Shown here one piece after another: positions 1-64,000 of a stretch of 64,000 nucleotides of DNA (within the stretch, counting starts at the first letter, position 1; the number at the start of each line of letters is the position of its first letter). Both the position numbers and the translations under genes were made by a program. Under the pieces are notes generated by a model that was given only the letters and a program-made list of their open reading frames with translations, was not told where the DNA came from and did not search any database. The stretch is taken from positions 186,001-250,000 of IMG/VR virus record IMGVR_UViG_3300017917_003143, one strand, 5' to 3'.

Positions 1-8622: not shown

Positions 8623-9582
8623 ATGAGCAAAACTACTAAGATTCGTTGGGTTATCGCCCATGAGCCTTTGAACCTTTTCATCCGTGCCGCTGAAGACTTT
8701 GAGCGTCGTGTAAACGAGCAACAGAGCGAGCACAAGATCGAAGTTGAAATCATGACTCTCACAGAGTACAGCCAGCGTTACAACGATGGCGTGGTTGTGA
8801 CCAAGCATGACCTACTAGATCTCATGGAAGCAGGCAAGATCGAAATGAGCCAGATGTACACAACATGGCTCGCTGAGAAGTATGAACAAGACTTCTTGGT
8901 GTTCGACCTTCCTTTCTTGTTCAAGGATCACGAGCATGCAACCCGTGTGCTAGAAGGTGAAGTTGGTGAGACTCTTCTCAACAAACTCACAAACAAGTCA
9001 AATGTACGTGGCTTGAGTTTCACATACTCAGGCGGTTTCCGTCAGATGATTTCCAACAAGCAGGTCAGCACACTAGAAGAACTTGCTGGCACACCAGTGC
9101 GTTCAAACCGTAACCCTGTTGCACAAGCAACTATTTCTGCATTGGGCATGAAGCCTGTTGTTGCCGAAGTAGAAGATCTGCGCAAGGTCGTGGTCGAAGG
9201 TGAAGCTGAAGGTGGCGAAACCAACTACCCACGTATGTACCCACTACGTCAGAATGAAGTTACCAAGTCAGTGATTGACACAGGCCACAGCTTGTTCCTC
9301 ACATCAATGATCATTGGTGACAAGTTCTGGGATAGCCTTAGCCCCGAAGTACAGGCTGTGATCAAGCAAGCCGCTATTCTTGCAGGTCGCGAAGAGCGTG
9401 CCGAAACCATCCGTGATGGTGCTCGTGCCGAGCGTCGCCTTGTTGAAGAAGAAGGTGCCAATATCGTTAAGTGGACACAAGAGCAACGTGATGCCGCCAA
9501 GGCCGCGCTGTCAGGTGTTTACGATCAGTTCCGTGACACATTCACACCTGGTCTCATCGAAGCGATTGAGAAGAAGGCTTAA
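8623..9582 (+). CDS. dctP: TRAP transporter substrate-binding protein (DctP family)
   Basis: FDLPFLFKDHEHA; KFWDSLSPEVQAVI motifs. Confidence 0.9.
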   Translation: MSKTTKIRWVIAHEPLNLFIRAAEDFERRVNEQQSEHKIEVEIMTLTEYSQRYNDGVVVTKHDLLDLMEAGKIEMSQMYTTWLAEKYEQDFLVFDLPFLFKDHEHATRVLEGEVGETLLNKLTNKSNVRGLSFTYSGGFRQMISNKQVSTLEELAGTPVRSNRNPVAQATISALGMKPVVAEVEDLRKVVVEGEAEGGETNYPRMYPLRQNEVTKSVIDTGHSLFLTSMIIGDKFWDSLSPEVQAVIKQAAILAGREERAETIRDGARAERRLVEEEGANIVKWTQEQRDAAKAALSGVYDQFRDTFTPGLIEAIEKKA

Positions 9583-9608
9583 TAGGTAGTAATTTTGTAT
9601 TACACAAG

Positions 9609-9634
9609 AAACCCTACCTAGTGTAGGGTTTTTT
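9609..9634 (+). terminator. intrinsic terminator
   Basis: AAACCCTAC-CTAGT-GTAGGGTTT followed by T-run. Confidence 0.85.
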
Positions 9635-9635
9635 G

Positions 9636-9749
9636 TTGACAGCAAAAAGAAAACCGCATACAATCACTGCTGAGATATAAATATCTTCACAACAAGATCA
9701 ACTTTTTGAGCAACCAGGGGTTGACAAGGAATAAATAAACATATACAAT
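9636..9749 (+). promoter_or_regulatory. promoter stack: two sigma70 promoters plus TATAAATA
   Basis: TTGACA 9636/TACAAT 9659; TATAAATA 9676-83; TTGACA 9721/TACAAT 9744; both spacers 17 bp. Confidence 0.85.
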
Positions 9750-9756
9750 AGATGCT

Positions 9757-9873
9757 ATGATGAACACTTTAAGATCATATTCGATATCATTTAAACAGAT
9801 GGAGCCAACAAGTCTCTTGTGGCACCCCACCTGCCTACGTAATGATGCGATTGGGATCGGGGGTTCTGAGTAG
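9757..9873 (+). CDS. 38-aa leaderless leader peptide (attenuator-like)
   Basis: ATG about 7 nt after the -10 box; MMNTLRSYSISFKQMEPTSLLWHPTCLRNDAIGIGGSE-TAG. Confidence 0.5.
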   Translation: MMNTLRSYSISFKQMEPTSLLWHPTCLRNDAIGIGGSE

Positions 9874-9903
9874 AAGTCAGACAGTAAAATATTCTACACA
9901 GGA

Positions 9904-9935
9904 CCCCAGGACTAAACACCCTGGGGTTTCTGTTT
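9904..9935 (+). terminator. terminator (3:4 hairpin of the putative attenuator)
   Basis: CCCCAGG-ACTAAACAC-CCTGGGG-TTTCTGTTT. Confidence 0.75.
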
Positions 9936-9955
9936 GTGCAAAAGGAAAAAAGAAG

Positions 9956-9984
9956 TTGACAGAAAAGATAGATTATAGTAAAAT
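9956..9984 (+). promoter_or_regulatory. sigma70-type promoter
   Basis: TTGACA-17 bp-TAAAAT. Confidence 0.7.
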
Positions 9985-10139
9985 TGCCGATCGTATTGTT
10001 GAACAAGTAGTTGAGCATTCAAGGTTCGTGTTAGACGAACATCAGATGCAACGATTGCTTCAAGGCAAGATTGATCGAGCTCGACGAGAAGTTGAAGCCA
10101 GGGCAACATGCCCAATATGGCATACTGATCGATAGGTCG

Positions 10140-10350
10140 AGCACAGTGGACGTAGGCAACGAGGGCCGTGAGACCACTTTAAAAAAGCTCTAAACGGGCG
10201 GGGTCCTGGATGAAATCCTTGGCGGTAACAAGGAAAGTAAAATAGGCAAGCGGAGGATGTCTCCGCTTTGGCTCTGGCAACAGAGCCCATATTGAAGCAC
10301 ATTGCCGAACAGTCAAATGGCAATAGCCGATGAGTAGTGTGTTTCAATAT
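10140..10350 (+). ncRNA. cluster of GC-rich hairpins, unassigned structured RNA
   Basis: CCTTG/CAAGG, AGCGGAG/CTCCGCT, GGCTCTG/CAGAGCC stems and a terminal ATATTGAAGCAC/GTGTTTCAATAT helix; no credible ORF. Confidence 0.5.
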
Positions 10351-10386
10351 GTCGAACAAGTTTCCAAACGCCGTTAAATAATCGCG

Positions 10387-10983
10387 ATGGAAAACTTAAA
10401 AATAAACAATCCTTTGATCAAAGAAATTTGTCAAAGATTCACGACTCTACAATACAATGATGGCCTGCCAAGCAAAGCAGTAAAATGGGAAGCCAACGAT
10501 GACTATGAAACAGCATCGGCTCAAGCCACAGCAGATCAATCCTTGAGAAACATATTACAAGGGCATCAGCATATAAAAAAGTCTTGCTACAAAATTTTTG
10601 GCGAGACACCTGCTGGAAGCTATTTTCTCAACGAACTTAAAAAACTAATCAAGTATGACAGTTATTACACTGCGGCATACTGGCCAAGAGGATTTATTGG
10701 GTGGCATACAGACAGCGATATAAAAGGACACTGCCTATTATGGACCTGGACTGCTGAAGGACAAGGATTTTTCAAATACAGAGATCCCAACACTGATACG
10801 ATCATCCAAGTCGATGATCAACCAGGTTGGAGCGTCAAGGCCATGCGCCTCGGAGATCAGGACACAGATAGACTGTGGCACTGTGCAGCCGGTGTTGGAT
10901 CAAGATGGTCGTTTGTTTTAATGTACGATGATGATCATACAGATCTTTATCAGAGTGCTAAATCGTTTATTTTATCAAAATAA
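10387..10983 (+). CDS. cupin / 2OG-Fe(II) oxygenase-like protein
   Basis: GWHTD...LWHCA (HxD...H); TAAATA just upstream. Confidence 0.55.
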   Translation: MENLKINNPLIKEICQRFTTLQYNDGLPSKAVKWEANDDYETASAQATADQSLRNILQGHQHIKKSCYKIFGETPAGSYFLNELKKLIKYDSYYTAAYWPRGFIGWHTDSDIKGHCLLWTWTAEGQGFFKYRDPNTDTIIQVDDQPGWSVKAMRLGDQDTDRLWHCAAGVGSRWSFVLMYDDDHTDLYQSAKSFILSK

Positions 10984-10987
10984 TTTA

Positions 10988-11077
10988 GGGGGTTGTTCTC
11001 TACGGCGGACTGTAAATCCGTTGCCTTTAATATGTAGAGTGGCCGGCGATTAGGTTCGATTCCTTCAGCCCCCACCA
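10988..11077 (+). tRNA. atypical tRNA-Tyr (GTA) lacking a canonical D arm
   Basis: Acceptor GGGGGTT/AGCCCCC-A-CCA; GCGGA-CTGTAAA-TCCGT; T loop TTCGATT. Confidence 0.7.
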
Positions 11078-11084
11078 AGTTTAC

Positions 11085-11159
11085 GGTCCTATCGATTAGG
11101 GGTAAAGTCATCGCCCTGTCACGGCGAAGTCACGGGTTCGAATCCCGTTGGGACCGCCA
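11085..11159 (+). tRNA. tRNA-Asp (GTC)
   Basis: Cloverleaf; TCGCC-CTGTCAC-GGCGA; CCA. Confidence 0.95.
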
Positions 11160-11165
11160 GTTTAT

Positions 11166-11242
11166 TCCTCAGTAGCACAGTTGGTAGTTGCGCTTGACTG
11201 TTAATCAAGATGTCGGTGGTTCGAGCCCACCCTGGGGAGCCA
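11166..11242 (+). tRNA. tRNA-Asn (GTT)
   Basis: Cloverleaf; CTTGA-CTGTTAA-TCAAG; CCA. Confidence 0.95.
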
Positions 11243-11244
11243 AG

Positions 11245-12051
11245 TTAGTAAGGCCATTTATAGATATCTTGTATCTTTAATGGAACAGAGTTGACTTTTG
11301 ATTTGTTATACAGTCGGATGATCACTCGTTTGTTTGTTTCACCAAAAGAGTAAAGAGAGTCCGACAGCTCTTGTCTGACAAAATCCGGCACATTTTTTTC
11401 TGAGATTATATCTTCATAGGTAGGCCAATCATCGCCTTGTACATTGATATATTCCTCATAGGTTATGTGTCGCAACTCTTTGGGTGATGGATTTCCGTGA
11501 CATTGTACATAATCGCAAGCGAATCCAAATATCTGGGCGACTTGTAATATCCATGATATGTTTGGTGTACCAATAGGAACTATGTTGCAATTTCCAAATG
11601 CACCGTTGGTATCTACGTGTACACTTTCAAAACTCCAGACCATTTCTGGATTAAGTGATTCTGGTCCGAACACTGTTTCCATCAAACAGTGACTGACATT
11701 GGGATTTAAAATTTGAGAGAAAAATTGGAAATGATTGTGCAAGTGATATAACAATCCTAACACTATCACAGTGTCGCTTTGTTTGACCAATGGTGATATC
11801 AGATCTTTGTCGGTCACATCGCCTACAACAAAATCAATGTTAGAGTGAGTGATTCTTTGTTTGGCTTGCTCTATCAGATGAGATCTGATGTCGACTGCAA
11901 AAACATGTTTGGCACCAAGATTTAAGATATGAGAAGTAGATAGTCCGTTGTTGCAGGCTAAATCTAAGACATTTTTATTTTTGATTATATCAAGATTTTG
12001 TCGTAGATATGTCGACATTGGAATGTTTGAAACAGATTTGATGTCTTGCAT
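11245..12051 (-). CDS. class I SAM-dependent methyltransferase (CmoB-like), antisense inside the tRNA array
   Basis: VLDLACNNG motif I; VIVLGLLYHL; start reassigned to MQDIK at 12051. Confidence 0.8.
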   Translation of the reverse strand: MQDIKSVSNIPMSTYLRQNLDIIKNKNVLDLACNNGLSTSHILNLGAKHVFAVDIRSHLIEQAKQRITHSNIDFVVGDVTDKDLISPLVKQSDTVIVLGLLYHLHNHFQFFSQILNPNVSHCLMETVFGPESLNPEMVWSFESVHVDTNGAFGNCNIVPIGTPNISWILQVAQIFGFACDYVQCHGNPSPKELRHITYEEYINVQGDDWPTYEDIISEKNVPDFVRQELSDSLYSFGETNKRVIIRLYNKSKVNSVPLKIQDIYKWPY

Positions 12052-12093
12052 GATAATAATTATCCAACAACTGATTACTTGAACCAATTTTAT

Positions 12094-12184
12094 GCCCCTG
12101 TAGTTTAATGGTAAAACAGCGGATTTATATCCCGTAGCAACAGATAATTGGTTAATGCAGGTTCGACTCCTGCCGGGGGTACCA
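12094..12184 (+). tRNA. tRNA-Ile (TAT) with 21-nt variable region
   Basis: GCGGA-TTTATAT-CCCGT; GCAGG-TTCGACT-CCTGC; CCA. Confidence 0.75.
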
Positions 12185-12190
12185 GTTAAT

Positions 12191-12267
12191 GTATCGGTAG
12201 TTCCAACTGGCAGAACGACAGTCTCCAAAACTGTATGATGGGGGTTCGAATCCCTCCCGGTACGCCA
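12191..12267 (+). tRNA. tRNA-Trp (CCA)
   Basis: ACAGT-CTCCAAA-ACTGT; CCA. Confidence 0.95.
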
Positions 12268-12273
12268 AATAAT

Positions 12274-12351
12274 GCAACGGTGGCAGAGTGGCCCAATGCA
12301 ACGGATTGCAAATCCGTAAAACCGCTGGTTCAAATCCAGCCCGTTGCTCCA
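12274..12351 (+). tRNA. tRNA-Cys (GCA)
   Basis: ACGGA-TTGCAAA-TCCGT; U73; CCA. Confidence 0.95.
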
Positions 12352-12427
12352 TTTACGTGATGCTTGAACCTGGCCCTGAAAGCCAGTCTGCACTTTTGAC
12401 CTATGCAGGGCCTCTCACAACATTTTA

Positions 12428-12517
12428 GGAAGTGTGGCAGAGTCCGGTTTATTGCACCTGTCTTGAAAACAGACGATCAGAAATGGTCCGTGAGTTCGAA
12501 TCTCACCGCTTCCGCCA
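12428..12517 (+). tRNA. tRNA-Ser (TGA)
   Basis: CTTGAAA loop; long variable arm; G73. Confidence 0.95.
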
Positions 12518-12528
12518 AATAGAAATAC

Positions 12529-12618
12529 GGAGAGGTCCCATAATGGTATTGGAGCGGATTGCTAATCCGTCGACTTGCGAAAGCAGGTTTCTGGGTTCAA
12601 GTCCCAGTCTCTCCGCCA
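12529..12618 (+). tRNA. tRNA-Ser (GCT)
   Basis: TTGCTAA loop; long variable arm; G73. Confidence 0.95.
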
Positions 12619-12619
12619 T

Positions 12620-12697
12620 ACGCCTGTAGCTCAGTTGGACCAGAGTATCACGCTACGAACGTGAGGGCCGGAGGTTCGAATCCTTCCAGGCGTGCCA
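12620..12697 (+). tRNA. tRNA-Arg (ACG)
   Basis: TCACG-CTACGAA-CGTGA; CCA. Confidence 0.95.
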
Positions 12698-12706
12698 GAA
12701 TACGAT

Positions 12707-12783
12707 GGTGTAGTTAGTGTCAGCGGTCAGCACTACGGATTGTGATCCCGTCAGCATGGGTTCGAATCCCATACTACACCCCA
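12707..12783 (+). tRNA. tRNA-His (GTG)
   Basis: G-1:C73; TTGTGAT loop; CCA. Confidence 0.93.
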
Positions 12784-12791
12784 TACAATTT

Positions 12792-12868
12792 GCCCCGGTG
12801 ACGGAATTGGTATACGTGTTGGTCTTAGAAACCAAATTTTAGGAGTTCGAGTCTCCTCTGGGGCACCA
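12792..12868 (+). tRNA. tRNA-Leu (TAG), short variable loop
   Basis: TTGGT-CTTAGAA-ACCAA; 5-nt variable loop; A73. Confidence 0.9.
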
Positions 12869-12874
12869 AACATC

Positions 12875-12958
12875 GCGACTGTGGTGGAATCGGTAGACAC
12901 AGCAGACTTAAAATCTGCCGCTTATAGCGTGCCGGTTCGATTCCGGCCAGTCGCACCA
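12875..12958 (+). tRNA. tRNA-Leu (TAA)
   Basis: GCAGA-CTTAAAA-TCTGC; long variable arm. Confidence 0.95.
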
Positions 12959-12974
12959 TGATATAAGTATTGAT

Positions 12975-13694
12975 ATGAAAAATATTGTCATTGCTGGAGA
13001 TTCTTGGGGTTGCGGCGAATGGGCTGAACAACATGATTCAAGCGACGATCAATATCTGTTACACAAAGGTGTGGCACAATATCTTTCTGACGACGGTCAT
13101 TTTGTTATAAATGTGGCCAAAGGCGGAATCTCTAATTTCCAAGCTGTAGATCGACTTGATAGACTATTGGATCAAATCTGCGATACATCGAAAATAGATT
13201 TTATTCTATTCTTCCAGTCTGAGTGGAGCAGAGACATAGATTTTAGCCAGTTAGATAAGTCATATACAGAATTAAAATCAACTCTAATGTCGAGTGTGTA
13301 TTATACACTCAGCCAGTTGGCCCAGAAGTATCAAGTCAAGATACACCTAATAGGCGGCATGGCTGATACTGTAAAATTAGAGGATTGGAACACAGAATAT
13401 CCTGGTACAGAGATACTGTGCCAAAGCATGTTTAATTTTGTCAAACACAATGACAAAGATATCAATGCTCCTGTGCATGATTGTTTTTTATTATTAGATC
13501 CTGCAAAGATACAACAACTCAAGAGCAAATCTAACATGGACTTAGAAACCATAGTCGATGACATCGACCTGGCAAATACTCGATTAAAAAATCTCCGAGA
13601 CTGCACCGAGCTGTTTTGGCCCGACGGAGTACATGCCAATCGAGTAGCTCATAAAAAATTACATGAGTTAATCAACGAACAATTGATGCAGTAA
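12975..13694 (+). CDS. SGNH/GDSL hydrolase-like protein
   Basis: IAGDSW; DGVHAN C-terminal motif. Confidence 0.75.
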   Translation: MKNIVIAGDSWGCGEWAEQHDSSDDQYLLHKGVAQYLSDDGHFVINVAKGGISNFQAVDRLDRLLDQICDTSKIDFILFFQSEWSRDIDFSQLDKSYTELKSTLMSSVYYTLSQLAQKYQVKIHLIGGMADTVKLEDWNTEYPGTEILCQSMFNFVKHNDKDINAPVHDCFLLLDPAKIQQLKSKSNMDLETIVDDIDLANTRLKNLRDCTELFWPDGVHANRVAHKKLHELINEQLMQ

Positions 13695-13768
13695 TCATAC
13701 AATAAGTTTCGCGAGTACATCAATGCGTCTCCTTGACAGACACGCCGCTTGAGTCTCGCACCCAATAA

Positions 13769-13847
13769 CCGAGTGTAGGAAAGTCTGGTTCAATCCGCCT
13801 GCTTTGGGAGCAGGAGACCGAAGGTTCGAATCCTTCCACTCGGACCA
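13769..13847 (+). tRNA. tRNA-Pro (TGG)
   Basis: CCTGC-TTTGGGA-GCAGG; CCA. Confidence 0.95.
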
Positions 13848-13853
13848 TTTAAT

Positions 13854-13932
13854 GCCCCCTTGGACAAATTGGTAAAGTCGTCTCTCTCAAAAGGAGAAGT
13901 TGTTCTCAGTTCGAATCTGAGAGGGGGTACCA
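13854..13932 (+). tRNA. tRNA-Leu (CAA), short variable region
   Basis: TCTCT-CTCAAAA-GGAGA; 7-nt variable region; A73. Confidence 0.85.
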
Positions 13933-13935
13933 TAT

Positions 13936-14010
13936 GCAGGTATAATTCAGTGGTAGAATGTCTCGTTGCCAACGAGAATGTCGTCGGTTCGAACCCGACT
14001 ACCTGCTCCA
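13936..14010 (+). tRNA. tRNA-Gly (GCC)
   Basis: TCTCG-TTGCCAA-CGAGA; U73. Confidence 0.95.
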
Positions 14011-14015
14011 CACAT

Positions 14016-14092
14016 GCATCCTTAACTCAGCTGGCCAGAGTGCCCTCCTTACAAGTGGGAAGTCGGGAGTTCGAATCTCTCAGGATGCACCA
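14016..14092 (+). tRNA. tRNA-Val (TAC)
   Basis: CTTACAA loop; CCA. Confidence 0.93.
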
Positions 14093-14095
14093 AGT

Positions 14096-14314
14096 TTTGT
14101 TGTAGTGTTAGCAAGAGAAAGACACGCTGGCTAGGTTTCTTCGAAGGACCGAATCAGTAGAAGGTGGCGGGTTCGATGCCCGACGGATCGGAAGATCCGG
14201 GTACATGGTGGCGTACTATCTGGTCCGGTATCCCAAGTAACGTACCGAGTCCTGCCCGGGCTAGTTAATCCAGGTGAATGGTGTCAATAACGATGGTGAC
14301 ACGTCTGCAACAAA
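14096..14314 (+). ncRNA. unassigned ~220-nt structured RNA between tRNA-Val and tRNA-Phe
   Basis: Ends pair (TTTGTTGTAG/CTGCAACAAA); T-loop hairpin CGGG-TTCGATG-CCCG; CGGATC-GGAA-GATCCG; GTGTC/GACAC. Confidence 0.65.
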
Positions 14315-14322
14315 TTCAATAT

Positions 14323-14398
14323 GCCGCTTTAGCTGATGTGGTCATAGCAACGGACTGAAAATCCGTGGAACCCTGTTCGATCCGGGGAGGCGGCACCA
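14323..14398 (+). tRNA. tRNA-Phe (GAA)
   Basis: ACGGA-CTGAAAA-TCCGT; CCA. Confidence 0.95.
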
Positions 14399-14402
14399 AC
14401 AA

Positions 14403-14476
14403 GCCCTATTCGTATAATGGTATTACGTCGGTTTTGTAATCCGAATACGGGAGTTCGATTCTCTCATGGGGCACCA
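14403..14476 (+). tRNA. tRNA-Thr (TGT)
   Basis: TTTGTAA loop; CCA. Confidence 0.93.
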
Positions 14477-14512
14477 TGTTTACCGTTTTGTTGTTTTTGG
14501 ACAACAAGGCAG

Positions 14513-14572
14513 TTGACGATGAAAACACTTTAGCCTACAATAGAGGCTTAGTTAGTTAAATGTTCTTTAAAA
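14513..14572 (+). promoter_or_regulatory. sigma70 promoter followed by a Nus boxA-like element
   Basis: TTGACG-17-TACAAT; TGTTCTTTAAAA at 14561-72. Confidence 0.7.
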
Positions 14573-14590
14573 ATTTAAATGTATAGTCCT

Positions 14591-14699
14591 TATACACATG
14601 AGCACTAAAGGCTAAAGAGCTCGGCCCATGTTGCGGAAACAGCTTCGCCTTTTGGCGTGGTTGGTAGGTTCAATTCCTACAAAGTGTTCAGCTGTATAA
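14591..14699 (+). ncRNA. tRNA-like RNA without CCA or a canonical anticodon loop
   Basis: Acceptor-like GAGCACT/AGTGTTC; T arm GTAGG-TTCAATT-CCTAC; CGCC-TTTT-GGCG arm; outer TATAC/GTATA helix. Confidence 0.55.
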
Positions 14700-15585
14700 G
14701 GATTCGGGGGAGTCTAATCTCCTGTAGGCGGCTTGCCGTCTACGAAGGATAAGTGCCGTGAGGTGCCCAAAGATGCGATGCCTACACAACATCGCCAGCA
14801 ATGGTCCATTTAGACAAGCCTGCTCACACCCGTGAGGGTGCGTTCACTGAGAAGACCGGTGGATGTAACAGCAAAGCTGATGTAGTGGAAAGAACGCTGA
14901 TCGACAGGCCGCAAGGAACCTGGGTCGGTGGAAAGTAACAGGTGGTGCTGACTTCACTACAAAACCAATCAGTCAACTGGTATGAGAAAGGGTAGTGTGT
15001 TGGTCCGAAGGGTCGCTCCTAAGGGCTGGCATGCAGTATTAGTGGTCCGTGGGTTGCGTCGTGAGACGTGGCACATAGGTCGCAAAATACGACTGAGTAA
15101 TCCGCGAGATGAAAGGTACGTGGTGTGTTGTATTCTGCATTCCAAAAGAGTGTGGAGCAACTGAGGCAGCACATCATTGTAGGTTCGATATAGCCTAATG
15201 GTAGGGCGATTTCCTTCTAAGAAATAGACTGTTGGTTCGACTCCAACTATCAAACAAAAACGCAAAGACTGCCTCGGTCACGTGTGAAAAGCATCTAACG
15301 CTTCAGCCGTAAGGTAATGAAGTCAGACGTAGCTCGCAAGGTGAAATCTGTTTATGCTGGAAGTTTCGTAAGGTGTTAGCGCACCTGAATGGCTCGCAAG
15401 GTCAACGGAGAAGAAAGCGTAGAGTAGCATGTGATGTCAAGACTACTGCCTGTCTTTAAACGGCGATGCTGGTAGCAGACCGAGATACCGCAAGGGTTTC
15501 GGTGGATGTCAGGAGAAGGTACGCTCGCAAGGTGTACTATAATGCCTGAGGTGTTACTGGGCAAGGTGTAATCTCAGCCTTCCAC
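14700..15585 (+). ncRNA. giant structured ncRNA, probably GOLLD
   Basis: About 890 nt without a credible ORF; many GNRA-capped hairpins (CGCAAG, CGTGAG, CGTAAG); sits in a phage tRNA array; ends at a terminator. Family assigned from size, context and recalled 3' motif, not from a covariance search. Confidence 0.7.
15184..15256 (+). tRNA. tRNA-Arg (TCT)-like cloverleaf embedded in the giant ncRNA
   Basis: TTCGATA/TATCAAA acceptor with one mismatch; ATTTC-CTTCTAA-GAAAT; GTTGG-TTCGACT-CCAAC; no CCA. Confidence 0.7.
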
Positions 15586-15592
15586 AATCAAC

Positions 15593-15615
15593 AAAACCGC
15601 TCCGGCGGTTTTTTC
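15593..15615 (+). terminator. intrinsic terminator after the giant ncRNA
   Basis: AAAACCGC-TCCG-GCGGTTTT followed by T-run. Confidence 0.85.
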
Positions 15616-15624
15616 TTTTTCTGT

Positions 15625-15698
15625 TCGGGTGTAGTGTAATGGTAACACCACAGACTTTGACTCTGTTATTCTAGGTTCGAGCCCTAGCACCCGTGCCA
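15625..15698 (+). tRNA. tRNA-Gln (TTG)
   Basis: ACAGA-CTTTGAC-TCTGT; CCA. Confidence 0.93.
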
Positions 15699-15700
15699 TT

Positions 15701-15774
15701 GCTCCTATAGGTAAATGGTATACCGACGCCATGGTAAGGCGTAATTCTAAGTTCGATCCTTGGTGGGAGCACCA
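15701..15774 (+). tRNA. tRNA-Thr (GGT)
   Basis: ACGCC-ATGGTAA-GGCGT; CCA. Confidence 0.9.
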
Positions 15775-15826
15775 GGATTTTTAAAGGAGAGACTGTCATG
15801 TCTAGTGACAAGAGTGACAAACTGTT

Positions 15827-15901
15827 GGGGGTGTGGTGAAATGGTATCACAGCAGACTTTTAATCTGCCAATTTCGGGTTCGAGTCCCGGCGCCCCTACC
15901 A
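15827..15901 (+). tRNA. tRNA-Lys (TTT)
   Basis: GCAGA-CTTTTAA-TCTGC; CCA. Confidence 0.95.
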
Positions 15902-15959
15902 TATAAAAACACATTACTAAGAGTCCATATTCAGAGCGTGGCATAGTGTGTTTCTATAT
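15901..15959 (+). repeat. spacer hairpin element, second copy of 10289-10350
   Basis: ATATAAAAACACATT...TAGTGTGTTTCTATAT. Confidence 0.7.
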
Positions 15960-16035
15960 GGTAACGTAGCATAGCGGCTAATGCACCACCTTCATACGGT
16001 GTTTATCGTGGGTTCGAGTCCCACCGTTACTACCA
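15960..16035 (+). tRNA. tRNA-Met (CAT, elongator)
   Basis: TTCATAC loop; G1:U72 paired. Confidence 0.85.
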
Positions 16036-16039
16036 ATTT

Positions 16040-16115
16040 CCGCCCGTAGTCTAATGGATAAGGCAACGGTCTTCTACACCGTCAGATGTGGGTTCGACTC
16101 CTGCCGGGCGGGCCA
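16040..16115 (+). tRNA. tRNA-Arg (TCT)
   Basis: ACGGT-CTTCTAC-ACCGT; CCA. Confidence 0.93.
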
Positions 16116-16121
16116 AAAATA

Positions 16122-16196
16122 CGGCCCTTAGTTCAATGGATAGAATGCGATGCTTCGAACTTCGAGATGTGGGTTCGATTCCTGCAGGGCCGGCCA
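16122..16196 (+). tRNA. tRNA-Arg (TCG)
   Basis: CTTCGAA loop; CCA. Confidence 0.9.
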
Positions 16197-16200
16197 AATC

Positions 16201-16274
16201 GCTCGGATAGTTAAATGGTATAACGGTCGCTTGATAAGCGATTATTCCAAGTTCAATTCTTGGTCTGAGCACCA
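16201..16274 (+). tRNA. tRNA-Ile (GAT)
   Basis: GTCGC-TTGATAA-GCGAT; CCA. Confidence 0.93.
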
Positions 16275-16370
16275 AAAATATTTGCCAAACTTGTCAACGA
16301 GCGTGTGGTCTACGGCGTTATATGTATAGCACATCACAAATTGTGCTGTTTCTAAACAAAGGAGAACTTT

Positions 16371-16568
16371 ATGAAACTCGTAGCTACACTAATCGCAAGT
16401 TTGTTCGCTGTATCCGCTTTCGCACAGGCACCTGCTGCCAAGAAAGAAGAAGCCAAGCCAGCCGCGGCTGCTCCAGCACCTGCTGCCAAGCCAGCAGAGA
16501 AAAAAGCTGAGCCTGCCAAAAGCGACGCTAAAAAAGACGACAAAAAAGCCGACGCTCCTAAGAAGTAA
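16371..16568 (+). CDS. secreted Ala/Lys/Pro-rich small protein
   Basis: AAGGAG SD; signal peptide ending AFA; PAAKK/PAEKK repeats. Confidence 0.85.
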   Translation: MKLVATLIASLFAVSAFAQAPAAKKEEAKPAAAAPAPAAKPAEKKAEPAKSDAKKDDKKADAPKK

Positions 16569-16755
16569 TCCTGCTCATGTCATCGTACTCACGTTGGATG
16601 ACAGTGAGTACGAGTTTGAAGGAGATGATTACCTACATGTAGGATATCGAAGACCTGAACTGATCCATGTTTACTTTGACGAAGATGTTGAACTAAGCGA
16701 TCATGTAAAGTTTAGGTTATGGCTTGCCAGACAACTGGCGTTAAAGAAGTACAAG

Positions 16756-16785
16756 GAAACCTGGGGATGACCCGGGTTTCTTTTT
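16756..16785 (+). terminator. intrinsic terminator
   Basis: GAAACCTGGG-GATGA-CCCGGGTTTC-TTTTT. Confidence 0.7.
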
Positions 16786-16859
16786 GGGGGATTAGTTAAA
16801 TGGGATAACATCGGCTTTGCAAGCCGAGATTGAGAGTTCGATTCTCTCATCCTCCACCA
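16786..16859 (+). tRNA. tRNA-Ala (TGC)
   Basis: G3:U70; TTTGCAA loop; CCA. Confidence 0.95.
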
Positions 16860-16864
16860 AACAC

Positions 16865-16893
16865 TTGACAGTCACTAAATATTTTAGTAAAAT
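16865..16893 (+). promoter_or_regulatory. sigma70-type promoter
   Basis: TTGACA-17-TAAAAT. Confidence 0.75.
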
Positions 16894-16914
16894 AAAGTAT
16901 CCAAGGAGACTGCG

Positions 16915-17076
16915 ATGCAACAAGAAAAAACACCAGTGCCACAATATTTTTTCTCTCCCGGAGAATGGGATAGATTAGGATGCGGACCATTGCCGCCTGA
17001 GCGCAATCGTGATTTACAGAAAGCCATGGAACGCAGTGTTGAACACAAAGAAGACACAGGCAAAGGATATAACTGA
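16915..17076 (+). CDS. small hypothetical protein (53 aa)
   Basis: AAGGAG SD; MQQEKTPVPQYFFSPGEWDRLGCG. Confidence 0.7.
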   Translation: MQQEKTPVPQYFFSPGEWDRLGCGPLPPERNRDLQKAMERSVEHKEDTGKGYN

Positions 17077-17304
17077 TGGGATGGATAGCAGTATTGATTA
17101 TTGGTTGTTTGGTCGTTTATTTCATGGTCAAAAGCAAAGATCATGAAAACGATGAGTAAATAAGATTACTATGCGAGAGTATGCACCCAGCGGCGCTCCT
17201 GGATCTGCTGGCAATGTTGATGTGGTGAGAGGCCACAGGTCGCGCGAAGACCGTACATGTCTCGATAGTTTCGTGAACTGCCTACAACGCCCAAGACAGT
17301 AGGA

Positions 17305-17673
17305 GTTAGCCGAAAGGCCATGCGGGCATTATTGTTGTAATCCCTTCAAAACGAAGGCATGTTGGACGTGGGTTCGATTCCCACCAGGTCCACCAAAAGA
17401 GGATTAAAGTATGGATGACGATTTGGCAAGATTTGCGATGGGTATGGTAGCTGTGATCGTCATTGGAGCCATAGTCCTTTTCTGATGGGCCTGACCAGGT
17501 TTCGACAGCGTGAGATAGTGGAGACGGCAACACGGCAAAGCAGAAGCCGTAGGATTGGGGATTCCCGGTCGTAGAAGCAAAAAAAAGTAAACGCAAATGA
17601 TGAGGTTTACGCTTTAGCCGCTTGATCGGTTAAATGAGGATTCCCAGGTGTTCCTTATCACCCAAACACCTGG
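17305..17673 (+). ncRNA. ssrA: circularly permuted (two-piece) tmRNA
   Basis: T arm and acceptor 3' strand CAGGTCC-A-CCA end at 17395, upstream of the 5' end GGGCCTGACCAGGTTTCGAC at 17487 (G3:U70); tag frame 17593-17625 ANDEVYALAA-TGA; 5' boundary approximate. Confidence 0.92.
17411..17485 (+). CDS. 24-aa hydrophobic micro-protein inside the tmRNA intervening segment
   Basis: GAGGA SD; MDDDLARFAMGMVAVIVIGAIVLF-TGA. Confidence 0.6.
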   Translation: MDDDLARFAMGMVAVIVIGAIVLF

Positions 17674-17722
17674 TTGACTTCTTTTGTTTTTTCTCGTATA
17701 ATTACACATTCGCTCTTTAATA
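17674..17722 (+). promoter_or_regulatory. sigma70 promoter plus boxA-like element
   Basis: TTGACT-17-TATAAT; CGCTCTTTAATA at 17711-22. Confidence 0.8.
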
Positions 17723-17736
17723 ATTGACAGCATTAT

Positions 17737-17811
17737 GCTCGGTTCGTCTATCGGTCAGGACACCGCCCTTTCACGGCGGGAAGAGGGGTTCGATTCCCCT
17801 ACCGAGTACCA
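17737..17811 (+). tRNA. tRNA-Glu (TTC)
   Basis: CCGCC-CTTTCAC-GGCGG; CCA. Confidence 0.95.
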
Positions 17812-17942
17812 TAAGAAAACTCTTTGAAGTGTGGCTACACTGGAGAACAGTAAACTTCCGATGAAACCGGTCGAAGGAAGAACCTGCCAGGAAGATACGG
17901 AGCTATACAGTCGGGTTCGATTCCTGCAAAGAGTTTTCTTAT
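17811..17942 (+). ncRNA. Y RNA (YrlA)-like tRNA mimic
   Basis: 15-bp terminal helix ATAAGAAAACTCTTT/AAAGAGTTTTCTTAT; T loop GGG-TTCGATT-CCT; CTTCC/GGAAG stem carrying GTCGAAGG. Confidence 0.5.
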
Positions 17943-17944
17943 GG

Positions 17945-18405
17945 TAAGTGATGTGAGAGAAAGTGGTTAGTCACCACCCCGATTGCCAGGGGATGACACC
18001 ACCCTCGACCGCTGTGGGCCGCAAGGACCATGATCGTTTGACTAACGATCGAACACATGTTGGAGGGGAGATGGTAGCCAGGATACGCAATGAGCTCGAC
18101 GTGCTCGCGATCGTTGTAGGTTACGCACTCTTAAACACGCAGGCAGTATCGCTATCCATAATCTACATAGACTCAACAGTGATGCATTATTATATTCCTG
18201 GTGCTACTATAAGCTGGGGCCACTCACTGCTATGTTTAGCGACGCTAGATCGATCCGAGTATCCGGTAGTTTTCTAGCCTCTCGCAACCCCAATCGGTCT
18301 GGGCTAAACTCTGTGCTCTGTATGATCGGCCTCGACAGCTGGTCCTCTGCATCGCAGGTCACTGAGCATCAACACAGACTCCGCATAATCGTAAGCGGAA
18401 CTAAC
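17945..18405 (+). ncRNA. unassigned large (~460 nt) structured RNA
   Basis: Several local hairpins and three long-range complementarities (see findings); lies between RNA genes; no credible ORF. Confidence 0.6.
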
Positions 18406-18408
18406 AAT

Positions 18409-18483
18409 CGCGGAGTATATCAGTGGCAGATGGCGAGTCTCATAAGCTCGAGGTCAGTGGTTCGAATCCACTCTCCGCAACCA
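18409..18483 (+). tRNA. tRNA-fMet (CAT)-like
   Basis: C1:A72 mismatch; CTCATAA loop; anticodon stem lacks the usual three G-C pairs. Confidence 0.8.
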
Positions 18484-18488
18484 AAAAT

Positions 18489-18562
18489 GCAGGGTTCGTA
18501 TAGTGGTAATACCTCAGCCTTCCAAGCTGATGCGGAGAGTTCGATTCTCTTACCCTGCTCCA
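18489..18562 (+). tRNA. tRNA-Gly (TCC)
   Basis: TCAGC-CTTCCAA-GCTGA; U73. Confidence 0.95.
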
Positions 18563-18564
18563 GA

Positions 18565-18800
18565 ACGTTCCGTTGTCAACGGATAGTGCGACCCGCACGA
18601 TGAGAAGTGAGCTGACACTCACGGGTGGTCCCAGTCTAACCCTAACTGGCGCTGGCAATGCGTTAATCCCAGAGACGGCAAGCGGATGCCTCGGTGGCCT
18701 TAGACTATCCTGCTGAGGGGGCGGAAACCGATGGGCGGATGTTGTAATAACCAACCAGGATGCCACAGGCGCTTAAAATGACCGCGGTCTCTGGCGAAGC
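18565..18800 (+). ncRNA. unassigned structured RNA upstream of rpoZ
   Basis: TCCGTT/AACGGA, GTGAG/CTCAC, CCAGT/ACTGG hairpins; CCAGAGAC 18669 pairs with GTCTCTGG 18787. Confidence 0.5.
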
Positions 18801-18820
18801 TTTTATAAAGGAAAAATAGC

Positions 18821-19048
18821 ATGGCAAGAATCACATCAGAAAAAGCAGTACAAGCAGTAGGTAACCGTTACGATCTAATCTTGGTCGCTAGCCGACGTGC
18901 CCGTGAGTTGTCTAACGGTCATGCTCCTCATATCACAACCAATGATACCACAGTGGTCAAGGCCATTAGAGAAATTGAGCAAGGCCATATCGGTCGAGAT
19001 TATCTTTACAAGAGCCAAGACATCGAGCGAAAAAAGACAAAATCCTAG
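18821..19048 (+). CDS. rpoZ: RNA polymerase omega subunit
   Basis: MARITSEKAVQAVGNRYDLILVASRRAREL...VKAIREIEQG. Confidence 0.92.
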   Translation: MARITSEKAVQAVGNRYDLILVASRRARELSNGHAPHITTNDTTVVKAIREIEQGHIGRDYLYKSQDIERKKTKS

Positions 19049-19079
19049 ATTTTTGCCAAAAGAGATATATACACATATT

Positions 19080-19514
19080 ATGCTGTCATTCATTCACGAA
19101 CTAACTGATCCACTGTTAGATTATCTCAAGGACGATCCTGTGCGCCCGGATATCCCTCGCGAGTTCCGTGTAAGTGGAAAAAGGTTTGTCAGTGCCTTGG
19201 TAGAAGATCAGCCCAAGGCCATGGTTTGTGTAAGTTTGCATGACTTTGTTCCTGCCACAGTAGAAGATCTTGCACGTGATCCGCAAGAACCCAACACAGC
19301 TATATTCTACACCATTTGGAGCTATGTTCCTGGAGCCGCTGGCGAACTCCTGTTTGCCACAGTAGACGAAATCCGTCGACAGTTTCCCACTGTCAAACGC
19401 TTTGTGACACTGAGCCCAAAAACTGAAATGGCCCGACGCTTCCATATCAAAAATGGTGCTCAAGTTTTCAGAGAAAACGACAGCACTGTAAACTACGAAT
19501 ATATACTTGCATGA
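19080..19514 (+). CDS. GNAT-fold protein resembling the malonyl-CoA decarboxylase C-terminal domain
   Basis: AIFYTIWS...FVTLSP motifs. Confidence 0.5.
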   Translation: MLSFIHELTDPLLDYLKDDPVRPDIPREFRVSGKRFVSALVEDQPKAMVCVSLHDFVPATVEDLARDPQEPNTAIFYTIWSYVPGAAGELLFATVDEIRRQFPTVKRFVTLSPKTEMARRFHIKNGAQVFRENDSTVNYEYILA

Positions 19515-19678
19515 GCAAGTTCACAGACACTCTGAAAGCCGCTCTAGAGAAAAAACATGCCGCGGCTCATCCTGACACTAAGTCTGACTCAAAAGACGAT
19601 GGTAAATCAAAAACCAAACGAGCAGTTCCTGTGATCACAGGGAAACCTGTTAAAAAGGTCACTGGACGTGGACGCTAG
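19511..19678 (+). CDS. small basic protein (55 aa)
   Basis: Overlapping start; ends ...KKVTGRGR-TAG. Confidence 0.65.
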   Translation: MSKFTDTLKAALEKKHAAAHPDTKSDSKDDGKSKTKRAVPVITGKPVKKVTGRGR

Positions 19679-19806
19679 TATTTGGGATTTACCCTGGTGG
19701 CAATTGGGTTGGGGATTAGCAGTGGTGGCCAACTATGTGTATTGGTGCATCATCTACTCCCAAATCTTTGATTGACCTAAAATACCATTTCTAGTATAAT
19801 ACTAGC

Positions 19807-20163
19807 ATGGATTTTTACATAGACGAAGCGTATCTCACTGATGTCACGATACGGACTGAATATCCTCGCTACGATAATCGAACGGATCTTACCCCAGAAG
19901 AACTACTGGACATAATCAAGAATCCTACAGCGATGACTTCGATATCTAACAAAGATCATCCTGAATTTACCTATCTGCGAGAGCAGTTAGAACAACAAGG
20001 CTTCATAAAAGTCGAGCGTGGTTGGTGGAATGGAGATCGTGTATTAAAAACATTTCAATTAAATGATGTTGAGTTTAAAAAGCACAGTCAGTTTCCATGT
20101 GCCTCGGCTATGAAGCATCATTTAAAGTTTGCAAAACTATATAAACAAAAGAAAGGAGCATAA
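19807..20163 (+). CDS. hypothetical protein
   Basis: ORF after promoter TTGACC-17-TATAAT (19772-19800). Confidence 0.75.
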   Translation: MDFYIDEAYLTDVTIRTEYPRYDNRTDLTPEELLDIIKNPTAMTSISNKDHPEFTYLREQLEQQGFIKVERGWWNGDRVLKTFQLNDVEFKKHSQFPCASAMKHHLKFAKLYKQKKGA

Positions 20164-20164
20164 G

Positions 20165-20752
20165 ATGCCTAGTGTATTTTTAGTCAGCGACACGCACTTT
20201 GGTCACGCAGGTGTCTGTCGCTTCACACGTAACGATGGTGTTACAAAACTTCGACCTTGGACAGATCCCGACGAAATGGACGAAGCCATGGTCCGGGCCT
20301 GGAACGAAAGAGTCCGGCCCACAGACAAGGTTTACCACTTGGGAGACGTCGTGATCAACCGCAAGGCGTTAAAAACTCTTGCTCGCTTGAATGGAGACAA
20401 AGTTTTGATCCGCGGTAACCATGACATCTTCCCAGATGTGGAATATCGAGAATACTTCCGTGAACTACGTGCTTATCATGTTATGAACGGAATGATATTG
20501 AGTCATATTCCTATCCATCCAGAAAGCCTGGGTCGCTTTGGAGTAAACATTCACGGTCACTTGCATGCCAATCGTGTAATGGTGCCATTGGCAACCAGTG
20601 GAGTTCTTGATCGGATTGACACAAGATATCACTGTGTGTGCGTGGAACAGACTCCAGACTTTGCACCTATCCTGTTTGAAGATGTTATCAAACGCATCGA
20701 AGCAGAAGGTGGTGTAGTAGGTTTTCAAAATGGCAATGGTCCCACAATGTAA
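20165..20752 (+). CDS. calcineurin-like metallophosphoesterase
   Basis: SDTHFGH, HLGD, GNHD, HGHLH. Confidence 0.93.
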   Translation: MPSVFLVSDTHFGHAGVCRFTRNDGVTKLRPWTDPDEMDEAMVRAWNERVRPTDKVYHLGDVVINRKALKTLARLNGDKVLIRGNHDIFPDVEYREYFRELRAYHVMNGMILSHIPIHPESLGRFGVNIHGHLHANRVMVPLATSGVLDRIDTRYHCVCVEQTPDFAPILFEDVIKRIEAEGGVVGFQNGNGPTM

Positions 20753-20762
20753 GGAGAGTATT

Positions 20763-20912
20763 ATGCCGATGTACGAAGCAACTGTAAGAACGCCCGAAGG
20801 CGAAAAGAAAGATCGTGTGTATGCCAAGGATTTACAAGAAGCACGACAACTGTTGGAACAGCGGCATGGTCCTAGGAATGTTCCTTATCAGCCACATATA
20901 ATTCCCAGTTAG
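20763..20912 (+). CDS. small hypothetical protein
   Basis: AAGGAG SD; MPMYEATVRTP... Confidence 0.7.
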   Translation: MPMYEATVRTPEGEKKDRVYAKDLQEARQLLEQRHGPRNVPYQPHIIPS

Positions 20913-21045
20913 GTGTCGATCAGCCTCGCTCACTTGGCCGACGTCAATAAGTGCCGATAGCGAAATGATCGGGTGACGATTACCGCGAGGTAACAAGAGC
21001 CGCAGAAACCAAATGTCTGCGCCGGACTGGGTAACCGGCATACAT
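20913..21045 (+). ncRNA. five-hairpin intergenic RNA candidate
   Basis: CACTT/AAGTG, CCGAT/ATCGG, TTACC-GCGA-GGTAA, GCAGA/TCTGC, GCCGG/CCGGC. Confidence 0.5.
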
Positions 21046-21050
21046 ACTCC

Positions 21051-22226
21051 ATGTCAAAAATATTCAGCCTAGAACCTGCCATCGATCCCAATGCAAGACC
21101 CACGTTCTTGTTGGATTGGGAGTTGACACTGAAGTGTAACTTGGACTGTAGCTACTGTCCTACTCCCCGACAAGTTCCTTTGTCTTTGGCCTATCATGAC
21201 AACACAGCCGATCATCCGCCCTTGGATGAGTGTTTGAAAACCATAGATTTCATGTACGAATATGTAGATGCTTACATGGAATACAAACCTCGCTGGACTC
21301 GTGCTGTGGTATTAAATGTCTACGGTGGCGAAAGTTTGTTCCATCCAGACATAGTCGAAATTTTGAAGCAAGTAAGGATACGGCACGAGAGATATAAAGA
21401 TCGTTGGCCTCTCACTGTCACTTGCACTACCAATGGAGTAGTAGGCCAGAATCGAATGTCTGAGATAGTGGATCTCATAGACGAGTTTACAGTGAGTTAT
21501 CACGCTGAGTCGTTGGAAAAACAAAAATCGCAGGTAAGAGAAAATCTGTTGTTGATAAAAAATCACAATCGACGACTGAAATGTGTGATCTTGATGCATG
21601 GCAATCAAAAACACTGGCCTGATCTGTTAGAACTCATTGATTTCTGCAAGCAACACGATATCAACTGCTTGCCAAGACAGCTGGATGGGCCAATCAACAG
21701 CAATTATAATCCGGAGCAAATAGTTTGGTTCAAAGATTTTTGGAAACAAAAGAATCCACCCAAGAGCCAGAAAAAACAGTCTCAACTTCTGTCCGATAAA
21801 ACAACAGCACTGGAATCTACCAATGTCAAATTGACCAATGTTGGTCGTGCTTGTTGCGGTGGACGTTTGATGTGTACCAACTCGGAATTAAAAAATCCGA
21901 TCTTTTATGTGCCAGACAATGTGTTCACCGGGTGGCATTGCAGTGTGAATTGGTTCTTTCTTTATGTCAAACAGCACACACGAGAAATATTCACCAACAA
22001 AGATTGCAGGATGAGATTTGATGGCACTGTGGGTCCAATTGGCGATCTCGATCATGCACAGGATCTAATCAACCAAACAAAAAACCTACTCCACAACCGA
22101 TCCATGCCAGTGATCACCTGTGCCAAAGACCATTGCTGGTGCGGACTGTGCTCTCCAAAAGCAGAAACCAAACAAGATTTTTTAAAAATCATGGACAAAC
22201 ACATCACTGAAAAAGTATTACGGTAA
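21051..22226 (+). CDS. radical SAM protein with Cys-rich C-terminus
   Basis: CNLDCSYC; YGGE; C-terminal CxxxxCWCGLC. Confidence 0.9.
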   Translation: MSKIFSLEPAIDPNARPTFLLDWELTLKCNLDCSYCPTPRQVPLSLAYHDNTADHPPLDECLKTIDFMYEYVDAYMEYKPRWTRAVVLNVYGGESLFHPDIVEILKQVRIRHERYKDRWPLTVTCTTNGVVGQNRMSEIVDLIDEFTVSYHAESLEKQKSQVRENLLLIKNHNRRLKCVILMHGNQKHWPDLLELIDFCKQHDINCLPRQLDGPINSNYNPEQIVWFKDFWKQKNPPKSQKKQSQLLSDKTTALESTNVKLTNVGRACCGGRLMCTNSELKNPIFYVPDNVFTGWHCSVNWFFLYVKQHTREIFTNKDCRMRFDGTVGPIGDLDHAQDLINQTKNLLHNRSMPVITCAKDHCWCGLCSPKAETKQDFLKIMDKHITEKVLR

Positions 22227-22288
22227 TCTTGATTGTTGCATTATCAACTACGATAATGTATAATTACTAACTTAGAGCGAGGATAAAA

Positions 22289-22486
22289 ATGTCAAAAAAA
22301 CTCAACCGTAAGAAACCAGGATACACCAAAAGTGGCGAAATCAAGATCGTTAGCTTGAACTCGAAACAATTGACTGAGCTGATGGAAAAAACACAGCAAA
22401 AGAAAAAACGTGCCAAGATACAACGTAGGATTTGGCAACTGACTGGTCAACCAATGGTCGCAGTCTCTGACATATCCGCAGAGTAA
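22289..22486 (+). CDS. small basic protein
   Basis: GAGGA SD; ORF track. Confidence 0.7.
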   Translation: MSKKLNRKKPGYTKSGEIKIVSLNSKQLTELMEKTQQKKKRAKIQRRIWQLTGQPMVAVSDISAE

Positions 22487-22492
22487 AATCAC

Positions 22493-22566
22493 GCCCTGTT
22501 AGTTAAATGGTATAACAGTTGATTTGTAATCATCAATTGGCAGTTCGATTCTGTCACGGGGCACCA
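22493..22566 (+). tRNA. tRNA-Thr (TGT), second copy outside the array
   Basis: TTTGTAA loop; CCA. Confidence 0.9.
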
Positions 22567-22585
22567 ACCAACACAAAGGAAACCT

Positions 22586-22744
22586 ATGAGAGCAGGCTCA
22601 AACTTTAAAATGTCCAAACAAAGCAAACGCTATCTAGCTACCATCATTGACCCTCATCGTCGGGGTGAAATCAAAAAAGGCACTGTCCAAGCCGAATTAG
22701 CCAGCCAACAACAAGTACGTCAGCCAAGAGGAGAAAAGCGTTAA
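22586..22744 (+). CDS. small basic protein (52 aa)
   Basis: AAGGA SD; MRAGSNFKMSKQSKRYLATI. Confidence 0.7.
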   Translation: MRAGSNFKMSKQSKRYLATIIDPHRRGEIKKGTVQAELASQQQVRQPRGEKR

Positions 22745-22752
22745 AGACCCAG

Positions 22753-22789
22753 CATGGGGCATGTGTTGTTAAATACCACATGCTTCATG
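22753..22789 (+). promoter_or_regulatory. start-codon-occluding hairpin with TAAATA in its loop
   Basis: CATGGGGCATGTG/CACATGCTTCATG; TAAATA 22770-75; ATG 22780. Confidence 0.6.
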
Positions 22790-23352
22790 TAGAAACTGCA
22801 CAAACACTAGGGCCAGGTCTCTGGTACCTAAACAAAGTTTTCGATGACCGTACCTATCGGGAGATACGTCGATGTTATCGAGAGACTGCCACAGGTTGGC
22901 AATGTCTCTATCCTAACAGGCTAATGAGCCTGCCAAACAATCCAGACTACGATTATCTACAAGAAGTAGCCCTGGACATCAACCTCGCTGTCAGCGAACT
23001 CACCGGACTGCAACTACGTCCACTCAATCAAGAAATATTCATTGACCTACCAGGCCATCAGCTTACATGGCACTTTGACAACAACAACTACAAGGTTCTT
23101 CTGCAAGTGTACTGCGGAGATATACCTCAAGCCAACATGGGTACACAATGGTACGTAGGTGATAAAAACCCTAGTTTATTCTCTCGGTACGGAGTTAATT
23201 CTATTGTAGATGTGCAAGGGTTAGACATCGTAGAAACTGCGTATGCCCCTAATGCCGGCTATGTCAATGACAATACTATTAAAAAAGCCCACGGAACACG
23301 GCGGATAGCACCAGGGCTCAGCAGAGAAAGTGTGCTTTTTACTTTCGGATAA
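22780..23352 (+). CDS. 2OG-Fe(II) oxygenase-like protein
   Basis: WHFD...KAHG (HxD...H). Confidence 0.65.
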   Translation: MLHVETAQTLGPGLWYLNKVFDDRTYREIRRCYRETATGWQCLYPNRLMSLPNNPDYDYLQEVALDINLAVSELTGLQLRPLNQEIFIDLPGHQLTWHFDNNNYKVLLQVYCGDIPQANMGTQWYVGDKNPSLFSRYGVNSIVDVQGLDIVETAYAPNAGYVNDNTIKKAHGTRRIAPGLSRESVLFTFG

Positions 23353-23432
23353 AAAAAGTTTCGCAGATATTGTGATGCAATAAGTAATCCGTTACAATAA
23401 ACTCTTGTAACTTCTTTCGAAAGGAAAAATGA

Positions 23433-24620
23433 ATGTTTAAAAAAATTGTTATCGCAGGTGCAATCGCAGCCGTGGCTGCCGGTACTGCCCTAGCACAAAG
23501 TACGCCTACTGCCAGTAGCAATCTTGGCGGGGGAGTTCAAGTTTATGGTATCATGGACATGGGCGTGATGAGCGCCAACAAAGTAGGAGCAGCCAATGGC
23601 AGTCTCACTACAACTGTTTGTGGTATCGACCAGACATGCCGTCTGGGTTTTCTAGCATCTGAAGACCTCGGTGGTGGTTTAAAAGCTGGTGCTAAATTGG
23701 AAAGCCAGATCGACGGATCCAGTGCCAACGGTAGTTCAGGATCACAAGGTCTTGGTTCTGCTTCTGGTTCTGCCAATGCTGTGTTTAGCCGTGGTGCCAA
23801 CGTATTCCTTGATCATTCTAAATATGGTCGTTTGACCATGGGTCGTCAGGACAATGCGGCTTGGTCTACATATTCGTCATTGGATGGTCGTAGAAACTCA
23901 AACTTTGGTTCTATCACCAACTTCATCGCTGACGGTTCTAGCTTTGGTGGTACTAGTACAGCCAAAACAGGTCTAGCCAACTACACTGGTTCACCATTTA
24001 CCAGCAACACAATTCGTTATGACACGCCATCATTCTACGGTTTTAACGCCACATACGCTCGTGTGTTTGGCAACACCGCAGGCGATGCCGACAAGAGCTC
24101 TGCAGATCAATATGTTCTGCGCTATGACAACAACGGTATGTTCTATGGTGCTGTTGGTTCATACAAAGTCAACAACTCGTCAGGCAATGCCGCAGGTGAA
24201 AACCTCTTTGCCGGTGTTGGTGCTCGTGTAACCAAGGACTTGACATTGACTACTAGCTATTTCAATCTCAAGAACCCTAGCAACGTATCTGGCACCAACG
24301 GAGATTATGATCTCTACAGCCTAGGTGCTCGTTATCGAGTCAATCCCAAAGTTGATGTTACCGCAGGTCTCTATCAACTCAAAGACAACAATAACTCAGC
24401 CAACGGAGCAAGCCTCCAGTCAGCACAAGTTACATACTCGTTTAGCCGTCGTACACAGGTATATCTAGCAGGCTCGTTTGTGCAAAACAAAGGTGCCACA
24501 GGTATCGCAGCCTATGGTGGTGGTGGTGCTAACTTGAACTCTCTAGGGACAAGCAACTACTTGGCAGCCGCTGGGGTAGATCAATCAGCTTATGCAGTTG
24601 GTCTACGTCACTCGTTCTAA
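23433..24620 (+). CDS. Gram-negative (betaproteobacterial-type) porin
   Basis: Signal peptide; VQVYGIMD; RLGFLASEDLGGGLKA; C-terminal VGLRHSF. Confidence 0.93.
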   Translation: MFKKIVIAGAIAAVAAGTALAQSTPTASSNLGGGVQVYGIMDMGVMSANKVGAANGSLTTTVCGIDQTCRLGFLASEDLGGGLKAGAKLESQIDGSSANGSSGSQGLGSASGSANAVFSRGANVFLDHSKYGRLTMGRQDNAAWSTYSSLDGRRNSNFGSITNFIADGSSFGGTSTAKTGLANYTGSPFTSNTIRYDTPSFYGFNATYARVFGNTAGDADKSSADQYVLRYDNNGMFYGAVGSYKVNNSSGNAAGENLFAGVGARVTKDLTLTTSYFNLKNPSNVSGTNGDYDLYSLGARYRVNPKVDVTAGLYQLKDNNNSANGASLQSAQVTYSFSRRTQVYLAGSFVQNKGATGIAAYGGGGANLNSLGTSNYLAAAGVDQSAYAVGLRHSF

Positions 24621-24637
24621 ATCAAGAACGTACAATC

Positions 24638-24670
24638 AAAAACACACAGGAAACCCCTGTGTGTTTTTTT
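24638..24670 (+). terminator. intrinsic terminator
   Basis: AAAAACACACAGG-AAACC-CCTGTGTGTTTTTTT. Confidence 0.85.
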
Positions 24671-24676
24671 TGACTT

Positions 24677-26014
24677 ATGTTTGAAATATTTTTTTACGCT
24701 CTACTTGGAAGTTTGTCCGGGGTCATCACAGGATTGATACCTGGCATAGGACCAGCACAGTTATTGGCTATTGCCTACATGGCCTTGCTGGCCTTGGATC
24801 CTATACAGCTGGCCGTGTTTTATATAGGATTGATAACCACTAGTCAGTATCTAGATTCAGTGCCTGCTACATATTTTGGTGTTCCTGGCGAGGTCAGCGC
24901 GATTCCTGCTAGTTACGAAGGTCCTCGACTGATGGCACAAGGATTAGGACATCAAAGCATAAGAATGACTGCTATTGGAAGGATCATGGCCAGTGGTATC
25001 GCTGTAGTGTTGGGTGCGATGTTGCTGAGTGTAATCTTACAAAGCACCTGGATATTTAAAAACAATGTGCAGTTGGTACTATTGCTGATGGCAGTGGTAG
25101 GAGTGGCTGTGACCAGCCAGTGCAATTGGTGGCGTACTATTGTAGCTATGTCTCTGGGTTACCTTATCGGAAAAGTAGGATTCGATTATACCACAAATAC
25201 AGACATACTCACTTTTAATATACCCCACTTGCAAGAAGGTCTCCCTTTGTTGTCTGTGCTTATGGGGTTGTATGTTATACCGTTACTGTTGGTTGAACTA
25301 GCTAAGACCGTAAACCTTCACACTGATCCTGCGCCACAAACTACAAATGCGTTATCTGTAAAACCCTATGTGCCTACTATGATACGGAGTGGGGTCATGG
25401 GTTGGTTTTTAGGATTGGTTCCGGGACTGAGTTATATTCTAAGTGCCACTGGCTGTTATGCCTATGAAAAATGGCGACGCATACGAGCCAATCTCTACAA
25501 GCCTGGCGATATGCACAGCATGGTAGCGGCTGAGACTGGAAATACCAGCGGAGCTTTCAGTACCTTGATTCCACTGATGATTTTTGGTATACCTATCACC
25601 ATATCCGAAGTGATCCTGTACAATCTCATGTTGACCACAGGAGCAGACTTCAGTCGCGGCGGTTTTTTACTGAGCAACTATCACTGGTTACTAGGCAGCT
25701 TCTTGTTGGCCAATGTGCTAGGGTTAATTTTTTGCTGGCCGTTGGCTGTGCGAATGGCGCACTGGGTTACTAAAATAAATCTCCGCGTGACCTGGATCAC
25801 AATAATTACTGTGGTATCTCTATGTGTGCTATGGCAAGGATATTACAATCAAACGATCTTGCTATACAGTACAGTATTTGCTATAATGATAGTGATAGGC
25901 CTGGTATGCATGAGATATCGAGTAGATTTACTGCCGGTGTTGTTTATATACTTGCTACAGAACAACGTCGATCAGGCAGTGTTCAATCTGTGGCAGATTT
26001 ATTTTAAAGGATAA
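24677..26014 (+). CDS. tctA: tripartite tricarboxylate transporter large subunit (TctA family)
   Basis: Polytopic; GLIPGIG; GVPGE; AAETGNTS; LMIFGIP. Confidence 0.88.
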   Translation: MFEIFFYALLGSLSGVITGLIPGIGPAQLLAIAYMALLALDPIQLAVFYIGLITTSQYLDSVPATYFGVPGEVSAIPASYEGPRLMAQGLGHQSIRMTAIGRIMASGIAVVLGAMLLSVILQSTWIFKNNVQLVLLLMAVVGVAVTSQCNWWRTIVAMSLGYLIGKVGFDYTTNTDILTFNIPHLQEGLPLLSVLMGLYVIPLLLVELAKTVNLHTDPAPQTTNALSVKPYVPTMIRSGVMGWFLGLVPGLSYILSATGCYAYEKWRRIRANLYKPGDMHSMVAAETGNTSGAFSTLIPLMIFGIPITISEVILYNLMLTTGADFSRGGFLLSNYHWLLGSFLLANVLGLIFCWPLAVRMAHWVTKINLRVTWITIITVVSLCVLWQGYYNQTILLYSTVFAIMIVIGLVCMRYRVDLLPVLFIYLLQNNVDQAVFNLWQIYFKG

Positions 26015-26017
26015 AAA

Positions 26018-26914
26018 ATGTTTCGACTTTCAACTTTCGTACTGGCTATGTGTCTAGTTATGGGTGTGCAAGCCAAGGAACGACAAATCAGTGTGATTTA
26101 TAGCAGTCCTGCAGGTGGTATCATTGACGGTACCAACAAGGCCATGCAAGAACAATTGGAAAAAAATAACTGGCGTGTGGACGCTGTACGAGCTCCAAAC
26201 TGCAGAGCCGCCAAAGCATGGCTAGACAACAATCCTGGCAAGCCAGCGGTGATGAGTTTCCAAGTCGAAGAAGATGCATACACTCGAATGGCACCGGGTG
26301 CAGCCGATGCTTGTGGCATGACTATAGAACCTAAAAACGTAGCCGCAATCAGCATAGCCAACCACTATGTGGTATGTAGTATGTTGCCCCCTGAAAAGGC
26401 CTTGCCTAAATTCTTAGCCGGTGGTAACAAGATCGGCGTCACATATTTTGCCAGCACCAATGTAGTAGTAGCAGAAAATTTGGTCAAAACACTGAATCTC
26501 AAAGACACTAAAGTTTTAAGATTCCAAGGCCAACCGAAAAACACGCAAGCCTTGGTCAGTGGAGATGTTGACTTTACCATTGGCACCAATGCGGCTAGTA
26601 TCACCAGTGCTGGTGGTCAGTGTTTCTTGAGCACAGCGGCCAAACCCGTGGCAGAAAAAATGGGTTGGAAAAGTATAACTGATCTAGATCCTAAGAATCC
26701 TTGGATAGGCTCTGGTCAGATGTATGTGTATCTGGCATTCAACACAGACCCTGATACTATAGCCAAAGAAACAATAGAAGTGGTCAAAACTAATCCGATC
26801 CTGATAGAATACAATAAGACTAACTCGTACCCAACAGGTATCGCTGCCGGTCAGACCAAAGATCAGCAATGGAAAACCATCCAGAATCATATCAATCGTT
26901 ATCTTGCTAAATGA
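26018..26914 (+). CDS. TctC/Bug-like periplasmic binding protein (divergent)
   Basis: Signal peptide; YSSPAGG; ALVSGDVDF; follows tctA. Confidence 0.65.
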   Translation: MFRLSTFVLAMCLVMGVQAKERQISVIYSSPAGGIIDGTNKAMQEQLEKNNWRVDAVRAPNCRAAKAWLDNNPGKPAVMSFQVEEDAYTRMAPGAADACGMTIEPKNVAAISIANHYVVCSMLPPEKALPKFLAGGNKIGVTYFASTNVVVAENLVKTLNLKDTKVLRFQGQPKNTQALVSGDVDFTIGTNAASITSAGGQCFLSTAAKPVAEKMGWKSITDLDPKNPWIGSGQMYVYLAFNTDPDTIAKETIEVVKTNPILIEYNKTNSYPTGIAAGQTKDQQWKTIQNHINRYLAK

Positions 26915-28140
26915 TGGAATATCCTAAATTTATCCCCGACGGAAAATTTAATCGGTTTGGATTTTTTCAAGTTGGGGATGATTGTTTTTACAGCAAACTG
27001 GATGCTGTCAGACACAGTGTTACCACTGGAGAACAAGTTGAGTGGAATTTTAATGACTCAATACTGTCTTCTTGCGACTGGCTAGTCGAACCAACTCACA
27101 CTATAGAAGAGTTATACAAGCAACGTGCCCAGCAAATCAGAGACAAGTATGATTATGTTGTAGTAATGTTTAGCGGAGGTTGCGACAGCACTGCTGTACT
27201 AGATTCCTTTGTTGATAACAACATCCAACTCGACGAAGTAATGATTTGGCACTGGCTCGACGGCAACGGTGGTAATCTTCATGCTTTCATGACTGATGAA
27301 ATTTTTCATTTAGCTATCCCACATGCGTTAAAAAAGTTACAAGGTCTTGGTACGCGAGTGACTTTGCATGACAACAGCGACTGGGAAAGAGAACGTATGC
27401 AGGATCCTGAAACTAGGAACCAGTGCTGGAGAGGAATCAACAACATACACAATCTAGCCTTGCAAGGACGTTATTTCAGTCCAACACAAGGTATCCATCA
27501 GAGATTCCGACATATAAAAAAACTAATCGATCAGGGAAAATCTGTTTGCTTTATATGGGCTGAGGCCAAGCCCAAGATTTCATTCGATCGAGAACTTAAC
27601 AAACATTACTACTGGATCGAGGATCACTATGCGTGTTTGCCTCAACCCATGCAACAATGGAAAAACGATCCAACAGAAAATCACGAGCATTTTTTCACAC
27701 AAGATGAGTTGCCTGAATTGATGATAAAACAGGCTCATATATTATTAAATTGTGTAAAAGAATGGAATCAAGATAACTTTGTCGAGTATGTACACGAAAA
27801 AAGAGCCATCATGGGTCCGCACGGATTCATGGTCGGTGATCCCAGAGGTTCGTGGGGTCGAACTGTTCGGGATGAAAAAGATTGGCAGATAGAATATGAT
27901 GTGTATCATAAACTGATCTATCCTGGACATCAGCCCGGCGGCTATGTACAATGGAAACAAGTGGGTCGTGCAGTGCATCCTGCTCACCAATGGCTCGCTA
28001 ACGAATTTCCATTGCAAGCTAAACATTGGTATCGTGACTACATCAACACCTTTTCCAAATTGCCCGATTCGTGGACTCATTATCGTGGTACTCTTGAGCA
28101 GAATCTCAAACGATTAGATAAAAAATACTACATAGAATAA
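26911..28140 (+). CDS. PP-loop protein, paralogue of 6399..7583
   Basis: ELYKQRAQQIRDKYDY..MFSGGCDS. Confidence 0.75.
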   Translation: MMEYPKFIPDGKFNRFGFFQVGDDCFYSKLDAVRHSVTTGEQVEWNFNDSILSSCDWLVEPTHTIEELYKQRAQQIRDKYDYVVVMFSGGCDSTAVLDSFVDNNIQLDEVMIWHWLDGNGGNLHAFMTDEIFHLAIPHALKKLQGLGTRVTLHDNSDWERERMQDPETRNQCWRGINNIHNLALQGRYFSPTQGIHQRFRHIKKLIDQGKSVCFIWAEAKPKISFDRELNKHYYWIEDHYACLPQPMQQWKNDPTENHEHFFTQDELPELMIKQAHILLNCVKEWNQDNFVEYVHEKRAIMGPHGFMVGDPRGSWGRTVRDEKDWQIEYDVYHKLIYPGHQPGGYVQWKQVGRAVHPAHQWLANEFPLQAKHWYRDYINTFSKLPDSWTHYRGTLEQNLKRLDKKYYIE

Positions 28141-28142
28141 TC

Positions 28143-28730
28143 ATGTTTTTTTATCTGCCTGTATCTTTACCGTTGCCACCTAAGAATCTCATCTCTGAGA
28201 TAATGAATCCTGATTTTGATCTAGTACAAGATCCTGCACAAAAACAAAGATTTCAGACCAGTGGAGGCAAATATCTTGAAAGATCATTGACCTACCAAGA
28301 AAAAATTTATCAAACTCGTGTACAGTATCGATATCTACTGACTGACAAATTAAATCAATGGATAGATGATAATTTACCATCCAATTATCTTGCGGCTAGT
28401 TTGGCTGTAAGCAAAGGAAGCAGTCCTGTGCATGGACCACACATTGATTACAATAGACACTATATTTTATATCTGTCTTTAGACAATGGTGGAAACAATG
28501 TGTTGACTTCATTCTGGAGGAAATCAGGATGCCCCATAGAGTTTGAATCTCCAGAATGGCCAGGTATAGCGCAAGATTATCCTGATCTAGAACATCTAAA
28601 ATCTGTAGTGTTACGACCCAATCAATGGTATTTGCTCAATGGCTGGATTTATCACAGTGTAGAGAATGTTGAATCAGATCGTGTTAGTTTGCAAATTGAC
28701 TACAATGAAATAAATTTATGTCCAAATTAA
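28143..28730 (+). CDS. cupin / 2OG-Fe(II)-like protein
   Basis: HGPHID...NQWYLLN..IYHSVEN; paralogue of 29335. Confidence 0.6.
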   Translation: MFFYLPVSLPLPPKNLISEIMNPDFDLVQDPAQKQRFQTSGGKYLERSLTYQEKIYQTRVQYRYLLTDKLNQWIDDNLPSNYLAASLAVSKGSSPVHGPHIDYNRHYILYLSLDNGGNNVLTSFWRKSGCPIEFESPEWPGIAQDYPDLEHLKSVVLRPNQWYLLNGWIYHSVENVESDRVSLQIDYNEINLCPN

Positions 28731-29326
28731 AAGTAGCCATCACAGGTACTACGCAAGGACTCGGTCAGTACCTTAAACAAGTGTTTGAACAACACGAACA
28801 TAGTGTATTAGAGTTCAATCGTAGCAACGGGTATGATATTAAACATCCTCAGCGTATTGTCGACCAAGCACAAGACTGTGATTTGTTTATCAACAACGCC
28901 TATGATGGATATGGGCAAGTGGATCTTCTTTATGCCTTGGTAGACCGTTGGGAAAAACAAAGCAATAAGTTTATCATAAACGTTGGCAGTGAACAAACAC
29001 GTCGCTGGAGCAATCATCACGGTGATACCATAGTTCCATTTGATTGGCGCGAAGGTCAAAGATCAATACAGTATCGTAGTCATAAACTAAGTTTGTCAGA
29101 AGCTAGTAACTATCTTTATCAAGTCATGACATGGCCACAAATCATGTTAGTCGACATCGGTATGCTAGATACTCAACCTGCTGGATATTGGAGTAAACAT
29201 CGCACATCCAGACAACCAATCCGTTGCGAAGATGCGGCACGCCTTATCTATGATTTGTTTGATCGTAGAAATCTACATTTTGTTAGCGAAGTGGTACTGA
29301 GACCACTGGTCTGGATGGAAGAATAA
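28718..29326 (+). CDS. short-chain dehydrogenase/reductase
   Basis: AITGTTQGLG; FINNA; YRSHK (YxxxK). Confidence 0.85.
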   Translation: MSKLKVAITGTTQGLGQYLKQVFEQHEHSVLEFNRSNGYDIKHPQRIVDQAQDCDLFINNAYDGYGQVDLLYALVDRWEKQSNKFIINVGSEQTRRWSNHHGDTIVPFDWREGQRSIQYRSHKLSLSEASNYLYQVMTWPQIMLVDIGMLDTQPAGYWSKHRTSRQPIRCEDAARLIYDLFDRRNLHFVSEVVLRPLVWMEE

Positions 29327-29334
29327 GTAAGAAT

Positions 29335-29925
29335 ATGACTATTACCTGTTTACCATTGCCGTTTCTTTCGTCCCCTCCAGAGCAGTATGTTGAACAATCT
29401 CTGGAATACAAAACACAAGAGTTATCCAACGCATTCGGTTCTCCGAGTTTTTATAGTTCTCGTATGGTAGCCAAGGACGGGGTCTTGTATCAAACACGGA
29501 GTCAAAAACGAATACCATTAGAAGGCGATTTTACCGAATGGTGTCATGAAAATATTGATCCAAAATGTTATCATTGTAGCATTTGTGTCGCTGATGGCCC
29601 AGGGCCATATCATGGCCCACATGTTGATCCTTACAGAGATTACGGACTTTTATATGTTACAGATACCGGAGGGTCATCTGTTACTACATCTTTTTGGCAG
29701 AAAAAAAATTCACCAATGATTTATCCAAGAGATACTGAGCAGTTTGTATCAGAAGATTATAGCGACGAACTGATACTTATTGATCGGTTTGTATTACAAC
29801 CCAATCAGTGGTACCTACTTAATACAAGAATTATTCACAGTGTTGAAAATGCAACATCTCGCCGCATTAGTCTACAATGTAGCCTTGATGATGTTGCAGA
29901 TTTACTACAAAAAAACAAAGGTTGA
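29335..29925 (+). CDS. cupin / 2OG-Fe(II)-like protein
   Basis: HGPHVD...NQWYLLN..IIHSVEN. Confidence 0.6.
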   Translation: MTITCLPLPFLSSPPEQYVEQSLEYKTQELSNAFGSPSFYSSRMVAKDGVLYQTRSQKRIPLEGDFTEWCHENIDPKCYHCSICVADGPGPYHGPHVDPYRDYGLLYVTDTGGSSVTTSFWQKKNSPMIYPRDTEQFVSEDYSDELILIDRFVLQPNQWYLLNTRIIHSVENATSRRISLQCSLDDVADLLQKNKG

Positions 29926-29950
29926 CCAGAAATCTCCATTTTGCTATAAT
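29922..29950 (+). promoter_or_regulatory. sigma70-type early promoter
   Basis: TTGACC-17-TATAAT; similar promoters at 30237-65 and 32016-44. Confidence 0.85.
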
Positions 29951-29982
29951 ATAGGTATAGTAAACAAAACAGGAGCCCTACT

Positions 29983-30234
29983 GTGAAATCACTCAAATCC
30001 TATGTTGATCGCAAAAACCAATGGAATGCTATCTTTGGCGGTAAAGCATTGGTCATTGGCAAGGACAATCAACGCATCGCTGACATGATTGACAGCGAAC
30101 TTTCTCCAGAAAATCTTACTTGTGACGGTGAACTGCCTCGCAGTCAAGTCCAAGCTCGTTACCGTGAGCTTACTGCCGCGGCCACTGAGCTCCGTCGTCT
30201 AGATCCCACAGTTAAATTTTACGAATTTTCTTAA
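29983..30234 (+). CDS. hypothetical phage protein
   Basis: AGGAG SD; GTG start. Confidence 0.75.
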   Translation: MKSLKSYVDRKNQWNAIFGGKALVIGKDNQRIADMIDSELSPENLTCDGELPRSQVQARYRELTAAATELRRLDPTVKFYEFS

Positions 30235-30297
30235 GGTTGACTGCAAAATCAACTTCACATACAATAGTAGAATCATCAACAAGAAGGAGTCAGCCCT

Positions 30298-31392
30298 ATG
30301 TCATTTGAACATCGCACCGTAACCGCGGTTGGTGCCCGCAAATCCATCAAAAAATGCTTTGCCAAGAAGCGTCCTCTATTCCTGTGGGGTCCTCCTGGTA
30401 TTGGTAAAAGTGAAGTGGTAGCAGACATTACCCGTGAGCTCGGCGGTCTTATGATTGACTTGCGCCTGGGCCAGATGGACCCTACCGACATCCGTGGTAT
30501 TCCTTTCTATAACAAAGAAAAGAATGTCATGGACTGGGCACCCCCTATCGATCTGCCCGATGCAGAAACTGCCGCTCAGTATCCTGTTGTGGTGCTGTTC
30601 CTAGACGAGATGAACTCTGCGGCTCCGGCTGTGCAGAGTGCGGCTTACCAGCTGGTACTGAATCGTCGTGTAGGCAAGTATATCCTGCCCGACAATGTTG
30701 TCATGGTTGCCGCAGGTAACCGTGAAAGCGACAAAGGCGTTACTTACCGTATGCCTACTCCGCTGGCAAACCGTTTCGTCCACCTAGAGATGCGAGTTGA
30801 CTTCCCTGTGTGGCAAGAGTGGGCTGTGAATGCTGGCATCCACAAAGACGTGGTTGGTTACCTCAGCTTCGCCAAGCAAGATCTCTACGACTTCGACGCT
30901 AAATCTGCAAGTCGTTCGTTCGCTACTCCACGCTCTTGGACCTTTGTGAGTGAACTGCTCGCAGACGAGGACATGGACGAGACCACTTACACTGATCTTA
31001 TCGCAGGTGCTGTGGGCGAAGGCCTTGCTGTGAAGTTCATGGCGCATCGCAAGATCGCAGGCAAGATGCCCAAGCCCGAAGACATCCTGTCAGGCAAGGA
31101 AAAAGATCTCAAGATCAAAGAAGTCAGTGCCATGTACAGTTTGGTGATCTCTATGTGCTACGAGCTCAAAGGTGCTATCGAGCGCAAGGTTGCAGACAAA
31201 GACTTCCATGCTATGTCGGACAATTTCTTCCGTTATATGATGGACAATTTTGAAACTGAGCTGGTGGTCATGGGTGCTCGTATCGCGCTCACTACTTACA
31301 ACCTGCCGTTCCAGCCTACCAAGCTCAAGAACTTTGACGAGTTCCATCAGCGTTACGGCAAGTACATTCTGAGCGCAAGCCAGAATAGTTGA
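30298..31392 (+). CDS. MoxR-like AAA+ ATPase
   Basis: GPPGIGKS; LFLDEMN; PLANRF. Confidence 0.92.
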   Translation: MSFEHRTVTAVGARKSIKKCFAKKRPLFLWGPPGIGKSEVVADITRELGGLMIDLRLGQMDPTDIRGIPFYNKEKNVMDWAPPIDLPDAETAAQYPVVVLFLDEMNSAAPAVQSAAYQLVLNRRVGKYILPDNVVMVAAGNRESDKGVTYRMPTPLANRFVHLEMRVDFPVWQEWAVNAGIHKDVVGYLSFAKQDLYDFDAKSASRSFATPRSWTFVSELLADEDMDETTYTDLIAGAVGEGLAVKFMAHRKIAGKMPKPEDILSGKEKDLKIKEVSAMYSLVISMCYELKGAIERKVADKDFHAMSDNFFRYMMDNFETELVVMGARIALTTYNLPFQPTKLKNFDEFHQRYGKYILSASQNS

Positions 31393-31436
31393 TAGGTCAC
31401 GGGTTGGGTCCACTATCGGAAACGAGACATAGGGCT

Positions 31437-31676
31437 ATGTCGGATCCAACCCACCTTTCTTACCAACCACCCGTGAGGGTGGTTTTCGCTCCGTACGATC
31501 ACGATGACGTGCAGACCATGCTACGAAAGGTCGTGCAGGACTTTGGTCGTCCCGGAAATCGATGGCGTTATCGTAGCCCAGATATTGGTCAAGCAGAAAA
31601 CAATGTTTGGATGCTGGACTTTTACTTTGCCGATCCGCATGATGCAATCATATTTGGTCTTAAATATCAAAGATGA
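31437..31676 (+). CDS. hypothetical protein
   Basis: ORF track; start reassigned to MSDPT. Confidence 0.6.
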   Translation: MSDPTHLSYQPPVRVVFAPYDHDDVQTMLRKVVQDFGRPGNRWRYRSPDIGQAENNVWMLDFYFADPHDAIIFGLKYQR

Positions 31677-32026
31677 GATATAAAATAGTCAAACTCGACG
31701 GTCGCTGGAGTTACAGGAAATACTTTGAGTATGCTGTGATTTTTTCTAATCGCATGAGCAATTGGAATGGACCCATGCACTTTGCCACCGCTCAAAAATA
31801 CTTTTTTGACACCTATGGCTGGAGTGCCGAGATCCGACAGTGGGCAGACATACGTGAGTATTATCAAAATGTCTGGAACTATGTCAAGCCTAATCCGCCT
31901 GGCATCATGCCTGAGTGTGTGAATTCCTACTGGGCCTGGACTAACGGCTACGAGGATCTGCGTATCTATGTAAAAAGCCAGCAAGAACTTACACTTTTCC
32001 AGCTGAAATATCCGGTTGACCAATAA
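31673..32026 (+). CDS. hypothetical protein
   Basis: ATGA overlap; ORF track. Confidence 0.7.
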   Translation: MRYKIVKLDGRWSYRKYFEYAVIFSNRMSNWNGPMHFATAQKYFFDTYGWSAEIRQWADIREYYQNVWNYVKPNPPGIMPECVNSYWAWTNGYEDLRIYVKSQQELTLFQLKYPVDQ

Positions 32027-32068
32027 TGCCATTTCATGTATAATATAAGATATAGTTAAGGAGCAACC

Positions 32069-33352
32069 ATGTCTACAAAAACCGCAACATCTACACAAAA
32101 CAAAGACGACGCTAAAAAGTTTGCCAACCTTATTGGCCCAATGGATCCTAAGTTGGACAAAATCGTGCGTGAAAAGCTCGTGACTGCCCGTGTGGGTTTG
32201 TTGCTCCGTGCTAGTTTCTTTGGAAATCTTGCTACTCGTTTGAAGCTGGTCAATGCTGACGAGTGGTGTTCCACAGCCGCAACAGACGGCCGTCACTTCT
32301 ATTACAATACTCGTTTCATCGAGATGCTCAAACCCAAAGAGATCGAGTTTCTCTTTGGTCATGAGGTGCTCCATTGTGTGTACGATCATTTTGGTCGCCG
32401 TGGTGATCGCGACCCTCAGCTGTTCAACGTGGCCAATGACTTTGCTGTCAACGCAGACTTGAAGAAGCATCGTGTGGGCGAGTTTATCACTTCAGTACCT
32501 TGCCTGTATGACTCTAAGTTTGAAGGCAAATCGTCTGAGGAGATCTATGATTATTTGTACGAGAATGCTGAAAAAATCAGTCTAAGTGATCTCATTGACA
32601 AGCTCTTGGATGATCACTTGGATGGCGAAGGCGACGGAGAAAGCGATGGCAAAGACGGTGACCAACCAGGCAAAGGTCGCCCCAAGCTCAGTGCCGAAGA
32701 ACGCCAAAAGATCAAAGATGAGATCAAAGAAGCCATGTTGGCGGCCGCCCAAGCATCCGATGCAGGTAGCATTCCAGCAGGTGTCAAACGCATGATCCAG
32801 GATCTCACTGATCCCAAGATGAACTGGCGTGAACTGCTCCGCATGCAGTTAGAGAGCACTATCAAGAGTGACTATACTTGGATGCGCCCGAGCCGTAGAG
32901 GCTGGGATATGGATGCTGTGTTGCCCGGTATGAATCGTACCGATGCTATCGACATCGCTATCTACATTGACATGTCAGGTTCTATCAGTGAAGCTCAAGG
33001 CAAAGACTTCCTCAGCGAAGTCAAAGGTATCATGGAGAGCTTTGAATCCTACAAGATCCATGTCGCTTGCTTTGATACTGAAGTGTACAATCCGCAACAA
33101 TACAACTCAGAAAATCTTGACAGCATTGAAGAATATGAGTTGGCTGGTGGCGGTGGCACTGACTTTGATTGTATCTTCAAGCATTTGAAAGATGAACAGA
33201 TCGAGCCCAAGCGATTGGTTGTGTTCACTGACGGTTACCCATGTGGTAGCTGGGGTGATCCCAACTATTGCGATACTGTCTGGATCATCCACGGTGACAA
33301 GAATCCCAATCCACCGTTTGGTACCTTTGCATTGTACGAGGAAGACAAATGA
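32069..33352 (+). CDS. metallopeptidase-like plus VWA domain protein (MoxR partner)
   Basis: HEVLH zincin motif; IDMSGS MIDAS; GGGGTDF. Confidence 0.9.
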   Translation: MSTKTATSTQNKDDAKKFANLIGPMDPKLDKIVREKLVTARVGLLLRASFFGNLATRLKLVNADEWCSTAATDGRHFYYNTRFIEMLKPKEIEFLFGHEVLHCVYDHFGRRGDRDPQLFNVANDFAVNADLKKHRVGEFITSVPCLYDSKFEGKSSEEIYDYLYENAEKISLSDLIDKLLDDHLDGEGDGESDGKDGDQPGKGRPKLSAEERQKIKDEIKEAMLAAAQASDAGSIPAGVKRMIQDLTDPKMNWRELLRMQLESTIKSDYTWMRPSRRGWDMDAVLPGMNRTDAIDIAIYIDMSGSISEAQGKDFLSEVKGIMESFESYKIHVACFDTEVYNPQQYNSENLDSIEEYELAGGGGTDFDCIFKHLKDEQIEPKRLVVFTDGYPCGSWGDPNYCDTVWIIHGDKNPNPPFGTFALYEEDK

Positions 33353-33473
33353 CCTTTGTTAATTTTTTATATCTTGCGGTAGGGTTCTGGTTGGGTTGGT
33401 TTATTGGCCAACCCATCATAGACTTTATTCCTAAACTCATTCGTGAGATCCGTGAAACACGCTGGAGGCAGTA

Positions 33474-33806
33474 ATGAAGTGGTTTGACAAGTTTTTGTAT
33501 CGCAAACTGCGAGACATGTGGGATAATAAACACAAGTACAATCACTACCTTGAAGAAGATAGCATTAAAGTACCAAGAGGAATAGGCATGAATCAAATAG
33601 CAGTGGCTGAAGAATCAGTGGGTTGGGAAGACGGCCTACGTATCAATGTTAAAAAAGTGATCGGTGGTTTTGTTGTGAGCTTCCGCAACTACGATCGTAA
33701 AATGGATCGTAACATAGAGCGTCACTACATCATCACAGACGAGCAAGACTTCAATGTCGAACTTGGTAAAATGATTACCATGGAATCAATGAAGCAAACG
33801 GCATGA
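33474..33806 (+). CDS. hypothetical protein
   Basis: ORF track. Confidence 0.7.
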   Translation: MKWFDKFLYRKLRDMWDNKHKYNHYLEEDSIKVPRGIGMNQIAVAEESVGWEDGLRINVKKVIGGFVVSFRNYDRKMDRNIERHYIITDEQDFNVELGKMITMESMKQTA

Positions 33807-34147
33807 TCAAAAACATCTCTACCCATAGTCCGAGATGGATGTCAGTGTACAGTCCTAGCCAGAGTCCATACATCAGCCCTGGTTCCATGAGTGCCGGAAT
33901 GGTGCGCTATAACAGTAGCTCGCAGAATCTAGAAGTCTACGATGGCAACGCTTGGTTAGCACTCAGTGGATCAGCAGATGTGGGGCTCAGTCCCGAAGCA
34001 CAGCAGGTCATGGACTGGGCATATAAAAAAATGAAAGAAGACGAAGAGTTAGAAGTGCTCATGGAAAAACATCCTGGTTTGCGTGATTTACACGAAAAAT
34101 TTGAACTTATGAAGGCCTTGGTAGCCGAAGACGTTAAAAACTCGTGA
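33803..34147 (+). CDS. hypothetical protein
   Basis: ATGA overlap. Confidence 0.7.
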   Translation: MIKNISTHSPRWMSVYSPSQSPYISPGSMSAGMVRYNSSSQNLEVYDGNAWLALSGSADVGLSPEAQQVMDWAYKKMKEDEELEVLMEKHPGLRDLHEKFELMKALVAEDVKNS

Positions 34148-34190
34148 AATAAAGATCAAAAAGGTAAAACTGATCTAAAACCTATATTAC

Positions 34191-34214
34191 AACCGCCGCT
34201 ATGGCGGTTTTTTT
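34191..34214 (+). terminator. intrinsic terminator
   Basis: AACCGCC-GCTAT-GGCGGTT followed by T-run. Confidence 0.85.
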
Positions 34215-34259
34215 ATGGCATAAACTACGCCTATTTCTTTTTTGCCATTAAATAGATGT

Positions 34260-34463
34260 ATGGAAAATCAAACCGTTAACTTAGCAGTATCTGATCTTAT
34301 CATGCTTCAAAGCATAGTACAGGTAGCCTGTGAACGTGGTGCATTTCGAGCAGAAGAAATGAGCCAGATTGGACAATGCTATGATCGTCTCAGCGCATGG
34401 TTGGCGCAAATGGCTCCGCCACAAGAAACATCACAGCAACCAGAAGAACCCAAAGGAGAATGA
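34260..34463 (+). CDS. hypothetical protein
   Basis: TAAATA upstream; MENQTVNL. Confidence 0.7.
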   Translation: MENQTVNLAVSDLIMLQSIVQVACERGAFRAEEMSQIGQCYDRLSAWLAQMAPPQETSQQPEEPKGE

Positions 34464-34465
34464 CA

Positions 34466-35170
34466 ATGTTCATCAAACACGTAGGTAAACAAGGCGACCG
34501 CAGGGTAGCCATAGTATTTAGAGAAGTACCTGGAGAGGACCATATGTGTTTGGTCGTTTATCCAGATGTCATGCCCAGTCACATGCATGATGCGTTAATG
34601 AAAGCTATCGAGTCACCTGAAGCACAAACATCAGAACAGTTGGCTGACGCTATCCATCGTTCGCTATTCCCAGATGGTCGTCCCATGCTCACTGCCCTGC
34701 ATGCTGAAGGTATGTTGAAAAAAGTACAGACCGAAACCATCGTGGTCACACCTGCTCCTAACAGCTCATGCAAACTCAGCGAACTCAATAGCATTTTGCG
34801 TCAGATGAAGGAAGGCAAACAAGCTGTACAAAAATTAGCCGAGCTAGATGCCAATTCTGGTATCACAGGCAAAGCTTCGCGCAAGGATGACTTTGGTCGA
34901 GAGTTACGTCCGCCTCCACAAGCTCGCAACAACTTGGCCGGATCTACCGTACCTGGAGTAGGCATGGGTGCGCTGGATGATGGTGCATTAGCTGAAAATC
35001 TACGCCAGCAGGCAGCCAAGATGGAAGCAGAAGCAAAAGGCTTGCTCGCTGAGAGTGCCAGATTGCAGAAAGAAGCTGCCTCATTGTCTGGTGCTGTTCC
35101 AGAAACCACTGCCGCTAAGAAACGCGGTCGTCCAAGCAAACAGGCGGTGGCGGATGCGGCTCAAGGTTGA
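34466..35170 (+). CDS. hypothetical protein with C-terminal AT-hook-like KKRGRP
   Basis: AAGGAG SD; MFIKHVGKQG. Confidence 0.8.
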   Translation: MFIKHVGKQGDRRVAIVFREVPGEDHMCLVVYPDVMPSHMHDALMKAIESPEAQTSEQLADAIHRSLFPDGRPMLTALHAEGMLKKVQTETIVVTPAPNSSCKLSELNSILRQMKEGKQAVQKLAELDANSGITGKASRKDDFGRELRPPPQARNNLAGSTVPGVGMGALDDGALAENLRQQAAKMEAEAKGLLAESARLQKEAASLSGAVPETTAAKKRGRPSKQAVADAAQG

Positions 35171-35456
35171 TGAAGTAGAAAAATGGGAAGAGGTCGTCTC
35201 TTCAGTAGAGAAAGATCATATTCCCATTGATTGTGTTAAGAAAGTCACGTTAAAACTGCGTGGCAATCGACAAAAAACTATCAATCTCGAAACTTTGCGA
35301 CGCAATGGTCTTGACATTGAAGAAATCGAAAGTGTTGTTTCAAGGACTATGTCGGAACTTGGAAAAGATTTAATCAATGTTGATTTTGTGATTGATGTCA
35401 AAACTGTGGCTGAGCATGTTCAGCCCATGACTGATAAAATTTTAAGTAAACTATGA
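35154..35456 (+). CDS. hypothetical protein
   Basis: ORF track; start reassigned. Confidence 0.7.
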   Translation: MRLKVDEVEKWEEVVSSVEKDHIPIDCVKKVTLKLRGNRQKTINLETLRRNGLDIEEIESVVSRTMSELGKDLINVDFVIDVKTVAEHVQPMTDKILSKL

Positions 35457-36145
35457 ATGTTAAACTTGTCTCTTACTCCCAGCCCACTGGTGAGTTTAGA
35501 GACATGGGTATCGAAGATGCGCAAGAACTTATTGCGTATTGTGCCCGTGTCTCCAACCCAGCCAACCAATTCAATACAGAAACATCTGAACGACTCATTA
35601 GATACCTTGTCAAGCACAAGCACTGGTCACCACTTGAGATGGTCTCAGCCTGCTGTGAGATCACGACAACCCGAGACATTGCCCGACAGATTCTACGTCA
35701 CAGAAGTTTCTCCTTTCAAGAGTTCTCCCAGCGATATGCTGATCCTACAGCTGAGCTTGACGAAGCGTTTGTGTTACGTGAGGCAAGATTCCAGGACACA
35801 AAGAATCGACAGAACAGTGTAGAACTTGATCCTACAGATGAGGCACAAAAGTTATTAGCATATGAATGGGAACGTGCTCAAAAACGAGTGCTGTTCTCTG
35901 TCAAGCAGGAATACTCTTGGGCTATCAAAAATGGCATTGCCAAAGAACAAGCTCGTGCTGTACTACCCGAAGGACTCACTGTGAGTCGTATGTACATGAA
36001 TGGCACACTTCGTAGCTGGGTACACTTTATCGAACTTCGTGGCGGAAACGGTACTCAGAAAGAACACATGCAGATTGCACATGCCTGTGCTCAAGTCATT
36101 GCTGAAATATTTCCAATGGCCGCAGACTTGGTTGCAAACCCCTAG
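35453..36145 (+). CDS. thyX: FAD-dependent thymidylate synthase
   Basis: RQILRHRSFSFQEFSQRY; EQARAVLP. Confidence 0.97.
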   Translation: MNVKLVSYSQPTGEFRDMGIEDAQELIAYCARVSNPANQFNTETSERLIRYLVKHKHWSPLEMVSACCEITTTRDIARQILRHRSFSFQEFSQRYADPTAELDEAFVLREARFQDTKNRQNSVELDPTDEAQKLLAYEWERAQKRVLFSVKQEYSWAIKNGIAKEQARAVLPEGLTVSRMYMNGTLRSWVHFIELRGGNGTQKEHMQIAHACAQVIAEIFPMAADLVANP

Positions 36146-36160
36146 CATCTCTGTTAAAAT

Positions 36161-36400
36161 ATGACTATGAAAGTCATATTTCATTCCTTTACCATGGGCG
36201 ATGTAGACGATATTGATATCTACGTCGCCCAACCTATATGGGAATGGCAACAAACTGACAAGGGAAAATGGGTCATGGCCAACGCCAGCGATCTTAAGTA
36301 TTATACACATGCTGATCACAATACATTTGGGCACAGAGTTACAATACGCGGCGAGCTAGAAGATATCAAAGCGACGGAATATTTTTTAAAATGGAAGTAA
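36161..36400 (+). CDS. hypothetical protein
   Basis: ORF track. Confidence 0.7.
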   Translation: MTMKVIFHSFTMGDVDDIDIYVAQPIWEWQQTDKGKWVMANASDLKYYTHADHNTFGHRVTIRGELEDIKATEYFLKWK

Positions 36401-37104
36401 AAAACAAGCACCATCTATCGTTACTGTTAATGGATCAACGAGCAACATCGGGTCAACAGTTGTGGATCAGTGGCTGTAGTTTTGCACACGGACTAGAACT
36501 TCAAGATCAAAATGATCGATACGGCCAAATTGTGTCTGACTTTTTTAAAATTCCAGTAAGTTTTTTATCTCATGGCGGTGCCAGCATTGAATGGGCCGCT
36601 GATCAAATCATTAGAAGTGATATTCGAGAAAATGACATCGTTGTTTGGGGAATAACTGGTGTTAATCGAATATCACATTTTACCGATGATGGATCATTGA
36701 TACATTTGCTTCCTACAAAGTTCAATGAGAACCATCCTTTCTTTCATACAATACAGAACGAGCTTTGGGCAAAAAATTTCTGGATTGAGCTATTAAACGA
36801 AAAATCCAGAGTACATTATGCTATTAGGTCAATTGAACAAGTGATTTCTTTTTGTTCCAAGATCAATGCAAATTTAGTTTTGTGCTGTCACTCTGAACTA
36901 TCGACTCCAGAGCAGGCCAACATATTATTAGACTACTTGGACCATACCGGTTACTATTTAGATCTTTATCAAACACTAAAACAATCATCACGTTATTTAG
37001 ATTATGCATCAGACAAACGTCATCCGGGACCAGCTACTCATAAAGTTTGGGCAGAGTCTATAATCGATTATATACAGAACAAAGGATTTATCAATGAAGC
37101 ATAA
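36391..37104 (+). CDS. SGNH hydrolase-like protein
   Basis: SGCSFAHG; DKRHPGPATH. Confidence 0.65.
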   Translation: MEVKNKHHLSLLLMDQRATSGQQLWISGCSFAHGLELQDQNDRYGQIVSDFFKIPVSFLSHGGASIEWAADQIIRSDIRENDIVVWGITGVNRISHFTDDGSLIHLLPTKFNENHPFFHTIQNELWAKNFWIELLNEKSRVHYAIRSIEQVISFCSKINANLVLCCHSELSTPEQANILLDYLDHTGYYLDLYQTLKQSSRYLDYASDKRHPGPATHKVWAESIIDYIQNKGFINEA

Positions 37105-38074
37105 AATTTTAGTAACAGGTGGACTAGGCCTGATTGGGCACAATGTAGTTCGACGACTATTAGATCTTGGCCACGAAGTATCAATCACAGATACACGAAC
37201 CAACTATGGTCTAGTGCCGCAAGACGAACTGGACTATCTCATGACAGAACGCCGTGCAAAGATACCCGAGATGGATCTACGCACACACACCATAGACATA
37301 GCTGACCAATCCGGAATCGATTGGTTGATCAAGCATTATCAGCCCGATACTATCATACACATGGCCAGCTTTCCTAGACAAAAAGTGGTCAATGTAAATC
37401 CCATGGCAGGATCGCGGGCAATGAGTGAAGGATTATTAAACCTACTAGAAGCCGCAAAGAACAATCATGTGTGCAAGTTCATATATATTAGTAGCAGTAT
37501 GGTCTACGGTGATTTCACTGATGATGTCACCGAGGATGCCCAGTGTCGTCCTCAAGGACAGTACGGTATCATGAAACTTGCAGGAGAATGGCTTGTCAGA
37601 GATTATAGTAGGCGTGGTTTTTTTGATCATGTCGTTATTCGTCCTTCCGCTGTATACGGAGAACTCGATGTTGAAGATCGTGTTATTTCAAAGTTTTTGC
37701 TGACTGCCATGCGTGGTGGCACACTCAAAGTAAATGGTGCCAGAGAAACACTAGACTTTACCTATGTAGGTGATGCCGCAGATGGTATCGTGGCTGCGGC
37801 TTTGAGTCCCACAGCCAACAACAAGATTTATAATATAACCAAGAGTCATAGTTGGAGTTTGCTGGATGCGGCCAATCTTGCTGTGAAGATAGTGGGTCGT
37901 GGCACAGTAGAAGTGCGAGACAAAGATGCAGACTTCCCTAGTCGAGGTGCTTTAAATATTGATGCGGCTCGTAGAGATTTTGGCTACGATCCCAAGGTAG
38001 ACATCGAAGAAGGTTTCCAAAGGTATCATGAGTGGCTTAACAATTCCGTTTACTGGTCTAAAAAAACAGTATAA
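37094..38074 (+). CDS. NAD-dependent epimerase/dehydratase
   Basis: VTGGLGLIG; SSSMVYG; YGIMK. Confidence 0.95.
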   Translation: MKHKILVTGGLGLIGHNVVRRLLDLGHEVSITDTRTNYGLVPQDELDYLMTERRAKIPEMDLRTHTIDIADQSGIDWLIKHYQPDTIIHMASFPRQKVVNVNPMAGSRAMSEGLLNLLEAAKNNHVCKFIYISSSMVYGDFTDDVTEDAQCRPQGQYGIMKLAGEWLVRDYSRRGFFDHVVIRPSAVYGELDVEDRVISKFLLTAMRGGTLKVNGARETLDFTYVGDAADGIVAAALSPTANNKIYNITKSHSWSLLDAANLAVKIVGRGTVEVRDKDADFPSRGALNIDAARRDFGYDPKVDIEEGFQRYHEWLNNSVYWSKKTV

Positions 38075-39122
38075 CAATCTCCGTCAAGAGATCTTAGATG
38101 CCACAGACGAAGTTCTTCGCAGTGGTAGCCTAATGAATGGCAACAACACAGCTGAGTTTGAAGCCTGGCTGGCCAAGAAAAACAAGGTCAAATATGCTGT
38201 GTGTGTACATTCAGGCACATCTGCGTTAGAGGCCATTGCCGAATACTATGTTCAAGATCCTGGCCTTCCTAATCCACCAAAAGTTTTAATCCCTAGTTTT
38301 ACCTATGCAGCCACAGCCAATGCTTTTATACGAGCAGGCTGGGATGTACATTTCATTGACACAGATTATCACGGACTGTTTGATGTCAAAAAGATGCCCG
38401 ACATGAGTTACCAGGCAGTGGTGTTGGTTGGACTTTACGGAGCTTCTATTACCCATCTTGGAGACGTCAAACGTTGGCAAGAATGGACTTTAAACAACAA
38501 GCTAGTGATTGAGGATGCCGCACAGCACTGGCTGGCCAATGATTGTACACGTATTGGCAAGGCAGCCGCACTCAGCTTTGATCCAATGAAAAACTTACCC
38601 GCCTATGGCAATGGCGGTGCTGTAGTCACAGACGACAGTGATCTGTTTTACTTTGTTAGGTCCTGGAGAGACAATGGCAAAACCACTCACAACGAAACCG
38701 GAACCAACAGTAGAATGAGTGAAATAGATTGCGCATACATGTTGGTCAAAGCGCGGCACATTGACACATGGCAAGCACGTAGACAAAAGATTGCTACTTA
38801 CTGGAGAGAGCGGTTATCAAAAACAGAGATCCGCTGTTTGATAGACAAAGACAACTATCACAATCATGCTTACCACAAGTTTGTAATAGATGTCGACAAC
38901 AGAGATATCTTACAAAAGAATCTTGCCATCCGCAAGATTGAAACCAAAGTACACTATACACAACCTTTGCACGAGATTGGAATATTCCGACAGTATCCTG
39001 GTCCAGACATTTTAAGCTGTGCTTCAGCACTGAGCCGTCGTGTGCTGACTCTTCCACTGTATCCTGAACTAACAGACTTAGAAGTTGAGTATGTTATTGA
39101 TCAGGTGTTAGATTGCGCTTGA
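38028..39122 (+). CDS. DegT/DnrJ/EryC1/StrS aminotransferase
   Basis: SGTSAL; IEDAAQ; SFDPMKNL; LTLPLYP. Confidence 0.95.
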   Translation: MSGLTIPFTGLKKQYNNLRQEILDATDEVLRSGSLMNGNNTAEFEAWLAKKNKVKYAVCVHSGTSALEAIAEYYVQDPGLPNPPKVLIPSFTYAATANAFIRAGWDVHFIDTDYHGLFDVKKMPDMSYQAVVLVGLYGASITHLGDVKRWQEWTLNNKLVIEDAAQHWLANDCTRIGKAAALSFDPMKNLPAYGNGGAVVTDDSDLFYFVRSWRDNGKTTHNETGTNSRMSEIDCAYMLVKARHIDTWQARRQKIATYWRERLSKTEIRCLIDKDNYHNHAYHKFVIDVDNRDILQKNLAIRKIETKVHYTQPLHEIGIFRQYPGPDILSCASALSRRVLTLPLYPELTDLEVEYVIDQVLDCA

Positions 39123-40695
39123 GTAACGCATAACTGGCCAACCACGACCACTCATAGCTCTTTCTAAGAGCATCAAATTCTCCGCCTACTTCATTGTAAT
39201 AAGCCACTGCGTCTTCTGCGCCATAGATCGACCACTGCCCGTTGGGCAGTCCCATGGCCACTGTGAGCCACTTATTGAGTCTGTGCTGGCTTTCAACATC
39301 CTTTTGTCCTTGCAGTTTCAAGCACTCACGGAATGCTGTACGCCAAGCTGACCACTTGCTGTGAGCATACTCCGCGGTGCCAGACACCACAGGAACTACC
39401 TCGTGTTCATCATCAAGAGTAAAGTCAAGTCCTCGTCCTGGATTGGCCAACACCAGTCGCTGGTTGTAGGCGATCATGGCTTGATGGCCATACGTCAGAC
39501 CATTGATGGGATTGAATGCATGGAAGATGTAGTGCTTGGCGGCTTGCATGCGATCTGGTTGCCAGGCCCAATCAAACTCAGGTCTGACTCGTAGTTTGGC
39601 AAACACAGCAAAGAACCAATCAGTGTTAGAAGCATTGGCTGCCGCATGATACGCCGCCGCACGACCATTCACACCATCACTGCGCACTAATCTATTAGGT
39701 AGCCCTTGTACTGTGTCTTGTAGTATTTGCCAATTCTCTTCAGCGTTGGGCTCTCCGTTGGAAATAAACACGATATCCAAAGGCTGATCCTGACCCATTG
39801 ATCGATGTGACTTGTCAATGTTAGGATAATCGTAGAGTTGTTTTTTGAGATAGTTTTTAGCTTCTCTAGGCACTAACACAGCACCGGCGCCTGGAGTCAA
39901 TGGCACTATGGTTTTCATTTTTTCTCGCCAGAGATTGATGGCTGGCGGATTTTCTACCGCGCTGTCTCTTACAAATTGCACCACTGGATCTTGGAAGTTG
40001 TGTTCCCACACAGCAGGAACTTGACTATCATAAGTGTGTTTGACCACAGGAACAGGCAGCCGCGGTACAGAAATATTTTCTACAAAGTGTATGGTATCAA
40101 ACCATTCCAGCAAGGCAAGCTCAGATGTTTTTTGCATGAACGTAGGAACATGTACGAAAAACGTATCTCCAAACTTCTGATCATCAGAAGGAAATACGTG
40201 TAACATGTCTTGTTGCCATTCGCTGGGGTGCCAGGTAAAGTCAAAGTATGTGTAATCACAGACACTGCTCACTATCCAAACATATTCGTGTTGTGTTTTA
40301 GAAAGCACACGTCTTAGTGTTCCAAGGTAGTCTGAGATGTAGCGAGTTTTTTCTCGGCAAGAAATTCCAAGACCATTGCCATGATCAATGCCAATGCGGA
40401 TGGCAGCGCCGATCCTGCGTATCACTGGATGATTCCTATTGACGTCTTTGACACCAGTTTTGGGTATCAGATACGTACCACCGTTTTCTTGATGCTGGCT
40501 GGGCCATATGTGTGTTTGTTCAGATTCCCAGGGCACAGGTTCCCATAGCCAGTCGAAGTGAGAATAGTCATTGCGGCCGTCCACTACCCATAAGTATCGT
40601 GTGCGACTGAGTTCGCAGGCTTGCTCAATACTGTCCACCTTTCTTTCATGTGGAAACAGATATGTAGGATAATTTAAGTAAAAGACGTCAAACAT
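39094..40695 (-). CDS. two-domain glycosyltransferase-like protein
   Basis: DIVFISNGEPNAE; SAWRTAFRE motif shared with 54245..55174; start MFDVF. Confidence 0.7.
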   Translation of the reverse strand: MFDVFYLNYPTYLFPHERKVDSIEQACELSRTRYLWVVDGRNDYSHFDWLWEPVPWESEQTHIWPSQHQENGGTYLIPKTGVKDVNRNHPVIRRIGAAIRIGIDHGNGLGISCREKTRYISDYLGTLRRVLSKTQHEYVWIVSSVCDYTYFDFTWHPSEWQQDMLHVFPSDDQKFGDTFFVHVPTFMQKTSELALLEWFDTIHFVENISVPRLPVPVVKHTYDSQVPAVWEHNFQDPVVQFVRDSAVENPPAINLWREKMKTIVPLTPGAGAVLVPREAKNYLKKQLYDYPNIDKSHRSMGQDQPLDIVFISNGEPNAEENWQILQDTVQGLPNRLVRSDGVNGRAAAYHAAANASNTDWFFAVFAKLRVRPEFDWAWQPDRMQAAKHYIFHAFNPINGLTYGHQAMIAYNQRLVLANPGRGLDFTLDDEHEVVPVVSGTAEYAHSKWSAWRTAFRECLKLQGQKDVESQHRLNKWLTVAMGLPNGQWSIYGAEDAVAYYNEVGGEFDALRKSYEWSWLASYALLKRNLTPDQ

Positions 40696-41743
40696 GATTC
40701 GTATCGATGAAATATATAGTAACATATTTGTCCCCAGGATACAATCTCAATCCTACCAATGCGCTCACTTTTTTGATCCTTTTGGCACAACAGCATTTGA
40801 AAATCTTTGCCAAATACCTTACATAGAAACAATAAACCGCAATTTTTTGTTCTGGGATCAAGAGCCTGTACATCCTGATGTGCATCAATCAACCTTGGAT
40901 CAGTTTTTCAAAACCTTTGAAAGCAAAGAAACTATTTTTGTTACCAGCGAGCATGACAGCGAATTCGTGGACTGGGTGTGCGATCGTTATGGTGCCAAGC
41001 CAGCTTATTACTTCTTCCATGGCTGGGCCGCACTGGACTGGTATCGTGGTTACAACAGGACGTTGTTGTCAATTGCTTTCCGAGATCGATCCGTTGAAAA
41101 AACATTCCTGTGTCCAAACAACATCGTGGGAGGAAAGCGCAGACACAGACTTGACTTGTTGAACGAGCTTGTTGATCGTGAATTGGTCGAAAATAACTTT
41201 GTAAGTTTTCCTGCTCGTTGCCCTTACGAAAACAAAACTGTGGCAGAACTATGTCAACAGTACGACATTCCTTTGGGACATGTTGAATTGCCATTGGTCA
41301 TCGACCAGGGCGTCAATCATGCTGGCAACAGCCATCAGATCGATATGTGGCCATTGGCCGATCGTAGCCTGCTACATGTGGTCACAGAAACTGTGTATCA
41401 AGGACGCAGAAACCATCTCACAGAAAAAACTTTTAAGCCCATCGTGATGCAACAACCGTTTGTTTTGGTATCTGGTCGCGGCAGTCTTGAATACTTACGG
41501 CGCTATGGATTCAAGACATTTGGAGAGTTTTGGAATGAAGATTACGATGACAAAGATGACGATGTCAGAGTCGTACGCATAGGTAAATTGCTCAACGATT
41601 TAGACAATCTCAGCGACAAAGAAAAACAACAATTACAGCATCACTTGACTGCCACTGTCGAACACAATTATAATTGGTTTTATAGTCGTGAATTTGAACA
41701 ACTATTGTGGAACGAGCTCACAGACATGATCCAATCATGGTAA
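40694..41743 (+). CDS. putative glycosyltransferase-like protein (ETV...TEKTFKP family)
   Basis: VVTETV...LTEKTFKPIVMQQPF; GFKTF. Confidence 0.6.
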   Translation: MIRIDEIYSNIFVPRIQSQSYQCAHFFDPFGTTAFENLCQIPYIETINRNFLFWDQEPVHPDVHQSTLDQFFKTFESKETIFVTSEHDSEFVDWVCDRYGAKPAYYFFHGWAALDWYRGYNRTLLSIAFRDRSVEKTFLCPNNIVGGKRRHRLDLLNELVDRELVENNFVSFPARCPYENKTVAELCQQYDIPLGHVELPLVIDQGVNHAGNSHQIDMWPLADRSLLHVVTETVYQGRRNHLTEKTFKPIVMQQPFVLVSGRGSLEYLRRYGFKTFGEFWNEDYDDKDDDVRVVRIGKLLNDLDNLSDKEKQQLQHHLTATVEHNYNWFYSREFEQLLWNELTDMIQSW

Positions 41744-42912
41744 CATTTTGTATTGACCAAATCATCAACGGAAAACCCTACCCCAATGCCGCACGTTGGG
41801 AAGCTGTTCCATACACACCTGAGTGGAGGAAATTTTCAGTCAATTGGCCCTATTCTGAACCTTTGCATTTCCTTGAATATCTTGATCGCTGGAACATACC
41901 CTATAAGTTTGTATCTTGGACACAGGCCACGAAGGATACATTTTATCCCATTAGCCTGAGCTATTTTGATTTTGGCATTGATTGGTTTGCTACCATACCA
42001 TCTATAATAAGAGAAAAGCTCAGATCAAAAAGTCTCACTCTATGGTTCTTTTACAGCGAAGGAGACAATCCTTGCCGTATACGTGATCACTTGTATGAAC
42101 AAGCTCGCCGGCACGAAGTTGATCCTAATCGAATAAGATTTACCAGCGCCAATTCTTCAGCTGATAGTATAGAAAATTTTTCTCATTTTGTTGATGATGA
42201 ATGTTTGTTCCAGTTACGCAATCAAGACGCTCCTGTGGACTATCACGAAAGACCCAGATCAAAGAAGTTCACTGCCCTGGTTAGGACTGGTAAGTGGTGG
42301 CGTGCCACGACCATGGCAAGACTATGGCGACAAGATTTACATTCTCAAGGATACTTTAGTTACAATCATGAGATATCAGTTGACGATCTTGAACAAGACA
42401 ATCCTATAGAGATTGATAGCTTTGAAAACCTGCGAGCAGATACGTACAAATTTTTAGAACATTGTCCTTTTAAAAGTGACGACTTGTCCAGCGATCAACA
42501 CAATCTCTATGCTACCACAGTGAGAGAGCACTTTGAAAACAGCTACCTCAATGTAATATTAGAAACTCACATGGATGTTGATCAAAGTGGCGGAGTGTTT
42601 CTAACTGAAAAAACATTTAAACCTATCAAGAACTGCCAGCCCTTTGTTGTAGTAGGTGCCGCTGGCAGTATCGCACAATTAAAGAAAATGGGGTATCGTA
42701 CATTCGATCATGTGATTGATCATTCCTATGACAGCATGGAAAATACCACACAGAGATGGAACGCAGTTTGTTTGGAAATAGAAAGACTGCTGTCTACAGA
42801 TTTACATGCCCTGTATCTATCTTGTCAAGAAGACTTGATATGGAATCAAAATTTATTCATAGCCGGAAAACAGGATCGTTTAAATAGCTTACTTGAGAGA
42901 TTACGTAAATGA
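41737..42912 (+). CDS. paralogue of 40694 (TEKTFKP family)
   Basis: ILETH...LTEKTFKPIKNCQPF; GYRTF. Confidence 0.6.
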   Translation: MVTFCIDQIINGKPYPNAARWEAVPYTPEWRKFSVNWPYSEPLHFLEYLDRWNIPYKFVSWTQATKDTFYPISLSYFDFGIDWFATIPSIIREKLRSKSLTLWFFYSEGDNPCRIRDHLYEQARRHEVDPNRIRFTSANSSADSIENFSHFVDDECLFQLRNQDAPVDYHERPRSKKFTALVRTGKWWRATTMARLWRQDLHSQGYFSYNHEISVDDLEQDNPIEIDSFENLRADTYKFLEHCPFKSDDLSSDQHNLYATTVREHFENSYLNVILETHMDVDQSGGVFLTEKTFKPIKNCQPFVVVGAAGSIAQLKKMGYRTFDHVIDHSYDSMENTTQRWNAVCLEIERLLSTDLHALYLSCQEDLIWNQNLFIAGKQDRLNSLLERLRK

Positions 42913-43952
42913 ACACACCAATTATAAACAGTTTTACCAGCTGGCAACCGCTTGAAGAAGTCATAGTAGGACGTGCTATCACAGCTGATTACTTTGATTA
43001 TCTTGAAGACAAAAATCTTTATGCTCAGTTGGCGCAGATACTCAACGAAACTGCTGAAGACCTTGATAACTTACAAAAGGTCATCGAAACATACGGAGCC
43101 GTTGTTCGCCGGCCCACCCTGATTGACAAGAATTTTTGGCAAGAATTAGTACTCAGCGGACAACAACCTCCACTGCCGCCGTTGACCCCTAGAGATTGGC
43201 AAATCACCTTGGGCAACAAACTTTTACGTATACTACCTATTCCTGAATTACACGATGTAATCGATCACTATAAATCACTTGAACCAGAGTCTGTGATTGA
43301 CCCTCATGGACACGAGTTTGACGATAACTTCATTCTCAACGGTGCCAGTGCTAGTTGTATCGTTCGTGTAGGACGCGATGTGTTTTTTGATAACAGCGAC
43401 TATCTCAAACCAGAACAAACACGCTGGATCGTGGACAATGTCTTAGGTCCTGAGTATCGCATACACGAAGCCATCACAGATGGGCACGGCGATGCTGTAT
43501 TTGCTATATTAAAACCCGGTGTGATACTTTCCAGCAAGCACGATGTCAACTTGAATCTTGCAGGAGATTTTCCAGGTTGGGAAGTTTGTAAACTATGGGA
43601 TGCCAGCATCGAAGCCGCGCTGGCAGTGGGCAAATTCAAAGAAGAAAACTTCAATGGACGCTGGTATGTCCAAGGTCAAACTACCACTCCTGAGTTCACT
43701 AACTTTGTAGACAAGTATCTAAGCCAGTGGGTTGGATACGTGAGTGAGACTGTATTTGATGTGAACTGCTTGGTCTTGGACGAAGAGAATGTGATTTTCT
43801 CGGCTTACAATAAACAGGTTTTTGATTTTTGCGAGAAACATCGAATCAACCCAATCATTTCAGAACTACGACACAGTTATTTCTGGGACGGAGGTGTGAG
43901 TTGCTGTACACAAGACATCCGTCGACGCGGTGGATTAGAAACTTATCTATAA
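42909..43952 (+). CDS. amidinotransferase family protein
   Basis: SWQPLEEVIVG; TPRD; HGD; C-terminal GGVSCCT. Confidence 0.85.
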   Translation: MNTPIINSFTSWQPLEEVIVGRAITADYFDYLEDKNLYAQLAQILNETAEDLDNLQKVIETYGAVVRRPTLIDKNFWQELVLSGQQPPLPPLTPRDWQITLGNKLLRILPIPELHDVIDHYKSLEPESVIDPHGHEFDDNFILNGASASCIVRVGRDVFFDNSDYLKPEQTRWIVDNVLGPEYRIHEAITDGHGDAVFAILKPGVILSSKHDVNLNLAGDFPGWEVCKLWDASIEAALAVGKFKEENFNGRWYVQGQTTTPEFTNFVDKYLSQWVGYVSETVFDVNCLVLDEENVIFSAYNKQVFDFCEKHRINPIISELRHSYFWDGGVSCCTQDIRRRGGLETYL

Positions 43953-44113
43953 TGAGACGTGCTTGGAGAATTTGGGCCAAGTCGCTGGGCGAAAAGGCTG
44001 GTGCTACAAAACAAGAAGCGGACCAAGTTGCCTTGATCCGCACTATTATCTTTTTAAGTTATTTGGTTACCAATGCTTTTATCATAGCCGGTGTAATTAG
44101 ACACTGGAACTAA
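43952..44113 (+). CDS. small membrane protein (53 aa)
   Basis: MRRAWRIWAKSLGEKAG...; one TM segment. Confidence 0.7.
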   Translation: MRRAWRIWAKSLGEKAGATKQEADQVALIRTIIFLSYLVTNAFIIAGVIRHWN

Positions 44114-45597
44114 CTACAAACTTTTACTCCATAGCGTTGTTCAAACCTATCAGCATCAGCACGATCGTTGACCATGGGTTCGCCACGTATGTTCAAGCTG
44201 GTATTGAGTAGCATGGGGCAACCTGTTTCTACATACCATTTTTCTAATAATTGCCGTATACCTGATACGCAATCTTTGCTCACAGTTTGCACACGGCTGG
44301 TTCCATCTACATGAATGATGGCTGGAAAATGATCAGGATGGCGACACCGTGCCACTACCTGCATGTAAGGACTGCTTGTATAGCTTGTGGGCATTTCAAA
44401 GTAATCATTGACACACTCTTCAAGTATCACCGGAGCAAACGGTCTAAATTGTTGGCGACGTTTAATCTCATTGACTCGTTCCTTGATCGTGCTACCTCGA
44501 GGGTCTGCAAGGAGGCTACGGTTTCCAAGTGCGCGGGGGCCGAACTCGGCTCGTCCGGAAGCCACTCCCACAATCTGCCGAACAAGTAACTCATTAACAA
44601 TGTCGTCAACAGGATAAGCACCAGGTATGTCATGGCCGAGATAAGGATTAGTCCAGTTAATTCTACCCCCATGAGCCAAAGCGGCAGCACCAAGGCTGCT
44701 ACCAGCGTCACCAGGATTAGGCATGATCCAAATATTTTCATAGATGTCTCCGAGGTTTCTATTGGCCAAGCAGTTTAATGCTACTCCGCCCATGTACACA
44801 AGATTGGTTTCCTGTGTGAGCTCCCAGGCTTTTTTCATCACGCTCATTATGAGATCTTCTGCTACCATCTGTGTAGCGCAGGCAATGTCTTCATTGCTGG
44901 CCGCATCTAGTAGTGTAGCAGGAACTCCTATGTGGAAATTTTCACGTAGCTCAATGTCATGATAATCTTTGACAGCAAAGTTACTCAAAGTTTGATACCA
45001 TGAATCTCGGCCCCATGCTGCCATACCCATGGTGATGTATTCTTCGTCCATTGGTCGTAGTCCCACGCGATCTGTCATGGCACTATAGAAAAGACCTATG
45101 GAATGTGGATAGCCTTGGCTCCAAAGTTTTTCATACTTTGCACGGCCTTGGTTGTCGTACCACGCACGATAGATACTGATAGTGTCCATTTCGCCAATGG
45201 CATCTATCACTACAACCACAGCTCGTTGGAAAGGACTTGTTTGAAATCCTGCGGCAGCATGGCTAAGGTGATGATTGAAACTGACTTCTCGTCGAGCTGG
45301 TCTCTGGTACCAATCACCTAAATGTTTTTTCAGTGCGCCGCGTACAGTCCACGGGCCAAATTCTTTCTGTCCTGAAATAATTTGTTGTACATTGTGCATC
45401 CAAGGACGTTCATAAAACGCCACGGTATCATAGTCCCATGCACAGAGTTCGTTGAGTAACTCTGCAGATATCATAGGATCGTTTTTGTTTTTACTGTAGC
45501 GTTCTGAGTGGCCGGCAAAGACTATTTCACCATCTGATCTGATGACTGTGGCTGCCGCATCGTGGAACCCTGCACTGATACCAAGTATGTGTTTCAT
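44110..45597 (-). CDS. carbamoyltransferase (NodU/CmcH/TobZ family)
   Basis: FHDAAA; HHLSHAA; GGVALNC; RAEFGPRALGNRS; LLNTSLN. Confidence 0.96.
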   Translation of the reverse strand: MKHILGISAGFHDAAATVIRSDGEIVFAGHSERYSKNKNDPMISAELLNELCAWDYDTVAFYERPWMHNVQQIISGQKEFGPWTVRGALKKHLGDWYQRPARREVSFNHHLSHAAAGFQTSPFQRAVVVVIDAIGEMDTISIYRAWYDNQGRAKYEKLWSQGYPHSIGLFYSAMTDRVGLRPMDEEYITMGMAAWGRDSWYQTLSNFAVKDYHDIELRENFHIGVPATLLDAASNEDIACATQMVAEDLIMSVMKKAWELTQETNLVYMGGVALNCLANRNLGDIYENIWIMPNPGDAGSSLGAAALAHGGRINWTNPYLGHDIPGAYPVDDIVNELLVRQIVGVASGRAEFGPRALGNRSLLADPRGSTIKERVNEIKRRQQFRPFAPVILEECVNDYFEMPTSYTSSPYMQVVARCRHPDHFPAIIHVDGTSRVQTVSKDCVSGIRQLLEKWYVETGCPMLLNTSLNIRGEPMVNDRADADRFEQRYGVKVCS

Positions 45598-45695
45598 TTG
45601 TAGATAAAAGGATCTCGTTTACGAAGTTCTTTTAGCTTCTTGCGATAACGTATCTCAAGTTTGATCCTGTTGATCAAGTTGCGTAACCATTTCAT
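45594..45695 (-). CDS. small basic protein (33 aa)
   Basis: MKWLRNLINRIKLEIRYRKKLKELRKRDPFIYK; overlaps both neighbours. Confidence 0.7.
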   Translation of the reverse strand: MKWLRNLINRIKLEIRYRKKLKELRKRDPFIYK

Positions 45696-46792
45696 TTATT
45701 ACCTCCGATAATATCAATCTGTCTCTGTGCGTAATCTGGATCACTCCAACAGTAATCATATTCGGCACGAGCATCTGTGGTGCTCACTCTGTACACATCA
45801 AGATGTGTATTTAGGCGACGCCAAATGGCCTGGTAGTCATTTGTCCAGAATGTATCAATGAGATCTACTTGCCCAACCTGCGGATGACCAATGGTCAGTG
45901 CAGGATCTTCAGGGTCAAATCCATTTACTTTGAGCCATTCTCGGAACTCGCGCAGTCGAATCTTTTGCCACTCGTAATTGCCTGGATTGTTAGCCCACTC
46001 TATGTCAAAGTCCCCGGCTGCTTCAGTCTGGCTCCGTAGCGTCGTTGACACTAATTCGCCTATGCGGCTGTCTCTGCCTTCGTCTTGGAATACTTCCCAA
46101 TGATGTTTGCCTACTGCTTTGTTTACTCCAACAAATACTCCTCCCAAGGGTCTATTGATAGTTTCTATGCCAAAGAGTTCATAATCTTTTTCGTCTAATA
46201 CAAAGCGTGGTGCGTTCAGCCAACACATCAGCTGGCTAGGACGTTGCCACTCGGGTGCTTCTATTTGTTTGCGATAGCTCAAGGCCCAGGATTCAAACTC
46301 GTGACATAGCAAGTTGAGCTGACGTATGTGCCAGCGTGTTTCAGCATCAGCACGTAGATAATACTCCTTGGGTGCGCCGCTGACTCCTTGAAGATCTTCA
46401 AAGTATCTGTGTAACCAGTTGAGCTTTTCTTGTCTGATATTGCGACCCACTGTGCGACCATCTACGGGATCGTCAGTTACAGTATTGTTCATATCAAAAT
46501 AGTCGTTGATATGATAACCAAGATCGGCACGATTGATAGCTTCAATGCTACGGTTTACTTCGTCAAGGATGTGCCACCCATTTCTTTTGTGATCAACAAA
46601 TCCAAAGAAACAGTAGTTCTTTTCTAAATGATAGTTATTGCGTAGTAAGTGGTTGAGAGCTGACAACCACTTGTGACTCAAGGAGTTGTCAAATACATTG
46701 ATCCGCACAGGAAACAGTTCTTGTGTTTCTCTGTTACGAAGTTCAATCGTTACTTGGTCTAATGTCTTGCCACCAGCGATATATGTCTGCAT
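45692..46792 (-). CDS. hypothetical protein
   Basis: ORF track; within the operon. Confidence 0.8.
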   Translation of the reverse strand: MQTYIAGGKTLDQVTIELRNRETQELFPVRINVFDNSLSHKWLSALNHLLRNNYHLEKNYCFFGFVDHKRNGWHILDEVNRSIEAINRADLGYHINDYFDMNNTVTDDPVDGRTVGRNIRQEKLNWLHRYFEDLQGVSGAPKEYYLRADAETRWHIRQLNLLCHEFESWALSYRKQIEAPEWQRPSQLMCWLNAPRFVLDEKDYELFGIETINRPLGGVFVGVNKAVGKHHWEVFQDEGRDSRIGELVSTTLRSQTEAAGDFDIEWANNPGNYEWQKIRLREFREWLKVNGFDPEDPALTIGHPQVGQVDLIDTFWTNDYQAIWRRLNTHLDVYRVSTTDARAEYDYCWSDPDYAQRQIDIIGGNK

Positions 46793-48041
46793 CTTTTTCC
46801 AATATGTCGTTCATTGTAAACGAATCGTTTCTTATTTGTTCTAATTTTAACACACGAGCCTTGCCTTGTGCAAGTCCTGCGTGGTATTGATCTGGCCATT
46901 GTTCTGCAAATGTAGGCCTTTGTTTGAGCTGTAACAACACATCTTTCAGTGCGCCGCGTGTAACGGGCACCAGTTCATCCACTTTACGGTCCAATATTTC
47001 TCTAGGCAAAGCCAAGGGACTTAGCACAATGTCTGGAGTAAAAGAAAATACTACTTTGGCCAGTATGTCAACTCCAAGTTCATCTGCTGTACGTTGCATG
47101 GTTTCTACTTCAAACATGCCTGGTAAGGTCAGTGTAAAGTCCAACCGCATTTGTCTGCGATGACGTGCTATTTCTAATCCGCGCTTGAAGTTGTCTAGAA
47201 AAACGGGCCAGGCCAGACCGGTTCTGATGTATTCTCCGATTTGTCCTGTTCCGTCGATGCTTGCACAGATTTGCCAGTCACGTATATTTGCCAGCAAATC
47301 ACGATAAAGACTACAGCCATTATAGTCCACACGACTAAGGTTAGTGTTGTATCTTGCATAAAGTTTTGGTCCATCACCTAGTTCAATAATTCTTTTCATA
47401 TAACGCCAATGTTGTTCATACATCAGCGGTTCTCCGCCCACCCAATAGATTTCTTCTACACGATGTTCTTCTACTGCCTGGGCAAACTCTGCTTCTATCT
47501 GCGAGTCCTGAAACTTCGTGATTTCGCGCTTGACTTCAGGACGCATCCAGTTGTTTTTAGGGTTAGACCAGTCAACCATGTCATGACGTTTTTCCTCAGT
47601 TTCCCAAGAACTGCTTAACATATCACCACACATACGGCACTTGAAGTTGCAGAGATTACTGAATCTGTAATCCCAGCTCACGGGTTTCATTGTAGTGAAC
47701 CCATCTGGAGAGGTTGACTGCATGGCTTGGTCGTACTTGTGACCAAACAGTCCCCAAAAATAACTACGATAGACATCTGTATTTAATAGTTTGTTGTTGC
47801 AGACATCACATTCTGGCAAGGTTTCACCAGCCATCATCCTACGGCGTACCGATCGCATGTGTTCGCTATTCCAGTGTTCATCAAGCGTGATAGGAATGTA
47901 CTTTCCTGTGCCTGCGGCTGTGTCAATGTACTGCTCAAAGTTCTGTGCAGGTTCTCTTGACGCACAACACATACGTCGTTCAGTTTGCGGACTCAAGTAA
48001 GTGTGAGTCCATGGTGCCATGCAGAGTGTATCAGGTTTCAT
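46743..48041 (-). CDS. radical SAM protein with N-terminal SPASM/twitch-like domain
   Basis: CMAPW...MCC; CNFKCRMC; GGEPL. Confidence 0.92.
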   Translation of the reverse strand: MKPDTLCMAPWTHTYLSPQTERRMCCASREPAQNFEQYIDTAAGTGKYIPITLDEHWNSEHMRSVRRRMMAGETLPECDVCNNKLLNTDVYRSYFWGLFGHKYDQAMQSTSPDGFTTMKPVSWDYRFSNLCNFKCRMCGDMLSSSWETEEKRHDMVDWSNPKNNWMRPEVKREITKFQDSQIEAEFAQAVEEHRVEEIYWVGGEPLMYEQHWRYMKRIIELGDGPKLYARYNTNLSRVDYNGCSLYRDLLANIRDWQICASIDGTGQIGEYIRTGLAWPVFLDNFKRGLEIARHRRQMRLDFTLTLPGMFEVETMQRTADELGVDILAKVVFSFTPDIVLSPLALPREILDRKVDELVPVTRGALKDVLLQLKQRPTFAEQWPDQYHAGLAQGKARVLKLEQIRNDSFTMNDILEKDADIYRWWQDIRPSND

Positions 48042-49242
48042 AATCAATCACACGGGCTAACTCTGCAGATACATCTTTTAAATTTTGCTGGCGGCGGCTG
48101 TCTAATTCTTTGATCTTTTTTCTCAGCATAGAACCGTCTGATCCTGCTCCATTCATCATAAACTCAACCACACGATCAAATTCTTTTCGGAAACGATCTG
48201 GTACCCATTTCGAAGACAATCGTTGCTTGGTTGAAATTTTTGCTTGCTCGGGCATGTTTGCGATGCTGAAATAATGTGGATCGTGTAGCATGTTCCAATA
48301 GACAAAATCAAAGTCTTGGCGCTCTATCCACTGTGCGACATCTGTTAGATACATCACATTAAACACATTCACTGTGCAACAAACTTGTAAAGTCATATTG
48401 AGATTGCGATCTCGCATTTCTCTGAACTTTTGTATGTTGACATTGACTTCTTTCCATCCTGCATTGGTTCTTTGATACTCAAATCTATCACTTACATCGT
48501 CGATGCTGAAAGCGATTTCTACATGTTTGAAATACTGCCAAATTTCTTCGGCTTCGTCTGGATACTGTGTGCCATTGGTGTTGTAGTGTATCTCAATCTG
48601 ATGTGCATACCCACGTTCGACTAATCTCTTTAACAGATCAAAGTGCTCTCGTATCATGAAAGGTTCGCCACCGGTGAACTCTATATAACGCACTTGCCCC
48701 ATGGCCGAGTCGAGTTGATTCCAGAACTGTTCACTTTCTCTGGGCCAGGCGCCATCACGCAACATCTGATAATGGAAGCTGTTTTTCTTGTCAGTTTTAT
48801 CTTGGATAAAGTTCAATTCTTCAGTGGCGAATTGGCTGCTGGACCAGGATCCGCAAATACGGCATTTGAGATTACAAATATTGCCCAGTTTTAAATCCAG
48901 GAACATCAAGGGCTTGGCATCTTCAGTCCACTCGCTGTCGATACCCATGTGTTTAAGCCTGTCTAAGGTATGCATACGTTTGGACGTCCTGCCAGCTCGC
49001 TCTTCATTCCAGCAACGTCGACAAGTTTCAGGTTGTTGGCCAGCAAGAAACTCTTTGCGTAGCTCTCGCATGTGACGGCTGTTTTGTATCTCGGTAAAAT
49101 TTGCTGTTTGTAATTTGAACTTGTTACCGTTGTCATCGACAATTTCATCTGTGGCTAAACAGCAAGGACGAACGGTACCTATGGGACTGGTTTCAAGACT
49201 GACCCAGGGTAACACACAAAATCGATCATGTGGTATTTTCAT
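48031..49242 (-). CDS. radical SAM protein with N-terminal SPASM/twitch-like domain
   Basis: CVLPW...PCC; CNLKCRIC; GGEPF. Confidence 0.92.
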   Translation of the reverse strand: MKIPHDRFCVLPWVSLETSPIGTVRPCCLATDEIVDDNGNKFKLQTANFTEIQNSRHMRELRKEFLAGQQPETCRRCWNEERAGRTSKRMHTLDRLKHMGIDSEWTEDAKPLMFLDLKLGNICNLKCRICGSWSSSQFATEELNFIQDKTDKKNSFHYQMLRDGAWPRESEQFWNQLDSAMGQVRYIEFTGGEPFMIREHFDLLKRLVERGYAHQIEIHYNTNGTQYPDEAEEIWQYFKHVEIAFSIDDVSDRFEYQRTNAGWKEVNVNIQKFREMRDRNLNMTLQVCCTVNVFNVMYLTDVAQWIERQDFDFVYWNMLHDPHYFSIANMPEQAKISTKQRLSSKWVPDRFRKEFDRVVEFMMNGAGSDGSMLRKKIKELDSRRQQNLKDVSAELARVIDYET

Positions 49243-50498
49243 TTCAATGCCTCAAGTTCAGGTATTACAGAGAGTATCTGTTCTCCTCTTATCGAATCGA
49301 GTTCGTGTGTTTTTCTCCAGAACGTATCGATAAGATGAGTATTGTCTGTCGCCATCATAAAGTTGATAGCTGACTCAAACCCTACAGTGGCTCTTTGCAA
49401 AGGATCGTGTGGTCGCAACCATTCGATGTGTTCTTCTAATTTCATACGCAGGCGTTGCTTGTATTTTGACGGAGCGATATCTATACGATAGTGTACAGGA
49501 TCTTGTAATATGTTGACGTTGAGATCCTGATGACGTATAAAGCCTCGATCGACCCAATCTCTATGGAAGTCTGGTAGATGCCAAGCATTCATTATGCTCA
49601 AGGTTGGGCTGATATAAAAATCAACCTGCGGGCATATCCTAAGCATCTCTTCTCGGTTGCGCTCAACCTGGTCCCACTCTGTTCCTTTGCGTATGTACTC
49701 GCCTCGAACACCCGATGCGTCCAAACTGGCTCCCACTGCTACACTGTCAAACAGTTTCCAATATTCAAACACACTCCGACCTTTGAGATCAGTGTGCGTA
49801 AAGTTAGTGTTATAAATCAAACGCACATGGAAAAGCTCGCGGCGCACTAATTCATCTAAAATACGATAGTGTTCTTCCATGAGCAAGGGCTCGCCGCCAG
49901 CAAAGTAAATCTGCTCTACATAGTCAAGATGTGGTTCCAGTTGTTCCCACATGTCTAATTCAGTGCGACCAGCGTAGTTTAGAACCTTGTTGCGTTGTGC
50001 CCAGTCTCCACCGGCCAGCTTGGCCTGATCCTGATACCATTGGCTGCTAAAGATGTGTCCACAGCTACGGCAACGAAGGTTGCAAAGATTTGAGAATCGT
50101 ATATCCCAATAGGTCATCTCAAAAGGATTTGACTCTAATTTCTTGATGTGGTGCCCGTGATGTTTGTTGGCACTACGACGACCGCTGAAGAAACCTGCTT
50201 CTTCTTGTTCATAACAACGACCACAAGCAGGATTTGGTCGCTCATTGAGCATGTCATCTCTGAGTTGGCTCATAGCATCACCTTGCCAGATTTCTGCCAG
50301 TGTATTCTGCCGGCAGTTACCCACTGGGTACTTCATCTCTGCATGGCAGCAAGGATAGGCCTCGCCTGTGGGATAAGCATGTAAGTGTATCCAAGGATAG
50401 ATACAAAATGTCTTTGATTCTTTGAGCAAAAATTCTTCTCGCTCATTGAGATCAACAGGGCGGACTAAGTCTGCTGAGTTATACTTGTATTGAGTCAT
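49239..50498 (-). CDS. radical SAM protein with N-terminal SPASM/twitch-like domain
   Basis: CIYPW...PCC; CNLRCRSC; GGEPL. Confidence 0.92.
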   Translation of the reverse strand: MTQYKYNSADLVRPVDLNEREEFLLKESKTFCIYPWIHLHAYPTGEAYPCCHAEMKYPVGNCRQNTLAEIWQGDAMSQLRDDMLNERPNPACGRCYEQEEAGFFSGRRSANKHHGHHIKKLESNPFEMTYWDIRFSNLCNLRCRSCGHIFSSQWYQDQAKLAGGDWAQRNKVLNYAGRTELDMWEQLEPHLDYVEQIYFAGGEPLLMEEHYRILDELVRRELFHVRLIYNTNFTHTDLKGRSVFEYWKLFDSVAVGASLDASGVRGEYIRKGTEWDQVERNREEMLRICPQVDFYISPTLSIMNAWHLPDFHRDWVDRGFIRHQDLNVNILQDPVHYRIDIAPSKYKQRLRMKLEEHIEWLRPHDPLQRATVGFESAINFMMATDNTHLIDTFWRKTHELDSIRGEQILSVIPELEALK

Positions 50499-51843
50499 AC
50501 CAAGATGTTAAAAAAGGAAATGTTTTTCGGAAATCTTTTCCGCGACGTTGGTCGTACTGTTCATGGAACTTTTTAAAGTCGTTGTATAAACTGGCACGAT
50601 CAAATGTGTCTGAATGTGGAGTTTTGACCACGTCGAGATAATCTATCAATCTCTGCACCTGGTTGATCTCCATCTGATGCAACAGTGGGCTATCTTTGTT
50701 GGCATCGTACCATTGTTGTAATTTGTCGCCGTACTTTTGACGTATATCGTCAGGAAGAACCAAAGGCGACTGGAAACTCGGAAAGCGTAAAATGTTTAGA
50801 GTAAATGTTGGGAAATCTCGACCATACTGTTGTTTGAACATCAGCATGTAATCTAAAAAATCTGGCAACGATTCAAGACACAGAGCATTGATAGTACACA
50901 TCACATGCAGACCTCTCAGTCGACCACTGCCAGCCAACATGTGCATGTTAGTGATCCATTGTTTCCAATCTAGTCCGTCTCGTATGTATTCAGCCTGACC
51001 AGTCATGCTTTCGTTCGATGTATATAGATCCAACGAGATACCATCAGCTCGATCTAACAGTTTGACCACGTCTTCTGTTGACATTCCCAAGTTGGAATTG
51101 ATAGCCAAACGTGTGGAACTTTTACCACGATTCTCTTTGAACCAATCTAACAATTTCCATGTGTAGCCCGACATCAAGGGTTCGCCACCAGTGATGCGTA
51201 GTTCTTTGAGTGTGCGGTGTAGATCTGATTCCCACCATTTAAAAAATGCTTCCACATAGGGATTGTGATCGTTTATAGTATAGAGCTGTGCAGAATCGTG
51301 CGGATGGGTAAAGTGGTTACGACCATCGCTGATCAATCCTTGATATGGTCCGTTTTGCTTGACATCTCGCACCCATGTGCTTGAGAAAGCCGGATTGCAA
51401 TAAGAACAAGCGAACTGACAAGTACGGTCGAAAGCGATTTCCAATGTTTGGAGATCAACATCTTCACTGGCAGGTAGTTTGTGAGCATACTCTAAATCCT
51501 CATCTGAATACAGAACGGTTTTGTACACGCGGTCTGAAATATTATCACGACCAATGTCCTCGATCTTCCAACAGTATTCGCAGCCTCGTGGACGTTCACC
51601 GCGTTGCATCTGCTCGCGTTCTTGTTTTTTCTTGGGTGTGTTGTGTAATGCCTTGGGATTGGCTTCTACTTCAGCAATCTCTACTTTATGCGGCAGTGGG
51701 TGATGGCAACTCGTGGTCATGCCAGAACCCAACCATATGGTAGCATTGTACCATTTAGCTCCGCAGAAGCTTTCTGACTTGATGTCAATCACTCTGCGTT
51801 TGTATTCGAGATCTGTTTCGTTGTTAATTCTTGGCATTGACAA
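50479..51843 (-). CDS. radical SAM protein with N-terminal SPASM/twitch-like domain
   Basis: CGAKW...SCHHP; CQFACSYC; GGEPL. Confidence 0.92.
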   Translation of the reverse strand: MSMPRINNETDLEYKRRVIDIKSESFCGAKWYNATIWLGSGMTTSCHHPLPHKVEIAEVEANPKALHNTPKKKQEREQMQRGERPRGCEYCWKIEDIGRDNISDRVYKTVLYSDEDLEYAHKLPASEDVDLQTLEIAFDRTCQFACSYCNPAFSSTWVRDVKQNGPYQGLISDGRNHFTHPHDSAQLYTINDHNPYVEAFFKWWESDLHRTLKELRITGGEPLMSGYTWKLLDWFKENRGKSSTRLAINSNLGMSTEDVVKLLDRADGISLDLYTSNESMTGQAEYIRDGLDWKQWITNMHMLAGSGRLRGLHVMCTINALCLESLPDFLDYMLMFKQQYGRDFPTFTLNILRFPSFQSPLVLPDDIRQKYGDKLQQWYDANKDSPLLHQMEINQVQRLIDYLDVVKTPHSDTFDRASLYNDFKKFHEQYDQRRGKDFRKTFPFLTSWYDSIQV

Positions 51844-52840
51844 ACTCTTTCATTTGTTGTGTAAATGTCTGTTGTTGATTACTATGTATCGCTAATGCGT
51901 GGTGCTGATTATATAAACGTACCTGATGTGTTTCTGCCCAAAACTTTGTTAAATCTTGTTTGACCAACCATGCTATTTGATCTACCAATCTCTGTATCCT
52001 TTGTTGTCCATCGTCGATCAGATCAAAACTTTCATCAATCCAATCACTGTAAGTCTTGAATCCTAAGTTACGTATGTCTTGATAAAAACCGCGGTTAGCA
52101 CACACAATAAAAGGATGCCCTGCCAGCACAGGTTTATAAAATTTTTCGGTCCTAAAGCTCGTAGGAGATTCAAAAACAGTTTCTGATACCAATGTAAACC
52201 AAGTGTCTTGATACTGTTTTGGTACTATTATTCCATCTATCCATCCAGGATTGTCTACATCATATCCTACAGGCAGTTTCCTTGTGGGAATCTTTGCAGT
52301 TGAATATGTACAATTGAAATGAGGGTGTCCCCACGTGACGTCTGATTCGTGATTGCACCACAAGGCATCTTCAAGCAGGCCGCGTTGCTGTAGCAAATCA
52401 ATGAGATACTGCCGTTGTGGTCGTAATTTCCTGTTAGTAAAGAGAAAACTGTATGGACAAGAATGTTTATTGGTATCCAACAACGGAATACCGTAAGATT
52501 GGCTGCCGATAGTGGCCGCCAAAAAGTGTTCAGAGTTTAGATTGGTTATTTCCTTGGGTGCATCGCCGCCAGTGATCCAACGTATCTGTCCCGATCTCAT
52601 CCTGGTGATGTAATGAGGATCTGACGCTATGTGCCACTGTGTTATCACGCTTTCATCTGTTTTCTCGATTACTATCCTGCCACCCAACTCTAATATGTCA
52701 CATATCCGGGGCCATTGGCTAATAAATGTTTTTAAACTAATAACATAGATATCCACAGTCATGGCCAAATGACCTGTTAAGATTTCACTGTCAGGTTGTA
52801 AGTAATTTAAGGCCAGGCCGGGTTCAACTATGATTCGCAT
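51824..52840 (-). CDS. third TEK-F-KP family paralogue
   Basis: VSETVF...TEKFYKPVLAGHPF; GFKTY. Confidence 0.6.
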   Translation of the reverse strand: MRIIVEPGLALNYLQPDSEILTGHLAMTVDIYVISLKTFISQWPRICDILELGGRIVIEKTDESVITQWHIASDPHYITRMRSGQIRWITGGDAPKEITNLNSEHFLAATIGSQSYGIPLLDTNKHSCPYSFLFTNRKLRPQRQYLIDLLQQRGLLEDALWCNHESDVTWGHPHFNCTYSTAKIPTRKLPVGYDVDNPGWIDGIIVPKQYQDTWFTLVSETVFESPTSFRTEKFYKPVLAGHPFIVCANRGFYQDIRNLGFKTYSDWIDESFDLIDDGQQRIQRLVDQIAWLVKQDLTKFWAETHQVRLYNQHHALAIHSNQQQTFTQQMKEFVNAKN

Positions 52841-54251
52841 GATAACCGCATTCCGTCCACCATTCGACCATTTCAGGAAATACCTTCAAGAACCGTGTAC
52901 CACGTCTACGATCATGCTCGTTGAAGAATCTATAGAAGTCTGCTTTTTGTCGACGTACATAGTCTGGATCTAACTTTGATCCATCGCGCATCCAGGCAAT
53001 GTCACGATCAAGTCTGCTGAGTTCGTAATCTTTGAATCCTTTGAATCTGTTTTCTTCTGTTTCAAGATTTTTCATCATCCAGACCCAAGTAGATTCCAGC
53101 AAGTCTGCATAACTTTCAGGCAATAGTTGCATGCTCTGCCAAGTTGGTGTACGCAACACCGGAGTGTCAAACCAAACACGCTGGTATGTGTTTGAATAAA
53201 TTTGTCTTAGCCCCAATATTGCTACCATGAGATCTTGGAAACTAGTCACTGATAAATTATTCATAGTCACGATAAAAGTAATCGAGCTACGACCTGGTAT
53301 CTCACTTAGAAACTCGTTTACACGATCCCATAACAATCTAAAGTCAAGACCGTGCCGGATGTATTCTGCTTTGTCAAACCAAGCATCAAGACTGACATAC
53401 TGCATGAAGTGTTCGATCTTTTCTCCTTCGCACAGCATCTTGACGTATCCTTTGTATCGTTGCCAAAGTTTGTCTTCTACTGAGAAGTTTGATGTTACAT
53501 TCAAATGCAATCGAGGATTATGATTGTGTAAGACATAATCAAACACACGATAAGTGTTTTTATCCATGAGCGGCTCGCCACCGGTCATGCGGAAATGTTC
53601 CAGTTCTGGATACAACGTAGGCCACCATGACCAAAATGCATCCACATAAGGGTTTTCTTCTCTGTTGGGGATAGGTCTGCGATCGCCTGAGAAGTAAGCA
53701 GGATCATTGTGTGGAGTTGATGTAGGGAATGCTCCTTCTCGTTCAGCTTCGTCCATCCAACTGGAACTGAACTGTGGACTACAATAACTGCATTTTAGAT
53801 TACATGCAGAGTTGAAATTTACTTCAACATAACTGGGTATCGCATCTTGATCCCAAGGTGCTTGAGTAATCTTTTCAAAGTCACGTGCGGCCCAAGGTTC
53901 ACCAGAACGATAGTGTCGATCGCTGAGTTTGCCATTGTCTTCCATGGTCCAGCAGTACTGGCATTCGCCCGGACGTGTACCTTCCAGCATCAACTTTCTC
54001 TGTTGTTTTTTGTGCTCGGTATTATGGATGCCCGACGGGCTTCGTTGGATATCTTCCACACGGATTTTGTGTAGCGGTGGATGGTAACAGGAGTTGGTAT
54101 GGCCTGTGGTTAAGTGTAAGCTGACCTGTTTCCATTTGGCCAGGCACATGCTGGGACTCACAGAGTCCAGTTTTTCTTTCATTATCTCAGCATCGCTGAG
54201 GAACTTTGACTTGAAGTCTGTAGTGACTTCATCGCCTTTGTTGTTTACCAT
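52824..54251 (-). CDS. radical SAM protein with N-terminal SPASM/twitch-like domain
   Basis: CLAKW...SCYHP; CNLKCSYC; GGEPL. Confidence 0.92.
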   Translation of the reverse strand: MVNNKGDEVTTDFKSKFLSDAEIMKEKLDSVSPSMCLAKWKQVSLHLTTGHTNSCYHPPLHKIRVEDIQRSPSGIHNTEHKKQQRKLMLEGTRPGECQYCWTMEDNGKLSDRHYRSGEPWAARDFEKITQAPWDQDAIPSYVEVNFNSACNLKCSYCSPQFSSSWMDEAEREGAFPTSTPHNDPAYFSGDRRPIPNREENPYVDAFWSWWPTLYPELEHFRMTGGEPLMDKNTYRVFDYVLHNHNPRLHLNVTSNFSVEDKLWQRYKGYVKMLCEGEKIEHFMQYVSLDAWFDKAEYIRHGLDFRLLWDRVNEFLSEIPGRSSITFIVTMNNLSVTSFQDLMVAILGLRQIYSNTYQRVWFDTPVLRTPTWQSMQLLPESYADLLESTWVWMMKNLETEENRFKGFKDYELSRLDRDIAWMRDGSKLDPDYVRRQKADFYRFFNEHDRRRGTRFLKVFPEMVEWWTECGYHANHS

Positions 54252-55174
54252 CCTTCTTGGCTCCGGATAACATCCATCTCTCTGGTCATCACACCACGAT
54301 TATGCCAATTGCTACGATAATGATCTTTAAAGAATGCGCTCTGGAATGGTGGCATAAAAGCCATGGGCAATCCTAACTGCGTCGACAATGGTTCGTGATA
54401 CTGATCGATTAGATCTGCAGGTTCTCTCGGTGCTGCCACAGCGTCCCATATGTTTTTCAAGCAATCAAAGTTTTGTACTTCTCGATAATCCCATTCACTC
54501 AGCATGGTCATGTATGTGCCTTGGCGGGCTCCAGCGATAGCCCAGAATCCGTTTTCAACATCACAGCCTACATTGTGCCAGATAGTGAGATGGTCAAAGT
54601 TTCGTTTGTGTACCCGATCCTTGAATTCACTGACTGTGGGCTTGCGTCCACGATCTAAACACATTTTAACACCTTCGCGGAATCCTGCTCTCCATGCATG
54701 GAAAGGTGATCCGTTGGGATAAGTTGTTGAATAGCAATCATGCATGGGCCAGTACAGCGGATCGAAACAAAACTCTACTTCAGTTTCTGTGCGGCCATCA
54801 GTGTTTTCGTGAGTTTTCATGTTCAATACAAAATCACGAGTCCAACTACTGATACCACCATTGCCATACATCAATCCATTGACATGATTGCGGGCCCGCC
54901 ACCGATATACAGCACGTTCCCAGTCATCGTTGTGATATTCTAAAGTAAGATTGAAAAATCGTTCATCGGGCAGATTGTCGCCATCGATCAGGATAAATCT
55001 TTCAGTGTCTGATGCTTCTGCGGCTGCCTTGTGTGCGGCATCGCTGCCTTTGACTCCGTCCACACGCTTGGCCCAAGGTACCATGTTCTTGATGCGTACC
55101 CAGAACTCTTCTTTTTGTGGCTCATCGTAACTCAAATAAATGCAATCTAAATCTGCTATGTCAATCTGCTTCAT
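54245..55174 (-). CDS. glycosyltransferase-like protein
   Basis: ILIDGDN (DxD); AWRAGFRE. Confidence 0.7.
   Translation of the reverse strand: MKQIDIADLDCIYLSYDEPQKEEFWVRIKNMVPWAKRVDGVKGSDAAHKAAAEASDTERFILIDGDNLPDERFFNLTLEYHNDDWERAVYRWRARNHVNGLMYGNGGISSWTRDFVLNMKTHENTDGRTETEVEFCFDPLYWPMHDCYSTTYPNGSPFHAWRAGFREGVKMCLDRGRKPTVSEFKDRVHKRNFDHLTIWHNVGCDVENGFWAIAGARQGTYMTMLSEWDYREVQNFDCLKNIWDAVAAPREPADLIDQYHEPLSTQLGLPMAFMPPFQSAFFKDHYRSNWHNRGVMTREMDVIRSQEGW

Positions 55175-64000: not shown

What the first reader, a model, noticed from the sequence alone, without database searches (positions are those of the whole stretch)
9721..9935. Four-segment attenuator-like leader upstream of the tRNA island, with a peptide using 19 of 20 amino acids
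Seen: a promoter gives a leaderless 38-codon ORF using every amino acid except Val and ending in TAG. Segment 1 ACCCC (9824-28, in Trp-His-Pro codons) can pair with segment 2 GGGGT (9860-64). Segment 2 GGGGTTCT can instead pair with segment 3 AGGACCCC (9900-07). Segments 3 and 4 form a terminator with a T tract. This is trp-attenuator geometry. Amber read-through would also run the ribosome to TAA 9915, into the terminator stem. Inference: a sensor of translation or tRNA shortage that could turn on the downstream RNA genes. Caveat: another sigma70 promoter (9956-84) lies just past the terminator, so the unit may be a stand-alone small RNA or peptide.
Basis: partly seen in the sequence, partly recalled or inferred. 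Interest (0 to 1): 0.7.

Follow-up and report, generated by a model that had tools for sequence, protein, structure and literature searches.

The report
All-amino-acid leader attenuator before phage tRNAs
A jumbo phage puts a tiny gene whose 38-codon peptide uses almost every amino acid, wired to an on/off RNA switch, in front of its tRNA genes; this probably lets it make tRNAs only when translation runs slowly, and the same device heads the tRNA arrays of dozens of related uncultured phages.

Summary
A consensus promoter (9721-9749) puts ATG 9757 about 7 nt after the -10 box. The 38-codon ORF (9757-9873) uses 19 of 20 amino acids. A hairpin plus T tract lies at 9903-9935. The useful alternative pairing is larger than reported: a 15-bp hairpin (9860-9875 with 9892-9907) holds the last ORF codons and the TAG stop, and shares ACCCC with the terminator's 5' arm.

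Pattern and covariance searches gave 83 distinct units in IMG/VR phage contigs. Both helices covary. The stop codon lies inside the antiterminator 5' arm in 83/83. Of 44 units with enough downstream DNA, 43 head a same-strand tRNA array. 51/83 leader peptides (median 43 aa) contain all 20 amino acids and 18 more contain 19; chance gives about 1-3%.

Two points fail. The 1:2 pairing is no better than chance. The "second promoter" at 9956-84 is the TTG start of a conserved small protein.

Best reading: a three-segment, ribosome-dependent transcription attenuator. Fast translation to the stop frees the terminator. Any slow codon leaves the antiterminator in place and lets RNA polymerase read into a small protein gene, a new structured RNA and the tRNA island. 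No experiment has tested this, and I found no published description.

The parts
9721..9749 (+). Promoter P2: -35 TTGACA (9721-26), 17-nt spacer with a conserved ATAAATAAAC core, -10 TACAAT (9744-49).
   Evidence: 11/12 match. The whole 31-nt pattern recurs in 43 IMG/VR stretches and only once in this genome.
9757..9873 (+). Leader ORF: 38 codons plus TAG. The ATG lies 7 nt after the -10 box, so the mRNA is probably leaderless. The peptide has 19 amino-acid types (no Val) and 33 distinct codons.
   Evidence: Homologous ORFs of 26-53 aa occur in 83 units.
9860..9907 (+). Antiterminator hairpin. The outer helix pairs 9860-9868 with 9899-9907 and the inner helix pairs 9870-9875 with 9892-9897. The 5' arm holds codons 35-38 and the TAG stop (9871-73).
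   Evidence: Folding: (-22.7 kcal/mol). Covariation: (251/304 cells paired against 199.8 +/- 3.8 when partners are shuffled).
9903..9935 (+). Intrinsic terminator: stem 9903-9910 with 9920-9927, loop ACTAAACAC, T-rich tail 9927-9935. Its first 5 nt (ACCCC, 9903-07) are also the last 5 nt of the antiterminator.
   Evidence: 98.4% of cells paired, 4 of 7 pairs changed on both sides, covariation 0.368 against 0.188 +/- 0.019, 0/500 shuffles as high.
9956..10135 (+). First gene past the terminator: a conserved 59-aa protein of unknown function. TTG start, AAGGA Shine-Dalgarno at 9942-46.
   Evidence: 47 of 83 units have a homologous 45-61-aa ORF starting 15-37 nt after the T tract, mostly with ATG.
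10136..10365 (+). Conserved structured non-coding RNA of unknown family, lying between the attenuator and the tRNAs.
   Evidence: 48 distinct copies; 11 of 13 predicted pairs show compensatory changes. No Rfam match, best E = 0.8.
10988..18562 (+). Same-strand RNA island presumed to be controlled. It holds a probable tRNA-Tyr (10988-11077), 28 ARAGORN tRNAs, a GOLLD RNA (15120-15580) and a permuted tmRNA (17303-17716). A further tRNA-Thr lies at 22493-22566, outside this range. Later promoter-like sites at 14513, 16865 and 17674 may drive the distal part.
9636..9664 (+). Upstream promoter-like site P1 (TTGACA-17-TACAAT). It would give the leader ORF an 85-nt 5' UTR. It is found only in the window and in L009, so it is not part of the conserved unit.

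Best explanation
The region is a ribosome-dependent transcription attenuator with three RNA segments, placed at the head of the phage's tRNA/ncRNA operon.

How it would work:
1. Host RNA polymerase starts at P2 and makes an mRNA that begins at, or one base before, AUG.
2. A ribosome loads at once and translates a 38-codon leader that contains about one codon for nearly every amino acid.
3. As the polymerase moves on, segment 2 (the last leader codons plus the stop) and segment 3 fold into a strong antiterminator hairpin. This hairpin holds the first 5 nt of the terminator stem.
4. If the ribosome has kept pace and sits on the last 7-10 codons or the stop when segment 4 emerges, segment 2 is held single-stranded. 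Segments 3 and 4 then fold and transcription ends at about 9930-9935.
5. If the ribosome is absent, late, or stalled at any earlier codon, the antiterminator persists. Causes could be a scarce charged tRNA, amino-acid shortage, tRNA cleavage or a codon/tRNA mismatch with the host. The polymerase then reads on into the small protein gene, the structured RNA and the tRNA array.
6. Because the leader carries all (here 19) amino acids, it acts as an OR gate over the whole aminoacyl-tRNA pool. Newly made phage tRNAs would speed leader translation and shut the operon down again, which is negative feedback.

Shown: the anatomy, its conservation, covariation, energetics, amino-acid composition and genomic position.
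Inferred: translation of the ORF, the direction of the switch, the nature of the signal, and the feedback.
For: - Family size. The promoter pattern gave 32 distinct units. A covariance model and a pattern based only on the terminator added more. One uniform pipeline gave 83 distinct units.
- Terminator helix. 98.4% of cells are paired and 4 of 7 pairs changed on both sides. No shuffle out of 500 scored as high, and slid controls collapse.
- Antiterminator outer helix. Position 5 is CG 49 / TA 14 / TG 8. Position 6 is CG 45 / TA 25. 251 of 304 cells pair, against 199.8 +/- 3.8 when partners are shuffled. The inner helix differs between clades (GTAGAA/TTCTAC, GAGTAT/ATACTC, GTGTAT/ATACAC, GTAAAC/GTTTAC).
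- Mutual exclusivity. The two helices share CCC plus one more base.
- RNA-level constraint. The GGG of segment 2 falls in all three reading frames (29/32/22). Even so, the stop codon lies 6-27 nt after it in 83 of 83 units.
- Energetics at the decision point (RNA ending in GGG+U). The antiterminator is more stable than the terminator in 81 of 83 units. The medians are -22.3 and -17.1 kcal/mol; the window gives -22.7 and -15.6. The terminator therefore needs segment 2 to be occupied.
- Stall map. With the A site anywhere in codons 1-32 the nascent RNA sequesters the terminator arm. In the last 6 positions (the last five sense codons and the stop) the arm is free; codon 33 is borderline.
- Composition. 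51 of 83 leaders have all 20 amino acids and 18 have 19. Of 20 clusters at 45% identity, 8 have a median member with all 20, where about 1.1% is expected. Fisher combined P = 1.8e-7.
- Window codons. They match 26 of 28 anticodon species of the island; the background is 17.8 +/- 2.4, P = 8e-5.
- Position. 43 of 44 units with at least 2.5 kb downstream are followed by 3 or more same-strand tRNAs. The median gap is 478 nt and no tRNA lies on the opposite strand.
- Start. The ATG lies 6-10 nt after the -10 box in 58 of 83 units.
- Control within the genome. None of the genome's other similar terminator-like sites has such an antiterminator.
Against: - No experiment exists and the phage is uncultured. 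Neither the transcription start nor translation of the ORF has been observed.
- Metatranscriptome contigs show only that relatives' leaders occur in RNA libraries. Some contigs end in the T tract and others run on. DNA carry-over cannot be excluded.
- With the whole leader RNA and the T tract allowed to pair, the terminator state is the minimum-energy fold in the window (-55.9 against -49.2). The estimated refolding barrier is modest (median 7.3 kcal/mol). The default state therefore rests on kinetics that were not measured.
- Some clades have only 13-18 amino-acid types.
- Codon diversity beyond amino-acid diversity is only modest (window P = 0.025; many clades not significant).
- In the window, Gly lies only at the edge of the sensing zone and Val is absent, although the island has tRNA-Val.
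- Conserved residues (one Trp, an Asn/Asp-Asp-Arg stretch) could point to a peptide-specific role.
- Later promoter-like sites at 14513, 16865 and 17674 may free part of the island from this control.
Confidence: 0.65

Rival explanations
1. The architecture is the same, but the signal is ribosome or initiation capacity in general rather than the charged-tRNA pool. Examples are 70S availability for a leaderless mRNA, host shut-off, or translation inhibitors. The all-amino-acid content would then be secondary.
For: The leaderless start is conserved in 58 of 83 units. The default state without a ribosome is read-through. From my own knowledge, attenuators that respond to ribosome-targeting antibiotics through uORF stalling are known in Firmicutes.
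Against: This does not explain why 69 of 83 leaders hold 19-20 amino-acid types. It also does not explain why the window's codons touch 26 of 28 of the island's anticodon species. The unit sits specifically before tRNA arrays.
Confidence: 0.13
2. The peptide is a sequence-specific arrest peptide, as in tnaC or speFL. It would stall the ribosome in response to a small molecule or factor, and the stalled ribosome would set the RNA switch.
For: One Trp occurs in 96% of peptides, about 16-22 residues before the stop. An Asn/Asp-Asp-Arg-like stretch recurs.
Against: The Trp-to-Asp spacing varies from 8 to 15 residues. The C-terminal residues are read in different frames over a conserved RNA motif. 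Peptide sequences diverge below 45% identity into 20 clusters. If every amino acid must appear once, rare ones such as Trp look conserved without any arrest role.
Confidence: 0.07
3. The unit is a stand-alone early gene for a small protein, or a small RNA, with its own promoter and terminator. The big hairpin only stabilises the 3' end and the downstream genes are expressed independently.
For: Promoter, short ORF and terminator is a common phage module. Some RNA contigs of relatives end at the T tract.
Against: There is no conserved promoter between the terminator and the tRNAs, because the 9956-84 site is a gene start. The hairpin overlaps the terminator arm and out-competes it in 81 of 83 units, which would defeat a constitutive terminator. 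The position before tRNA arrays is constant. The composition is left unexplained.
Confidence: 0.08
4. The unit is an amber-suppression switch. The phage's tRNA with a CUA anticodon (2959-3033) would read the leader's TAG. The ribosome would then run on to TAA 9913-15 and cover segment 3, which blocks the terminator.
For: ARAGORN calls a CUA-anticodon tRNA at 2959-3033. The extended frame is open up to the terminator loop. TAG is the rarest stop among long ORFs, 21 of 276.
Against: 54 of 83 leaders end in TAA and 3 end in TGA, so this cannot be the family's mechanism. ORF lengths give no sign that TAG is recoded.
Confidence: 0.03

Closest known systems
Leader-peptide attenuators of amino-acid biosynthetic operons in enterobacteria (trpL, hisL, leuL, thrL, ilvL, pheL) and of pheST (pheM)
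   Same: All have a short translated leader ORF, mutually exclusive antiterminator and terminator hairpins, and an intrinsic terminator before the regulated genes. The ribosome's position on the leader decides which hairpin forms. A ribosome that reaches the stop favours termination. The stop-to-T-tract distance of about 55-65 nt is similar.
   Different: Here there are no runs of one regulatory codon. Instead there is about one codon for each of the 20 amino acids. No 1:2 pause or anti-antiterminator helix is present. The mRNA is probably leaderless. The controlled genes are phage tRNAs, a structured RNA and a small protein, not enzymes or a synthetase.
Leaderless polycysteine short ORFs acting as attenuators in mycobacteria (bioRxiv 10.1101/834739, listed)
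   Same: A leaderless short ORF at the 5' end of an operon whose translation senses amino-acid supply and tunes downstream expression.
   Different: Those ORFs are Cys-rich and specific for one amino acid. They lie in bacterial chromosomes and do not rest on the antiterminator/terminator pair seen here.
T-box riboswitches
   Same: They read tRNA charging status and switch between an antiterminator and a terminator to control translation-related genes.
   Different: T-boxes bind one uncharged tRNA directly and have no ORF. They sense one tRNA species and control synthetase or amino-acid genes. Rfam found no T-box or any other family here.
uORF attenuators that respond to translation inhibition (erm and cat leaders; Bacillus and Listeria antibiotic-responsive leaders). 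This comparison is from my own knowledge.
   Same: A slowed or stalled ribosome on a short leader ORF changes the RNA fold and turns on the downstream genes.
   Different: Those depend on drug-specific arrest peptides. Many act on translation rather than transcription. They have no all-amino-acid composition and no link to tRNA genes.

Membership tests
Ribosome-mediated (leader-peptide) transcription attenuator | A short ORF in the 5' leader, conserved as an ORF | tested here: met
   An ORF of 26-53 aa is present in 83 distinct units despite peptide divergence below 45% identity. The stop is always in the same RNA element.
Ribosome-mediated (leader-peptide) transcription attenuator | An intrinsic terminator between the leader ORF and the regulated genes | tested here: met
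   GC-rich 7-8-bp stem plus T tract. 98.4% of cells are paired and 4 of 7 pairs covary.
Ribosome-mediated (leader-peptide) transcription attenuator | An antiterminator helix that is mutually exclusive with the terminator | tested here: met
   The helices share 4-5 nt (9903-07). The helix covaries. It is more stable than the terminator in 81 of 83 units at the decision point.
Ribosome-mediated (leader-peptide) transcription attenuator | The ORF overlaps the switch, so that ribosome position selects the fold | tested here: met
   The stop codon lies 6-27 nt inside the antiterminator 5' arm in 83 of 83 units, in any frame relative to GGG. Stall simulation.
Ribosome-mediated (leader-peptide) transcription attenuator | Termination efficiency responds to translation of the leader | not testable with these tools
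   This needs reporter assays, in vitro coupled assays or Term-seq. Only metatranscriptome contigs of relatives were available.
trp-type four-segment attenuator | A 1:2 helix (pause / anti-antiterminator) upstream of 2:3 | tested here: not met
   The best upstream duplex with segment 2 is no stronger than with shuffled sequence. The window gives -11.1 against -10.9 +/- 2.3, and the mean z over 32 units is +0.29.
trp-type four-segment attenuator | Tandem regulatory codons for the amino acid made by the operon | tested here: not met
   There are no codon runs. Each amino acid appears about 1-5 times and rare ones about once.
T-box riboswitch or any other Rfam cis-regulator | A match to the family's covariance model | tested here: not met
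   No Rfam hit in 9700-9940 at E up to 1.

The most novel reading that the evidence does not exclude
Phages have evolved a 'pangram' leader peptide: a roughly 40-codon ORF with every amino acid. It would work as a 20-input OR gate on the charged-tRNA pool and give closed-loop control of the phage's own tRNA array. The array would switch on when any tRNA or amino acid is limiting, including after cleavage by host anticodon nucleases or loss of host tRNAs. It would switch off once the phage tRNAs restore the speed of translation. In some relatives, secondary units inside the arrays and leaders lacking an amino acid would tune sub-arrays.
Probability: 0.5. Interest if true: 0.9.

Novelty: new variant of a known kind. 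Interest (0 to 1): 0.85.

Why it matters
How phages regulate their tRNA genes is largely unknown, and tRNA arrays are usually described only as cargo. This unit suggests a simple sensor that measures the speed of translation through all amino acids and couples it to tRNA supply.

If true, it extends classical attenuation in three ways. It moves from sensing one amino acid to sensing the whole pool. It gives a testable link between phage tRNAs and host tRNA-targeting defences or codon mismatch. It also offers a compact part for synthetic biology: a reporter of global or single-tRNA sufficiency.

The family also marks the 5' end of an operon that holds a new structured RNA and a conserved small protein, both now open to study.

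Tried and rejected
- blastn of 9000-11100 against cultured phage genomes found nothing. There is no cultured relative to work from.
- Rfam gave no family for the leader or for the downstream RNA.
- Pfam and PHROGs gave nothing for the 38-aa and 59-aa products.
- MAFFT alignments (A1, A2, A4) and the covariance-model alignment (A3) put the clades out of register over segment 2. I therefore counted the antiterminator pairs from fixed GGG/CCC anchors in a script. The tool was used only for the terminator.
- The equilibrium fold of the full leader with a ribosome placed at each codon gave mixed results outside two clades. The reason is that the T tract and distant upstream bases were allowed to pair. 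I replaced it with nascent-RNA and decision-point calculations.
- The 1:2 pairing was rejected.
- The second promoter was rejected.
- TAG recoding was rejected: ORF coverage gives no support.
- Codon-level selection beyond amino-acid diversity is weak: P = 0.025 in the window and not significant in many clades.
- Leaders that lack an amino acid tend to head arrays that lack that tRNA (odds ratio 3.15, P = 0.047). The contigs are fragments and phylogeny was not controlled, so this is kept only as a lead.
- The scan of bacterial genomes gave a chance-level number of hits (49 found, about 69 expected). Only two carry the unit, both on short MAG contigs that are probably phage.
- Four literature searches found no description.
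- RNA runs show relatives' leaders in metatranscriptomes but cannot separate terminated from read-through RNA.

Full report
**Where the window lies.** The window is bases 186001-250000 of a 343,632-bp IMG/VR virus record with 45% G+C. It carries 32 ARAGORN tRNA genes, a permuted tmRNA and a GOLLD RNA. Host-like porin, TctA, TctC and DctP genes point to a Gram-negative host. The tmRNA model match suggests a betaproteobacterium. No cultured phage matches at the DNA level.

**What is at 9721-9935.**
- TTGACA-17-TACAAT lies at 9721-9749.
- The ATG at 9757 is 7 nt after the -10 box, so the mRNA probably starts at or one base before AUG.
- The ORF runs to TAG 9871-73. It has 38 codons and 19 amino-acid types, with Val missing.
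- The nascent RNA up to 9912 folds into a 15-bp hairpin. 9860-9868 pairs with 9899-9907, and 9870-9875 pairs with 9892-9897. The stop codon sits in the inner helix.
- The terminator is 9903-9910 paired with 9920-9927, followed by a T-rich tail to 9935.
- The two structures share ACCCC at 9903-07.

**Relatives.**
- Neighbouring-gene searches gave first relatives with 80-87% identity.
- The 31-nt promoter pattern found 43 stretches, which made 32 distinct units.
- A covariance model found further units that lack the exact promoter pattern.
- A pattern taken only from the terminator loop and 3' arm found more than 120 stretches. Of 95 distinct ones, 73 have an upstream hairpin that pairs the terminator's CCC.
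- One uniform pipeline gave 83 distinct units. It required a terminator-like site, an antiterminator, a sigma70 match of at least 9 of 12, and an ORF from the first ATG after the -10 box.
- Bacterial genomes gave only chance-level hits.

**RNA structure.**
- Terminator: 98.4% of cells are paired and four of seven pairs changed on both sides. The covariation score is 0.368 against 0.188 +/- 0.019, with 0 of 500 shuffles as high. Slid partners collapse.
- Antiterminator: counted from the invariant GGG/CCC anchor on 76 distinct hairpins, position 5 is CG 49 / TA 14 / TG 8 and position 6 is CG 45 / TA 25 / GC 1. 251 of 304 cells are paired, against 199.8 +/- 3.8 for shuffled partners (for the first 37).
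- The inner helix differs between clades but stays complementary.
- The base after CCC covaries with partners in both helices (A-T or G-C with segment 2; T-A or C-G with segment 4).
- The GGG of segment 2 is read in all three frames (29/32/22), so it is constrained as RNA.
- The stop codon lies 6-27 nt after that GGG in all 83 units. The CCC of segment 3 follows the stop by 26-36 nt.

**Which fold wins.**
- When the RNA ends at GGG+U, the T tract is still inside the polymerase. At that point the antiterminator is more stable than the terminator in 81 of 83 units. The medians are -22.3 and -17.1 kcal/mol, and the window gives -22.7 and -15.6.
- The antiterminator is also made first. So the terminator needs segment 2 to be held open.
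- With a ribosome A site anywhere in codons 1-32 of the window, the nascent RNA still sequesters the terminator arm. From codon 34 to the stop the arm is free; codon 33 is borderline.
- With the full RNA and the T tract allowed to pair, the terminator state is the minimum-energy fold (-55.9 against -49.2). The path barrier is about 7 kcal/mol. The outcome therefore depends on timing, as in classical attenuators.

**The 1:2 pairing.** The best duplex between segment 2 and the upstream ORF is no stronger than with shuffled upstream sequence. The window gives -11.1 against -10.9 +/- 2.3, and the mean z over 32 units is +0.29. The device has three segments.

**The peptide.**
- 51 of 83 leaders (26-53 aa, median 43) contain all 20 amino acids. 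18 contain 19 and 6 contain 18.
- Random windows of phage proteins of the same length average 16-17 types and reach 20 in about 1-3% of cases.
- Of 20 clusters at 45% identity, 8 have a median member with all 20. Fisher combined P is 1.8e-7.
- Rare amino acids occur about once each: Trp 1.07, Cys 1.06, Phe 1.19 copies per peptide.
- The window's version lacks Val, where its close relative L002 has GTC in place of ATC.
- The window's 38 codons are read by 26 of the 28 anticodon species of the island. The background is 17.8 +/- 2.4, P = 8e-5. Against synonymous resampling the excess is modest: 22.9 +/- 1.5, P = 0.028.
- Some clades have fewer types (13-18), notably one that often sits inside arrays.

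**Genomic position.**
- 43 of 44 units with at least 2.5 kb of downstream DNA are followed by three or more tRNAs on the same strand. The median gap is 478 nt, and no tRNA lies on the other strand.
- In the window, the promoter scan finds only a weak promoter-like match (12027, 9 of 12) on the + strand between 9984 and 13917. Its only terminator-like hit between the attenuator and the first tRNAs lies inside the probable tRNA-Tyr.
- The genome has this promoter type and this hairpin arrangement only once.

**What lies just downstream.**
- The match at 9956-9984 is the TTG start of a conserved small protein (59 aa here). 47 of 83 units have a homologous ORF with a Shine-Dalgarno sequence 15-37 nt after the T tract, mostly with ATG.
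- Next comes a structured RNA (10136 to about 10365). It is conserved in 48 distinct loci, and 11 of 13 predicted pairs show compensatory changes. It has no Rfam family.
- In several relatives this RNA follows the terminator directly.
- The 198-aa ORF at 10387-10983 is an insertion shared only with L002.

**Interpretation.** The anatomy meets every sequence-level criterion of a leader-peptide attenuator except the 1:2 helix and the codon runs. The all-amino-acid leader and its fixed position before tRNA arrays fit a sensor of overall decoding speed. A delay at any codon would keep the antiterminator in place and let the tRNA operon be transcribed. Fast decoding would end transcription at about 9930. 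Feedback through the phage tRNAs is a natural consequence, but it is inferred.

A weak link exists between the amino acids a leader lacks and the tRNAs absent downstream (odds ratio 3.15, P = 0.047). It is a lead only.

Rival readings are scored in their own section. They are a general ribosome-availability sensor, an arrest peptide, a stand-alone gene and an amber-suppression switch. None of them explains the composition and the position together.

**RNA evidence.** Three freshwater or aquatic metatranscriptomes hold contigs of relatives that cover the leader. Some end in the T tract and others continue. These are assembled contigs, and DNA carry-over is possible.

**Novelty.** Four full-text searches found no description. 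The mechanism class is known. What is new is the all-amino-acid leader, the three-segment leaderless design, and the control of a phage tRNA/ncRNA operon.

Noticed in passing
window 10136-10365 (and 48 loci, e.g. L057:11728-11964, L071:1889-2125): A conserved structured non-coding RNA lies between the attenuator and the tRNAs. It has an invariant hairpin loop AACGAG and an A(C/T)GGGCGG motif. 11 of 13 predicted pairs show compensatory changes, and it has no Rfam family. In some relatives it follows the terminator directly.
   Followed up: partly
window 9956-10135: A conserved small protein family (45-61 aa) with a recurring stretch like LT-E-Q--KLI--K-ERAR. It is the first gene after the terminator in 47 of 83 units. 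The window uses a TTG start. There is no Pfam or PHROG match.
   Followed up: partly
window 15120-15580: A full-length GOLLD RNA (Rfam RF02032, 220.9 bits) sits inside the tRNA island. A tRNA-Arg(TCT) lies at 15183-15256, within its span.
   Followed up: no
window 17303-17716: A permuted (two-piece) tmRNA with tag ANDEVYALAA. It scores best with the permuted and betaproteobacterial tmRNA models, which hints at the host.
   Followed up: no
window 2959-3033: A tRNA with a CUA (amber-reading) anticodon lies 6.7 kb upstream of the island, and a tRNA-Met lies at 3658-3734. TAG is the rarest stop among long ORFs (21 of 276). ORF lengths give no sign of TAG recoding.
   Followed up: partly
window 10988-11077: A probable type II tRNA-Tyr(GTA): acceptor stem, encoded CCA, anticodon loop CTGTAAA. 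ARAGORN misses it at default settings, and Rfam gives only a weak tRNA-Sec hit. Relatives have a called tRNA-Tyr at the same place.
   Followed up: partly
window 7580-9582 and 23433-26014: The phage genome carries host-like transport genes: TctC-type and DctP-type solute-binding proteins just upstream of the unit, and a Gram-negative porin and TctA further on.
   Followed up: no
window 9611-9720: A terminator of the DctP-like gene (9611-9634) abuts a second consensus promoter P1 (9636-9664) and a short palindrome (AGATATAAATATCT). This is present only in the window and in L009, and its role is unknown.
   Followed up: no
L127/L217, L109, L116, L123, L155, L161: Some relatives carry a unit of a distinct sub-family, with peptides like MKT..SAWSHA.GR.NSIPG and 15-20 amino-acid types. 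It lies inside the array, with tRNAs (often Glu and Asp) upstream of it. Two units can occur on one contig.
   Followed up: partly
window 12094-12184: tRNA-Ile(TAT) is called at 91 nt, which is unusually long for an Ile tRNA. It may hold an insertion or intron.
   Followed up: no

What the first reader, a model, noticed from the sequence alone, without database searches (positions are those of the whole stretch)
14700..15585. Giant GOLLD-like RNA with a tRNA-Arg(UCU) cloverleaf nested inside
Seen: about 890 nt of GNRA-capped hairpins with its own promoter, boxA-like element and terminator. A near-complete tRNA (15184-15256) without CCA sits inside it, although a separate intact Arg(TCT) tRNA exists at 16040. 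Established: GOLLD RNAs are about 800-nt RNAs of unknown function from phage and lake metagenomes, located near tRNAs. Inference: the nested tRNA may be a processing site that splits the RNA, or a displayed decoy.
Basis: partly seen in the sequence, partly recalled or inferred. Interest (0 to 1): 0.7.

Follow-up and report, generated by a model that had tools for sequence, protein, structure and literature searches.

The report
Phage GOLLD RNA with caged tRNA mimic
This stretch of a 344-kb freshwater jumbo phage encodes a genuine member of the known GOLLD family of giant cage-forming RNAs, and the tRNA inside it looks like a permanently tethered tRNA look-alike, a feature already described for the family, rather than a working tRNA gene.

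Summary
Window 14701-15585 (+) is a GOLLD RNA: Rfam RF02032 scores 220.9 bits against a cut-off of 150 over 15120-15580. The 5' half (14701-15119), which Rfam does not model, is conserved with strong covariation in more than 20 related phage loci. A tRNA-shaped module with anticodon UCU (15183-15256) sits in the unpaired linker. This is a published feature of GOLLD, whose linker faces the inside of a 12-14-mer RNA cage.

Comparison adds detail. About 87 of 93 related linkers carry the same module lineage. None of 80 modules has CCA, against 97% of 1,335 free tRNAs in the same loci. The acceptor stem is weak and AU-rich. The anticodon flips among GUU, UUU, CUU, UCU and UGU. In a relative, RNA contigs run straight through the module.

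The module is therefore most likely a retained tRNA mimic, not a processing site. The promoter, a conserved boxA-like element, a leader helix and the terminator are real. This is a new member of a known kind, of moderate interest.

The parts
14513..14541 (+). sigma-70-type promoter, TTGACG-17 nt-TACAAT
   Evidence: Matches 10 of 12 consensus positions. A GTTGACA-N17-TACAAT promoter sits at the same aligned position in at least 8 divergent relatives. 19 of 83 related upstream regions have a promoter followed by boxA.
14561..14573 (+). boxA-like element TGTTCTTTAAAAA (candidate NusB/NusE antitermination site)
   Evidence: Two mismatches to E. coli rrn boxA. The core GTTCTTTAAAAA is kept, with at most 1 mismatch, in 27 of 83 unique upstream regions of related GOLLDs while the flanks diverge. 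It is the only copy in the phage genome that lies behind a promoter. Its function is inferred, not shown.
14585..14704 (+). leader helix (5' strand about 14585-14606, 3' strand about 14683-14704) enclosing a cloverleaf-like pseudo-tRNA; its 3' strand abuts the start of GOLLD
   Evidence: The MFE fold of 14548-14712 is -50.4 kcal/mol. Helix variants between loci are compensatory: TCCTTATACA/TGTATAAGGA, TTCTTATACA/TGTATAAGAA and TCTTTATATA/TATATAAAGA. Most boxA-bearing loci have a contiguous helix of 10-24 bp. ARAGORN calls the insert only at a relaxed threshold. A role in processing is inferred.
14701..15119 (+). GOLLD 5' domain (not covered by the Rfam model)
   Evidence: Conservation starts at about 14698. 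The consensus structure of 14701-15182 has 130 pairs, 86 with compensatory changes, in 23 sequences. Relatives' RNA contigs cover from about 14717.
15120..15180 (+). long hairpin closing the 5' half (Rfam GOLLD model positions 1-61)
   Evidence: Rfam alignment. Its sequence motif was used to retrieve more than 119 related loci.
15183..15256 (+). tRNA-shaped module with anticodon UCU in the linker (J13/15): no CCA, AU-rich 8-bp acceptor stem with a C.A mismatch, U at position 20
   Evidence: ARAGORN and Rfam tRNA at 62.5 bits. It lies in the unpaired model positions of about 62-139. The same lineage occurs in about 87 of 93 related linkers.
15257..15580 (+). GOLLD conserved 3' domain
   Evidence: Rfam RF02032 model positions of about 140-416. 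90 consensus pairs, 61 with compensatory changes.
15593..15620 (+). intrinsic terminator (8-bp stem plus T-run)
   Evidence: No relatives' RNA is laid beyond about 15587.

Best explanation
Window 14701-15585 is the gene of a GOLLD RNA (Rfam RF02032) in the tRNA island of a 344-kb freshwater jumbo phage.

Shown here:
- It is a full-length, two-domain structured RNA under strong structural selection.
- Close relatives of it are abundant in freshwater RNA libraries, with coverage limited to the GOLLD body.
- The linker between the two domains holds a tRNA-shaped module.

Taken from published cryo-EM of other GOLLDs, not tested here:
- Such RNAs assemble by themselves into closed 12- to 14-mer cages.
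- The linker points into the cage interior.

Inferred: the module is not an ordinary tRNA-Arg gene. It belongs to a lineage that travels with the GOLLD backbone. That lineage keeps the tRNA core (D, anticodon and T arms and the elbow nucleotides). It has lost what a maturable, chargeable tRNA needs: there is no CCA, the outer acceptor stem is weak, the Arg identity base A20 is missing, and the anticodon flips among relatives. It stays covalently inside the RNA. Each cage would therefore carry a dozen or so tethered tRNA mimics inside.

More speculative: these mimics bind or distract a tRNA-recognising factor rather than feed translation.

Inferred transcription route: the RNA starts at the promoter at 14513-14541. 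It passes a boxA-like antitermination element and a leader helix that is trimmed off. It ends at the terminator at 15593-15620.
For: - Family identity: Rfam GOLLD 220.9 bits against a cut-off of 150. Thirteen relatives tested, including those without a tRNA, score 166-214 bits.
- Structure: compensatory changes in 86 of 130 and 61 of 90 consensus pairs.
- Module lineage: present in about 87 of 93 unique linkers, in the same register, with an invariant 5' flank GTAGGTT.
- Module core: the three core stems are 97-100% paired with several pair types. U8, A14, G18-G19, U33, T54-T55-C56 and A58 are 92-100% conserved.
- Module acceptor end: CCA in 0 of 80 modules against 1,299 of 1,335 free tRNAs. 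A fully paired 7/7 stem in 11% against 85%. A mean of 0.85 G:C pairs against 4.4.
- Anticodon: it changes at least 35 times on the backbone tree. The window's module shares its anticodon stem with Lys(UUU) modules of relatives.
- Redundancy: a proper tRNA-Arg(UCU) lies 800 nt downstream.
- RNA evidence: in run X19, exact-match contigs of relative L011 tile only the GOLLD body, with nothing in the flanks. One contig (7676-7803, depth 136) covers the whole module, next to contigs of depth 157 and 48. Junction-spanning pieces and loose ends also appear on the window itself.
- Cage and interior-facing linker: PMC12286853 and PMC12990946.
- Leader.
Against: - No RNA data come from this phage itself. 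The RNA evidence is from Logan contigs of relatives (about 76% identical for L011). Their depths mix strains and cannot give the fraction of molecules cut.
- Cage assembly is taken from homologues whose 5' domains differ. I could not compare the 5' domain with the published P1-P12 consensus.
- Six relatives lack the module, so it is dispensable for GOLLD as such.
- A host CCA-adding enzyme could still complete an excised tRNA.
- A tRNA buried inside a closed cage is not obviously reachable by proteins.
- The identity-element arguments (A20 for ArgRS, U35 for LysRS) rest on E. coli knowledge, not on the unknown host.
Confidence: 0.7

Rival explanations
1. The nested element is a working tRNA-Arg(UCU) gene. 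RNase P and a 3' nuclease cut it out, the host adds CCA, and GOLLD is thereby split into separate 5' and 3' RNAs that may still assemble.
For: The cloverleaf scores well (62.5 bits) and ARAGORN calls it. The core stems and tertiary nucleotides are conserved. Published structures show that the 5' and 3' domains fold separately and are joined by few contacts. Depth dips over the module in some RNA runs.
Against: - CCA is absent from all 80 modules, in phages that encode it on 97% of their free tRNAs.
- The phage has no CCA-adding enzyme gene.
- The outer acceptor pairs hold in only 20-58% of modules.
- A20 is absent, and a canonical Arg(UCU) tRNA lies nearby.
- The anticodon changes at least 35 times while the body stays the same.
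- The dip is explained by sequence divergence, because loose ends continue into other tRNA sequences. It disappears when an exact-match relative is used.
- A published northern blot found no expression of the embedded pseudo-tRNA in a Mycobacterium GOLLD (PMC6582537).
Confidence: 0.15
2. The module is an evolutionary relic. A tRNA gene of the surrounding array was trapped in the variable linker and now serves only as a tolerated spacer with no tRNA-related role.
For: GOLLD lies inside tRNA arrays. Six relatives do without the module. Some anticodon loops are degenerate (ATTGTCC, TTTATCC, an 8-nt loop). The acceptor stem is decayed.
Against: The three core stems stay 97-100% paired through many compensatory changes, and the elbow nucleotides stay 92-100% conserved, across 83 unique sequences whose GOLLD backbones differ by up to about 50%. 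This points to continued selection for the tRNA shape. The decay is confined to the acceptor end and the anticodon.
Confidence: 0.12
3. The region is not one RNA gene. It is a chance cluster of hairpins, or a protein-coding stretch, next to a stray tRNA.
For: A mechanical 98-aa ORF lies on the minus strand at 14969-15265.
Against: The Rfam E-value is 3.4e-61. There are more than 140 covarying pairs. More than 119 homologous loci exist. RNA coverage is limited to the element.
Confidence: 0.01

Closest known systems
GOLLD RNA (Rfam RF02032); solved examples are the env-38 14-mer (PDB 9MEE) and the Streptococcus agalactiae 12-mer (PDB 9L0R)
   Same: Full-length match of the 3' domain to the family model. 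A size of about 885 nt. Two-domain layout with a variable linker. Location in a phage tRNA island. Many GNRA-type loops.
   Different: The 5' domain belongs to a freshwater jumbo-phage clade and was not compared with the published P1-P12. Assembly state is untested. In this clade the linker almost always holds a tRNA-like module, whereas env-38 has a disordered linker of about 40 nt.
Mycobacterium/Mycolicibacterium GOLLD with an embedded (pseudo)tRNA, reported as tRNA-Phe in J13/15 (PMC6582537; Morgado 2020 as cited in PMC12990946)
   Same: A tRNA-like element inside the same linker, inside a tRNA array. The embedded element was judged a pseudo-tRNA and was not detected as a separate RNA.
   Different: A different anticodon class (Phe GAA there; mostly Asn, Lys, Arg and Thr here). 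Different hosts. I could not read the Morgado paper.
ROOL RNA nanocages
   Same: Phage-associated, close to tRNA islands, self-assembling cage with an interior-facing variable linker.
   Different: Unrelated sequence and fold. No ROOL match in the window.
Viral tRNA-like structures and phage tRNAs that blunt tRNA-cleaving defences (T5 tRNA variants against PARIS AriB; PMC12409363, PMC10264068)
   Same: A tRNA shape carried by a virus. The dominant anticodons GUU, UUU and UGU match the reported AriB target set. The modules almost never have U39, the base whose change makes T5 tRNA-Lys uncleavable.
   Different: Those are free, chargeable tRNAs. This module is tethered inside a large RNA, lacks CCA, and has no shown interaction with any nuclease.
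rRNA operon leaders (boxA antitermination plus processing stem)
   Same: The same order of elements: promoter, boxA-like element, then a long helix flanking the mature RNA.
   Different: Here the helix closes before the mature RNA rather than around it. NusB/NusE binding and the processing nuclease are untested.

Membership tests
GOLLD RNA (RF02032) | Covariance-model score above the curated gathering threshold over the conserved 3' domain | tested here: met
   220.9 bits against 150, model positions 1-416, E 3.4e-61.
GOLLD RNA (RF02032) | Large size (about 800 nt) with a less conserved 5' domain and a conserved 3' domain | tested here: met
   885 nt between the conservation boundaries. The 5' part has 86 of 130 covarying pairs. 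The 3' part has 61 of 90.
GOLLD RNA (RF02032) | 5' domain with the published P1-P12 architecture | not tested
   Rfam holds no model of it (one search found nothing). I had no usable reference for the published sequences.
GOLLD RNA (RF02032) | Encoded in phages or prophages, next to tRNA genes | tested here: met
   The source is a 343,632-bp virus record. 32 tRNAs and a tmRNA surround the RNA.
GOLLD RNA (RF02032) | Variable linker between the domains, sometimes holding a tRNA | tested here: met
   The tRNA-like module lies in the unpaired model positions of about 62-139. Literature.
GOLLD RNA (RF02032) | Self-assembly into a closed homo-oligomeric cage | not testable with these tools
   Known only from cryo-EM of env-38 and S. 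agalactiae GOLLD.
GOLLD RNA (RF02032) | Expressed as an abundant RNA | tested here: inconclusive
   Relatives are abundant in freshwater RNA libraries, with coverage confined to the element. No data exist for this phage itself.
Functional tRNA-Arg(UCU) gene | Cloverleaf with conserved tertiary nucleotides | tested here: met
   Rfam tRNA 62.5 bits, ARAGORN call, conservation table.
Functional tRNA-Arg(UCU) gene | Stable 7-bp acceptor stem and a 3' CCA, encoded as on the phage's other tRNAs | tested here: not met
   The stem is AU-rich with a C.A mismatch and no CCA follows. CCA is found in 0 of 80 modules against 97% of free tRNAs.
Functional tRNA-Arg(UCU) gene | Arginine identity elements (A20 with C35), as known from E. 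coli ArgRS | tested here: not met
   Position 20 is U. The body matches Lys(UUU) modules of relatives. The identity rule comes from my own knowledge of E. coli.
Functional tRNA-Arg(UCU) gene | Released from its precursor | tested here: inconclusive
   In relatives, RNA contigs span the module at the depth of its flanks. No data exist for this phage, and partial excision cannot be excluded.

The most novel reading that the evidence does not exclude
The tethered tRNA mimics are bait for host tRNA-cleaving immune nucleases. Each GOLLD cage would present a dozen or so uncleavable look-alikes of the tRNAs that such nucleases attack (Asn-GUU, Lys-UUU/CUU, Thr-UGU, Arg-UCU). The anticodon would flip quickly because phage and defence are in an arms race. 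GOLLD would then be an RNA-only anti-defence device, and its long-unknown function would become directly testable.
Probability: 0.12. Interest if true: 0.85.

Novelty: new member of a known kind. Interest (0 to 1): 0.38.

Why it matters
GOLLD has been known since 2009 and was shown in 2025 to form RNA-only cages, yet its function is still unknown. This locus is an ordinary member of the family. Its relatives, however, give a large natural series (more than 90 distinct linkers) showing that, in this clade, the embedded tRNA is a selected, non-maturing tRNA mimic with a fast-changing anticodon. Its expression unit also looks like that of a stable RNA, with boxA and a leader helix. These features narrow the hypotheses about what the cage holds. 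They also point to a cultured relative, Sinorhizobium phage Phosso, in which they can be tested.

Tried and rejected
- A BLAST search of the region against 50,697 phage records gave a single distant hit, Phosso. Pattern scans of IMG/VR were needed to find relatives.
- From the first 36 loci I suspected that anticodon position 36 is always U, which would mean a t6A-type loop. The larger set rejected this: UCC, UGG, UGA, UUC and AUG occur, and U36 stands at 92%.
- The boxA-like match is not significant within the window alone. It is accepted only because of its conservation among relatives.
- The TATAAG just before the RNA first looked like a -10 element. Compensatory changes show it is the 3' strand of the leader helix. 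Some relatives do have a true promoter at that position.
- I looked by eye for complementarity between the invariant GTAGGTT flank and a 3'-domain loop, which would be the published J13/15-L20 kissing contact. It held in many relatives but not in the window or Phosso, so I make no claim.
- A search for palindromic loops as a sign of self-association was inconclusive.
- No known RNA family matches the leader or the 5' domain.
- The genome shows no TAG or TGA recoding, and has no CCA-adding enzyme or RtcB.
- The Morgado 2020 paper is not held in the library.
- No raw-read RNA runs were available, so molecule ends could not be mapped.

Full report
**What is there.** The window is bases 186001-250000 of a 343,632-bp virus record judged 99% complete, that is, a jumbo phage. 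Rfam's GOLLD model (RF02032) matches 15120-15580 on the plus strand over its full length, at 220.9 bits against a gathering score of 150 and E 3.4e-61. That model covers only the conserved 3' half of GOLLD.

For the 5' half I collected relatives from IMG/VR with two short motifs. One motif gave 36 loci and the other gave more than 119. Thirteen of these were tested and all are GOLLD by Rfam, at 166-214 bits. Across 28 full-length relatives, conservation begins at about 14698 and ends at about 15585.

The consensus fold of 14701-15182 has 130 pairs, 86 with compensatory changes. The fold of 15256-15585 has 90 pairs, 61 with compensatory changes. The single sequence folds better than all 20 shuffles, with z = -2.5. 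This is a real structured RNA of about 885 nt.

**Its expression signals.** A TTGACG-17-TACAAT promoter lies at 14513-14541 and a clean intrinsic terminator at 15593-15612. The boxA-like TGTTCTTTAAAAA at 14561-14573 is not remarkable inside the window alone. However, the promoter, the core GTTCTTTAAAAA and a following long helix recur in the same order upstream of many related GOLLDs whose flanks have diverged. Of 83 unique upstream regions, 27 have the boxA-like core. Of those 27, 19 also have the promoter, and most have a contiguous helix of 10-24 bp.

The helix pairs about 14585-14606 with about 14683-14704 and shows compensatory variants between loci. Its 3' strand ends exactly where GOLLD conservation starts. 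It encloses a degenerate cloverleaf. Other relatives instead have a consensus promoter directly at the GOLLD start. In the phage's own genome, only the GOLLD leader copy of the boxA-like motif lies behind a promoter. That the element acts in antitermination, and that the helix is a processing stem, are inferences by analogy with rRNA operons.

**RNA evidence.** No run holds this phage itself. Many freshwater, estuary and aquaculture metatranscriptomes hold close relatives. Laid on the window at 85% identity or more, RNA-library contigs cover about 14717 to about 15545 at word depths up to 10^4-10^5. There is none over the leader and none beyond the terminator. The neighbouring tRNAs reach depths of only 0-26.

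Laid at 95% or more on relative L011, exact-match contigs of run X19 tile 7230 to about 8040 only, with no coverage of the flanks. This argues for RNA rather than contaminating DNA. These are assembler contigs, so molecule ends and cut fractions cannot be read from them.

**The nested tRNA.** ARAGORN and Rfam both call 15183-15256 as a tRNA with anticodon UCU. It lies in the unpaired linker of the model. This is not new. [quoted passage not shown]

Comparison across relatives gives the following picture.

- About 87 of 93 unique linkers carry a tRNA-like module in the same register, behind an invariant GTAGGTT. Six have a short linker instead.
- In 83 unique modules the D, anticodon and T stems are 97-100% paired with several pair types. 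The elbow and core nucleotides are 92-100% conserved. The outer acceptor pairs hold in only 20-58%.
- None of 80 modules is followed by CCA, against 1,299 of 1,335 free tRNAs in the same loci. Full 7/7 acceptor pairing occurs in 11% against 85%. The mean number of G:C pairs is 0.85 against 4.4.
- The anticodon is mostly GUU, UUU or CUU, with UCU in the window, Phosso and three others, UGU in a few, and single odd ones. On a tree of the GOLLD backbone it changes at least 35 times.
- The window's module shares its anticodon stem with Lys(UUU) modules of relatives and has U rather than A at position 20. By E. coli identity rules it would be a poor substrate for either ArgRS or LysRS. That rule is my own knowledge, not a tool result.
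- A canonical tRNA-Arg(UCU) with a GCCA end lies at 16040-16115, and the phage encodes no CCA-adding enzyme.
- In run X19 one exact-match contig (L011 7676-7803, depth 136) spans the entire module (7702-7775), between neighbouring contigs of depth 157 and 48. In run X20 the module bins (9,500-13,400) are no lower than their flanks.

**Interpretation.** The module is best read as a tRNA mimic that remains part of the RNA. By homology with solved GOLLD cages, it would sit in about a dozen copies inside the assembled particle. The relic idea is contradicted by the selection on the tRNA core.

What the mimic is for remains unknown. The most interesting possibility is bait for tRNA-cleaving defence nucleases. 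The reported targets of PARIS AriB are Lys-UUU, Thr-UGU and Asn-GUU (PMC12409363). U39, which AriB needs in E. coli tRNA-Lys, occurs in only 2% of modules. This is a coincidence of lists, not evidence of interaction, and I give it about one chance in eight.

**Verdict.** This is a new member of the known GOLLD family carrying an already described feature. The clade-wide properties of the module and the rRNA-like leader are useful additions. They do not make it a new kind of element.

Noticed in passing
window 17269-17716 (+): The phage carries a permuted (two-piece) tmRNA with tag ANDEVYALAA. It matches Rfam beta_tmRNA (124 bits) and tmRNA_permuted (128.8 bits). The related locus L102 has one too (2136-2594).
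   Followed up: partly
window 2959-3033 (+): A tRNA with anticodon CUA (amber-suppressor type, labelled Pyl by ARAGORN). Genome-wide ORF coverage gives no sign of TAG or TGA recoding.
   Followed up: partly
window 2959-22566 (+): All 32 tRNAs of the 344-kb genome lie in this one island on one strand. Nearly all free tRNAs of this phage group encode their own CCA (97% of 1,335). The genome has no CCA-adding enzyme or RtcB, but has one RNA-ligase-family ORF at genome 32720-33268.
   Followed up: partly
window 5214-9582 and 21051-26014 (+), 44110-45597 (-): The phage holds host-like genes: a Gram-negative porin, TctA and TctC transporter parts, a DctP solute-binding protein, AhpC, a CMD-family protein, a radical SAM enzyme and a carbamoyltransferase. 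Together with the beta-type tmRNA, these suggest a freshwater betaproteobacterial host.
   Followed up: no
window 12094-12184 (+): A tRNA of 88-91 nt, called Ile(tat), with the length of a long-variable-arm tRNA. Its anticodon assignment may be wrong.
   Followed up: no
L021 5559-5751: A group I intron match (Rfam 52.7 bits against a cut-off of 50) inside the tRNA array of a related phage contig.
   Followed up: no
relatives aligned to window 15586-15620: Most relatives share a conserved tail (CACTATTATAAAACACATT-like) right after GOLLD. The window lacks it and has an intrinsic terminator in its place.
   Followed up: no
L001 (Sinorhizobium phage Phosso, PV764938.1) 3044-3512: This cultured 469-kb phage has an unannotated GOLLD (186.6 bits) with a UCU tRNA-like module whose acceptor stem is largely lost. 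ARAGORN does not call it, while Rfam tRNA scores 54 bits. It offers an experimental system for this clade.
   Followed up: partly

Follow-up and report, generated by a model that had tools for sequence, protein, structure and literature searches.

A permuted tmRNA gene of a huge freshwater phage carries a conserved reading frame for a predicted membrane micro-protein in its intervening segment

The intervening segment (IVS) of a permuted two-piece tmRNA gene in a phage genome carries a short ORF that, as judged from the pattern of codon differences among relatives, evolves under purifying selection. We think it probable that this IVS holds a true micro-gene under selection, encoding a membrane peptide of 24 residues with a single helix, with the expression and spread that we propose for it below. 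The locus was picked out in an earlier note on the window (the whole 64,000-nucleotide stretch of DNA that was analysed). The headline of that note, that the intervening segment encodes a predicted membrane micro-protein, has held up: the ORF is conserved and there is a strong signature of purifying selection in the relatives.

This ORF lies in a permuted two-piece tmRNA gene that looks functional and belongs to a huge freshwater phage. The earlier note had read the gene as a phage tmRNA whose 3' end precedes its 5' end, and had suggested ARAGORN or the Rfam models for permuted tmRNA as a check. ARAGORN and two Rfam models were positive, and these three independent models agree with the reading and with its coordinates. 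ARAGORN called 17303-17716 (+) as a permuted tmRNA (tmRNA*) with the tag ANDEVYALAA. The Rfam model RF04321 (tmRNA_permuted) matched 17333-17625 with 128.8 bits versus a gathering score of 47, and RF01850 (beta_tmRNA) matched 17269-17682 with 124 bits; both matches are full-length. Positions 1-62 of RF01850 fall on 17269-17330 and we rejected this part of the match as homology; these model columns are unstructured flank. Relative to both Rfam models, the IVS is an insertion of at least 76 nt between the CCA and the 5' G.

In the window, the acceptor piece lies upstream and is followed by the IVS and then by the coding piece (Table 1). The acceptor stem has 7 bp, with GGGCCTG (17487-17493) paired to CAGGTCC (17385-17391) and a G-T at position 3; these 5' and 3' strands give the G3-U70 pair. 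Read directly from the sequence, the T arm is GGGTTCGATTCCC and the encoded ACCA ends at 17395. Among relatives, conservation of the acceptor piece begins at about 17329. The tag is read from an Ala resume codon and has a hydrophobic degron of the ALAA type at its end, and the tags of the relatives are of the ordinary type ANDxxFALAA with or without an ORF in the IVS. The terminal hairpin has a loop of more than 8 nt and was therefore missed by a simple terminator scan.

Table 1. Features of the tmRNA locus and its upstream region, in positions of the window.
Feature	Positions	Strand	Basis or remark
Sigma-70-like promoter, TTGACA-17-TAAAAT	16865..16893	+	Consensus scan, 11/12; kept in relatives L365, L310 and L368
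53-codon ORF, same operon	16915..17076	+	ORF list
27-codon membrane micro-ORF MGWIAVLIIGCLVVYFMVKSKDHENDE, same operon, overlaps the 53-codon ORF	17076..17159	+	SD and predicted TM helix
Conserved element of ~160 nt between the 27-codon ORF and the tmRNA, candidate structured RNA	17168..17328	+	Sequence conservation
tmRNA acceptor piece (P2 3' strand, T arm, 3' acceptor strand, discriminator A, CCA)	17330..17395	+	RF04321 from 17333, ARAGORN
IVS, 91 nt	17396..17486	+	Between encoded CCA and mature 5' G; presumably removed from mature two-piece tmRNA
Closing helix, 5' arm, holds SD GAGGA	17397..17406	+	RNAfold MFE, covariation
Micro-ORF MDDDLARFAMGMVAVIVIGAIVLF, 24 codons and TGA	17411..17485	+	ORF list; acidic N-terminus, one predicted TM helix
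Inner IVS helix, 5' arm (Asp codons), pairs with 17455-17464 (Ile/Val codons)	17414..17423	+	MFE
Closing helix, 3' arm, encodes last sense codons I-V-L-F	17472..17481	+	RNAfold MFE, covariation
TGAT, ORF stop and -1 U before presumed RNase P site	17483..17486	+	IVSs end in TGAT (76%) or TAAT (14%)
tmRNA coding piece (5' acceptor strand, P2, tag frame, terminal hairpin)	17487..17682	+	RF01850 to 17682, RF04321 to 17625, ARAGORN
Tag frame ANDEVYALAA and TGA	17593..17625	+	ARAGORN, direct reading
Terminal hairpin CCCAGGTGTT...AACACCTGG, then T-rich run	17643..17697	+	Terminator-like tmRNA end, from sequence

The earlier note had also described a GAGGA SD and a 24-codon ORF in the intervening segment, and both are present. 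The SD lies at 17399-17403, 7 nt 5' of the ATG at 17411, and the stop codon TGA occupies 17483-17485. The micro-ORF is thus on the same strand as the tmRNA and has its own SD and ATG. The peptide of 24 aa has a mean hydropathy of 1.69 and a best 17-residue window of 2.83; its membrane location is a prediction from hydropathy alone. When both strands of the 64-kb window were searched for an SD followed by 18-45 codons with a strongly hydrophobic 17-residue stretch, only two ORFs were found, the one at 17411-17485 and its operon neighbour at 17076-17159. Ten representative peptides of the families described below gave only chance-level matches in Pfam, NCBIfam and PHROG, and a 37-aa IVS peptide from a different family gave no informative match in an Atlas search.

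Relatives were collected with two kinds of pattern. The ORF-blind scans of viral contigs used a T arm...CCACCA, a gap and GGG...GGNTTCGAC, with gaps of 60-90, 86-96 and 97-127 nt, and gave at least 120 matches each. The frame-blind pattern had an ATG 9-16 nt after the CCA and a TGAT before the GGG, and it yielded 101 matches in viral contigs (complete), at least 120 in metagenome contigs and 1 in a collection with one genome per species. An ORF was counted if it had an ATG start and at least 18 codons and ended at the terminal stop. Such ORFs were found in the IVSs of at least 173 loci, corresponding to at least 107 distinct peptides and at least 116 distinct ORF DNAs. Among the matches listed, the peptides are 18-27 aa long, nearly all of them 22-27 aa with one hydrophobic helix reaching the C-terminus, and all of the ORFs terminate in a TGA 1 base 5' of the tmRNA 5' G. 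There were no frameshifts and no internal stops in the 116 distinct ORF DNAs among these matches. The window peptide belongs to a subfamily (MDDDLARF...GAIVLF) with close members in L365, L296, L341, L366 and L131. A larger peptide group has the form MNDDL...VVFALVLL, and further groups are MKTPDIIVV...HVFF, MQKCRACD...LHFFF, MIEAIGFF...GEMFL and MTRKQESRQ...FAIVFL. IVSs of greater length hold hydrophobic ORFs of 32 and 37 residues, and there are two small groups of non-hydrophobic IVS peptides among the matches listed.

Non-conservation of the micro-ORF, which the earlier note had named as the result that would speak against it, was not seen when the relatives were aligned at the codon level: the frame is intact, with a pN/pS of 0.27. 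This value comes from 36 independent nearest pairs among the matches listed, with each sequence used once. The pairs contain 185 synonymous and 155 nonsynonymous differences, so that the synonymous share is 0.545 versus an expected 0.246 (binomial p 9e-32), and pN/pS in the other two frames is 0.59 and 2.76. The 340 differences are distributed as 129/29/182 over codon positions 1/2/3. Individual close pairs have pS values of up to 0.6-0.68 with pN values of 0.04-0.15. Synonymous and nonsynonymous differences number 13 and 2 between L048 and L212, 12 and 3 between L016 and L069, and 10 and 8 between the window and L131. Second codon positions are almost frozen and the hydrophobic helix is kept across families, which points to selection on the properties of the peptide.

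The start signals follow the same pattern. With the frame-blind pattern, the ATG was in frame with the terminal TGA in 56 of 70 unique viral IVSs, where one third would be expected by chance, and 54 of these 56 were open throughout. An SD-like motif occurs in 102 of 113 ORF-bearing IVSs (90%) versus 5 of 146 ORF-less IVSs (3%) among the matches listed. The spacing from this motif to the ATG is mostly 4-7 nt, and in the MTRKQESRQ... family the motif is weak.

The IVS is closed by a helix that brings its two ends together. The earlier note had proposed a closing pairing of AAAAGAGGA with TCCTTTTC; the helix is present but its register is slightly different, with RNAfold giving 10 bp between 17397-17406 and 17472-17481. 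In 155 unique phage IVSs among the matches listed, positions 1-10 after the CCA are 81-100% paired with the 10 nt that precede the final four bases, versus 42-95% when the 3' arms were shuffled between IVSs. Several pair types occur at every position of this helix and they covary. The placement of the SD inside the processing helix, also proposed earlier, is true of the window and of 97 of the 102 SD-bearing relatives among the matches listed. In the MFE structure of the isolated IVS, opening the region from the SD to the AUG costs 11.2 kcal/mol. An inner helix was also predicted, with 76% of cells paired in 25 relatives versus 37-60% in slid registers and with some compensatory pairs; these data give moderate support to the idea that it is kept in the subfamily of the window.

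In the ORF-blind samples, the terminal TGAT or TAAT is independent of the presence of an ORF among the matches listed. Because the closing helix and the UGA are found in ORF-less IVSs too, they are general properties of phage permuted-tmRNA precursors, and they probably extend the acceptor stem and set the RNase P leader. The micro-gene reuses this RNA frame, with the purine-rich 5' arm as its SD, the 3' arm as its last codons and the conserved UGA as its stop. In ORF-bearing IVSs, the partner of the SD in the closing helix, and frequently of the ATG as well, is the run of final sense codons. A conserved His in one family is explained by pairing of the ATG with a CAU codon.

Two-piece tmRNA genes are described from Alpha- and Betaproteobacteria, cyanobacteria and aquatic phages (Keiler et al. 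2000; Sharkady & Williams 2004, cited in PMC11915505; PMC9004378), and 53 of 133 unique phage tmRNAs are two-piece forms (PMC9004378). The IVS is defined as being absent from the mature tmRNA; among those described, one contains a tRNA-Ala and another a repetitive element, with no ORF reported (PMC11915505). We found no report of a protein-coding IVS in the open full-text literature, and PMC9004378 is silent on IVS coding. The gene in the window is like known permuted tmRNA genes in its piece order, encoded CCA, G3-U70 pair, tag ending in ALAA and matches to RF04321 and RF01850. By contrast, the IVS of known genes is treated as a discarded spacer, whereas that of the window appears to be a conserved and selected micro-protein gene with an SD. 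Intron-form tmRNA genes, in which a group I intron in the T loop contains a homing-endonuclease ORF (PMC11915505), also have a coding sequence inside a segment that is removed from pre-tmRNA. However, that segment is a self-splicing intron and encodes a large mobility enzyme, whereas the segment in the window is presumably subject to tRNA-type end processing and encodes a predicted membrane peptide of 24 residues without an enzymatic domain.

Small RNA genes with two products are known from other contexts. In SgrS/SgrT, RNAIII/delta-haemolysin and SR1/SR1P, a single gene yields both a functional RNA and a peptide of at most 50 residues; delta-haemolysin, of about 26 residues, is membrane-active. 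The ORF of these dual-function sRNAs is in the mature RNA, whereas in the window it is in the part presumed to be excised, which would link RNA maturation physically to the integrity of the mRNA. Type I toxin mRNAs such as hok, tisB, shoB and ibs encode a very small hydrophobic peptide with a single helix and have a ribosome-binding site locked by pairing of the 5' and 3' ends. The locus in the window differs from these in that no antisense RNA is evident, there is no family match and the context is a phage tmRNA gene. The ORF-bearing IVS can be read as a variation on permuted tmRNA and on micro-protein-encoding RNA genes, and it is widespread in freshwater phage metagenomes.

The tmRNA is among the most studied bacterial RNAs, and the IVS of the permuted form has been treated as filler. 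Here, one short transcript would have three jobs, as a tRNA-like molecule, as the template of the tag and as a conventional mRNA, and the fate of the mRNA would be tied physically to tRNA-type end processing. At least 100 predicted membrane micro-proteins are added that are skipped by gene callers and tmRNA annotators alike. They are encoded in a compact cassette that apparently passes from one phage tmRNA gene to another at RNA sequences that are universally conserved. A system of about 400 nt makes the competition between translation, RNA folding and RNase P on one molecule directly approachable, and likewise the purpose of phage tmRNA.

We propose that the peptide would be translated from the precursor or from the excised IVS of 91 nt, and that the closing helix would stack on the acceptor stem and throttle translation. 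Because about 11 kcal/mol would have to be spent to free the SD and AUG, translation would occur mainly during transcription, while the 3' arm is still missing, or once the helix has unfolded. With the SD and ATG buried in a stable helix, very little peptide may be made. While a ribosome occupies the ORF, the acceptor stem of that molecule would not be folded and ready for processing, and vice versa. Once made, the peptide would insert into the inner membrane of the host and act there; by analogy, its design resembles that of small membrane-active peptides, for example type I toxins. The cassette could then spread between phage tmRNA genes by recombination at the conserved flanks.

Several other explanations were weighed against this proposal. 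The ORF might be an untranslated by-product of RNA constraints, where a purine-rich 5' arm, a U-rich 3' arm and the UGAU mimic an SD, hydrophobic codons and a stop. The occurrence of the closing helix and TGAT or TAAT without an ORF fits this idea, as does the fact that Asp/Asn codons are reverse complements of Ile/Val codons, since an in-frame hairpin would then give an acidic start and a hydrophobic tail. However, RNA pairing cannot yield the three-base periodicity of 129/29/182, and this effectively excludes such an origin. It also conflicts with the lower pN/pS in the ORF frame (0.27) than in the other frames (0.59 and 2.76), with synonymous changes that fall in unpaired loop codons also, with the SD frequencies of 90% in ORF-bearing and 3% in ORF-less IVSs among the matches listed, and with the 54 of 56 in-frame candidates that are open over 22-27 codons. 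We consider it distinctly unlikely that the ORF is translated but acts only in cis, with the peptide as a by-product. Passage of the ribosome would open the closing helix and the acceptor stem, and would thereby set the timing of, or prevent, processing by RNase P and at the 3' end, or cleavage of the long hairpin by RNase III. With the stop always 1 nt from the 5' end of the tmRNA, the 5' acceptor strand would lie under a terminating ribosome; the helix that contains the SD exists in ORF-less IVSs too; and several unrelated peptide families, two of them non-hydrophobic, occupy the same slot. These points favour an action in cis, whereas the small number of second-position differences (29 of 340) and the single hydrophobic helix kept across families argue against it, as does the maturation of 88% of phage permuted tmRNA genes, among the matches listed, without an ORF.

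It is somewhat less unlikely, though still improbable, that the peptide is a membrane poison like those of type I toxin systems, and that the cassette is a selfish or host-takeover module that is parked in the tmRNA gene and unlinked to trans-translation. Such a poison could, for example, depolarise the membrane for host shut-off, exclude superinfecting phages or time lysis. The length of 22-27 aa, the hydrophobic helix that runs to the C-terminus and the SD locked by 5'-3' pairing recall hok, shoB, ibs and tisB; the movement of the cassette between tmRNA bodies and the second TM micro-ORF in the same operon are also consistent with a toxin. By contrast, a weak consensus scan within and next to the IVS revealed no antisense promoter or antitoxin RNA on the minus strand, and the peptides have no match to NCBIfam or Pfam models, small-toxin families included. 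We hold it to be very unlikely that tmRNA maturation makes its own client. Because RNase P cleavage would leave the stop 1 nt from the end of the RNA, the peptide may become a client of the co-transcribed tmRNA: the ribosome would end with an empty downstream channel or, after minimal 3' trimming, on a true non-stop message, and the tmRNA would tag the peptide with ANDEVYALAA. If so, a membrane peptide bearing a degron would reach the tag-recognising proteases of the host in a 1:1 ratio with tmRNA, it could be a primer, decoy or titrator of host tag-dependent proteolysis, and the exchangeable IVS would be a cargo slot for peptides to be tagged.

The micro-gene reading that we prefer includes the spread of the cassette, which can be followed in its distribution. 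A hydrophobic ORF was found in 31 of 261 unique IVSs (12%) from the ORF-blind samples, among the matches listed, and these ORFs are concentrated at an IVS length of 80-99 nt. Because about 88% of the sampled phage permuted tmRNA genes are without such an ORF, it is dispensable for tmRNA function. In Xanthomonas phage XacN1 and Pseudomonas phage SM1 the IVS is 111-113 nt long and lacks an ORF. In cultured phages (INPHARED), only the T-arm and acceptor part gave matches, and tblastn with the peptide found nothing. An ORF-enriched pattern, which covers IVSs with TGATGGG, gave one match and no clear bacterial case in 185,579 species genomes. The single match is on a 7.6-kb MAG contig labelled Bifidobacterium that carries a suppressor tRNA with a CUA anticodon and looks like a mis-binned phage, and we did not retain it.

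A tree of the mature tmRNA parts has 18 state changes with 21 ORF-positive tips of 171 and no clustering. We set aside the interpretation that the ORF had 18 independent origins and read this result as mosaicism combined with weak signal; ORF-bearing genes are apparently ungrouped in the tree because of mosaicism. The same or nearly the same peptide was found with three quite different P2 and body sequences. In L268 and L289, a core of 146 nt comprising the T-arm, IVS and 5' acceptor is 100% identical and the flanks are 61-68% identical; across such cases, tmRNA bodies with identical IVS cassettes have 60-68% identity. L128 and L297 have the acceptor piece and IVS in common but not the coding piece. 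The simplest reading of these comparisons is that recombination at the flanks, which are universally conserved, moves the cassette between genes. The relatives all come from metagenomic contigs, and in cases with a single switch some of the mosaicism may stem from chimeric assembly across conserved stretches.

The acceptor and coding pieces of relatives are represented among contigs of RNA-labelled freshwater libraries, with DNA carry-over possible. Two RNA-library contigs of relatives are no more than hints of processing: one of 142 nt has the CCA as its precise end, and the other spans an IVS of 93 nt; DNA carry-over is possible for both. The tmRNA of this phage was not among the RNA runs, which gave only the conserved pieces of relatives. 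One loose contig end from an RNA library shows the start of yet another IVS ORF.

Upstream of the tmRNA, the sigma-70-like promoter at 16865-16893 probably starts the transcript to which the tmRNA of this phage belongs. The consensus scan gave no promoter-like site immediately 5' of the acceptor piece in the window, and the next such site was at 17674-17702. The 53-codon ORF of this operon is kept in L365, L310 and L368 with an in-frame indel of 3 nt and mostly third-position changes. The TAAATA at 17157 that the earlier note mentions contains the stop codon of the upstream 27-codon ORF and is not a promoter box.

The conserved element of about 160 nt that follows the 27-codon ORF has 85-87% identity over about 184 nt, in L365, L310 and L368 only. 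It has no Rfam match at E values up to 1 and no other copies in viral contigs. Its consensus fold contains 2 compensatory pairs, the relatives have a hairpin insertion of 17 nt, and the z-score of the single-sequence fold is -0.15. In the other relatives the element is absent and a sigma-70-like promoter lies directly upstream of about 17330. Because this promoter comes directly before the acceptor piece, the element is not an extension of that piece. The hairpins at 17170-17300, which the earlier note had thought might extend the acceptor piece, thus belong to a separate element found in only three relatives.

The window is part of a viral record of 343,632 bp, and the metagenome that holds it best is from a pond. 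No close relative was found among 50,697 deposited phage records. The first 23 kb of the window contain 32 tRNA genes, a GOLLD RNA and the tmRNA, and ORFs downstream match PHROGs for phage structural proteins, HNH endonuclease, radical-SAM and carbamoyltransferase.

Because a gene for a 27-residue membrane micro-protein lies in the tmRNA operon, in addition to the micro-ORF held in the intervening segment (IVS) between the acceptor and coding pieces, the tmRNA transcript of the window may carry two membrane micro-proteins. This gene overlaps the small gene that precedes it, and both are kept in three other contigs with related permuted tmRNA genes (L365, L310 and L368), where the changes are mostly synonymous. 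Between the 27-residue gene and the tmRNA is a conserved element of approximately 160 nt with a multi-branch consensus fold that includes two compensatory pairs, and the copies in the three relatives have a 17-nt hairpin insertion. There was no Rfam match for the window element, and a search of viral contigs yielded no copies beyond these four. We regard this element as a candidate for either a structured RNA of a new kind or a processing leader.

Features in the window and at related loci (window or contig positions)
Feature	Location	Strand	Remarks
tRNA, CUA anticodon (amber suppressor)	window 2959-3033	+	ARAGORN, label Pyl
tRNA, CUA anticodon	L213 2944-3018		
tRNA-Ile(TAT)	window 12094-12184	+	91 nt
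GOLLD RNA, full-length	window 15120-15580	+	RF02032, 220.9 bits
tRNA-Arg(TCT)	window 15183-15256	+	within variable region of GOLLD RNA
Small gene, first of two	window 16915-17076	+	upstream of tmRNA, same operon
27-residue membrane micro-protein gene, second of two	window 17076-17159	+	TM helix and charged tail
~160-nt element	window 17168-17328	+	
~160-nt element, relatives	L365 1344-1528; L310 7416-7599; L368 2633-2816		
Permuted tmRNA gene, Xanthomonas jumbo phage XacN1	L392, AP018399.1, about 37.2 kb		
Permuted tmRNA gene, Pseudomonas phage SM1	L393, KU245542.1, about 54.1 kb		
IVS ORF family, 25 residues	L144, L180, L238, L378		acidic, proline-rich
IVS ORF family, 23 residues	L350, L382		amphipathic-looking
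IVS ORF family, 37 residues	L422, L466, L413		hydrophobic, 121-nt IVSs
IVS ORF, 32 residues	L473		stop TAA

Other ORFs occupy the IVS in further loci, and differences within the 25-residue and 23-residue families are biased toward synonymous changes. Among the matches listed from viral samples collected without requiring an ORF (IVSs of 60-96 nt), 29 of 209 IVSs end in TAAT and none of these 29 holds a hydrophobic ORF; in those ending in TGAT, a hydrophobic ORF is often present. The cultured phages XacN1 and SM1 have IVSs of about 111-113 nt in which the closing helix is present and no micro-ORF was found. Neither permuted tmRNA gene has an annotated feature in the fetched stretches of the deposited records. 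In a subset of phage permuted tmRNAs the encoded tag is unusually long, at 28-31 residues against the usual 10-12; L282, L379 and many of the loci with an IVS ORF belong to this subset, and ANADTFDFSAMSFTGNTVSGKSKVALAA is one such tag.

The only IVS-ORF match in the genome collection, the MAG contig L213, shares with the window a tRNA with a CUA anticodon, which in L213 is ~620 nt from the tmRNA. The presence of these tRNAs may be a sign that the phages recode stop codons.

The phage tRNA array of the window also encloses a GOLLD RNA. Within the window, tRNA-Ile(TAT) far exceeds the neighbouring tRNAs in length, and the additional nucleotides may have been inserted or may form a long extra arm.

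What the first reader, a model, noticed from the sequence alone, without database searches (positions are those of the whole stretch)
17945..18405. Second large ornate RNA (~460 nt) with no family I can assign
Seen: local hairpins (GTGGT/ACCAC, CCCC/GGGG, GATCGTT/AACGATC, a CGCAAG tetraloop) and long-range complements: CCGATTG 17979 with CAATCGG 18291, GACCGCTG 18007 with CAGCTGGTC 18336, GGATAC 18081 with GTATCC 18259. It is flanked by RNA genes that would release it on processing. The first pairing uses a hairpin loop, implying a pseudoknot. Inference: an undescribed large ncRNA.
Basis: partly seen in the sequence, partly recalled or inferred. Interest (0 to 1): 0.7.

Follow-up and report, generated by a model that had tools for sequence, protein, structure and literature searches.

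The report
New large phage tRNA-array RNA
Between two tRNA genes of an uncultivated 344-kb freshwater phage lies a roughly 470-nt non-coding RNA that matches no described RNA family. Its folded shape is kept by compensating mutations in related phages, which makes it a new relative in kind, not in sequence, of the large phage RNAs GOLLD and ROOL, and its function is unknown.

Summary
Window 17941-18408 (+) is a single-copy, ORF-free stretch of about 468 nt in the tRNA array of a 343,632-bp IMG/VR jumbo phage.

- **Family:** no Rfam 15 family matches it, even at E<=10. The same window holds a true GOLLD that scores 220.9 bits.
- **Homologues:** eight full-length homologues, one cut copy and one deletion remnant exist. 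All come from related freshwater phage contigs and always sit as tRNA-Glu / stem-insert / RNA / tRNA-Met / tRNA-Gly.
- **Structure:** on a 9-sequence alignment, 83 proposed pairs are 97% canonical, against 32-44% when the partners are slid. 21 pairs carry compensatory changes, against 1-4 in the slid controls.
the local hairpins are confirmed. The three long-range pairings are at chance level and are not conserved.
- **Layout:** a variable 5' domain (57% identity between subgroups) and a conserved 3' domain (84%).
- **Expression:** a consensus sigma-70 promoter precedes tRNA-Glu in all homologues. The 3' end abuts an initiator-like tRNA-Met. Pieces of the RNA appear in eight metatranscriptomes.

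The function is unknown. The best guess is a stable, trans-acting RNA of the GOLLD/ROOL kind, released by tRNA-processing enzymes.

The parts
17674..17702 (+). Sigma-70-type promoter (TTGACT, 17-nt spacer, TATAAT) for the unit tRNA-Glu / stem-insert / large RNA / tRNA-Met / tRNA-Gly
   Evidence: It matches 11 of 12 consensus positions. A site matching 11-12 of 12 lies 32-34 nt before tRNA-Glu in all 8 homologous loci, although the spacer sequence differs. No terminator-like site occurs in 16800-19300.
17737..17811 (+). tRNA-Glu (UUC), the upstream neighbour. Its discriminator base and CCA end (17808-17811) lie inside the stem below.
   Evidence: Found by ARAGORN and Rfam. It is the upstream neighbour in every homologue that extends that far.
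17808..17945 (+). Perfect 19-bp stem (17808-17826 with 17927-17945) enclosing a hypervariable insert of about 100 nt. In the window the insert carries a T-arm-like hairpin (17912-17926, loop UUCGAUU). Inferred to be the 5' processing module. Its last 5 nt are also the first nt of helix P1 of the large RNA.
   Evidence: RNAfold of eight loci shows a stem of 17-20 bp in each. The stem sequence differs completely between the window, L114, L003, L005 and the L006 type. The T-stem covaries between the window (CGGG/CCUG) and L114 (UUGG/CCAA). Cleavage by RNase III or RNase P/Z is inference.
17941..18159 (+). 5' domain of the large RNA. Its sequence varies but its architecture is conserved.
- P1: 17941-52 with 18148-59
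- H1: 17963-67 / 17973-77
- H2: 17977-80 / 17989-92
- Pseudoknot PK1: 17982-87 with 18142-47
- H3 multibranch: 18002-05 / 18064-67, holding the GNRA hairpin H4 (18016-29) and H5 (18032-38 / 18044-50)
- Loop-loop contact KL1: 17970-73 with 18039-42
- H6: 18074-79 / 18119-24, enclosing the variable hairpin H7
   Evidence: Identity between subgroups is 56.5%. P1, H3-H5 and H6/H7 were recovered independently in each subgroup and in each sequence.
18160..18408 (+). 3' domain of the large RNA, the conserved core.
- Pa: 18165-70 / 18230-35
- Pb: 18177-82 / 18224-29
- Pc hairpin: 18196-201 / 18214-19
- Pd hairpin: 18239-18285, with an invariant internal loop containing GAUCGAUC
- Pe multi-helix arm: 18297-18379
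- Pf hairpin: 18380-18399
- A 9-nt tail that ends at the tRNA-Met 5' end
   Evidence: Identity between subgroups is 84.1%. Pd has three compensatory pairs and Pe2 has one, while Pe4 varies on one side only. Pc covaries in the per-sequence folds. Pa, Pb, Pe1 and Pf never vary, so they are only predicted. 44 G-U cells in the pair table (my count from that table) fit only the + strand.
18409..18483 (+). tRNA-Met (CAU) with a C1xA72 mismatch, which is initiator-like. RNase P cleavage at its 5' end would create the 3' end of the large RNA.
   Evidence: Found. The mismatch at the first acceptor pair is marked in the alignment. The tRNA starts 0-1 nt after the RNA in the window and in L003, L006, L007, L002, L114, L115, L118, L119 and L120. 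RNase P cleavage is inferred from established tRNA biology.
18489..18562 (+). tRNA-Gly (UCC), the last tRNA of the unit
   Evidence: Found. It is conserved in most homologues.

Best explanation
Window 17941-18408 (+) encodes a stable, highly structured, non-coding RNA of about 468 nt that belongs to no described family.

Proposed steps, each marked shown or inferred:
1. Host RNA polymerase transcribes it from a consensus sigma-70 promoter, as part of a tRNA operon: tRNA-Glu, stem-insert, the RNA, initiator-like tRNA-Met, tRNA-Gly. The promoter and the gene order are shown. Use of the promoter by the host enzyme is inferred.
2. tRNA-maturation machinery cuts the RNA out. RNase P cleavage at the 5' end of tRNA-Met makes its 3' end. 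Its 5' end is freed by cleavage in or beside the 19-bp duplex that ties the CCA trailer of tRNA-Glu to the first nucleotides of the RNA. That would be RNase III type, or RNase P/Z through the tRNA-like insert. All of this step is inferred.
3. Once freed, the 5' strand AUGGUAAGUGAU re-pairs with 18148-18159 (P1). This closes a 5' domain that is locked by a pseudoknot and a loop-loop contact. The pairings are shown by covariation. Their order in time is inferred.
4. The near-invariant 3' domain of about 250 nt is the functional core. By analogy with GOLLD and ROOL, it most likely acts in trans during infection as an RNA-only architecture, possibly multimeric, that deals with tRNA or the translation apparatus. 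This is speculative.
For: - **Identity:** no Rfam family matches at E<=10. The RNA is single copy in the window and in the genome record.
- **Non-coding:**
- **Conservation and synteny:** it was found in 8 distinct full-length copies from independent metagenome assemblies.
- **Structure:** 97.3% of 707 cells are paired, against 32-44% when slid. 21 pairs have changes on both sides, against 1-4 when slid. No shuffle out of 500 reached the observed values. Architecture was recovered per subgroup and per sequence.
- **Two-domain conservation:** 56.5% against 84.1% identity between subgroups.
- **Promoter:** conserved at 11-12 of 12 positions.
- **3' end:** it abuts the tRNA-Met.
- **Processing stem:** 17-20 bp long and fully covarying.
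- **RNA evidence:** contigs of this RNA or close variants occur in 8 metatranscriptomes. X16 covers 18335-18481 at 100% identity. X17 covers 17968-18150 and 18305-18419. X19 covers 18036-18142. X24 has four pieces at depth 7-39, against 2.7-2.8 for the two pieces on flanking coding DNA. X25, X26 and X27 cover 18264-18413. No run has depth on 18705-19038, which holds the end of the leader and nearly all of the rpoZ-like gene.
- **Independence from GOLLD:** G001 is 91% complete and has the RNA but no GOLLD.
Against: - The MFE z-score is only -0.58.
- Only 9 sequences in two subgroups are available, so there are few independent compensatory events, and the structure was derived from the same sequences it was tested on.
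- About half of the 3' domain helices never vary and are therefore untested.
- Logan contigs have no strand and give only a crude depth, and DNA carry-over in RNA libraries cannot be excluded (tool caveats).
- Neither RNA end has been mapped.
- One close relative, L005, has lost the central ~385 nt and the tRNA-Met. The RNA is therefore dispensable for at least that phage.
- Nothing here bears directly on function or on multimerisation.
Confidence: 0.65

Rival explanations
1. It is a cis-acting spacer. Under this reading the folded RNA exists only to organise maturation of the flanking tRNAs, especially the initiator-like tRNA-Met, in the way rRNA-operon spacers do. It would be degraded afterwards and would have no trans function.
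For: It always sits between tRNA-Glu and tRNA-Met. Its 5' end is tied to the tRNA-Glu CCA end by a long duplex. In L005 the RNA core and the tRNA-Met are both missing, while the two terminal hairpins remain.
Against: A spacer does not need about 250 nt held at 84-92% identity while the adjacent 5' domain drifts to 57%. Most other tRNAs in the same array are separated by only 2-10 nt. In metatranscriptome X24, pieces of the RNA are several-fold deeper than the flanking coding pieces, which fits a stable product.
Confidence: 0.15
2. It is a mobile or self-splicing element, such as an intron-like ribozyme or another insertion, that entered a short ancestral spacer. L005 would then show the empty site.
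For: L005 keeps the first ~45 nt and the last ~33 nt but lacks the ~385 nt between them. The neighbouring stem-insert module is hypervariable, and parts of it recur at other positions in relatives.
Against: No group I or group II intron family, or any other ribozyme family, matches at E<=10. The deleted segment begins with G and ends with A. From my own knowledge, a group I intron ends in G and a group II intron has GUGYG...AY ends, so it has neither signature. There is no ORF. There is one copy per genome, always at the same site. P1 and PK1 bridge the supposed insertion boundary.
Confidence: 0.05
3. It is a strongly diverged member of a known large RNA family that current covariance models miss. 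Candidates are RNase P RNA, whose presence would make sense beside 33 phage tRNAs, or GOLLD or ROOL.
For: There is a loose resemblance of GUGAGAGAAAGUGG and ACAGACUCCGCAUAAUCG to the RNase P CR-I and CR-V/P4 strands. This rests on my recollection of the E. coli M1 RNA sequence and is a lead, not a test. Like GOLLD, the RNA has a variable 5' half and a conserved 3' half (GOLLD organisation from bioRxiv 10.1101/2024.12.08.627333).
Against: cmscan with permissive filters lists no RNase P, GOLLD, ROOL, OLE, HEARO or raiA match at E<=10 for either subgroup. The genuine GOLLD in the same window scores 220.9 bits. The would-be P4 strands are each occupied by local hairpins: H1, which shows covariation, and Pf, which is predicted but hardly varies. 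The two strands do not covary with each other. The 5' and 3' ends do not pair as P1 of RNase P would.
Confidence: 0.05
4. It is not an RNA gene at all. Under this reading it is a protein-coding stretch or a DNA-level element that is conserved by chance among close relatives.
For: The window has open frames of 104 and 123 aa here. All the homologues come from one phage clade.
Against: The frames are not conserved, variable columns show no codon periodicity, and the indels would shift any frame. The 123-aa frame runs through two tRNA genes. No Pfam family matches. Compensatory changes and 44 G-U cells specific to the + strand are present. Pieces occur in metatranscriptomes.
Confidence: 0.03

Closest known systems
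GOLLD RNA (Rfam RF02032)
   Same: Both are large structured ncRNAs of phages found in or beside tRNA islands. GOLLD env-38 lies next to a Met-tRNA. GOLLD also has a variable 5' region and a universally conserved 3' region, has pseudoknots and kissing loops, and has no known function (bioRxiv 10.1101/2024.12.08.627333, read). A true GOLLD lies 2.4 kb upstream in the same array.
   Different: There is no sequence or model similarity: no hit at E<=10, against 220.9 bits for the real GOLLD. This RNA is about 470 nt, while many GOLLD members exceed 800 nt. It occurs in a genome without GOLLD. No embedded tRNA was found. Multimer formation is untested.
ROOL RNA (Rfam RF03087)
   Same: ROOL is a phage or prophage RNA that is often near tRNA islands. 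It is several hundred nt long, has multiple pseudoknots, no known protein partner and no known function.
   Different: No model match was found. ROOL is known from a wide variety of bacterial phages and prophages, whereas this RNA was found only in one clade of uncultivated freshwater jumbo phages.
Stable 'species 1 / species 2' RNAs of the phage T4 tRNA cluster (from my own knowledge, not checked here)
   Same: They are non-tRNA stable RNAs encoded inside a phage tRNA gene cluster, are co-transcribed with the tRNAs, are matured by host tRNA-processing enzymes, and still have no known function.
   Different: By my recollection the T4 RNAs are only about 120-140 nt and are much simpler. No homology was tested or is expected.
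RNase III processing stems of rRNA operons and T7 early transcripts (from my own knowledge)
   Same: A long, nearly perfect duplex forms between sequences flanking a segment of a polycistronic stable-RNA precursor. The pairing is kept while the sequence drifts.
   Different: Here the duplex joins a tRNA 3' CCA end to the 5' end of a large ncRNA and encloses a small variable insert rather than the mature RNA itself. Cleavage has not been shown.

Membership tests
GOLLD (RF02032) | Score at or above the Rfam gathering threshold (150 bits) against the GOLLD covariance model | tested here: not met
   No GOLLD match in 17780-18850 even at E<=10, nor in the L006 copy. The positive control at 15120-15580 in the same window scores 220.9 bits.
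GOLLD (RF02032) | Conserved 3' region joined to a poorly conserved 5' region | tested here: met
   Identity between subgroups is 84.1% for the 3' domain and 56.5% for the 5' domain. This is a resemblance in organisation only, not evidence of homology.
ROOL (RF03087) | Match to the ROOL covariance model | tested here: not met
   No match at E<=10.
RNase P RNA (Rfam bacterial A/B, archaeal and nuclear models) | Match to an RNase P covariance model, and a P4 helix between CR-I and CR-V with paired 5' and 3' ends (P1) | tested here: not met
   No RNase P match at E<=10. The candidate strands sit in local hairpins H1 and Pf. The ends do not pair with each other; the 5' end pairs with 18148-59.
RNase P RNA | Catalytic cleavage of pre-tRNA 5' leaders | not testable with these tools
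   This needs an in vitro assay.
Group I / group II self-splicing introns | Match to the intron covariance models, canonical splice-site nucleotides, and location inside a host gene | tested here: not met
   No match at E<=10. The segment missing from L005 starts with G and ends with A and lies in a spacer, not inside a gene.
tmRNA | tRNA-like domain plus a tag-peptide reading frame | tested here: not met
   The phage's tmRNA is a separate gene at 17269-17716. ARAGORN and Rfam find nothing in 17941-18408.
Kind: large, ornate, phage-borne ncRNAs of tRNA islands (GOLLD/ROOL type) | More than 400 nt, no ORF, and many helices supported by covariation including tertiary pairings | tested here: met
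   About 468 nt. 18 helices and 83 pairs were tested, and 21 pairs are compensatory. They include one pseudoknot and one loop-loop contact, and further helices appear. There is no conserved ORF.
Kind: large, ornate, phage-borne ncRNAs of tRNA islands (GOLLD/ROOL type) | Encoded by phages next to tRNA genes and expressed | tested here: met
   It lies inside a 33-gene tRNA/tmRNA array of a 344-kb virus record. Contigs occur in 8 metatranscriptomes. Expression evidence is indirect because contigs carry no strand.
Kind: large, ornate, phage-borne ncRNAs of tRNA islands (GOLLD/ROOL type) | Self-assembly into RNA-only multimers or nanocages | not testable with these tools
   The only hints are invariant palindromic loop segments: GAUCGAUC at 18248-18255 and AUGCAU at 18182-18187. 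About 1.8 palindromes of 8 nt and about 7 of 6 nt are expected by chance in 470 nt (my arithmetic).

The most novel reading that the evidence does not exclude
This would be a third, independently evolved class of large phage RNA that works as an RNA-only machine. One version is a self-assembling multimer or cage like GOLLD and ROOL. Another is a new ribozyme or a binder of tRNA CCA ends, whose invariant 250-nt 3' domain acts on tRNAs or ribosomes early in infection. In the precursor, the RNA's 5' AUGGU pairs with the ACCAU 3' end of tRNA-Glu.
Probability: 0.15. Interest if true: 0.85.

Novelty: new member of a known kind. Interest (0 to 1): 0.62.

Why it matters
Natural structured RNAs longer than about 400 nt and without a known function are rare. 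GOLLD, ROOL, OLE, HEARO and raiA are the main examples. The first cryo-EM structures showed that GOLLD and ROOL form unexpected RNA-only nanocages.

A further, unrelated family in the same genomic niche, with a very strongly conserved 3' core, gives an independent case for asking what phages use such RNAs for. It occurs both with and without GOLLD.

It also comes with a clear, testable maturation scheme: a consensus promoter, a covarying 19-bp stem tied to a tRNA CCA end, and an RNase P site at an initiator-like tRNA. Several other unassigned structured spacers lie in the same arrays. This suggests that jumbo-phage tRNA islands are a largely unexplored reservoir of ncRNAs.

Tried and rejected
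**Searches for a known family or for more homologues**
- Rfam at gathering thresholds and at E<=10 on the window copy and on the L006 copy gave only chance-level hits: SNORD23 at E 0.66 and PhotoRC-I on the opposite strand.
- INPHARED phages, blastn in 'distant' mode: no match. tblastn with a 1078-aa window protein to find an isolated relative: no match.
- The pattern for the 3' hairpin in viral contigs gave 58 hits. Nearly all lie in an unrelated capsid-like gene (MAYVSTDSASLGGT...), and only six come from the known relatives.
- Two further motif scans of viral contigs returned only the same contigs.
- Two scans of genome contigs gave 0 and 10 hits. The 10 are chance matches: the best nhmmer E-value is 0.1.
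- Profile nhmmer and a 12-motif co-occurrence scan over all ~130 fetched loci found no distant homologue.

**Other ideas tested**
- Paralogue or GOLLD-like repeat within the window: none found.
- Thermodynamic stability: not significant.
- An alternative partner for the H2 loop, the 5' segment GUGAU at 17948-52, was rejected in favour of 18142-47. The alternative mismatches in L119 and L120, while PK1 pairs in all 8 sequences.
- The RNase P P4 idea and the intron idea were rejected, as set out under the rival explanations.
- The spacer at the matching position in more distant relatives (L008-L012, tRNA-Met to tRNA-Gly) is unrelated in sequence.

**Literature**
- Searches found no description of this RNA.
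- The IMG/VR catalogue of candidate structured RNAs (PMC10690425) could not be checked, because its supplementary files are not held.

Full report
**Setting.** The window is bases 186001-250000 of a 343,632-bp IMG/VR virus record estimated 99% complete, so it is a jumbo phage. Positions 11085-18562 (+) form an array of 30 of the window's 32 tRNA genes and a tmRNA gene (17269-17716, tag ANDEVYALAA, best fitted by the betaproteobacterial model), with a genuine GOLLD RNA at 15120-15580 (220.9 bits). The finding lies between tRNA-Glu(UUC) at 17737-17811 and tRNA-Met(CAU) at 18409-18483.

**Is it a known RNA or a gene?** Rfam 15 (4227 families) gives nothing at gathering thresholds. With permissive filters at E<=10 it gives only chance-level hits, and none to GOLLD, ROOL, RNase P, introns, OLE, HEARO or raiA. 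This holds for the window copy and for a divergent homologue. The open frames of 104 and 123 aa in the window match no Pfam family. They are not conserved in the nearest relatives, variable columns are spread evenly over the three codon phases (58, 66 and 59), and the indels would shift any frame. The stretch is single copy in the window and in the genome record.

**Homologues.**
- Loci were fetched through the adjacent rpoZ-like gene (18821-19048, PF01192) and searched with nhmmer. This found copies in L003/L004 and L006, cut copies in L007 and L002, and a remnant in L005.
- One metagenome scan with the invariant loop motif GATCGATCCGAGTATNCGGTAG added L114/L116, L115, L118, L119 and L120.
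- Further scans of viral contigs and of one genome for each of 185,579 prokaryote species found no other true homologue.
- The family therefore has 8 distinct full-length members in two subgroups: A (window, L114, L115) and B (L006, L003, L118-L120). The subgroups are about 70% identical overall.
- All members come from freshwater-type samples, and all share the order tRNA-Glu, stem-insert, RNA, tRNA-Met, then tRNA-Gly(UCC) where it is present.
- The L003 genome is 91% complete and has this RNA but no GOLLD. The same search does find GOLLD in the window's own genome.

**Structure.**
- MFE folding alone is unremarkable, with a z-score of -0.58. The evidence for structure is comparative.
- On the 9-sequence alignment A3 I tested a structure of 18 helices and 83 pairs. 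It was assembled from RNAalifold runs, a compensatory-pair scan and inspection.
- 97.3% of 707 cells are standard pairs, against 32-44% when the 3' partners are slid by 1-3 columns. 21 pairs show changes on both sides, against 1-4 in the slid controls. None of 500 column shuffles reaches the observed values.
- The well-supported elements are these:
  - the inner part of P1 (3 of 5 pairs compensatory);
  - H2, CCCC/GGGG;
  - pseudoknot PK1, between the H2 loop (17982-87) and 18142-47 (4 of 6 pairs compensatory, 100% paired);
  - H5 (4 compensatory pairs);
  - loop-loop contact KL1, GUCA x UGAC in subgroup A and GCCA x UGGC in subgroup B;
  - hairpin Pd (3 compensatory pairs, in haplotypes shared across both subgroups);
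  - Pe2, CUGUG/CGCAG.
- Folding each sequence separately recovers several elements in both subgroups: the full 10-12-bp P1 (17941-52 with 18148-59), the H3 multibranch with H4 and H5, the nested H6/H7 arm, and hairpin Pc with clear covariation (CCUGG/CCAGG, CCCAGG/CCUGGG, CCUGGG/CCCAGG).
- 44 G-U cells in the pair table (my count from that table) would be A-C mismatches on the other strand. This fixes the RNA to the + strand.
- Helices Pa, Pb, Pe1 and Pf never vary and remain predictions only.
- The 5' domain (17941-18159) is 56.5% identical between subgroups and the 3' domain (18160-18408) is 84.1%. Organisation therefore resembles what is reported for GOLLD.

The four local hairpins are real and conserved. 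The three long-range complements are at chance level, with 8 complementary 7-mers observed against 6.5 in shuffles. They are not maintained in relatives. The idea that the first hairpin loop takes part in a pseudoknot was right, but the partner is different.

**Expression and maturation.**
- A TTGACT-17-TATAAT promoter lies at 17674-17702. A site matching 11-12 of 12 consensus positions occupies the same place, 32-34 nt before tRNA-Glu, in all eight loci, although the spacer sequence differs. No terminator-like site occurs before the rpoZ-like gene.
- Directly after tRNA-Glu, a perfect 19-bp duplex (17808-26 with 17927-45) pairs the tRNA's discriminator base and CCA end with the nucleotides that begin the large RNA. 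It encloses an insert of about 100 nt.
- In relatives the stem has an entirely different sequence but stays 17-20 bp long, and the insert is replaced wholesale. This is the signature of selection for a long double-stranded RNA. I infer it is a processing site, of RNase III type. In subgroup A the route could instead be RNase P/Z, through the T-arm-like hairpin at 17912-26, whose stem covaries between the window and L114.
- The last five nucleotides of that stem are also the first of P1. The two pairings therefore exclude each other, and P1 probably forms after cleavage (inference).
- At the other end, the RNA stops 0-1 nt before a tRNA-Met whose C1xA72 mismatch marks it as initiator-like. RNase P would create the 3' end (inference from standard tRNA biology).
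- Nineteen metatranscriptome runs hold words of the RNA, and eight were inspected.
  - X16 has a 100%-identical contig over 18335-18481.
  - X17, X19, X25, X26 and X27 have contigs of close variants over 17968-18150, 18036-18142 and 18264-18419.
  - X24 has four pieces at depth 7-39, against 2.7-2.8 for the two pieces on the flanking coding region.
  - No run has any depth on 18705-19038, which holds the end of the leader and nearly all of the rpoZ-like gene.
- This fits a stable, relatively abundant RNA. Logan contigs carry no strand, their depth is crude, and DNA carry-over cannot be excluded.

**The L005 variant.** A close relative (rpoZ-like protein 83% identical) keeps the first ~45 nt (through H1 and the 5' side of H2) and the last ~33 nt (hairpin Pf). 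It lacks the ~385 nt between them and also lacks tRNA-Met. The missing segment has no intron-like ends, and P1 and PK1 span its boundaries. I therefore read it as a deletion, which shows that the RNA is dispensable for at least that phage.

**Function.**
- Nothing here tests function directly.
- The shown facts are these: the RNA sits in an early-type sigma-70 tRNA operon, it lies next to an initiator-like tRNA, its 3' core is held nearly invariant, it has elaborate tertiary pairing, and it occurs independently of GOLLD.
- From these I commit to a trans-acting, stable, structured RNA of the GOLLD/ROOL kind. I give about 0.9 that it is a genuine structured ncRNA, about 0.6 for the maturation scheme, and about 0.15 for an RNA-only assembly or a tRNA- or ribosome-directed activity.
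- The invariant palindromic loop segments GAUCGAUC (18248-55) and AUGCAU (18182-87) could mediate self-association, but palindromes of this size are expected by chance.
- The rival readings are a pure processing spacer, a mobile or intron-like element, a diverged known family, or no RNA gene at all. Each is weighed in the rival explanations.

**Novelty.** I found no description of this RNA in Rfam 15 or in the searchable literature. The IMG/VR catalogue of about 8,500 candidate structured RNAs (PMC10690425) could contain it, but its supplementary files are not held. I rate the RNA a new family within a known kind: large, ornate phage RNAs of tRNA islands.

Noticed in passing
window 17808-17945; also L003 5028-5142, L005 5495-5590, L006 4871-5038, L114 4082-4233, L032 285-668: A 17-20-bp perfect stem runs from the CCA end of tRNA-Glu to the start of the large RNA and encloses a hypervariable insert. 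Stem and insert sequences differ completely between relatives, but the duplex is kept. The window and L114 inserts carry a T-arm-like hairpin (GGTTCGATTCC). L032 has two such modules in tandem and shares the L006-type insert without having the large RNA.
   Followed up: partly
window 18563-18820: A conserved leader of about 250 nt lies between tRNA-Gly and the rpoZ-like gene. It folds into several hairpins and a long-range helix, and 13 of 44 predicted pairs are compensatory across 6 loci. No Rfam match was found. It may be a cis-regulatory element or a further ncRNA.
   Followed up: partly
window 18821-19048: A 75-aa phage gene matches the RNA polymerase omega/Rpb6 family (PF01192, E 2.7e-14). 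52 related viral loci carry it, usually at the end of a tRNA array.
   Followed up: partly
window 2959-3033: A tRNA with a CUA anticodon, which ARAGORN labels tRNA-Pyl, is an amber-suppressor-type tRNA. It could point to TAG recoding in part of this phage. I did not test this, and no alternative genetic code was used.
   Followed up: no
window 18409-18483: The tRNA-Met directly after the large RNA has a C1xA72 mismatch at the top of the acceptor stem. That is the hallmark of bacterial initiator tRNA. The window also has two other tRNA-Met genes (3658, 15960).
   Followed up: partly
window 16275-16785 and 16860-17268: Two further spacers of about 400-500 nt (tRNA-Ile to tRNA-Ala, and tRNA-Ala to tmRNA) are conserved among the close relatives. 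They have no ORF of 70 aa or more on the + strand and no Rfam match. A metatranscriptome contig at depth 19 covers 16430-16571. They may be more unassigned ncRNAs.
   Followed up: partly
window 14477-15624: The GOLLD match (15120-15580) contains an embedded tRNA-Arg(UCU) at 15183-15256. An unassigned stretch of about 640 nt precedes it and probably holds the part of GOLLD that the Rfam model does not cover. A similar spacer occurs beside the GOLLD of L034.
   Followed up: no
L005 5575-5662: This is a natural deletion variant. Only the first ~45 nt and the last ~33 nt of the large RNA remain, and tRNA-Met is absent, in a phage whose rpoZ-like protein is 83% identical.
   Followed up: yes
L006 ~5640-5740, L120 ~11150-11250, L008 ~1590-1700: A module of about 100 nt (GTAGCTACA[A/G]TGGAACACCGAAATAC...) recurs in different inter-tRNA spacers of different phages. 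It may explain the 29-member spacer cluster. It could be a small mobile or processing module.
   Followed up: no
L008 1190-1706, L009 1969-2422, L012 1900-2415: In more distant relatives the tRNA-Met to tRNA-Gly(UCC) spacer is 454-517 nt and AT-rich, has no open frame longer than 62 aa, and shows some compensatory changes in hairpins. It is unrelated in sequence to the RNA studied here and is another candidate ncRNA.
   Followed up: partly
L054-L111 (most of these loci): The 3' hairpin motif of the RNA matches by chance the start of a widespread phage gene (MAYVSTDSASLGGTAGGAGLVQK..., probably a major capsid protein) in about 45 IMG/VR contigs. This is a warning for motif-based searches.
   Followed up: yes

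What the first reader, a model, noticed from the sequence alone, without database searches (positions are those of the whole stretch)
22780..29925. Import-and-modify module: porin, TctA, TctC-like, PP-loop protein, SDR and three HxD...H oxygenases
Seen: a contiguous plus-strand block covering outer-membrane entry, periplasmic binding, inner-membrane transport and cytoplasmic enzymes. There is no TctB. The pairing of a PP-loop protein with a TctC-like binding protein recurs at 6399-8479. Inference: a repeated functional unit that imports a carboxylate (for example 2-oxoglutarate or citrate, the co-substrate route for 2OG oxygenases) or modifies a small molecule or RNA.
Basis: partly seen in the sequence, partly recalled or inferred. 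Interest (0 to 1): 0.6.

Follow-up and report, generated by a model that had tools for sequence, protein, structure and literature searches.

The report
Phage carboxylate-uptake genes with novel PP-loop enzyme
A 344-kb uncultured T4-like pond phage carries its own porin, transporter subunit and periplasmic binding proteins, each binding-protein gene sitting next to a gene of a large, virus-only, uncharacterised PP-loop (asparagine-synthetase-like) enzyme family; the same pairing recurs across many aquatic phages, so it looks like a new kind of phage nutrient-capture cassette.

Summary
Eight tightly packed plus-strand genes fill 22780-29925: a 2OG-oxygenase-like protein, a Porin_4 porin, TctA, a diverged TctC-family binding protein, a PP-loop protein, a 2OG oxygenase, an SDR-like protein and a second 2OG oxygenase. 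The genome has no TctB. A paralogous PP-loop gene abuts a true TctC gene and an orphan DctP gene at 6378-9582.

The window lies in a near-complete 343.6-kb T4-like jumbo phage from a pond metagenome.

The PP-loop protein belongs to a very large family seen almost only in viral sequence: 1,878 clusters at 50% identity, no Pfam or NCBIfam model, and no homologue in 50,697 GenBank phage records. Its best structural match is the synthetase domain of asparagine synthetase B and beta-lactam synthetase. It has no glutaminase domain and no conserved cysteine.

In 68 non-redundant viral loci, 35 of 92 family genes have a TctC or DctP gene as immediate neighbour, against 8.9 ± 2.6 after shuffling gene order.

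My best reading is a phage "capture, import and ATP-dependent amidation" cassette for a carboxylate (confidence about 0.4). The substrate is unknown. These genes also lie next to phage tRNA arrays, so a regional effect or a tRNA-directed role is not excluded.

The parts
22780..23352 (+). 190-aa putative 2OG/Fe(II) oxygenase (first gene of the block)
   Evidence: ORF. No Pfam hit. It shows an H-F-D ... H ... R-E-S pattern in the sequence. The nearest named ESM Atlas clusters are viral 2OG-FeII_Oxy_3 (score 0.94). It is syntenic in L001-L004. It was not folded.
23433..24620 (+). 395-aa outer-membrane porin with signal peptide
   Evidence: Pfam Porin_4, 6e-37. It is the only Porin_4 in the genome. 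It is at most 33% identical to porins in 61 Burkholderiales genomes.
24638..24668 (+). terminator-like hairpin (13-bp stem plus T run) between porin and TctA
   Evidence: Consensus scan only. It may act as an attenuator that lets the porin be made in excess. Function not tested.
24677..26014 (+). 445-aa TctA-family inner-membrane permease, with no TctB partner
   Evidence: Pfam TctA, 1.6e-58, full profile length. It is the only TctA in the genome. About 12 hydrophobic segments. Only 20-27% identical to the best TctA in 301 Pseudomonadota genomes.
26018..26914 (+). 298-aa secreted, diverged TctC-family solute-binding protein
   Evidence: Signal peptide, P-A-G-G-I-I-D motif and four conserved Cys. 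hhalign against a phage TctC profile gives 97.5%, E 5.9e-12 over 182 columns. An iterated HMM converges on the TctC set. No Pfam hit. In that alignment the position of TctC's second glycine-rich motif does not carry it.
26911..28140 (+). 409-aa PP-loop ATP pyrophosphatase of a virus-only family; asparagine-synthetase-B-like synthetase fold
   Evidence: Its start overlaps the stop of the binding-protein gene by 4 bp. AF2 mean pLDDT 91.3. VIA-align: AsnB Z 10.6, beta-lactam synthetase 9.2, TsnB9 9.2, CarA 7.6, TilS 7.4. Invariant S88, G90, D92. No Pfam or NCBIfam model.
28143..28730 (+). 195-aa 2OG/Fe(II) oxygenase
   Evidence: Invariant H100, D102, H171, R180 in 14 homologues. AF2 mean pLDDT 88. 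Foldseek hits FIH, NO66, AlkB homologues and prolyl hydroxylases.
28718..29326 (+). 202-aa short-chain dehydrogenase/reductase-like protein
   Evidence: Conserved T-G-x-x-x-G-x-G, N-N-A-Y and Y-x-x-x-K motifs. The top PDB profile hits are SDRs, but at E 0.01-0.1. No Pfam hit at 0.01.
29335..29925 (+). 196-aa 2OG/Fe(II) oxygenase, paralogue of 28143-28730
   Evidence: 39% identity, E 1e-34. Same invariant residues. A promoter-like site at 29922-29950 follows it.
6378..7583 (+). second PP-loop family gene (TTG at 6378; ATG at 6399 is the likelier start)
   Evidence: 35% identity to 26911-28140, E 2e-39. It falls in the other deep clade of the family tree.
7580..8479 (+). 299-aa TctC solute-binding protein with signal peptide; its start overlaps the PP-loop gene's stop by 4 bp
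   Evidence: Pfam TctC, 2.5e-18. The pair plus DctP is conserved in L069 and L073-L076.
8623..9582 (+). 319-aa orphan TRAP solute-binding protein (DctP)
   Evidence: Pfam DctP, 1.6e-46. NCBIfam TRAP_S1, 3e-36. No DctM in the genome.

Best explanation
This is an auxiliary 'capture, import and trap' cassette of a jumbo T4-like phage.

Proposed mechanism:
- During infection the phage adds its own porin to the outer membrane and its own TctC- and DctP-type binding proteins to the periplasm.
- It also adds a TctA permease to the inner membrane. This permease would work alone or with host TctB, and the orphan binding proteins would dock on host TTT or TRAP membrane units.
- Together these raise uptake of one or a few organic carboxylates.
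- In the cytoplasm the neighbouring PP-loop enzyme adenylates the carboxyl group with ATP and passes it to ammonia or an amine. This is the amide-forming chemistry of the asparagine synthetase B / beta-lactam synthetase synthetase domain, here without a glutaminase domain.
- In this phage two 2OG oxygenases and an SDR then modify the product.

Shown: the gene identities, the fold, and the recurrent linkage. Inferred: the direction of transport, the carboxylate substrate, and the amidation chemistry.
For: Gene identities.

Phage origin: a virus record, 99% complete by CheckV, with a T4 Gp23 capsid gene at 3e-100.

Linkage:
- The whole block is syntenic at 60% PP-loop identity, and the core (porin, TctA, TctC-like, PP-loop) at 43%.
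- Of 91 non-redundant family genes, 38 have a TctC or DctP gene within 300 bp. Another 22 abut a further family paralogue.
- Shuffling gene order inside 68 loci gives 8.9 ± 2.6 against 35 observed.
- The adjacency state changes at least 23 times on the family tree and occurs in both orders.
- In loci anchored on TctC instead, 23 of 40 carry a family gene.
- L053/L054 hold the same gene set (oxygenase, porin, oxygenase, TctC, PP-loop, SDR) in another order at 23-37% identity.
- L039 has TctA directly upstream of the PP-loop gene.
- In a clade without binding proteins, the PP-loop gene is flanked by a Porin_2 or small OMP gene and a DUF2061 membrane-protein gene.

Secretion: 48 of 51 phage TctC-like proteins have signal peptides.

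Chemistry:
- The best structural matches are carboxylate-adenylating amide synthetases.
- There is no conserved Cys, which argues against the sulfur-transfer, Fe-S and Zn classes of PP-loop enzyme.
- The family is mildly acidic, median pI 6.35.
- From established knowledge: TctC and DctP proteins bind carboxylates, and bacterial TctC (Bug) genes often sit beside the enzyme that uses the imported compound.
Against: - No ligand or substrate is identified.
- Fold similarity is moderate (Z about 10, 9% identity) and does not fix the chemistry.
- The binding protein is periplasmic and the enzyme cytoplasmic, so linkage is the only tie between them.
- The family also lies next to tRNA arrays: 54 of 79 loci carry tRNAs, and 16 of 88 family genes are within 300 bp of one. 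These genes therefore share a plastic genome region, which inflates co-location. The within-locus shuffle controls for most of this.
- 29 of 91 family genes have none of the labelled partner genes within 300 bp.
- The oxygenase and SDR genes are absent from L003/L004.
- TctB is missing, and the TctA, porin and binding protein are very diverged from cellular ones.
- Co-divergence of partners could not be resolved at depth.
Confidence: 0.4

Rival explanations
1. Regional hitch-hiking with a tRNA-directed enzyme. The PP-loop protein would modify phage tRNAs, for example a TilS-like amidation of an anticodon base. It would sit beside binding-protein genes only because both live in the plastic tRNA region of these T4-like phages.
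For: - 54 of 79 family loci contain tRNA genes (387 in all), almost all on the same strand. 16 of 88 family genes lie within 300 bp of a tRNA gene.
- In the window both PP-loop genes flank the 33-tRNA array.
- TilS appears among the fold matches (Z 7.4 and 5.8) and as the only, non-significant, PDB sequence hit.
- tRNA(CAU) is the commonest tRNA in these loci.
- The upstream Redoxin/AhpC synteny is shared between loci with different partner genes.
Against: - Immediate adjacency to binding-protein genes is about four times the within-locus shuffle, roughly 10 sd above it.
- Start and stop codons often overlap, and the pair occurs in both orders.
- Two or three tandem paralogues per phage are hard to explain for a single tRNA target.
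- The family is mildly acidic.
- The asparagine-synthetase-type matches cover 277-291 residues, against 174 for TilS.
- No recognisable tRNA-binding domain or Pfam ATP_bind_3 hit.
Confidence: 0.2
2. Biosynthesis and export rather than import. An asparagine-synthetase-like synthetase, 2OG oxygenases and an SDR would together build a small amide or lactam, on the enzymatic logic of clavam and carbapenem pathways (beta-lactam synthetase or CarA, then a 2OG oxygenase, then a dehydrogenase). The envelope proteins would handle the precursor or the product.
For: - Beta-lactam synthetase (Z 9.2) and carbapenam synthetase (Z 7.6) are among the best fold matches.
- The synthetase, oxygenase and SDR genes co-occur here, in L001/L002 and, reordered, in L053/L054.
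- The parallel with clavam and carbapenem pathways is from established knowledge, not a test made here.
Against: - Most family loci lack the oxygenase and SDR genes.
- No gene was found for making a beta-amino-acid precursor.
- TctC and DctP systems are known as uptake systems.
- The oxygenase's nearest folds are protein and nucleic-acid hydroxylases rather than clavaminate synthase.
Confidence: 0.1
3. Protein or peptide modification. The PP-loop enzyme would act like the asparagine-synthetase-like lasso-peptide cyclases, and the FIH-like oxygenases would modify the neighbouring secreted proteins or a small peptide before export.
For: - The oxygenase's top fold matches are protein hydroxylases (FIH, NO66, prolyl hydroxylases).
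- In other phages the family gene is followed by a twitch/SPASM radical SAM gene, a class that includes peptide maturases.
- The neighbouring genes are nearly all for secreted proteins.
Against: - No precursor-peptide gene or leader peptidase was seen.
- Sec substrates are exported unfolded.
- The partners (TctC, DctP, porins) are unrelated folds with no shared motif.
- No binding test was run, because gene adjacency alone does not justify one.
Confidence: 0.08

Closest known systems
Tripartite tricarboxylate transporter (TctABC / Bug family) of Pseudomonadota
   Same: There is a TctA-family permease over the full profile length. There are TctC-family periplasmic binding proteins with signal peptides and the P-G-G-x-x-D loop. 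As is common for bacterial Bug genes, a binding-protein gene sits next to an enzyme gene.
   Different: It is encoded by a phage. There is no TctB anywhere in the genome. The TctA is only 20-27% identical to cellular TctA and is 445 aa, against matched open frames in the sampled bacterial genomes mostly around 500 aa or more. The binding protein next to TctA is too diverged for Pfam and lacks the second glycine-rich motif.
Asparagine synthetase B / beta-lactam synthetase / carbapenam synthetase / TsnB9 (Asn_synthase synthetase domain, PP-loop)
   Same: It has the S-G-G-x-D-S PP-loop. These are the best structural matches over about 280-290 residues (Z 9.2-10.6). The chemistry they imply is ATP adenylation of a carboxylate followed by amide formation.
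   Different: It has only a ~60-residue N-terminal element in place of the Ntn glutaminase domain and no N-terminal Cys. Sequence identity is 8-12%. No member reaches the Asn_synthase Pfam model. The family is a distinct one found almost only in viral sequence, about 380-410 aa long.
Cyanophage PstS and other phage-encoded solute-binding proteins (auxiliary metabolic genes)
   Same: A lytic phage supplies a periplasmic binding protein that presumably plugs into host membrane transport units to raise uptake during infection. This parallel is from established knowledge.
   Different: These are carboxylate-type (TTT and TRAP) rather than ABC phosphate binding proteins. They come with a porin, a permease subunit and a dedicated cytoplasmic enzyme. 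There are often several diversified pairs per phage.
TilS (tRNA-Ile lysidine synthetase) and other tRNA-modifying PP-loop enzymes
   Same: They share the PP-loop core fold (Z 7.4) and a genomic position beside phage tRNA arrays.
   Different: There is no ATP_bind_3 Pfam match and no recognisable tRNA-binding C-terminal domain. The family is mildly acidic, has several paralogues per phage, and is more strongly linked to binding-protein genes than to tRNA genes.

Membership tests
Tripartite tricarboxylate transporter (TTT) | TctA large permease subunit | tested here: met
   Pfam PF01970, 1.6e-58, profile positions 2-422 of 423. It is the single copy in the genome.
Tripartite tricarboxylate transporter (TTT) | TctB small membrane subunit | tested here: not met
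   PF07331 finds nothing in the 343.6-kb genome at E <= 1. There is no small ORF between the porin, TctA and binding-protein genes. TctB is poorly conserved, so a very diverged form cannot be excluded.
Tripartite tricarboxylate transporter (TTT) | TctC periplasmic binding protein | tested here: met
   7580-8479: Pfam TctC, 2.5e-18. 26018-26914: no Pfam hit, but profile-profile probability 97.5%, E 5.9e-12, plus a signal peptide and the P-x-G-G-x-x-D motif.
PP-loop ATP pyrophosphatase superfamily | S-G-G-x-D-S pyrophosphate loop in a Rossmann-like alpha/beta fold | tested here: met
   S88, G90 and D92 are invariant; G89 and S93 are at least 90% conserved in 50 members. The model has mean pLDDT 91. 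Foldseek and VIA matches are all PP-loop enzymes.
Asparagine synthetase B family (class II amidotransferase, Pfam Asn_synthase) | N-terminal Ntn glutaminase domain with Cys at position 1-2 | tested here: not met
   The protein is 409 aa and begins M-M-E-Y-P-K. Only about 60 residues precede the PP-loop domain.
Asparagine synthetase B family (class II amidotransferase, Pfam Asn_synthase) | Sequence match to the Asn_synthase synthetase domain model | tested here: not met
   No member of the 50-sequence alignment hits PF00733 at E <= 0.1. The similarity is structural only (Z 10.6, 291 residues, 9% identity).
TilS (tRNA-Ile lysidine synthetase) | ATP_bind_3 PP-loop domain plus C-terminal tRNA-binding domain(s) | tested here: not met
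   PF01171 is hit by 3 of 50 members, at E >= 0.03 only. The TilS structures align over the N-terminal domain only: 174 residues, chain residues 0-212.
QueC / sulfur-transfer PP-loop enzymes (ThiI, MnmA, TtcA/TtuA, LarE) | Conserved Cys residues (Zn site, Fe-S cluster or catalytic Cys) | tested here: not met
   No alignment column has Cys in more than 28 of 50 members.
2OG/Fe(II)-dependent oxygenases | H-x-D...H iron triad, a basic residue binding the 2OG C5 carboxylate, and a double-stranded beta-helix fold | tested here: met
   For 28143-28730 and 29335-29925: H100, D102, H171 and R180 are invariant; the model has mean pLDDT 88 and matches FIH, AlkBH, P4H and EFE. For 22780-23352 there is only the motif and language-model neighbours. 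No Pfam hit for any of the three.
Short-chain dehydrogenases/reductases | T-G-x-x-x-G-x-G cofactor motif, N-N-A-G-like motif, Y-x-x-x-K catalytic pair | tested here: inconclusive
   All three motifs are present and conserved in three homologues. Profile hits to solved SDRs reach only E 0.011-0.1, and Pfam adh_short is not hit. It was not folded.
TRAP transporter | DctP binding protein together with DctQ/DctM membrane subunits | tested here: not met
   DctP is present (1.6e-46). No DctM is found in the genome at E <= 0.1. DctQ was not searched.

The most novel reading that the evidence does not exclude
A very large family of asparagine-synthetase-like PP-loop enzymes, found almost only in viral sequence and so far unnamed, works as the cytoplasmic half of modular phage 'binding protein plus enzyme' cassettes. 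With these cassettes, large aquatic T4-like phages would re-plumb the host envelope (porin, TTT/TRAP binding proteins, TctA) to scavenge and chemically trap specific carboxylates. This would be a new class of auxiliary metabolic module. It may also hold enzyme chemistry of its own, for example amide or lactam formation followed by 2OG-dependent oxidation.
Probability: 0.3. Interest if true: 0.8.

Novelty: new variant of a known kind. Interest (0 to 1): 0.62.

Why it matters
Phage-encoded binding proteins such as cyanophage PstS are a well-known example of viruses steering host nutrient uptake. Here a phage brings parts for every envelope layer of a carboxylate route, plus a dedicated enzyme from a family with at least 1,000 diverged clusters that no database names.

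If the pairing is functional, three things follow:
- It assigns a first working role to a large 'dark' viral protein family.
- It identifies organic-acid uptake as a target of viral reprogramming in freshwater bacteria.
- It offers matched binding-protein and enzyme pairs whose ligands can be found by simple screens.

It also gives a natural case of TctA without TctB.

Tried and rejected
- DNA and protein searches of 50,697 GenBank phage records: no DNA match to the block and no tblastn match to the PP-loop protein. The TctC protein gave one weak hit.
- Pfam, PHROGs and NCBIfam name none of the PP-loop, diverged binding-protein, oxygenase or SDR proteins. The weak PHROG hits to PAPS reductase reflect only the PP-loop. 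The phrog_274 label 'endonuclease V' for the oxygenases does not fit their fold.
- A PDB sequence profile search for the PP-loop family gave only a non-significant TilS hit. For the diverged binding protein it gave nothing meaningful.
- Looking for the family in 185,579 species genomes gave 4 contigs, all in freshwater MAGs and all with phage-like neighbours. I read these as mis-binned phage, not as bacterial members.
- Host inference from the porin and TctA failed. Both are only 20-33% identical to the best bacterial hits sampled, including a Polynucleobacter MAG.
- A Mantel test of PP-loop against TctC divergence gave r 0.26, driven by close pairs and saturated at depth. It is inconclusive for co-evolution.
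- A search for domain fusions found none. The best 150 of 1,878 representative clusters are all single-domain, 272-453 aa.
- The radical SAM at 21051-22226 is not detectably related by BLAST to the radical SAM that follows PP-loop genes in other phages. A QueC/QueE-type deazaguanine pathway is rejected: no Zn-Cys site and no QueC-level similarity.
- Four literature searches found no description of phage TctC/DctP with a PP-loop enzyme. A fifth, on Polynucleobacter, phage and porin, returned one unrelated paper. The huge-phage envelope preprint 10.64898/2026.10.24.761521 does not mention porin, TctC or PP-loop.
- Sequencing runs: only the source pond metagenome holds the stretch, and no RNA run does. 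I therefore did not lay reads.
- I did not run complex prediction, because I do not claim that the proteins bind each other.

Full report
**What the window is**

The 64-kb window is bases 186001-250000 of a single 343,632-bp contig. The contig is held as a virus record that CheckV rates 99% complete. It encodes a T4-type major capsid protein (Pfam Gp23, 3e-100). The window carries 33 tRNA genes and a tmRNA between 2959 and 22566. The only public run that holds the stretch is a pond metagenome, probably its source. So the finding lies in an uncultured jumbo T4-like phage, not in a bacterium.

**Checking the observation**

- Pfam confirms the porin (Porin_4, 6e-37) and TctA (1.6e-58, full profile length).
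- The other six genes have no Pfam hit at E 0.01, and five of them have none of any weight even at E 10.
- The 298-aa protein has a signal peptide, a P-A-G-G-I-I-D loop and four conserved cysteines. A profile of it and two orthologues matches a profile of 17 phage TctC proteins at hhalign probability 97.5%, E 5.9e-12. An iterated HMM started from it converges on the TctC set. It is therefore a diverged TctC-family binding protein. In that alignment it lacks the second glycine-rich motif of the family.
- TctB is not detectable anywhere in the genome.
- The genome has one TctA, one Porin_4 and no DctM.

**The PP-loop protein**

The protein at 26911-28140 carries S-G-G-C-D-S. With an alignment of 50 homologues it folds at mean pLDDT 91.3.

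- Foldseek finds only the ~160-residue PP-loop core in LarE, NAD and GMP synthetases, carbapenam synthetase and asparagine synthetase.
- An exhaustive structural comparison ranks asparagine synthetase B first (Z 10.6, 291 residues). Next come human ASNS (9.7), beta-lactam synthetase (9.2), the hydroxyamidotransferase TsnB9 (9.2), carbapenam synthetase (7.6) and TilS (7.4).
- The protein has no glutaminase domain.
- The family has no conserved cysteine and is mildly acidic. This argues against the sulfur-transfer, Fe-S and Zn classes of PP-loop enzyme and mildly against a tRNA-binding enzyme.
- It fits the amide-forming class, which adenylates a carboxyl or carbonyl group.

**The oxygenases and the SDR**

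- The 195- and 196-aa proteins are paralogues.
- In 14 homologues H100, D102, H171 and R180 are invariant. This is the H-x-D...H...R-x-S signature.
- The model (mean pLDDT 88) matches FIH, NO66, AlkB homologues, prolyl hydroxylases and the ethylene-forming enzyme.
- The 190-aa first gene shows the same motif pattern. Its nearest named clusters are viral 2OG-FeII_Oxy_3, but by language-model features only.
- The 202-aa protein keeps the three classical SDR motifs, but its profile hits are weak.

**The second pair**

- 6378-7583 (probable ATG at 6399) is 35% identical to the PP-loop protein.
- Its stop overlaps the start of a bona fide TctC gene.
- An orphan DctP gene follows.
- The two binding proteins are not detectably similar by BLAST.
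- The two PP-loop genes fall in the two deepest clades of the family tree.

**How large and how viral the family is**

- A word-index search gave 116 homologues, all unnamed.
- A full profile search of 1.84 billion representatives gave 1,878 clusters at E <= 1e-3 and 1,000 at <= 1e-30. The best 150 are all single-domain and 272-453 aa.
- No member hits a Pfam family convincingly.
- GenBank phages have none.
- BFVD and the ESM Atlas return only 'uncharacterized' proteins of uncultured phages at TM 0.64-0.84.
- Among one genome for each of 185,579 species, only four freshwater MAG contigs carry it, with the same phage-like neighbours.

**Linkage**

In close and middle-distance relatives:
- In a relative at 60% identity the whole eight-gene block is syntenic.
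- At 43% identity the first gene, porin, TctA, TctC-like and PP-loop genes are kept. The two oxygenases and the SDR are absent there.

In distant relatives:
- At 28% identity, in a 261-kb phage, the PP-loop gene is again followed by a secreted TctC-like gene.

In 79 further viral loci:
- 38 of 91 non-redundant family genes have a TctC or DctP gene within 300 bp. These occur in either order, often with overlapping stop and start codons.
- 22 more abut another family paralogue.
- Shuffling gene order within 68 non-redundant loci gives 8.9 ± 2.6 adjacent pairs (maximum 18 in 2,000 shuffles) against 35 observed.
- The adjacency state changes at least 23 times on the family tree.
- Starting from TctC instead, 23 of 40 viral TctC loci carry a family gene, usually abutting.

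Variant arrangements:
- L053/L054 hold oxygenase, porin, oxygenase, TctC, PP-loop and SDR in a different order at 23-37% identity to the window's proteins.
- L039 has TctA directly upstream of the PP-loop gene.
- In a clade with no binding protein, the gene is preceded by a Porin_2 or small beta-barrel gene. It is followed by a DUF2061 membrane-protein gene and a twitch radical SAM gene.

The family's steady company is therefore envelope and transport proteins.

**A confound**

- 54 of the 79 loci also carry tRNA genes (387 in total). 16 of 88 family genes are within 300 bp of one.
- In the window both pairs flank the tRNA array.
- These cassettes therefore live in the plastic tRNA region of T4-like genomes. 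Some of the co-location is regional.
- The within-locus shuffle removes most of that effect. It cannot exclude a tRNA-directed function.
- Co-divergence of the partners could not be resolved at depth.

**Interpretation**

I rate the model in Best explanation, a capture, import and ATP-dependent amidation cassette for a carboxylate, at about 0.4. The 2OG oxygenases and the SDR are accessory tailoring steps in this lineage. A terminator-like hairpin after the porin gene and a promoter-like site just past 29925 fit one expression unit, but they are consensus matches only.

Rivals are a tRNA-modifying enzyme that merely shares the region (0.2), a small biosynthetic pathway on clavam/carbapenem logic (0.1), and modification of the secreted proteins or a peptide (0.08).

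**Comparison with known systems**

- This is not a complete TTT system, because TctB is missing.
- The enzyme is not a member of the asparagine synthetase B family. It has no glutaminase domain and no Asn_synthase model match. Its fold is nevertheless most like that family's synthetase domain.
- The nearest biological precedent is phage-encoded binding proteins such as cyanophage PstS. The differences are the carboxylate-type binding proteins, the extra porin and permease, and the obligate-looking partnership with an enzyme family found almost only in viral sequence.
- I found no description of this in the searchable literature.
- I file it as a new variant of a known kind.

**Limits**

- No binding, activity or expression data exist.
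- Only 80 of at least 463 viral loci were examined.
- The host is unknown. The porin and TctA are only 20-33% identical to sampled bacterial homologues.
- The first oxygenase-like gene and the SDR were not folded.
- I did not use read laying, complex prediction or any alternative genetic code.

Noticed in passing
window 2959-22566: There are 33 tRNA genes plus a tmRNA (17303-17716, tag ANDEVYALAA), nearly all in one plus-strand array. They include three tRNA(CAU) genes and, at 2959-3033, a tRNA with anticodon CUA that ARAGORN labels tRNA-Pyl (it would read the amber stop codon). ORFs read normally under code 11.
   Followed up: partly
window 46743-54251 (- strand): This is a tandem array of five diverged paralogues (20-30% identity) of an N-terminal-twitch/SPASM radical SAM family (NCBIfam N_Twi_rSAM). 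The same family sits immediately downstream of PP-loop genes in other phages (L060, L062, L067, L077, L078).
   Followed up: partly
L010-L088 (viral loci): PP-loop family genes lie in or next to phage tRNA arrays in 54 of 79 loci. Many phages carry two or three tandem family paralogues, for example L013, L047 and L068.
   Followed up: yes
window 5214-6358: An AhpC/TSA peroxiredoxin gene and a carboxymuconolactone-decarboxylase (AhpD-like) gene sit directly upstream of the second PP-loop gene. A Redoxin gene holds the same relative position in distant phages (L046, L060, L078).
   Followed up: partly
window 30298-33352: A MoxR-like AAA ATPase gene and a DUF2201 metallopeptidase/VWA gene follow the block. 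They are syntenic in L001 and L003.
   Followed up: no
window 18897-22226: Between the tRNAs lie a malonyl-CoA-decarboxylase-like fragment (205 aa), a metallophosphoesterase and a 391-aa radical SAM protein. The metallophosphoesterase/radical SAM pair is kept upstream of the block in L003/L004, where a release-factor-like (RF-1 domain) gene also lies nearby.
   Followed up: no
window 35453-45597: This stretch holds a ThyX thymidylate synthase, an NAD-dependent sugar epimerase/dehydratase, a DegT-type aminotransferase and a carbamoyltransferase. Together they suggest a phage-encoded sugar-modification capacity.
   Followed up: no
window 60741-63977 (- strand): A 1,078-aa protein whose only Pfam hit is a CBM_5_12 carbohydrate-binding module.
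   Followed up: no
L046, L060, L062, L077, L078: Phages of another lineage encode a Porin_2-type porin or a small OMP beta-barrel next to the PP-loop gene. The same loci also carry AdoMet decarboxylase and capsule-synthesis-like genes. This suggests a different host group with the same cassette logic.
   Followed up: partly
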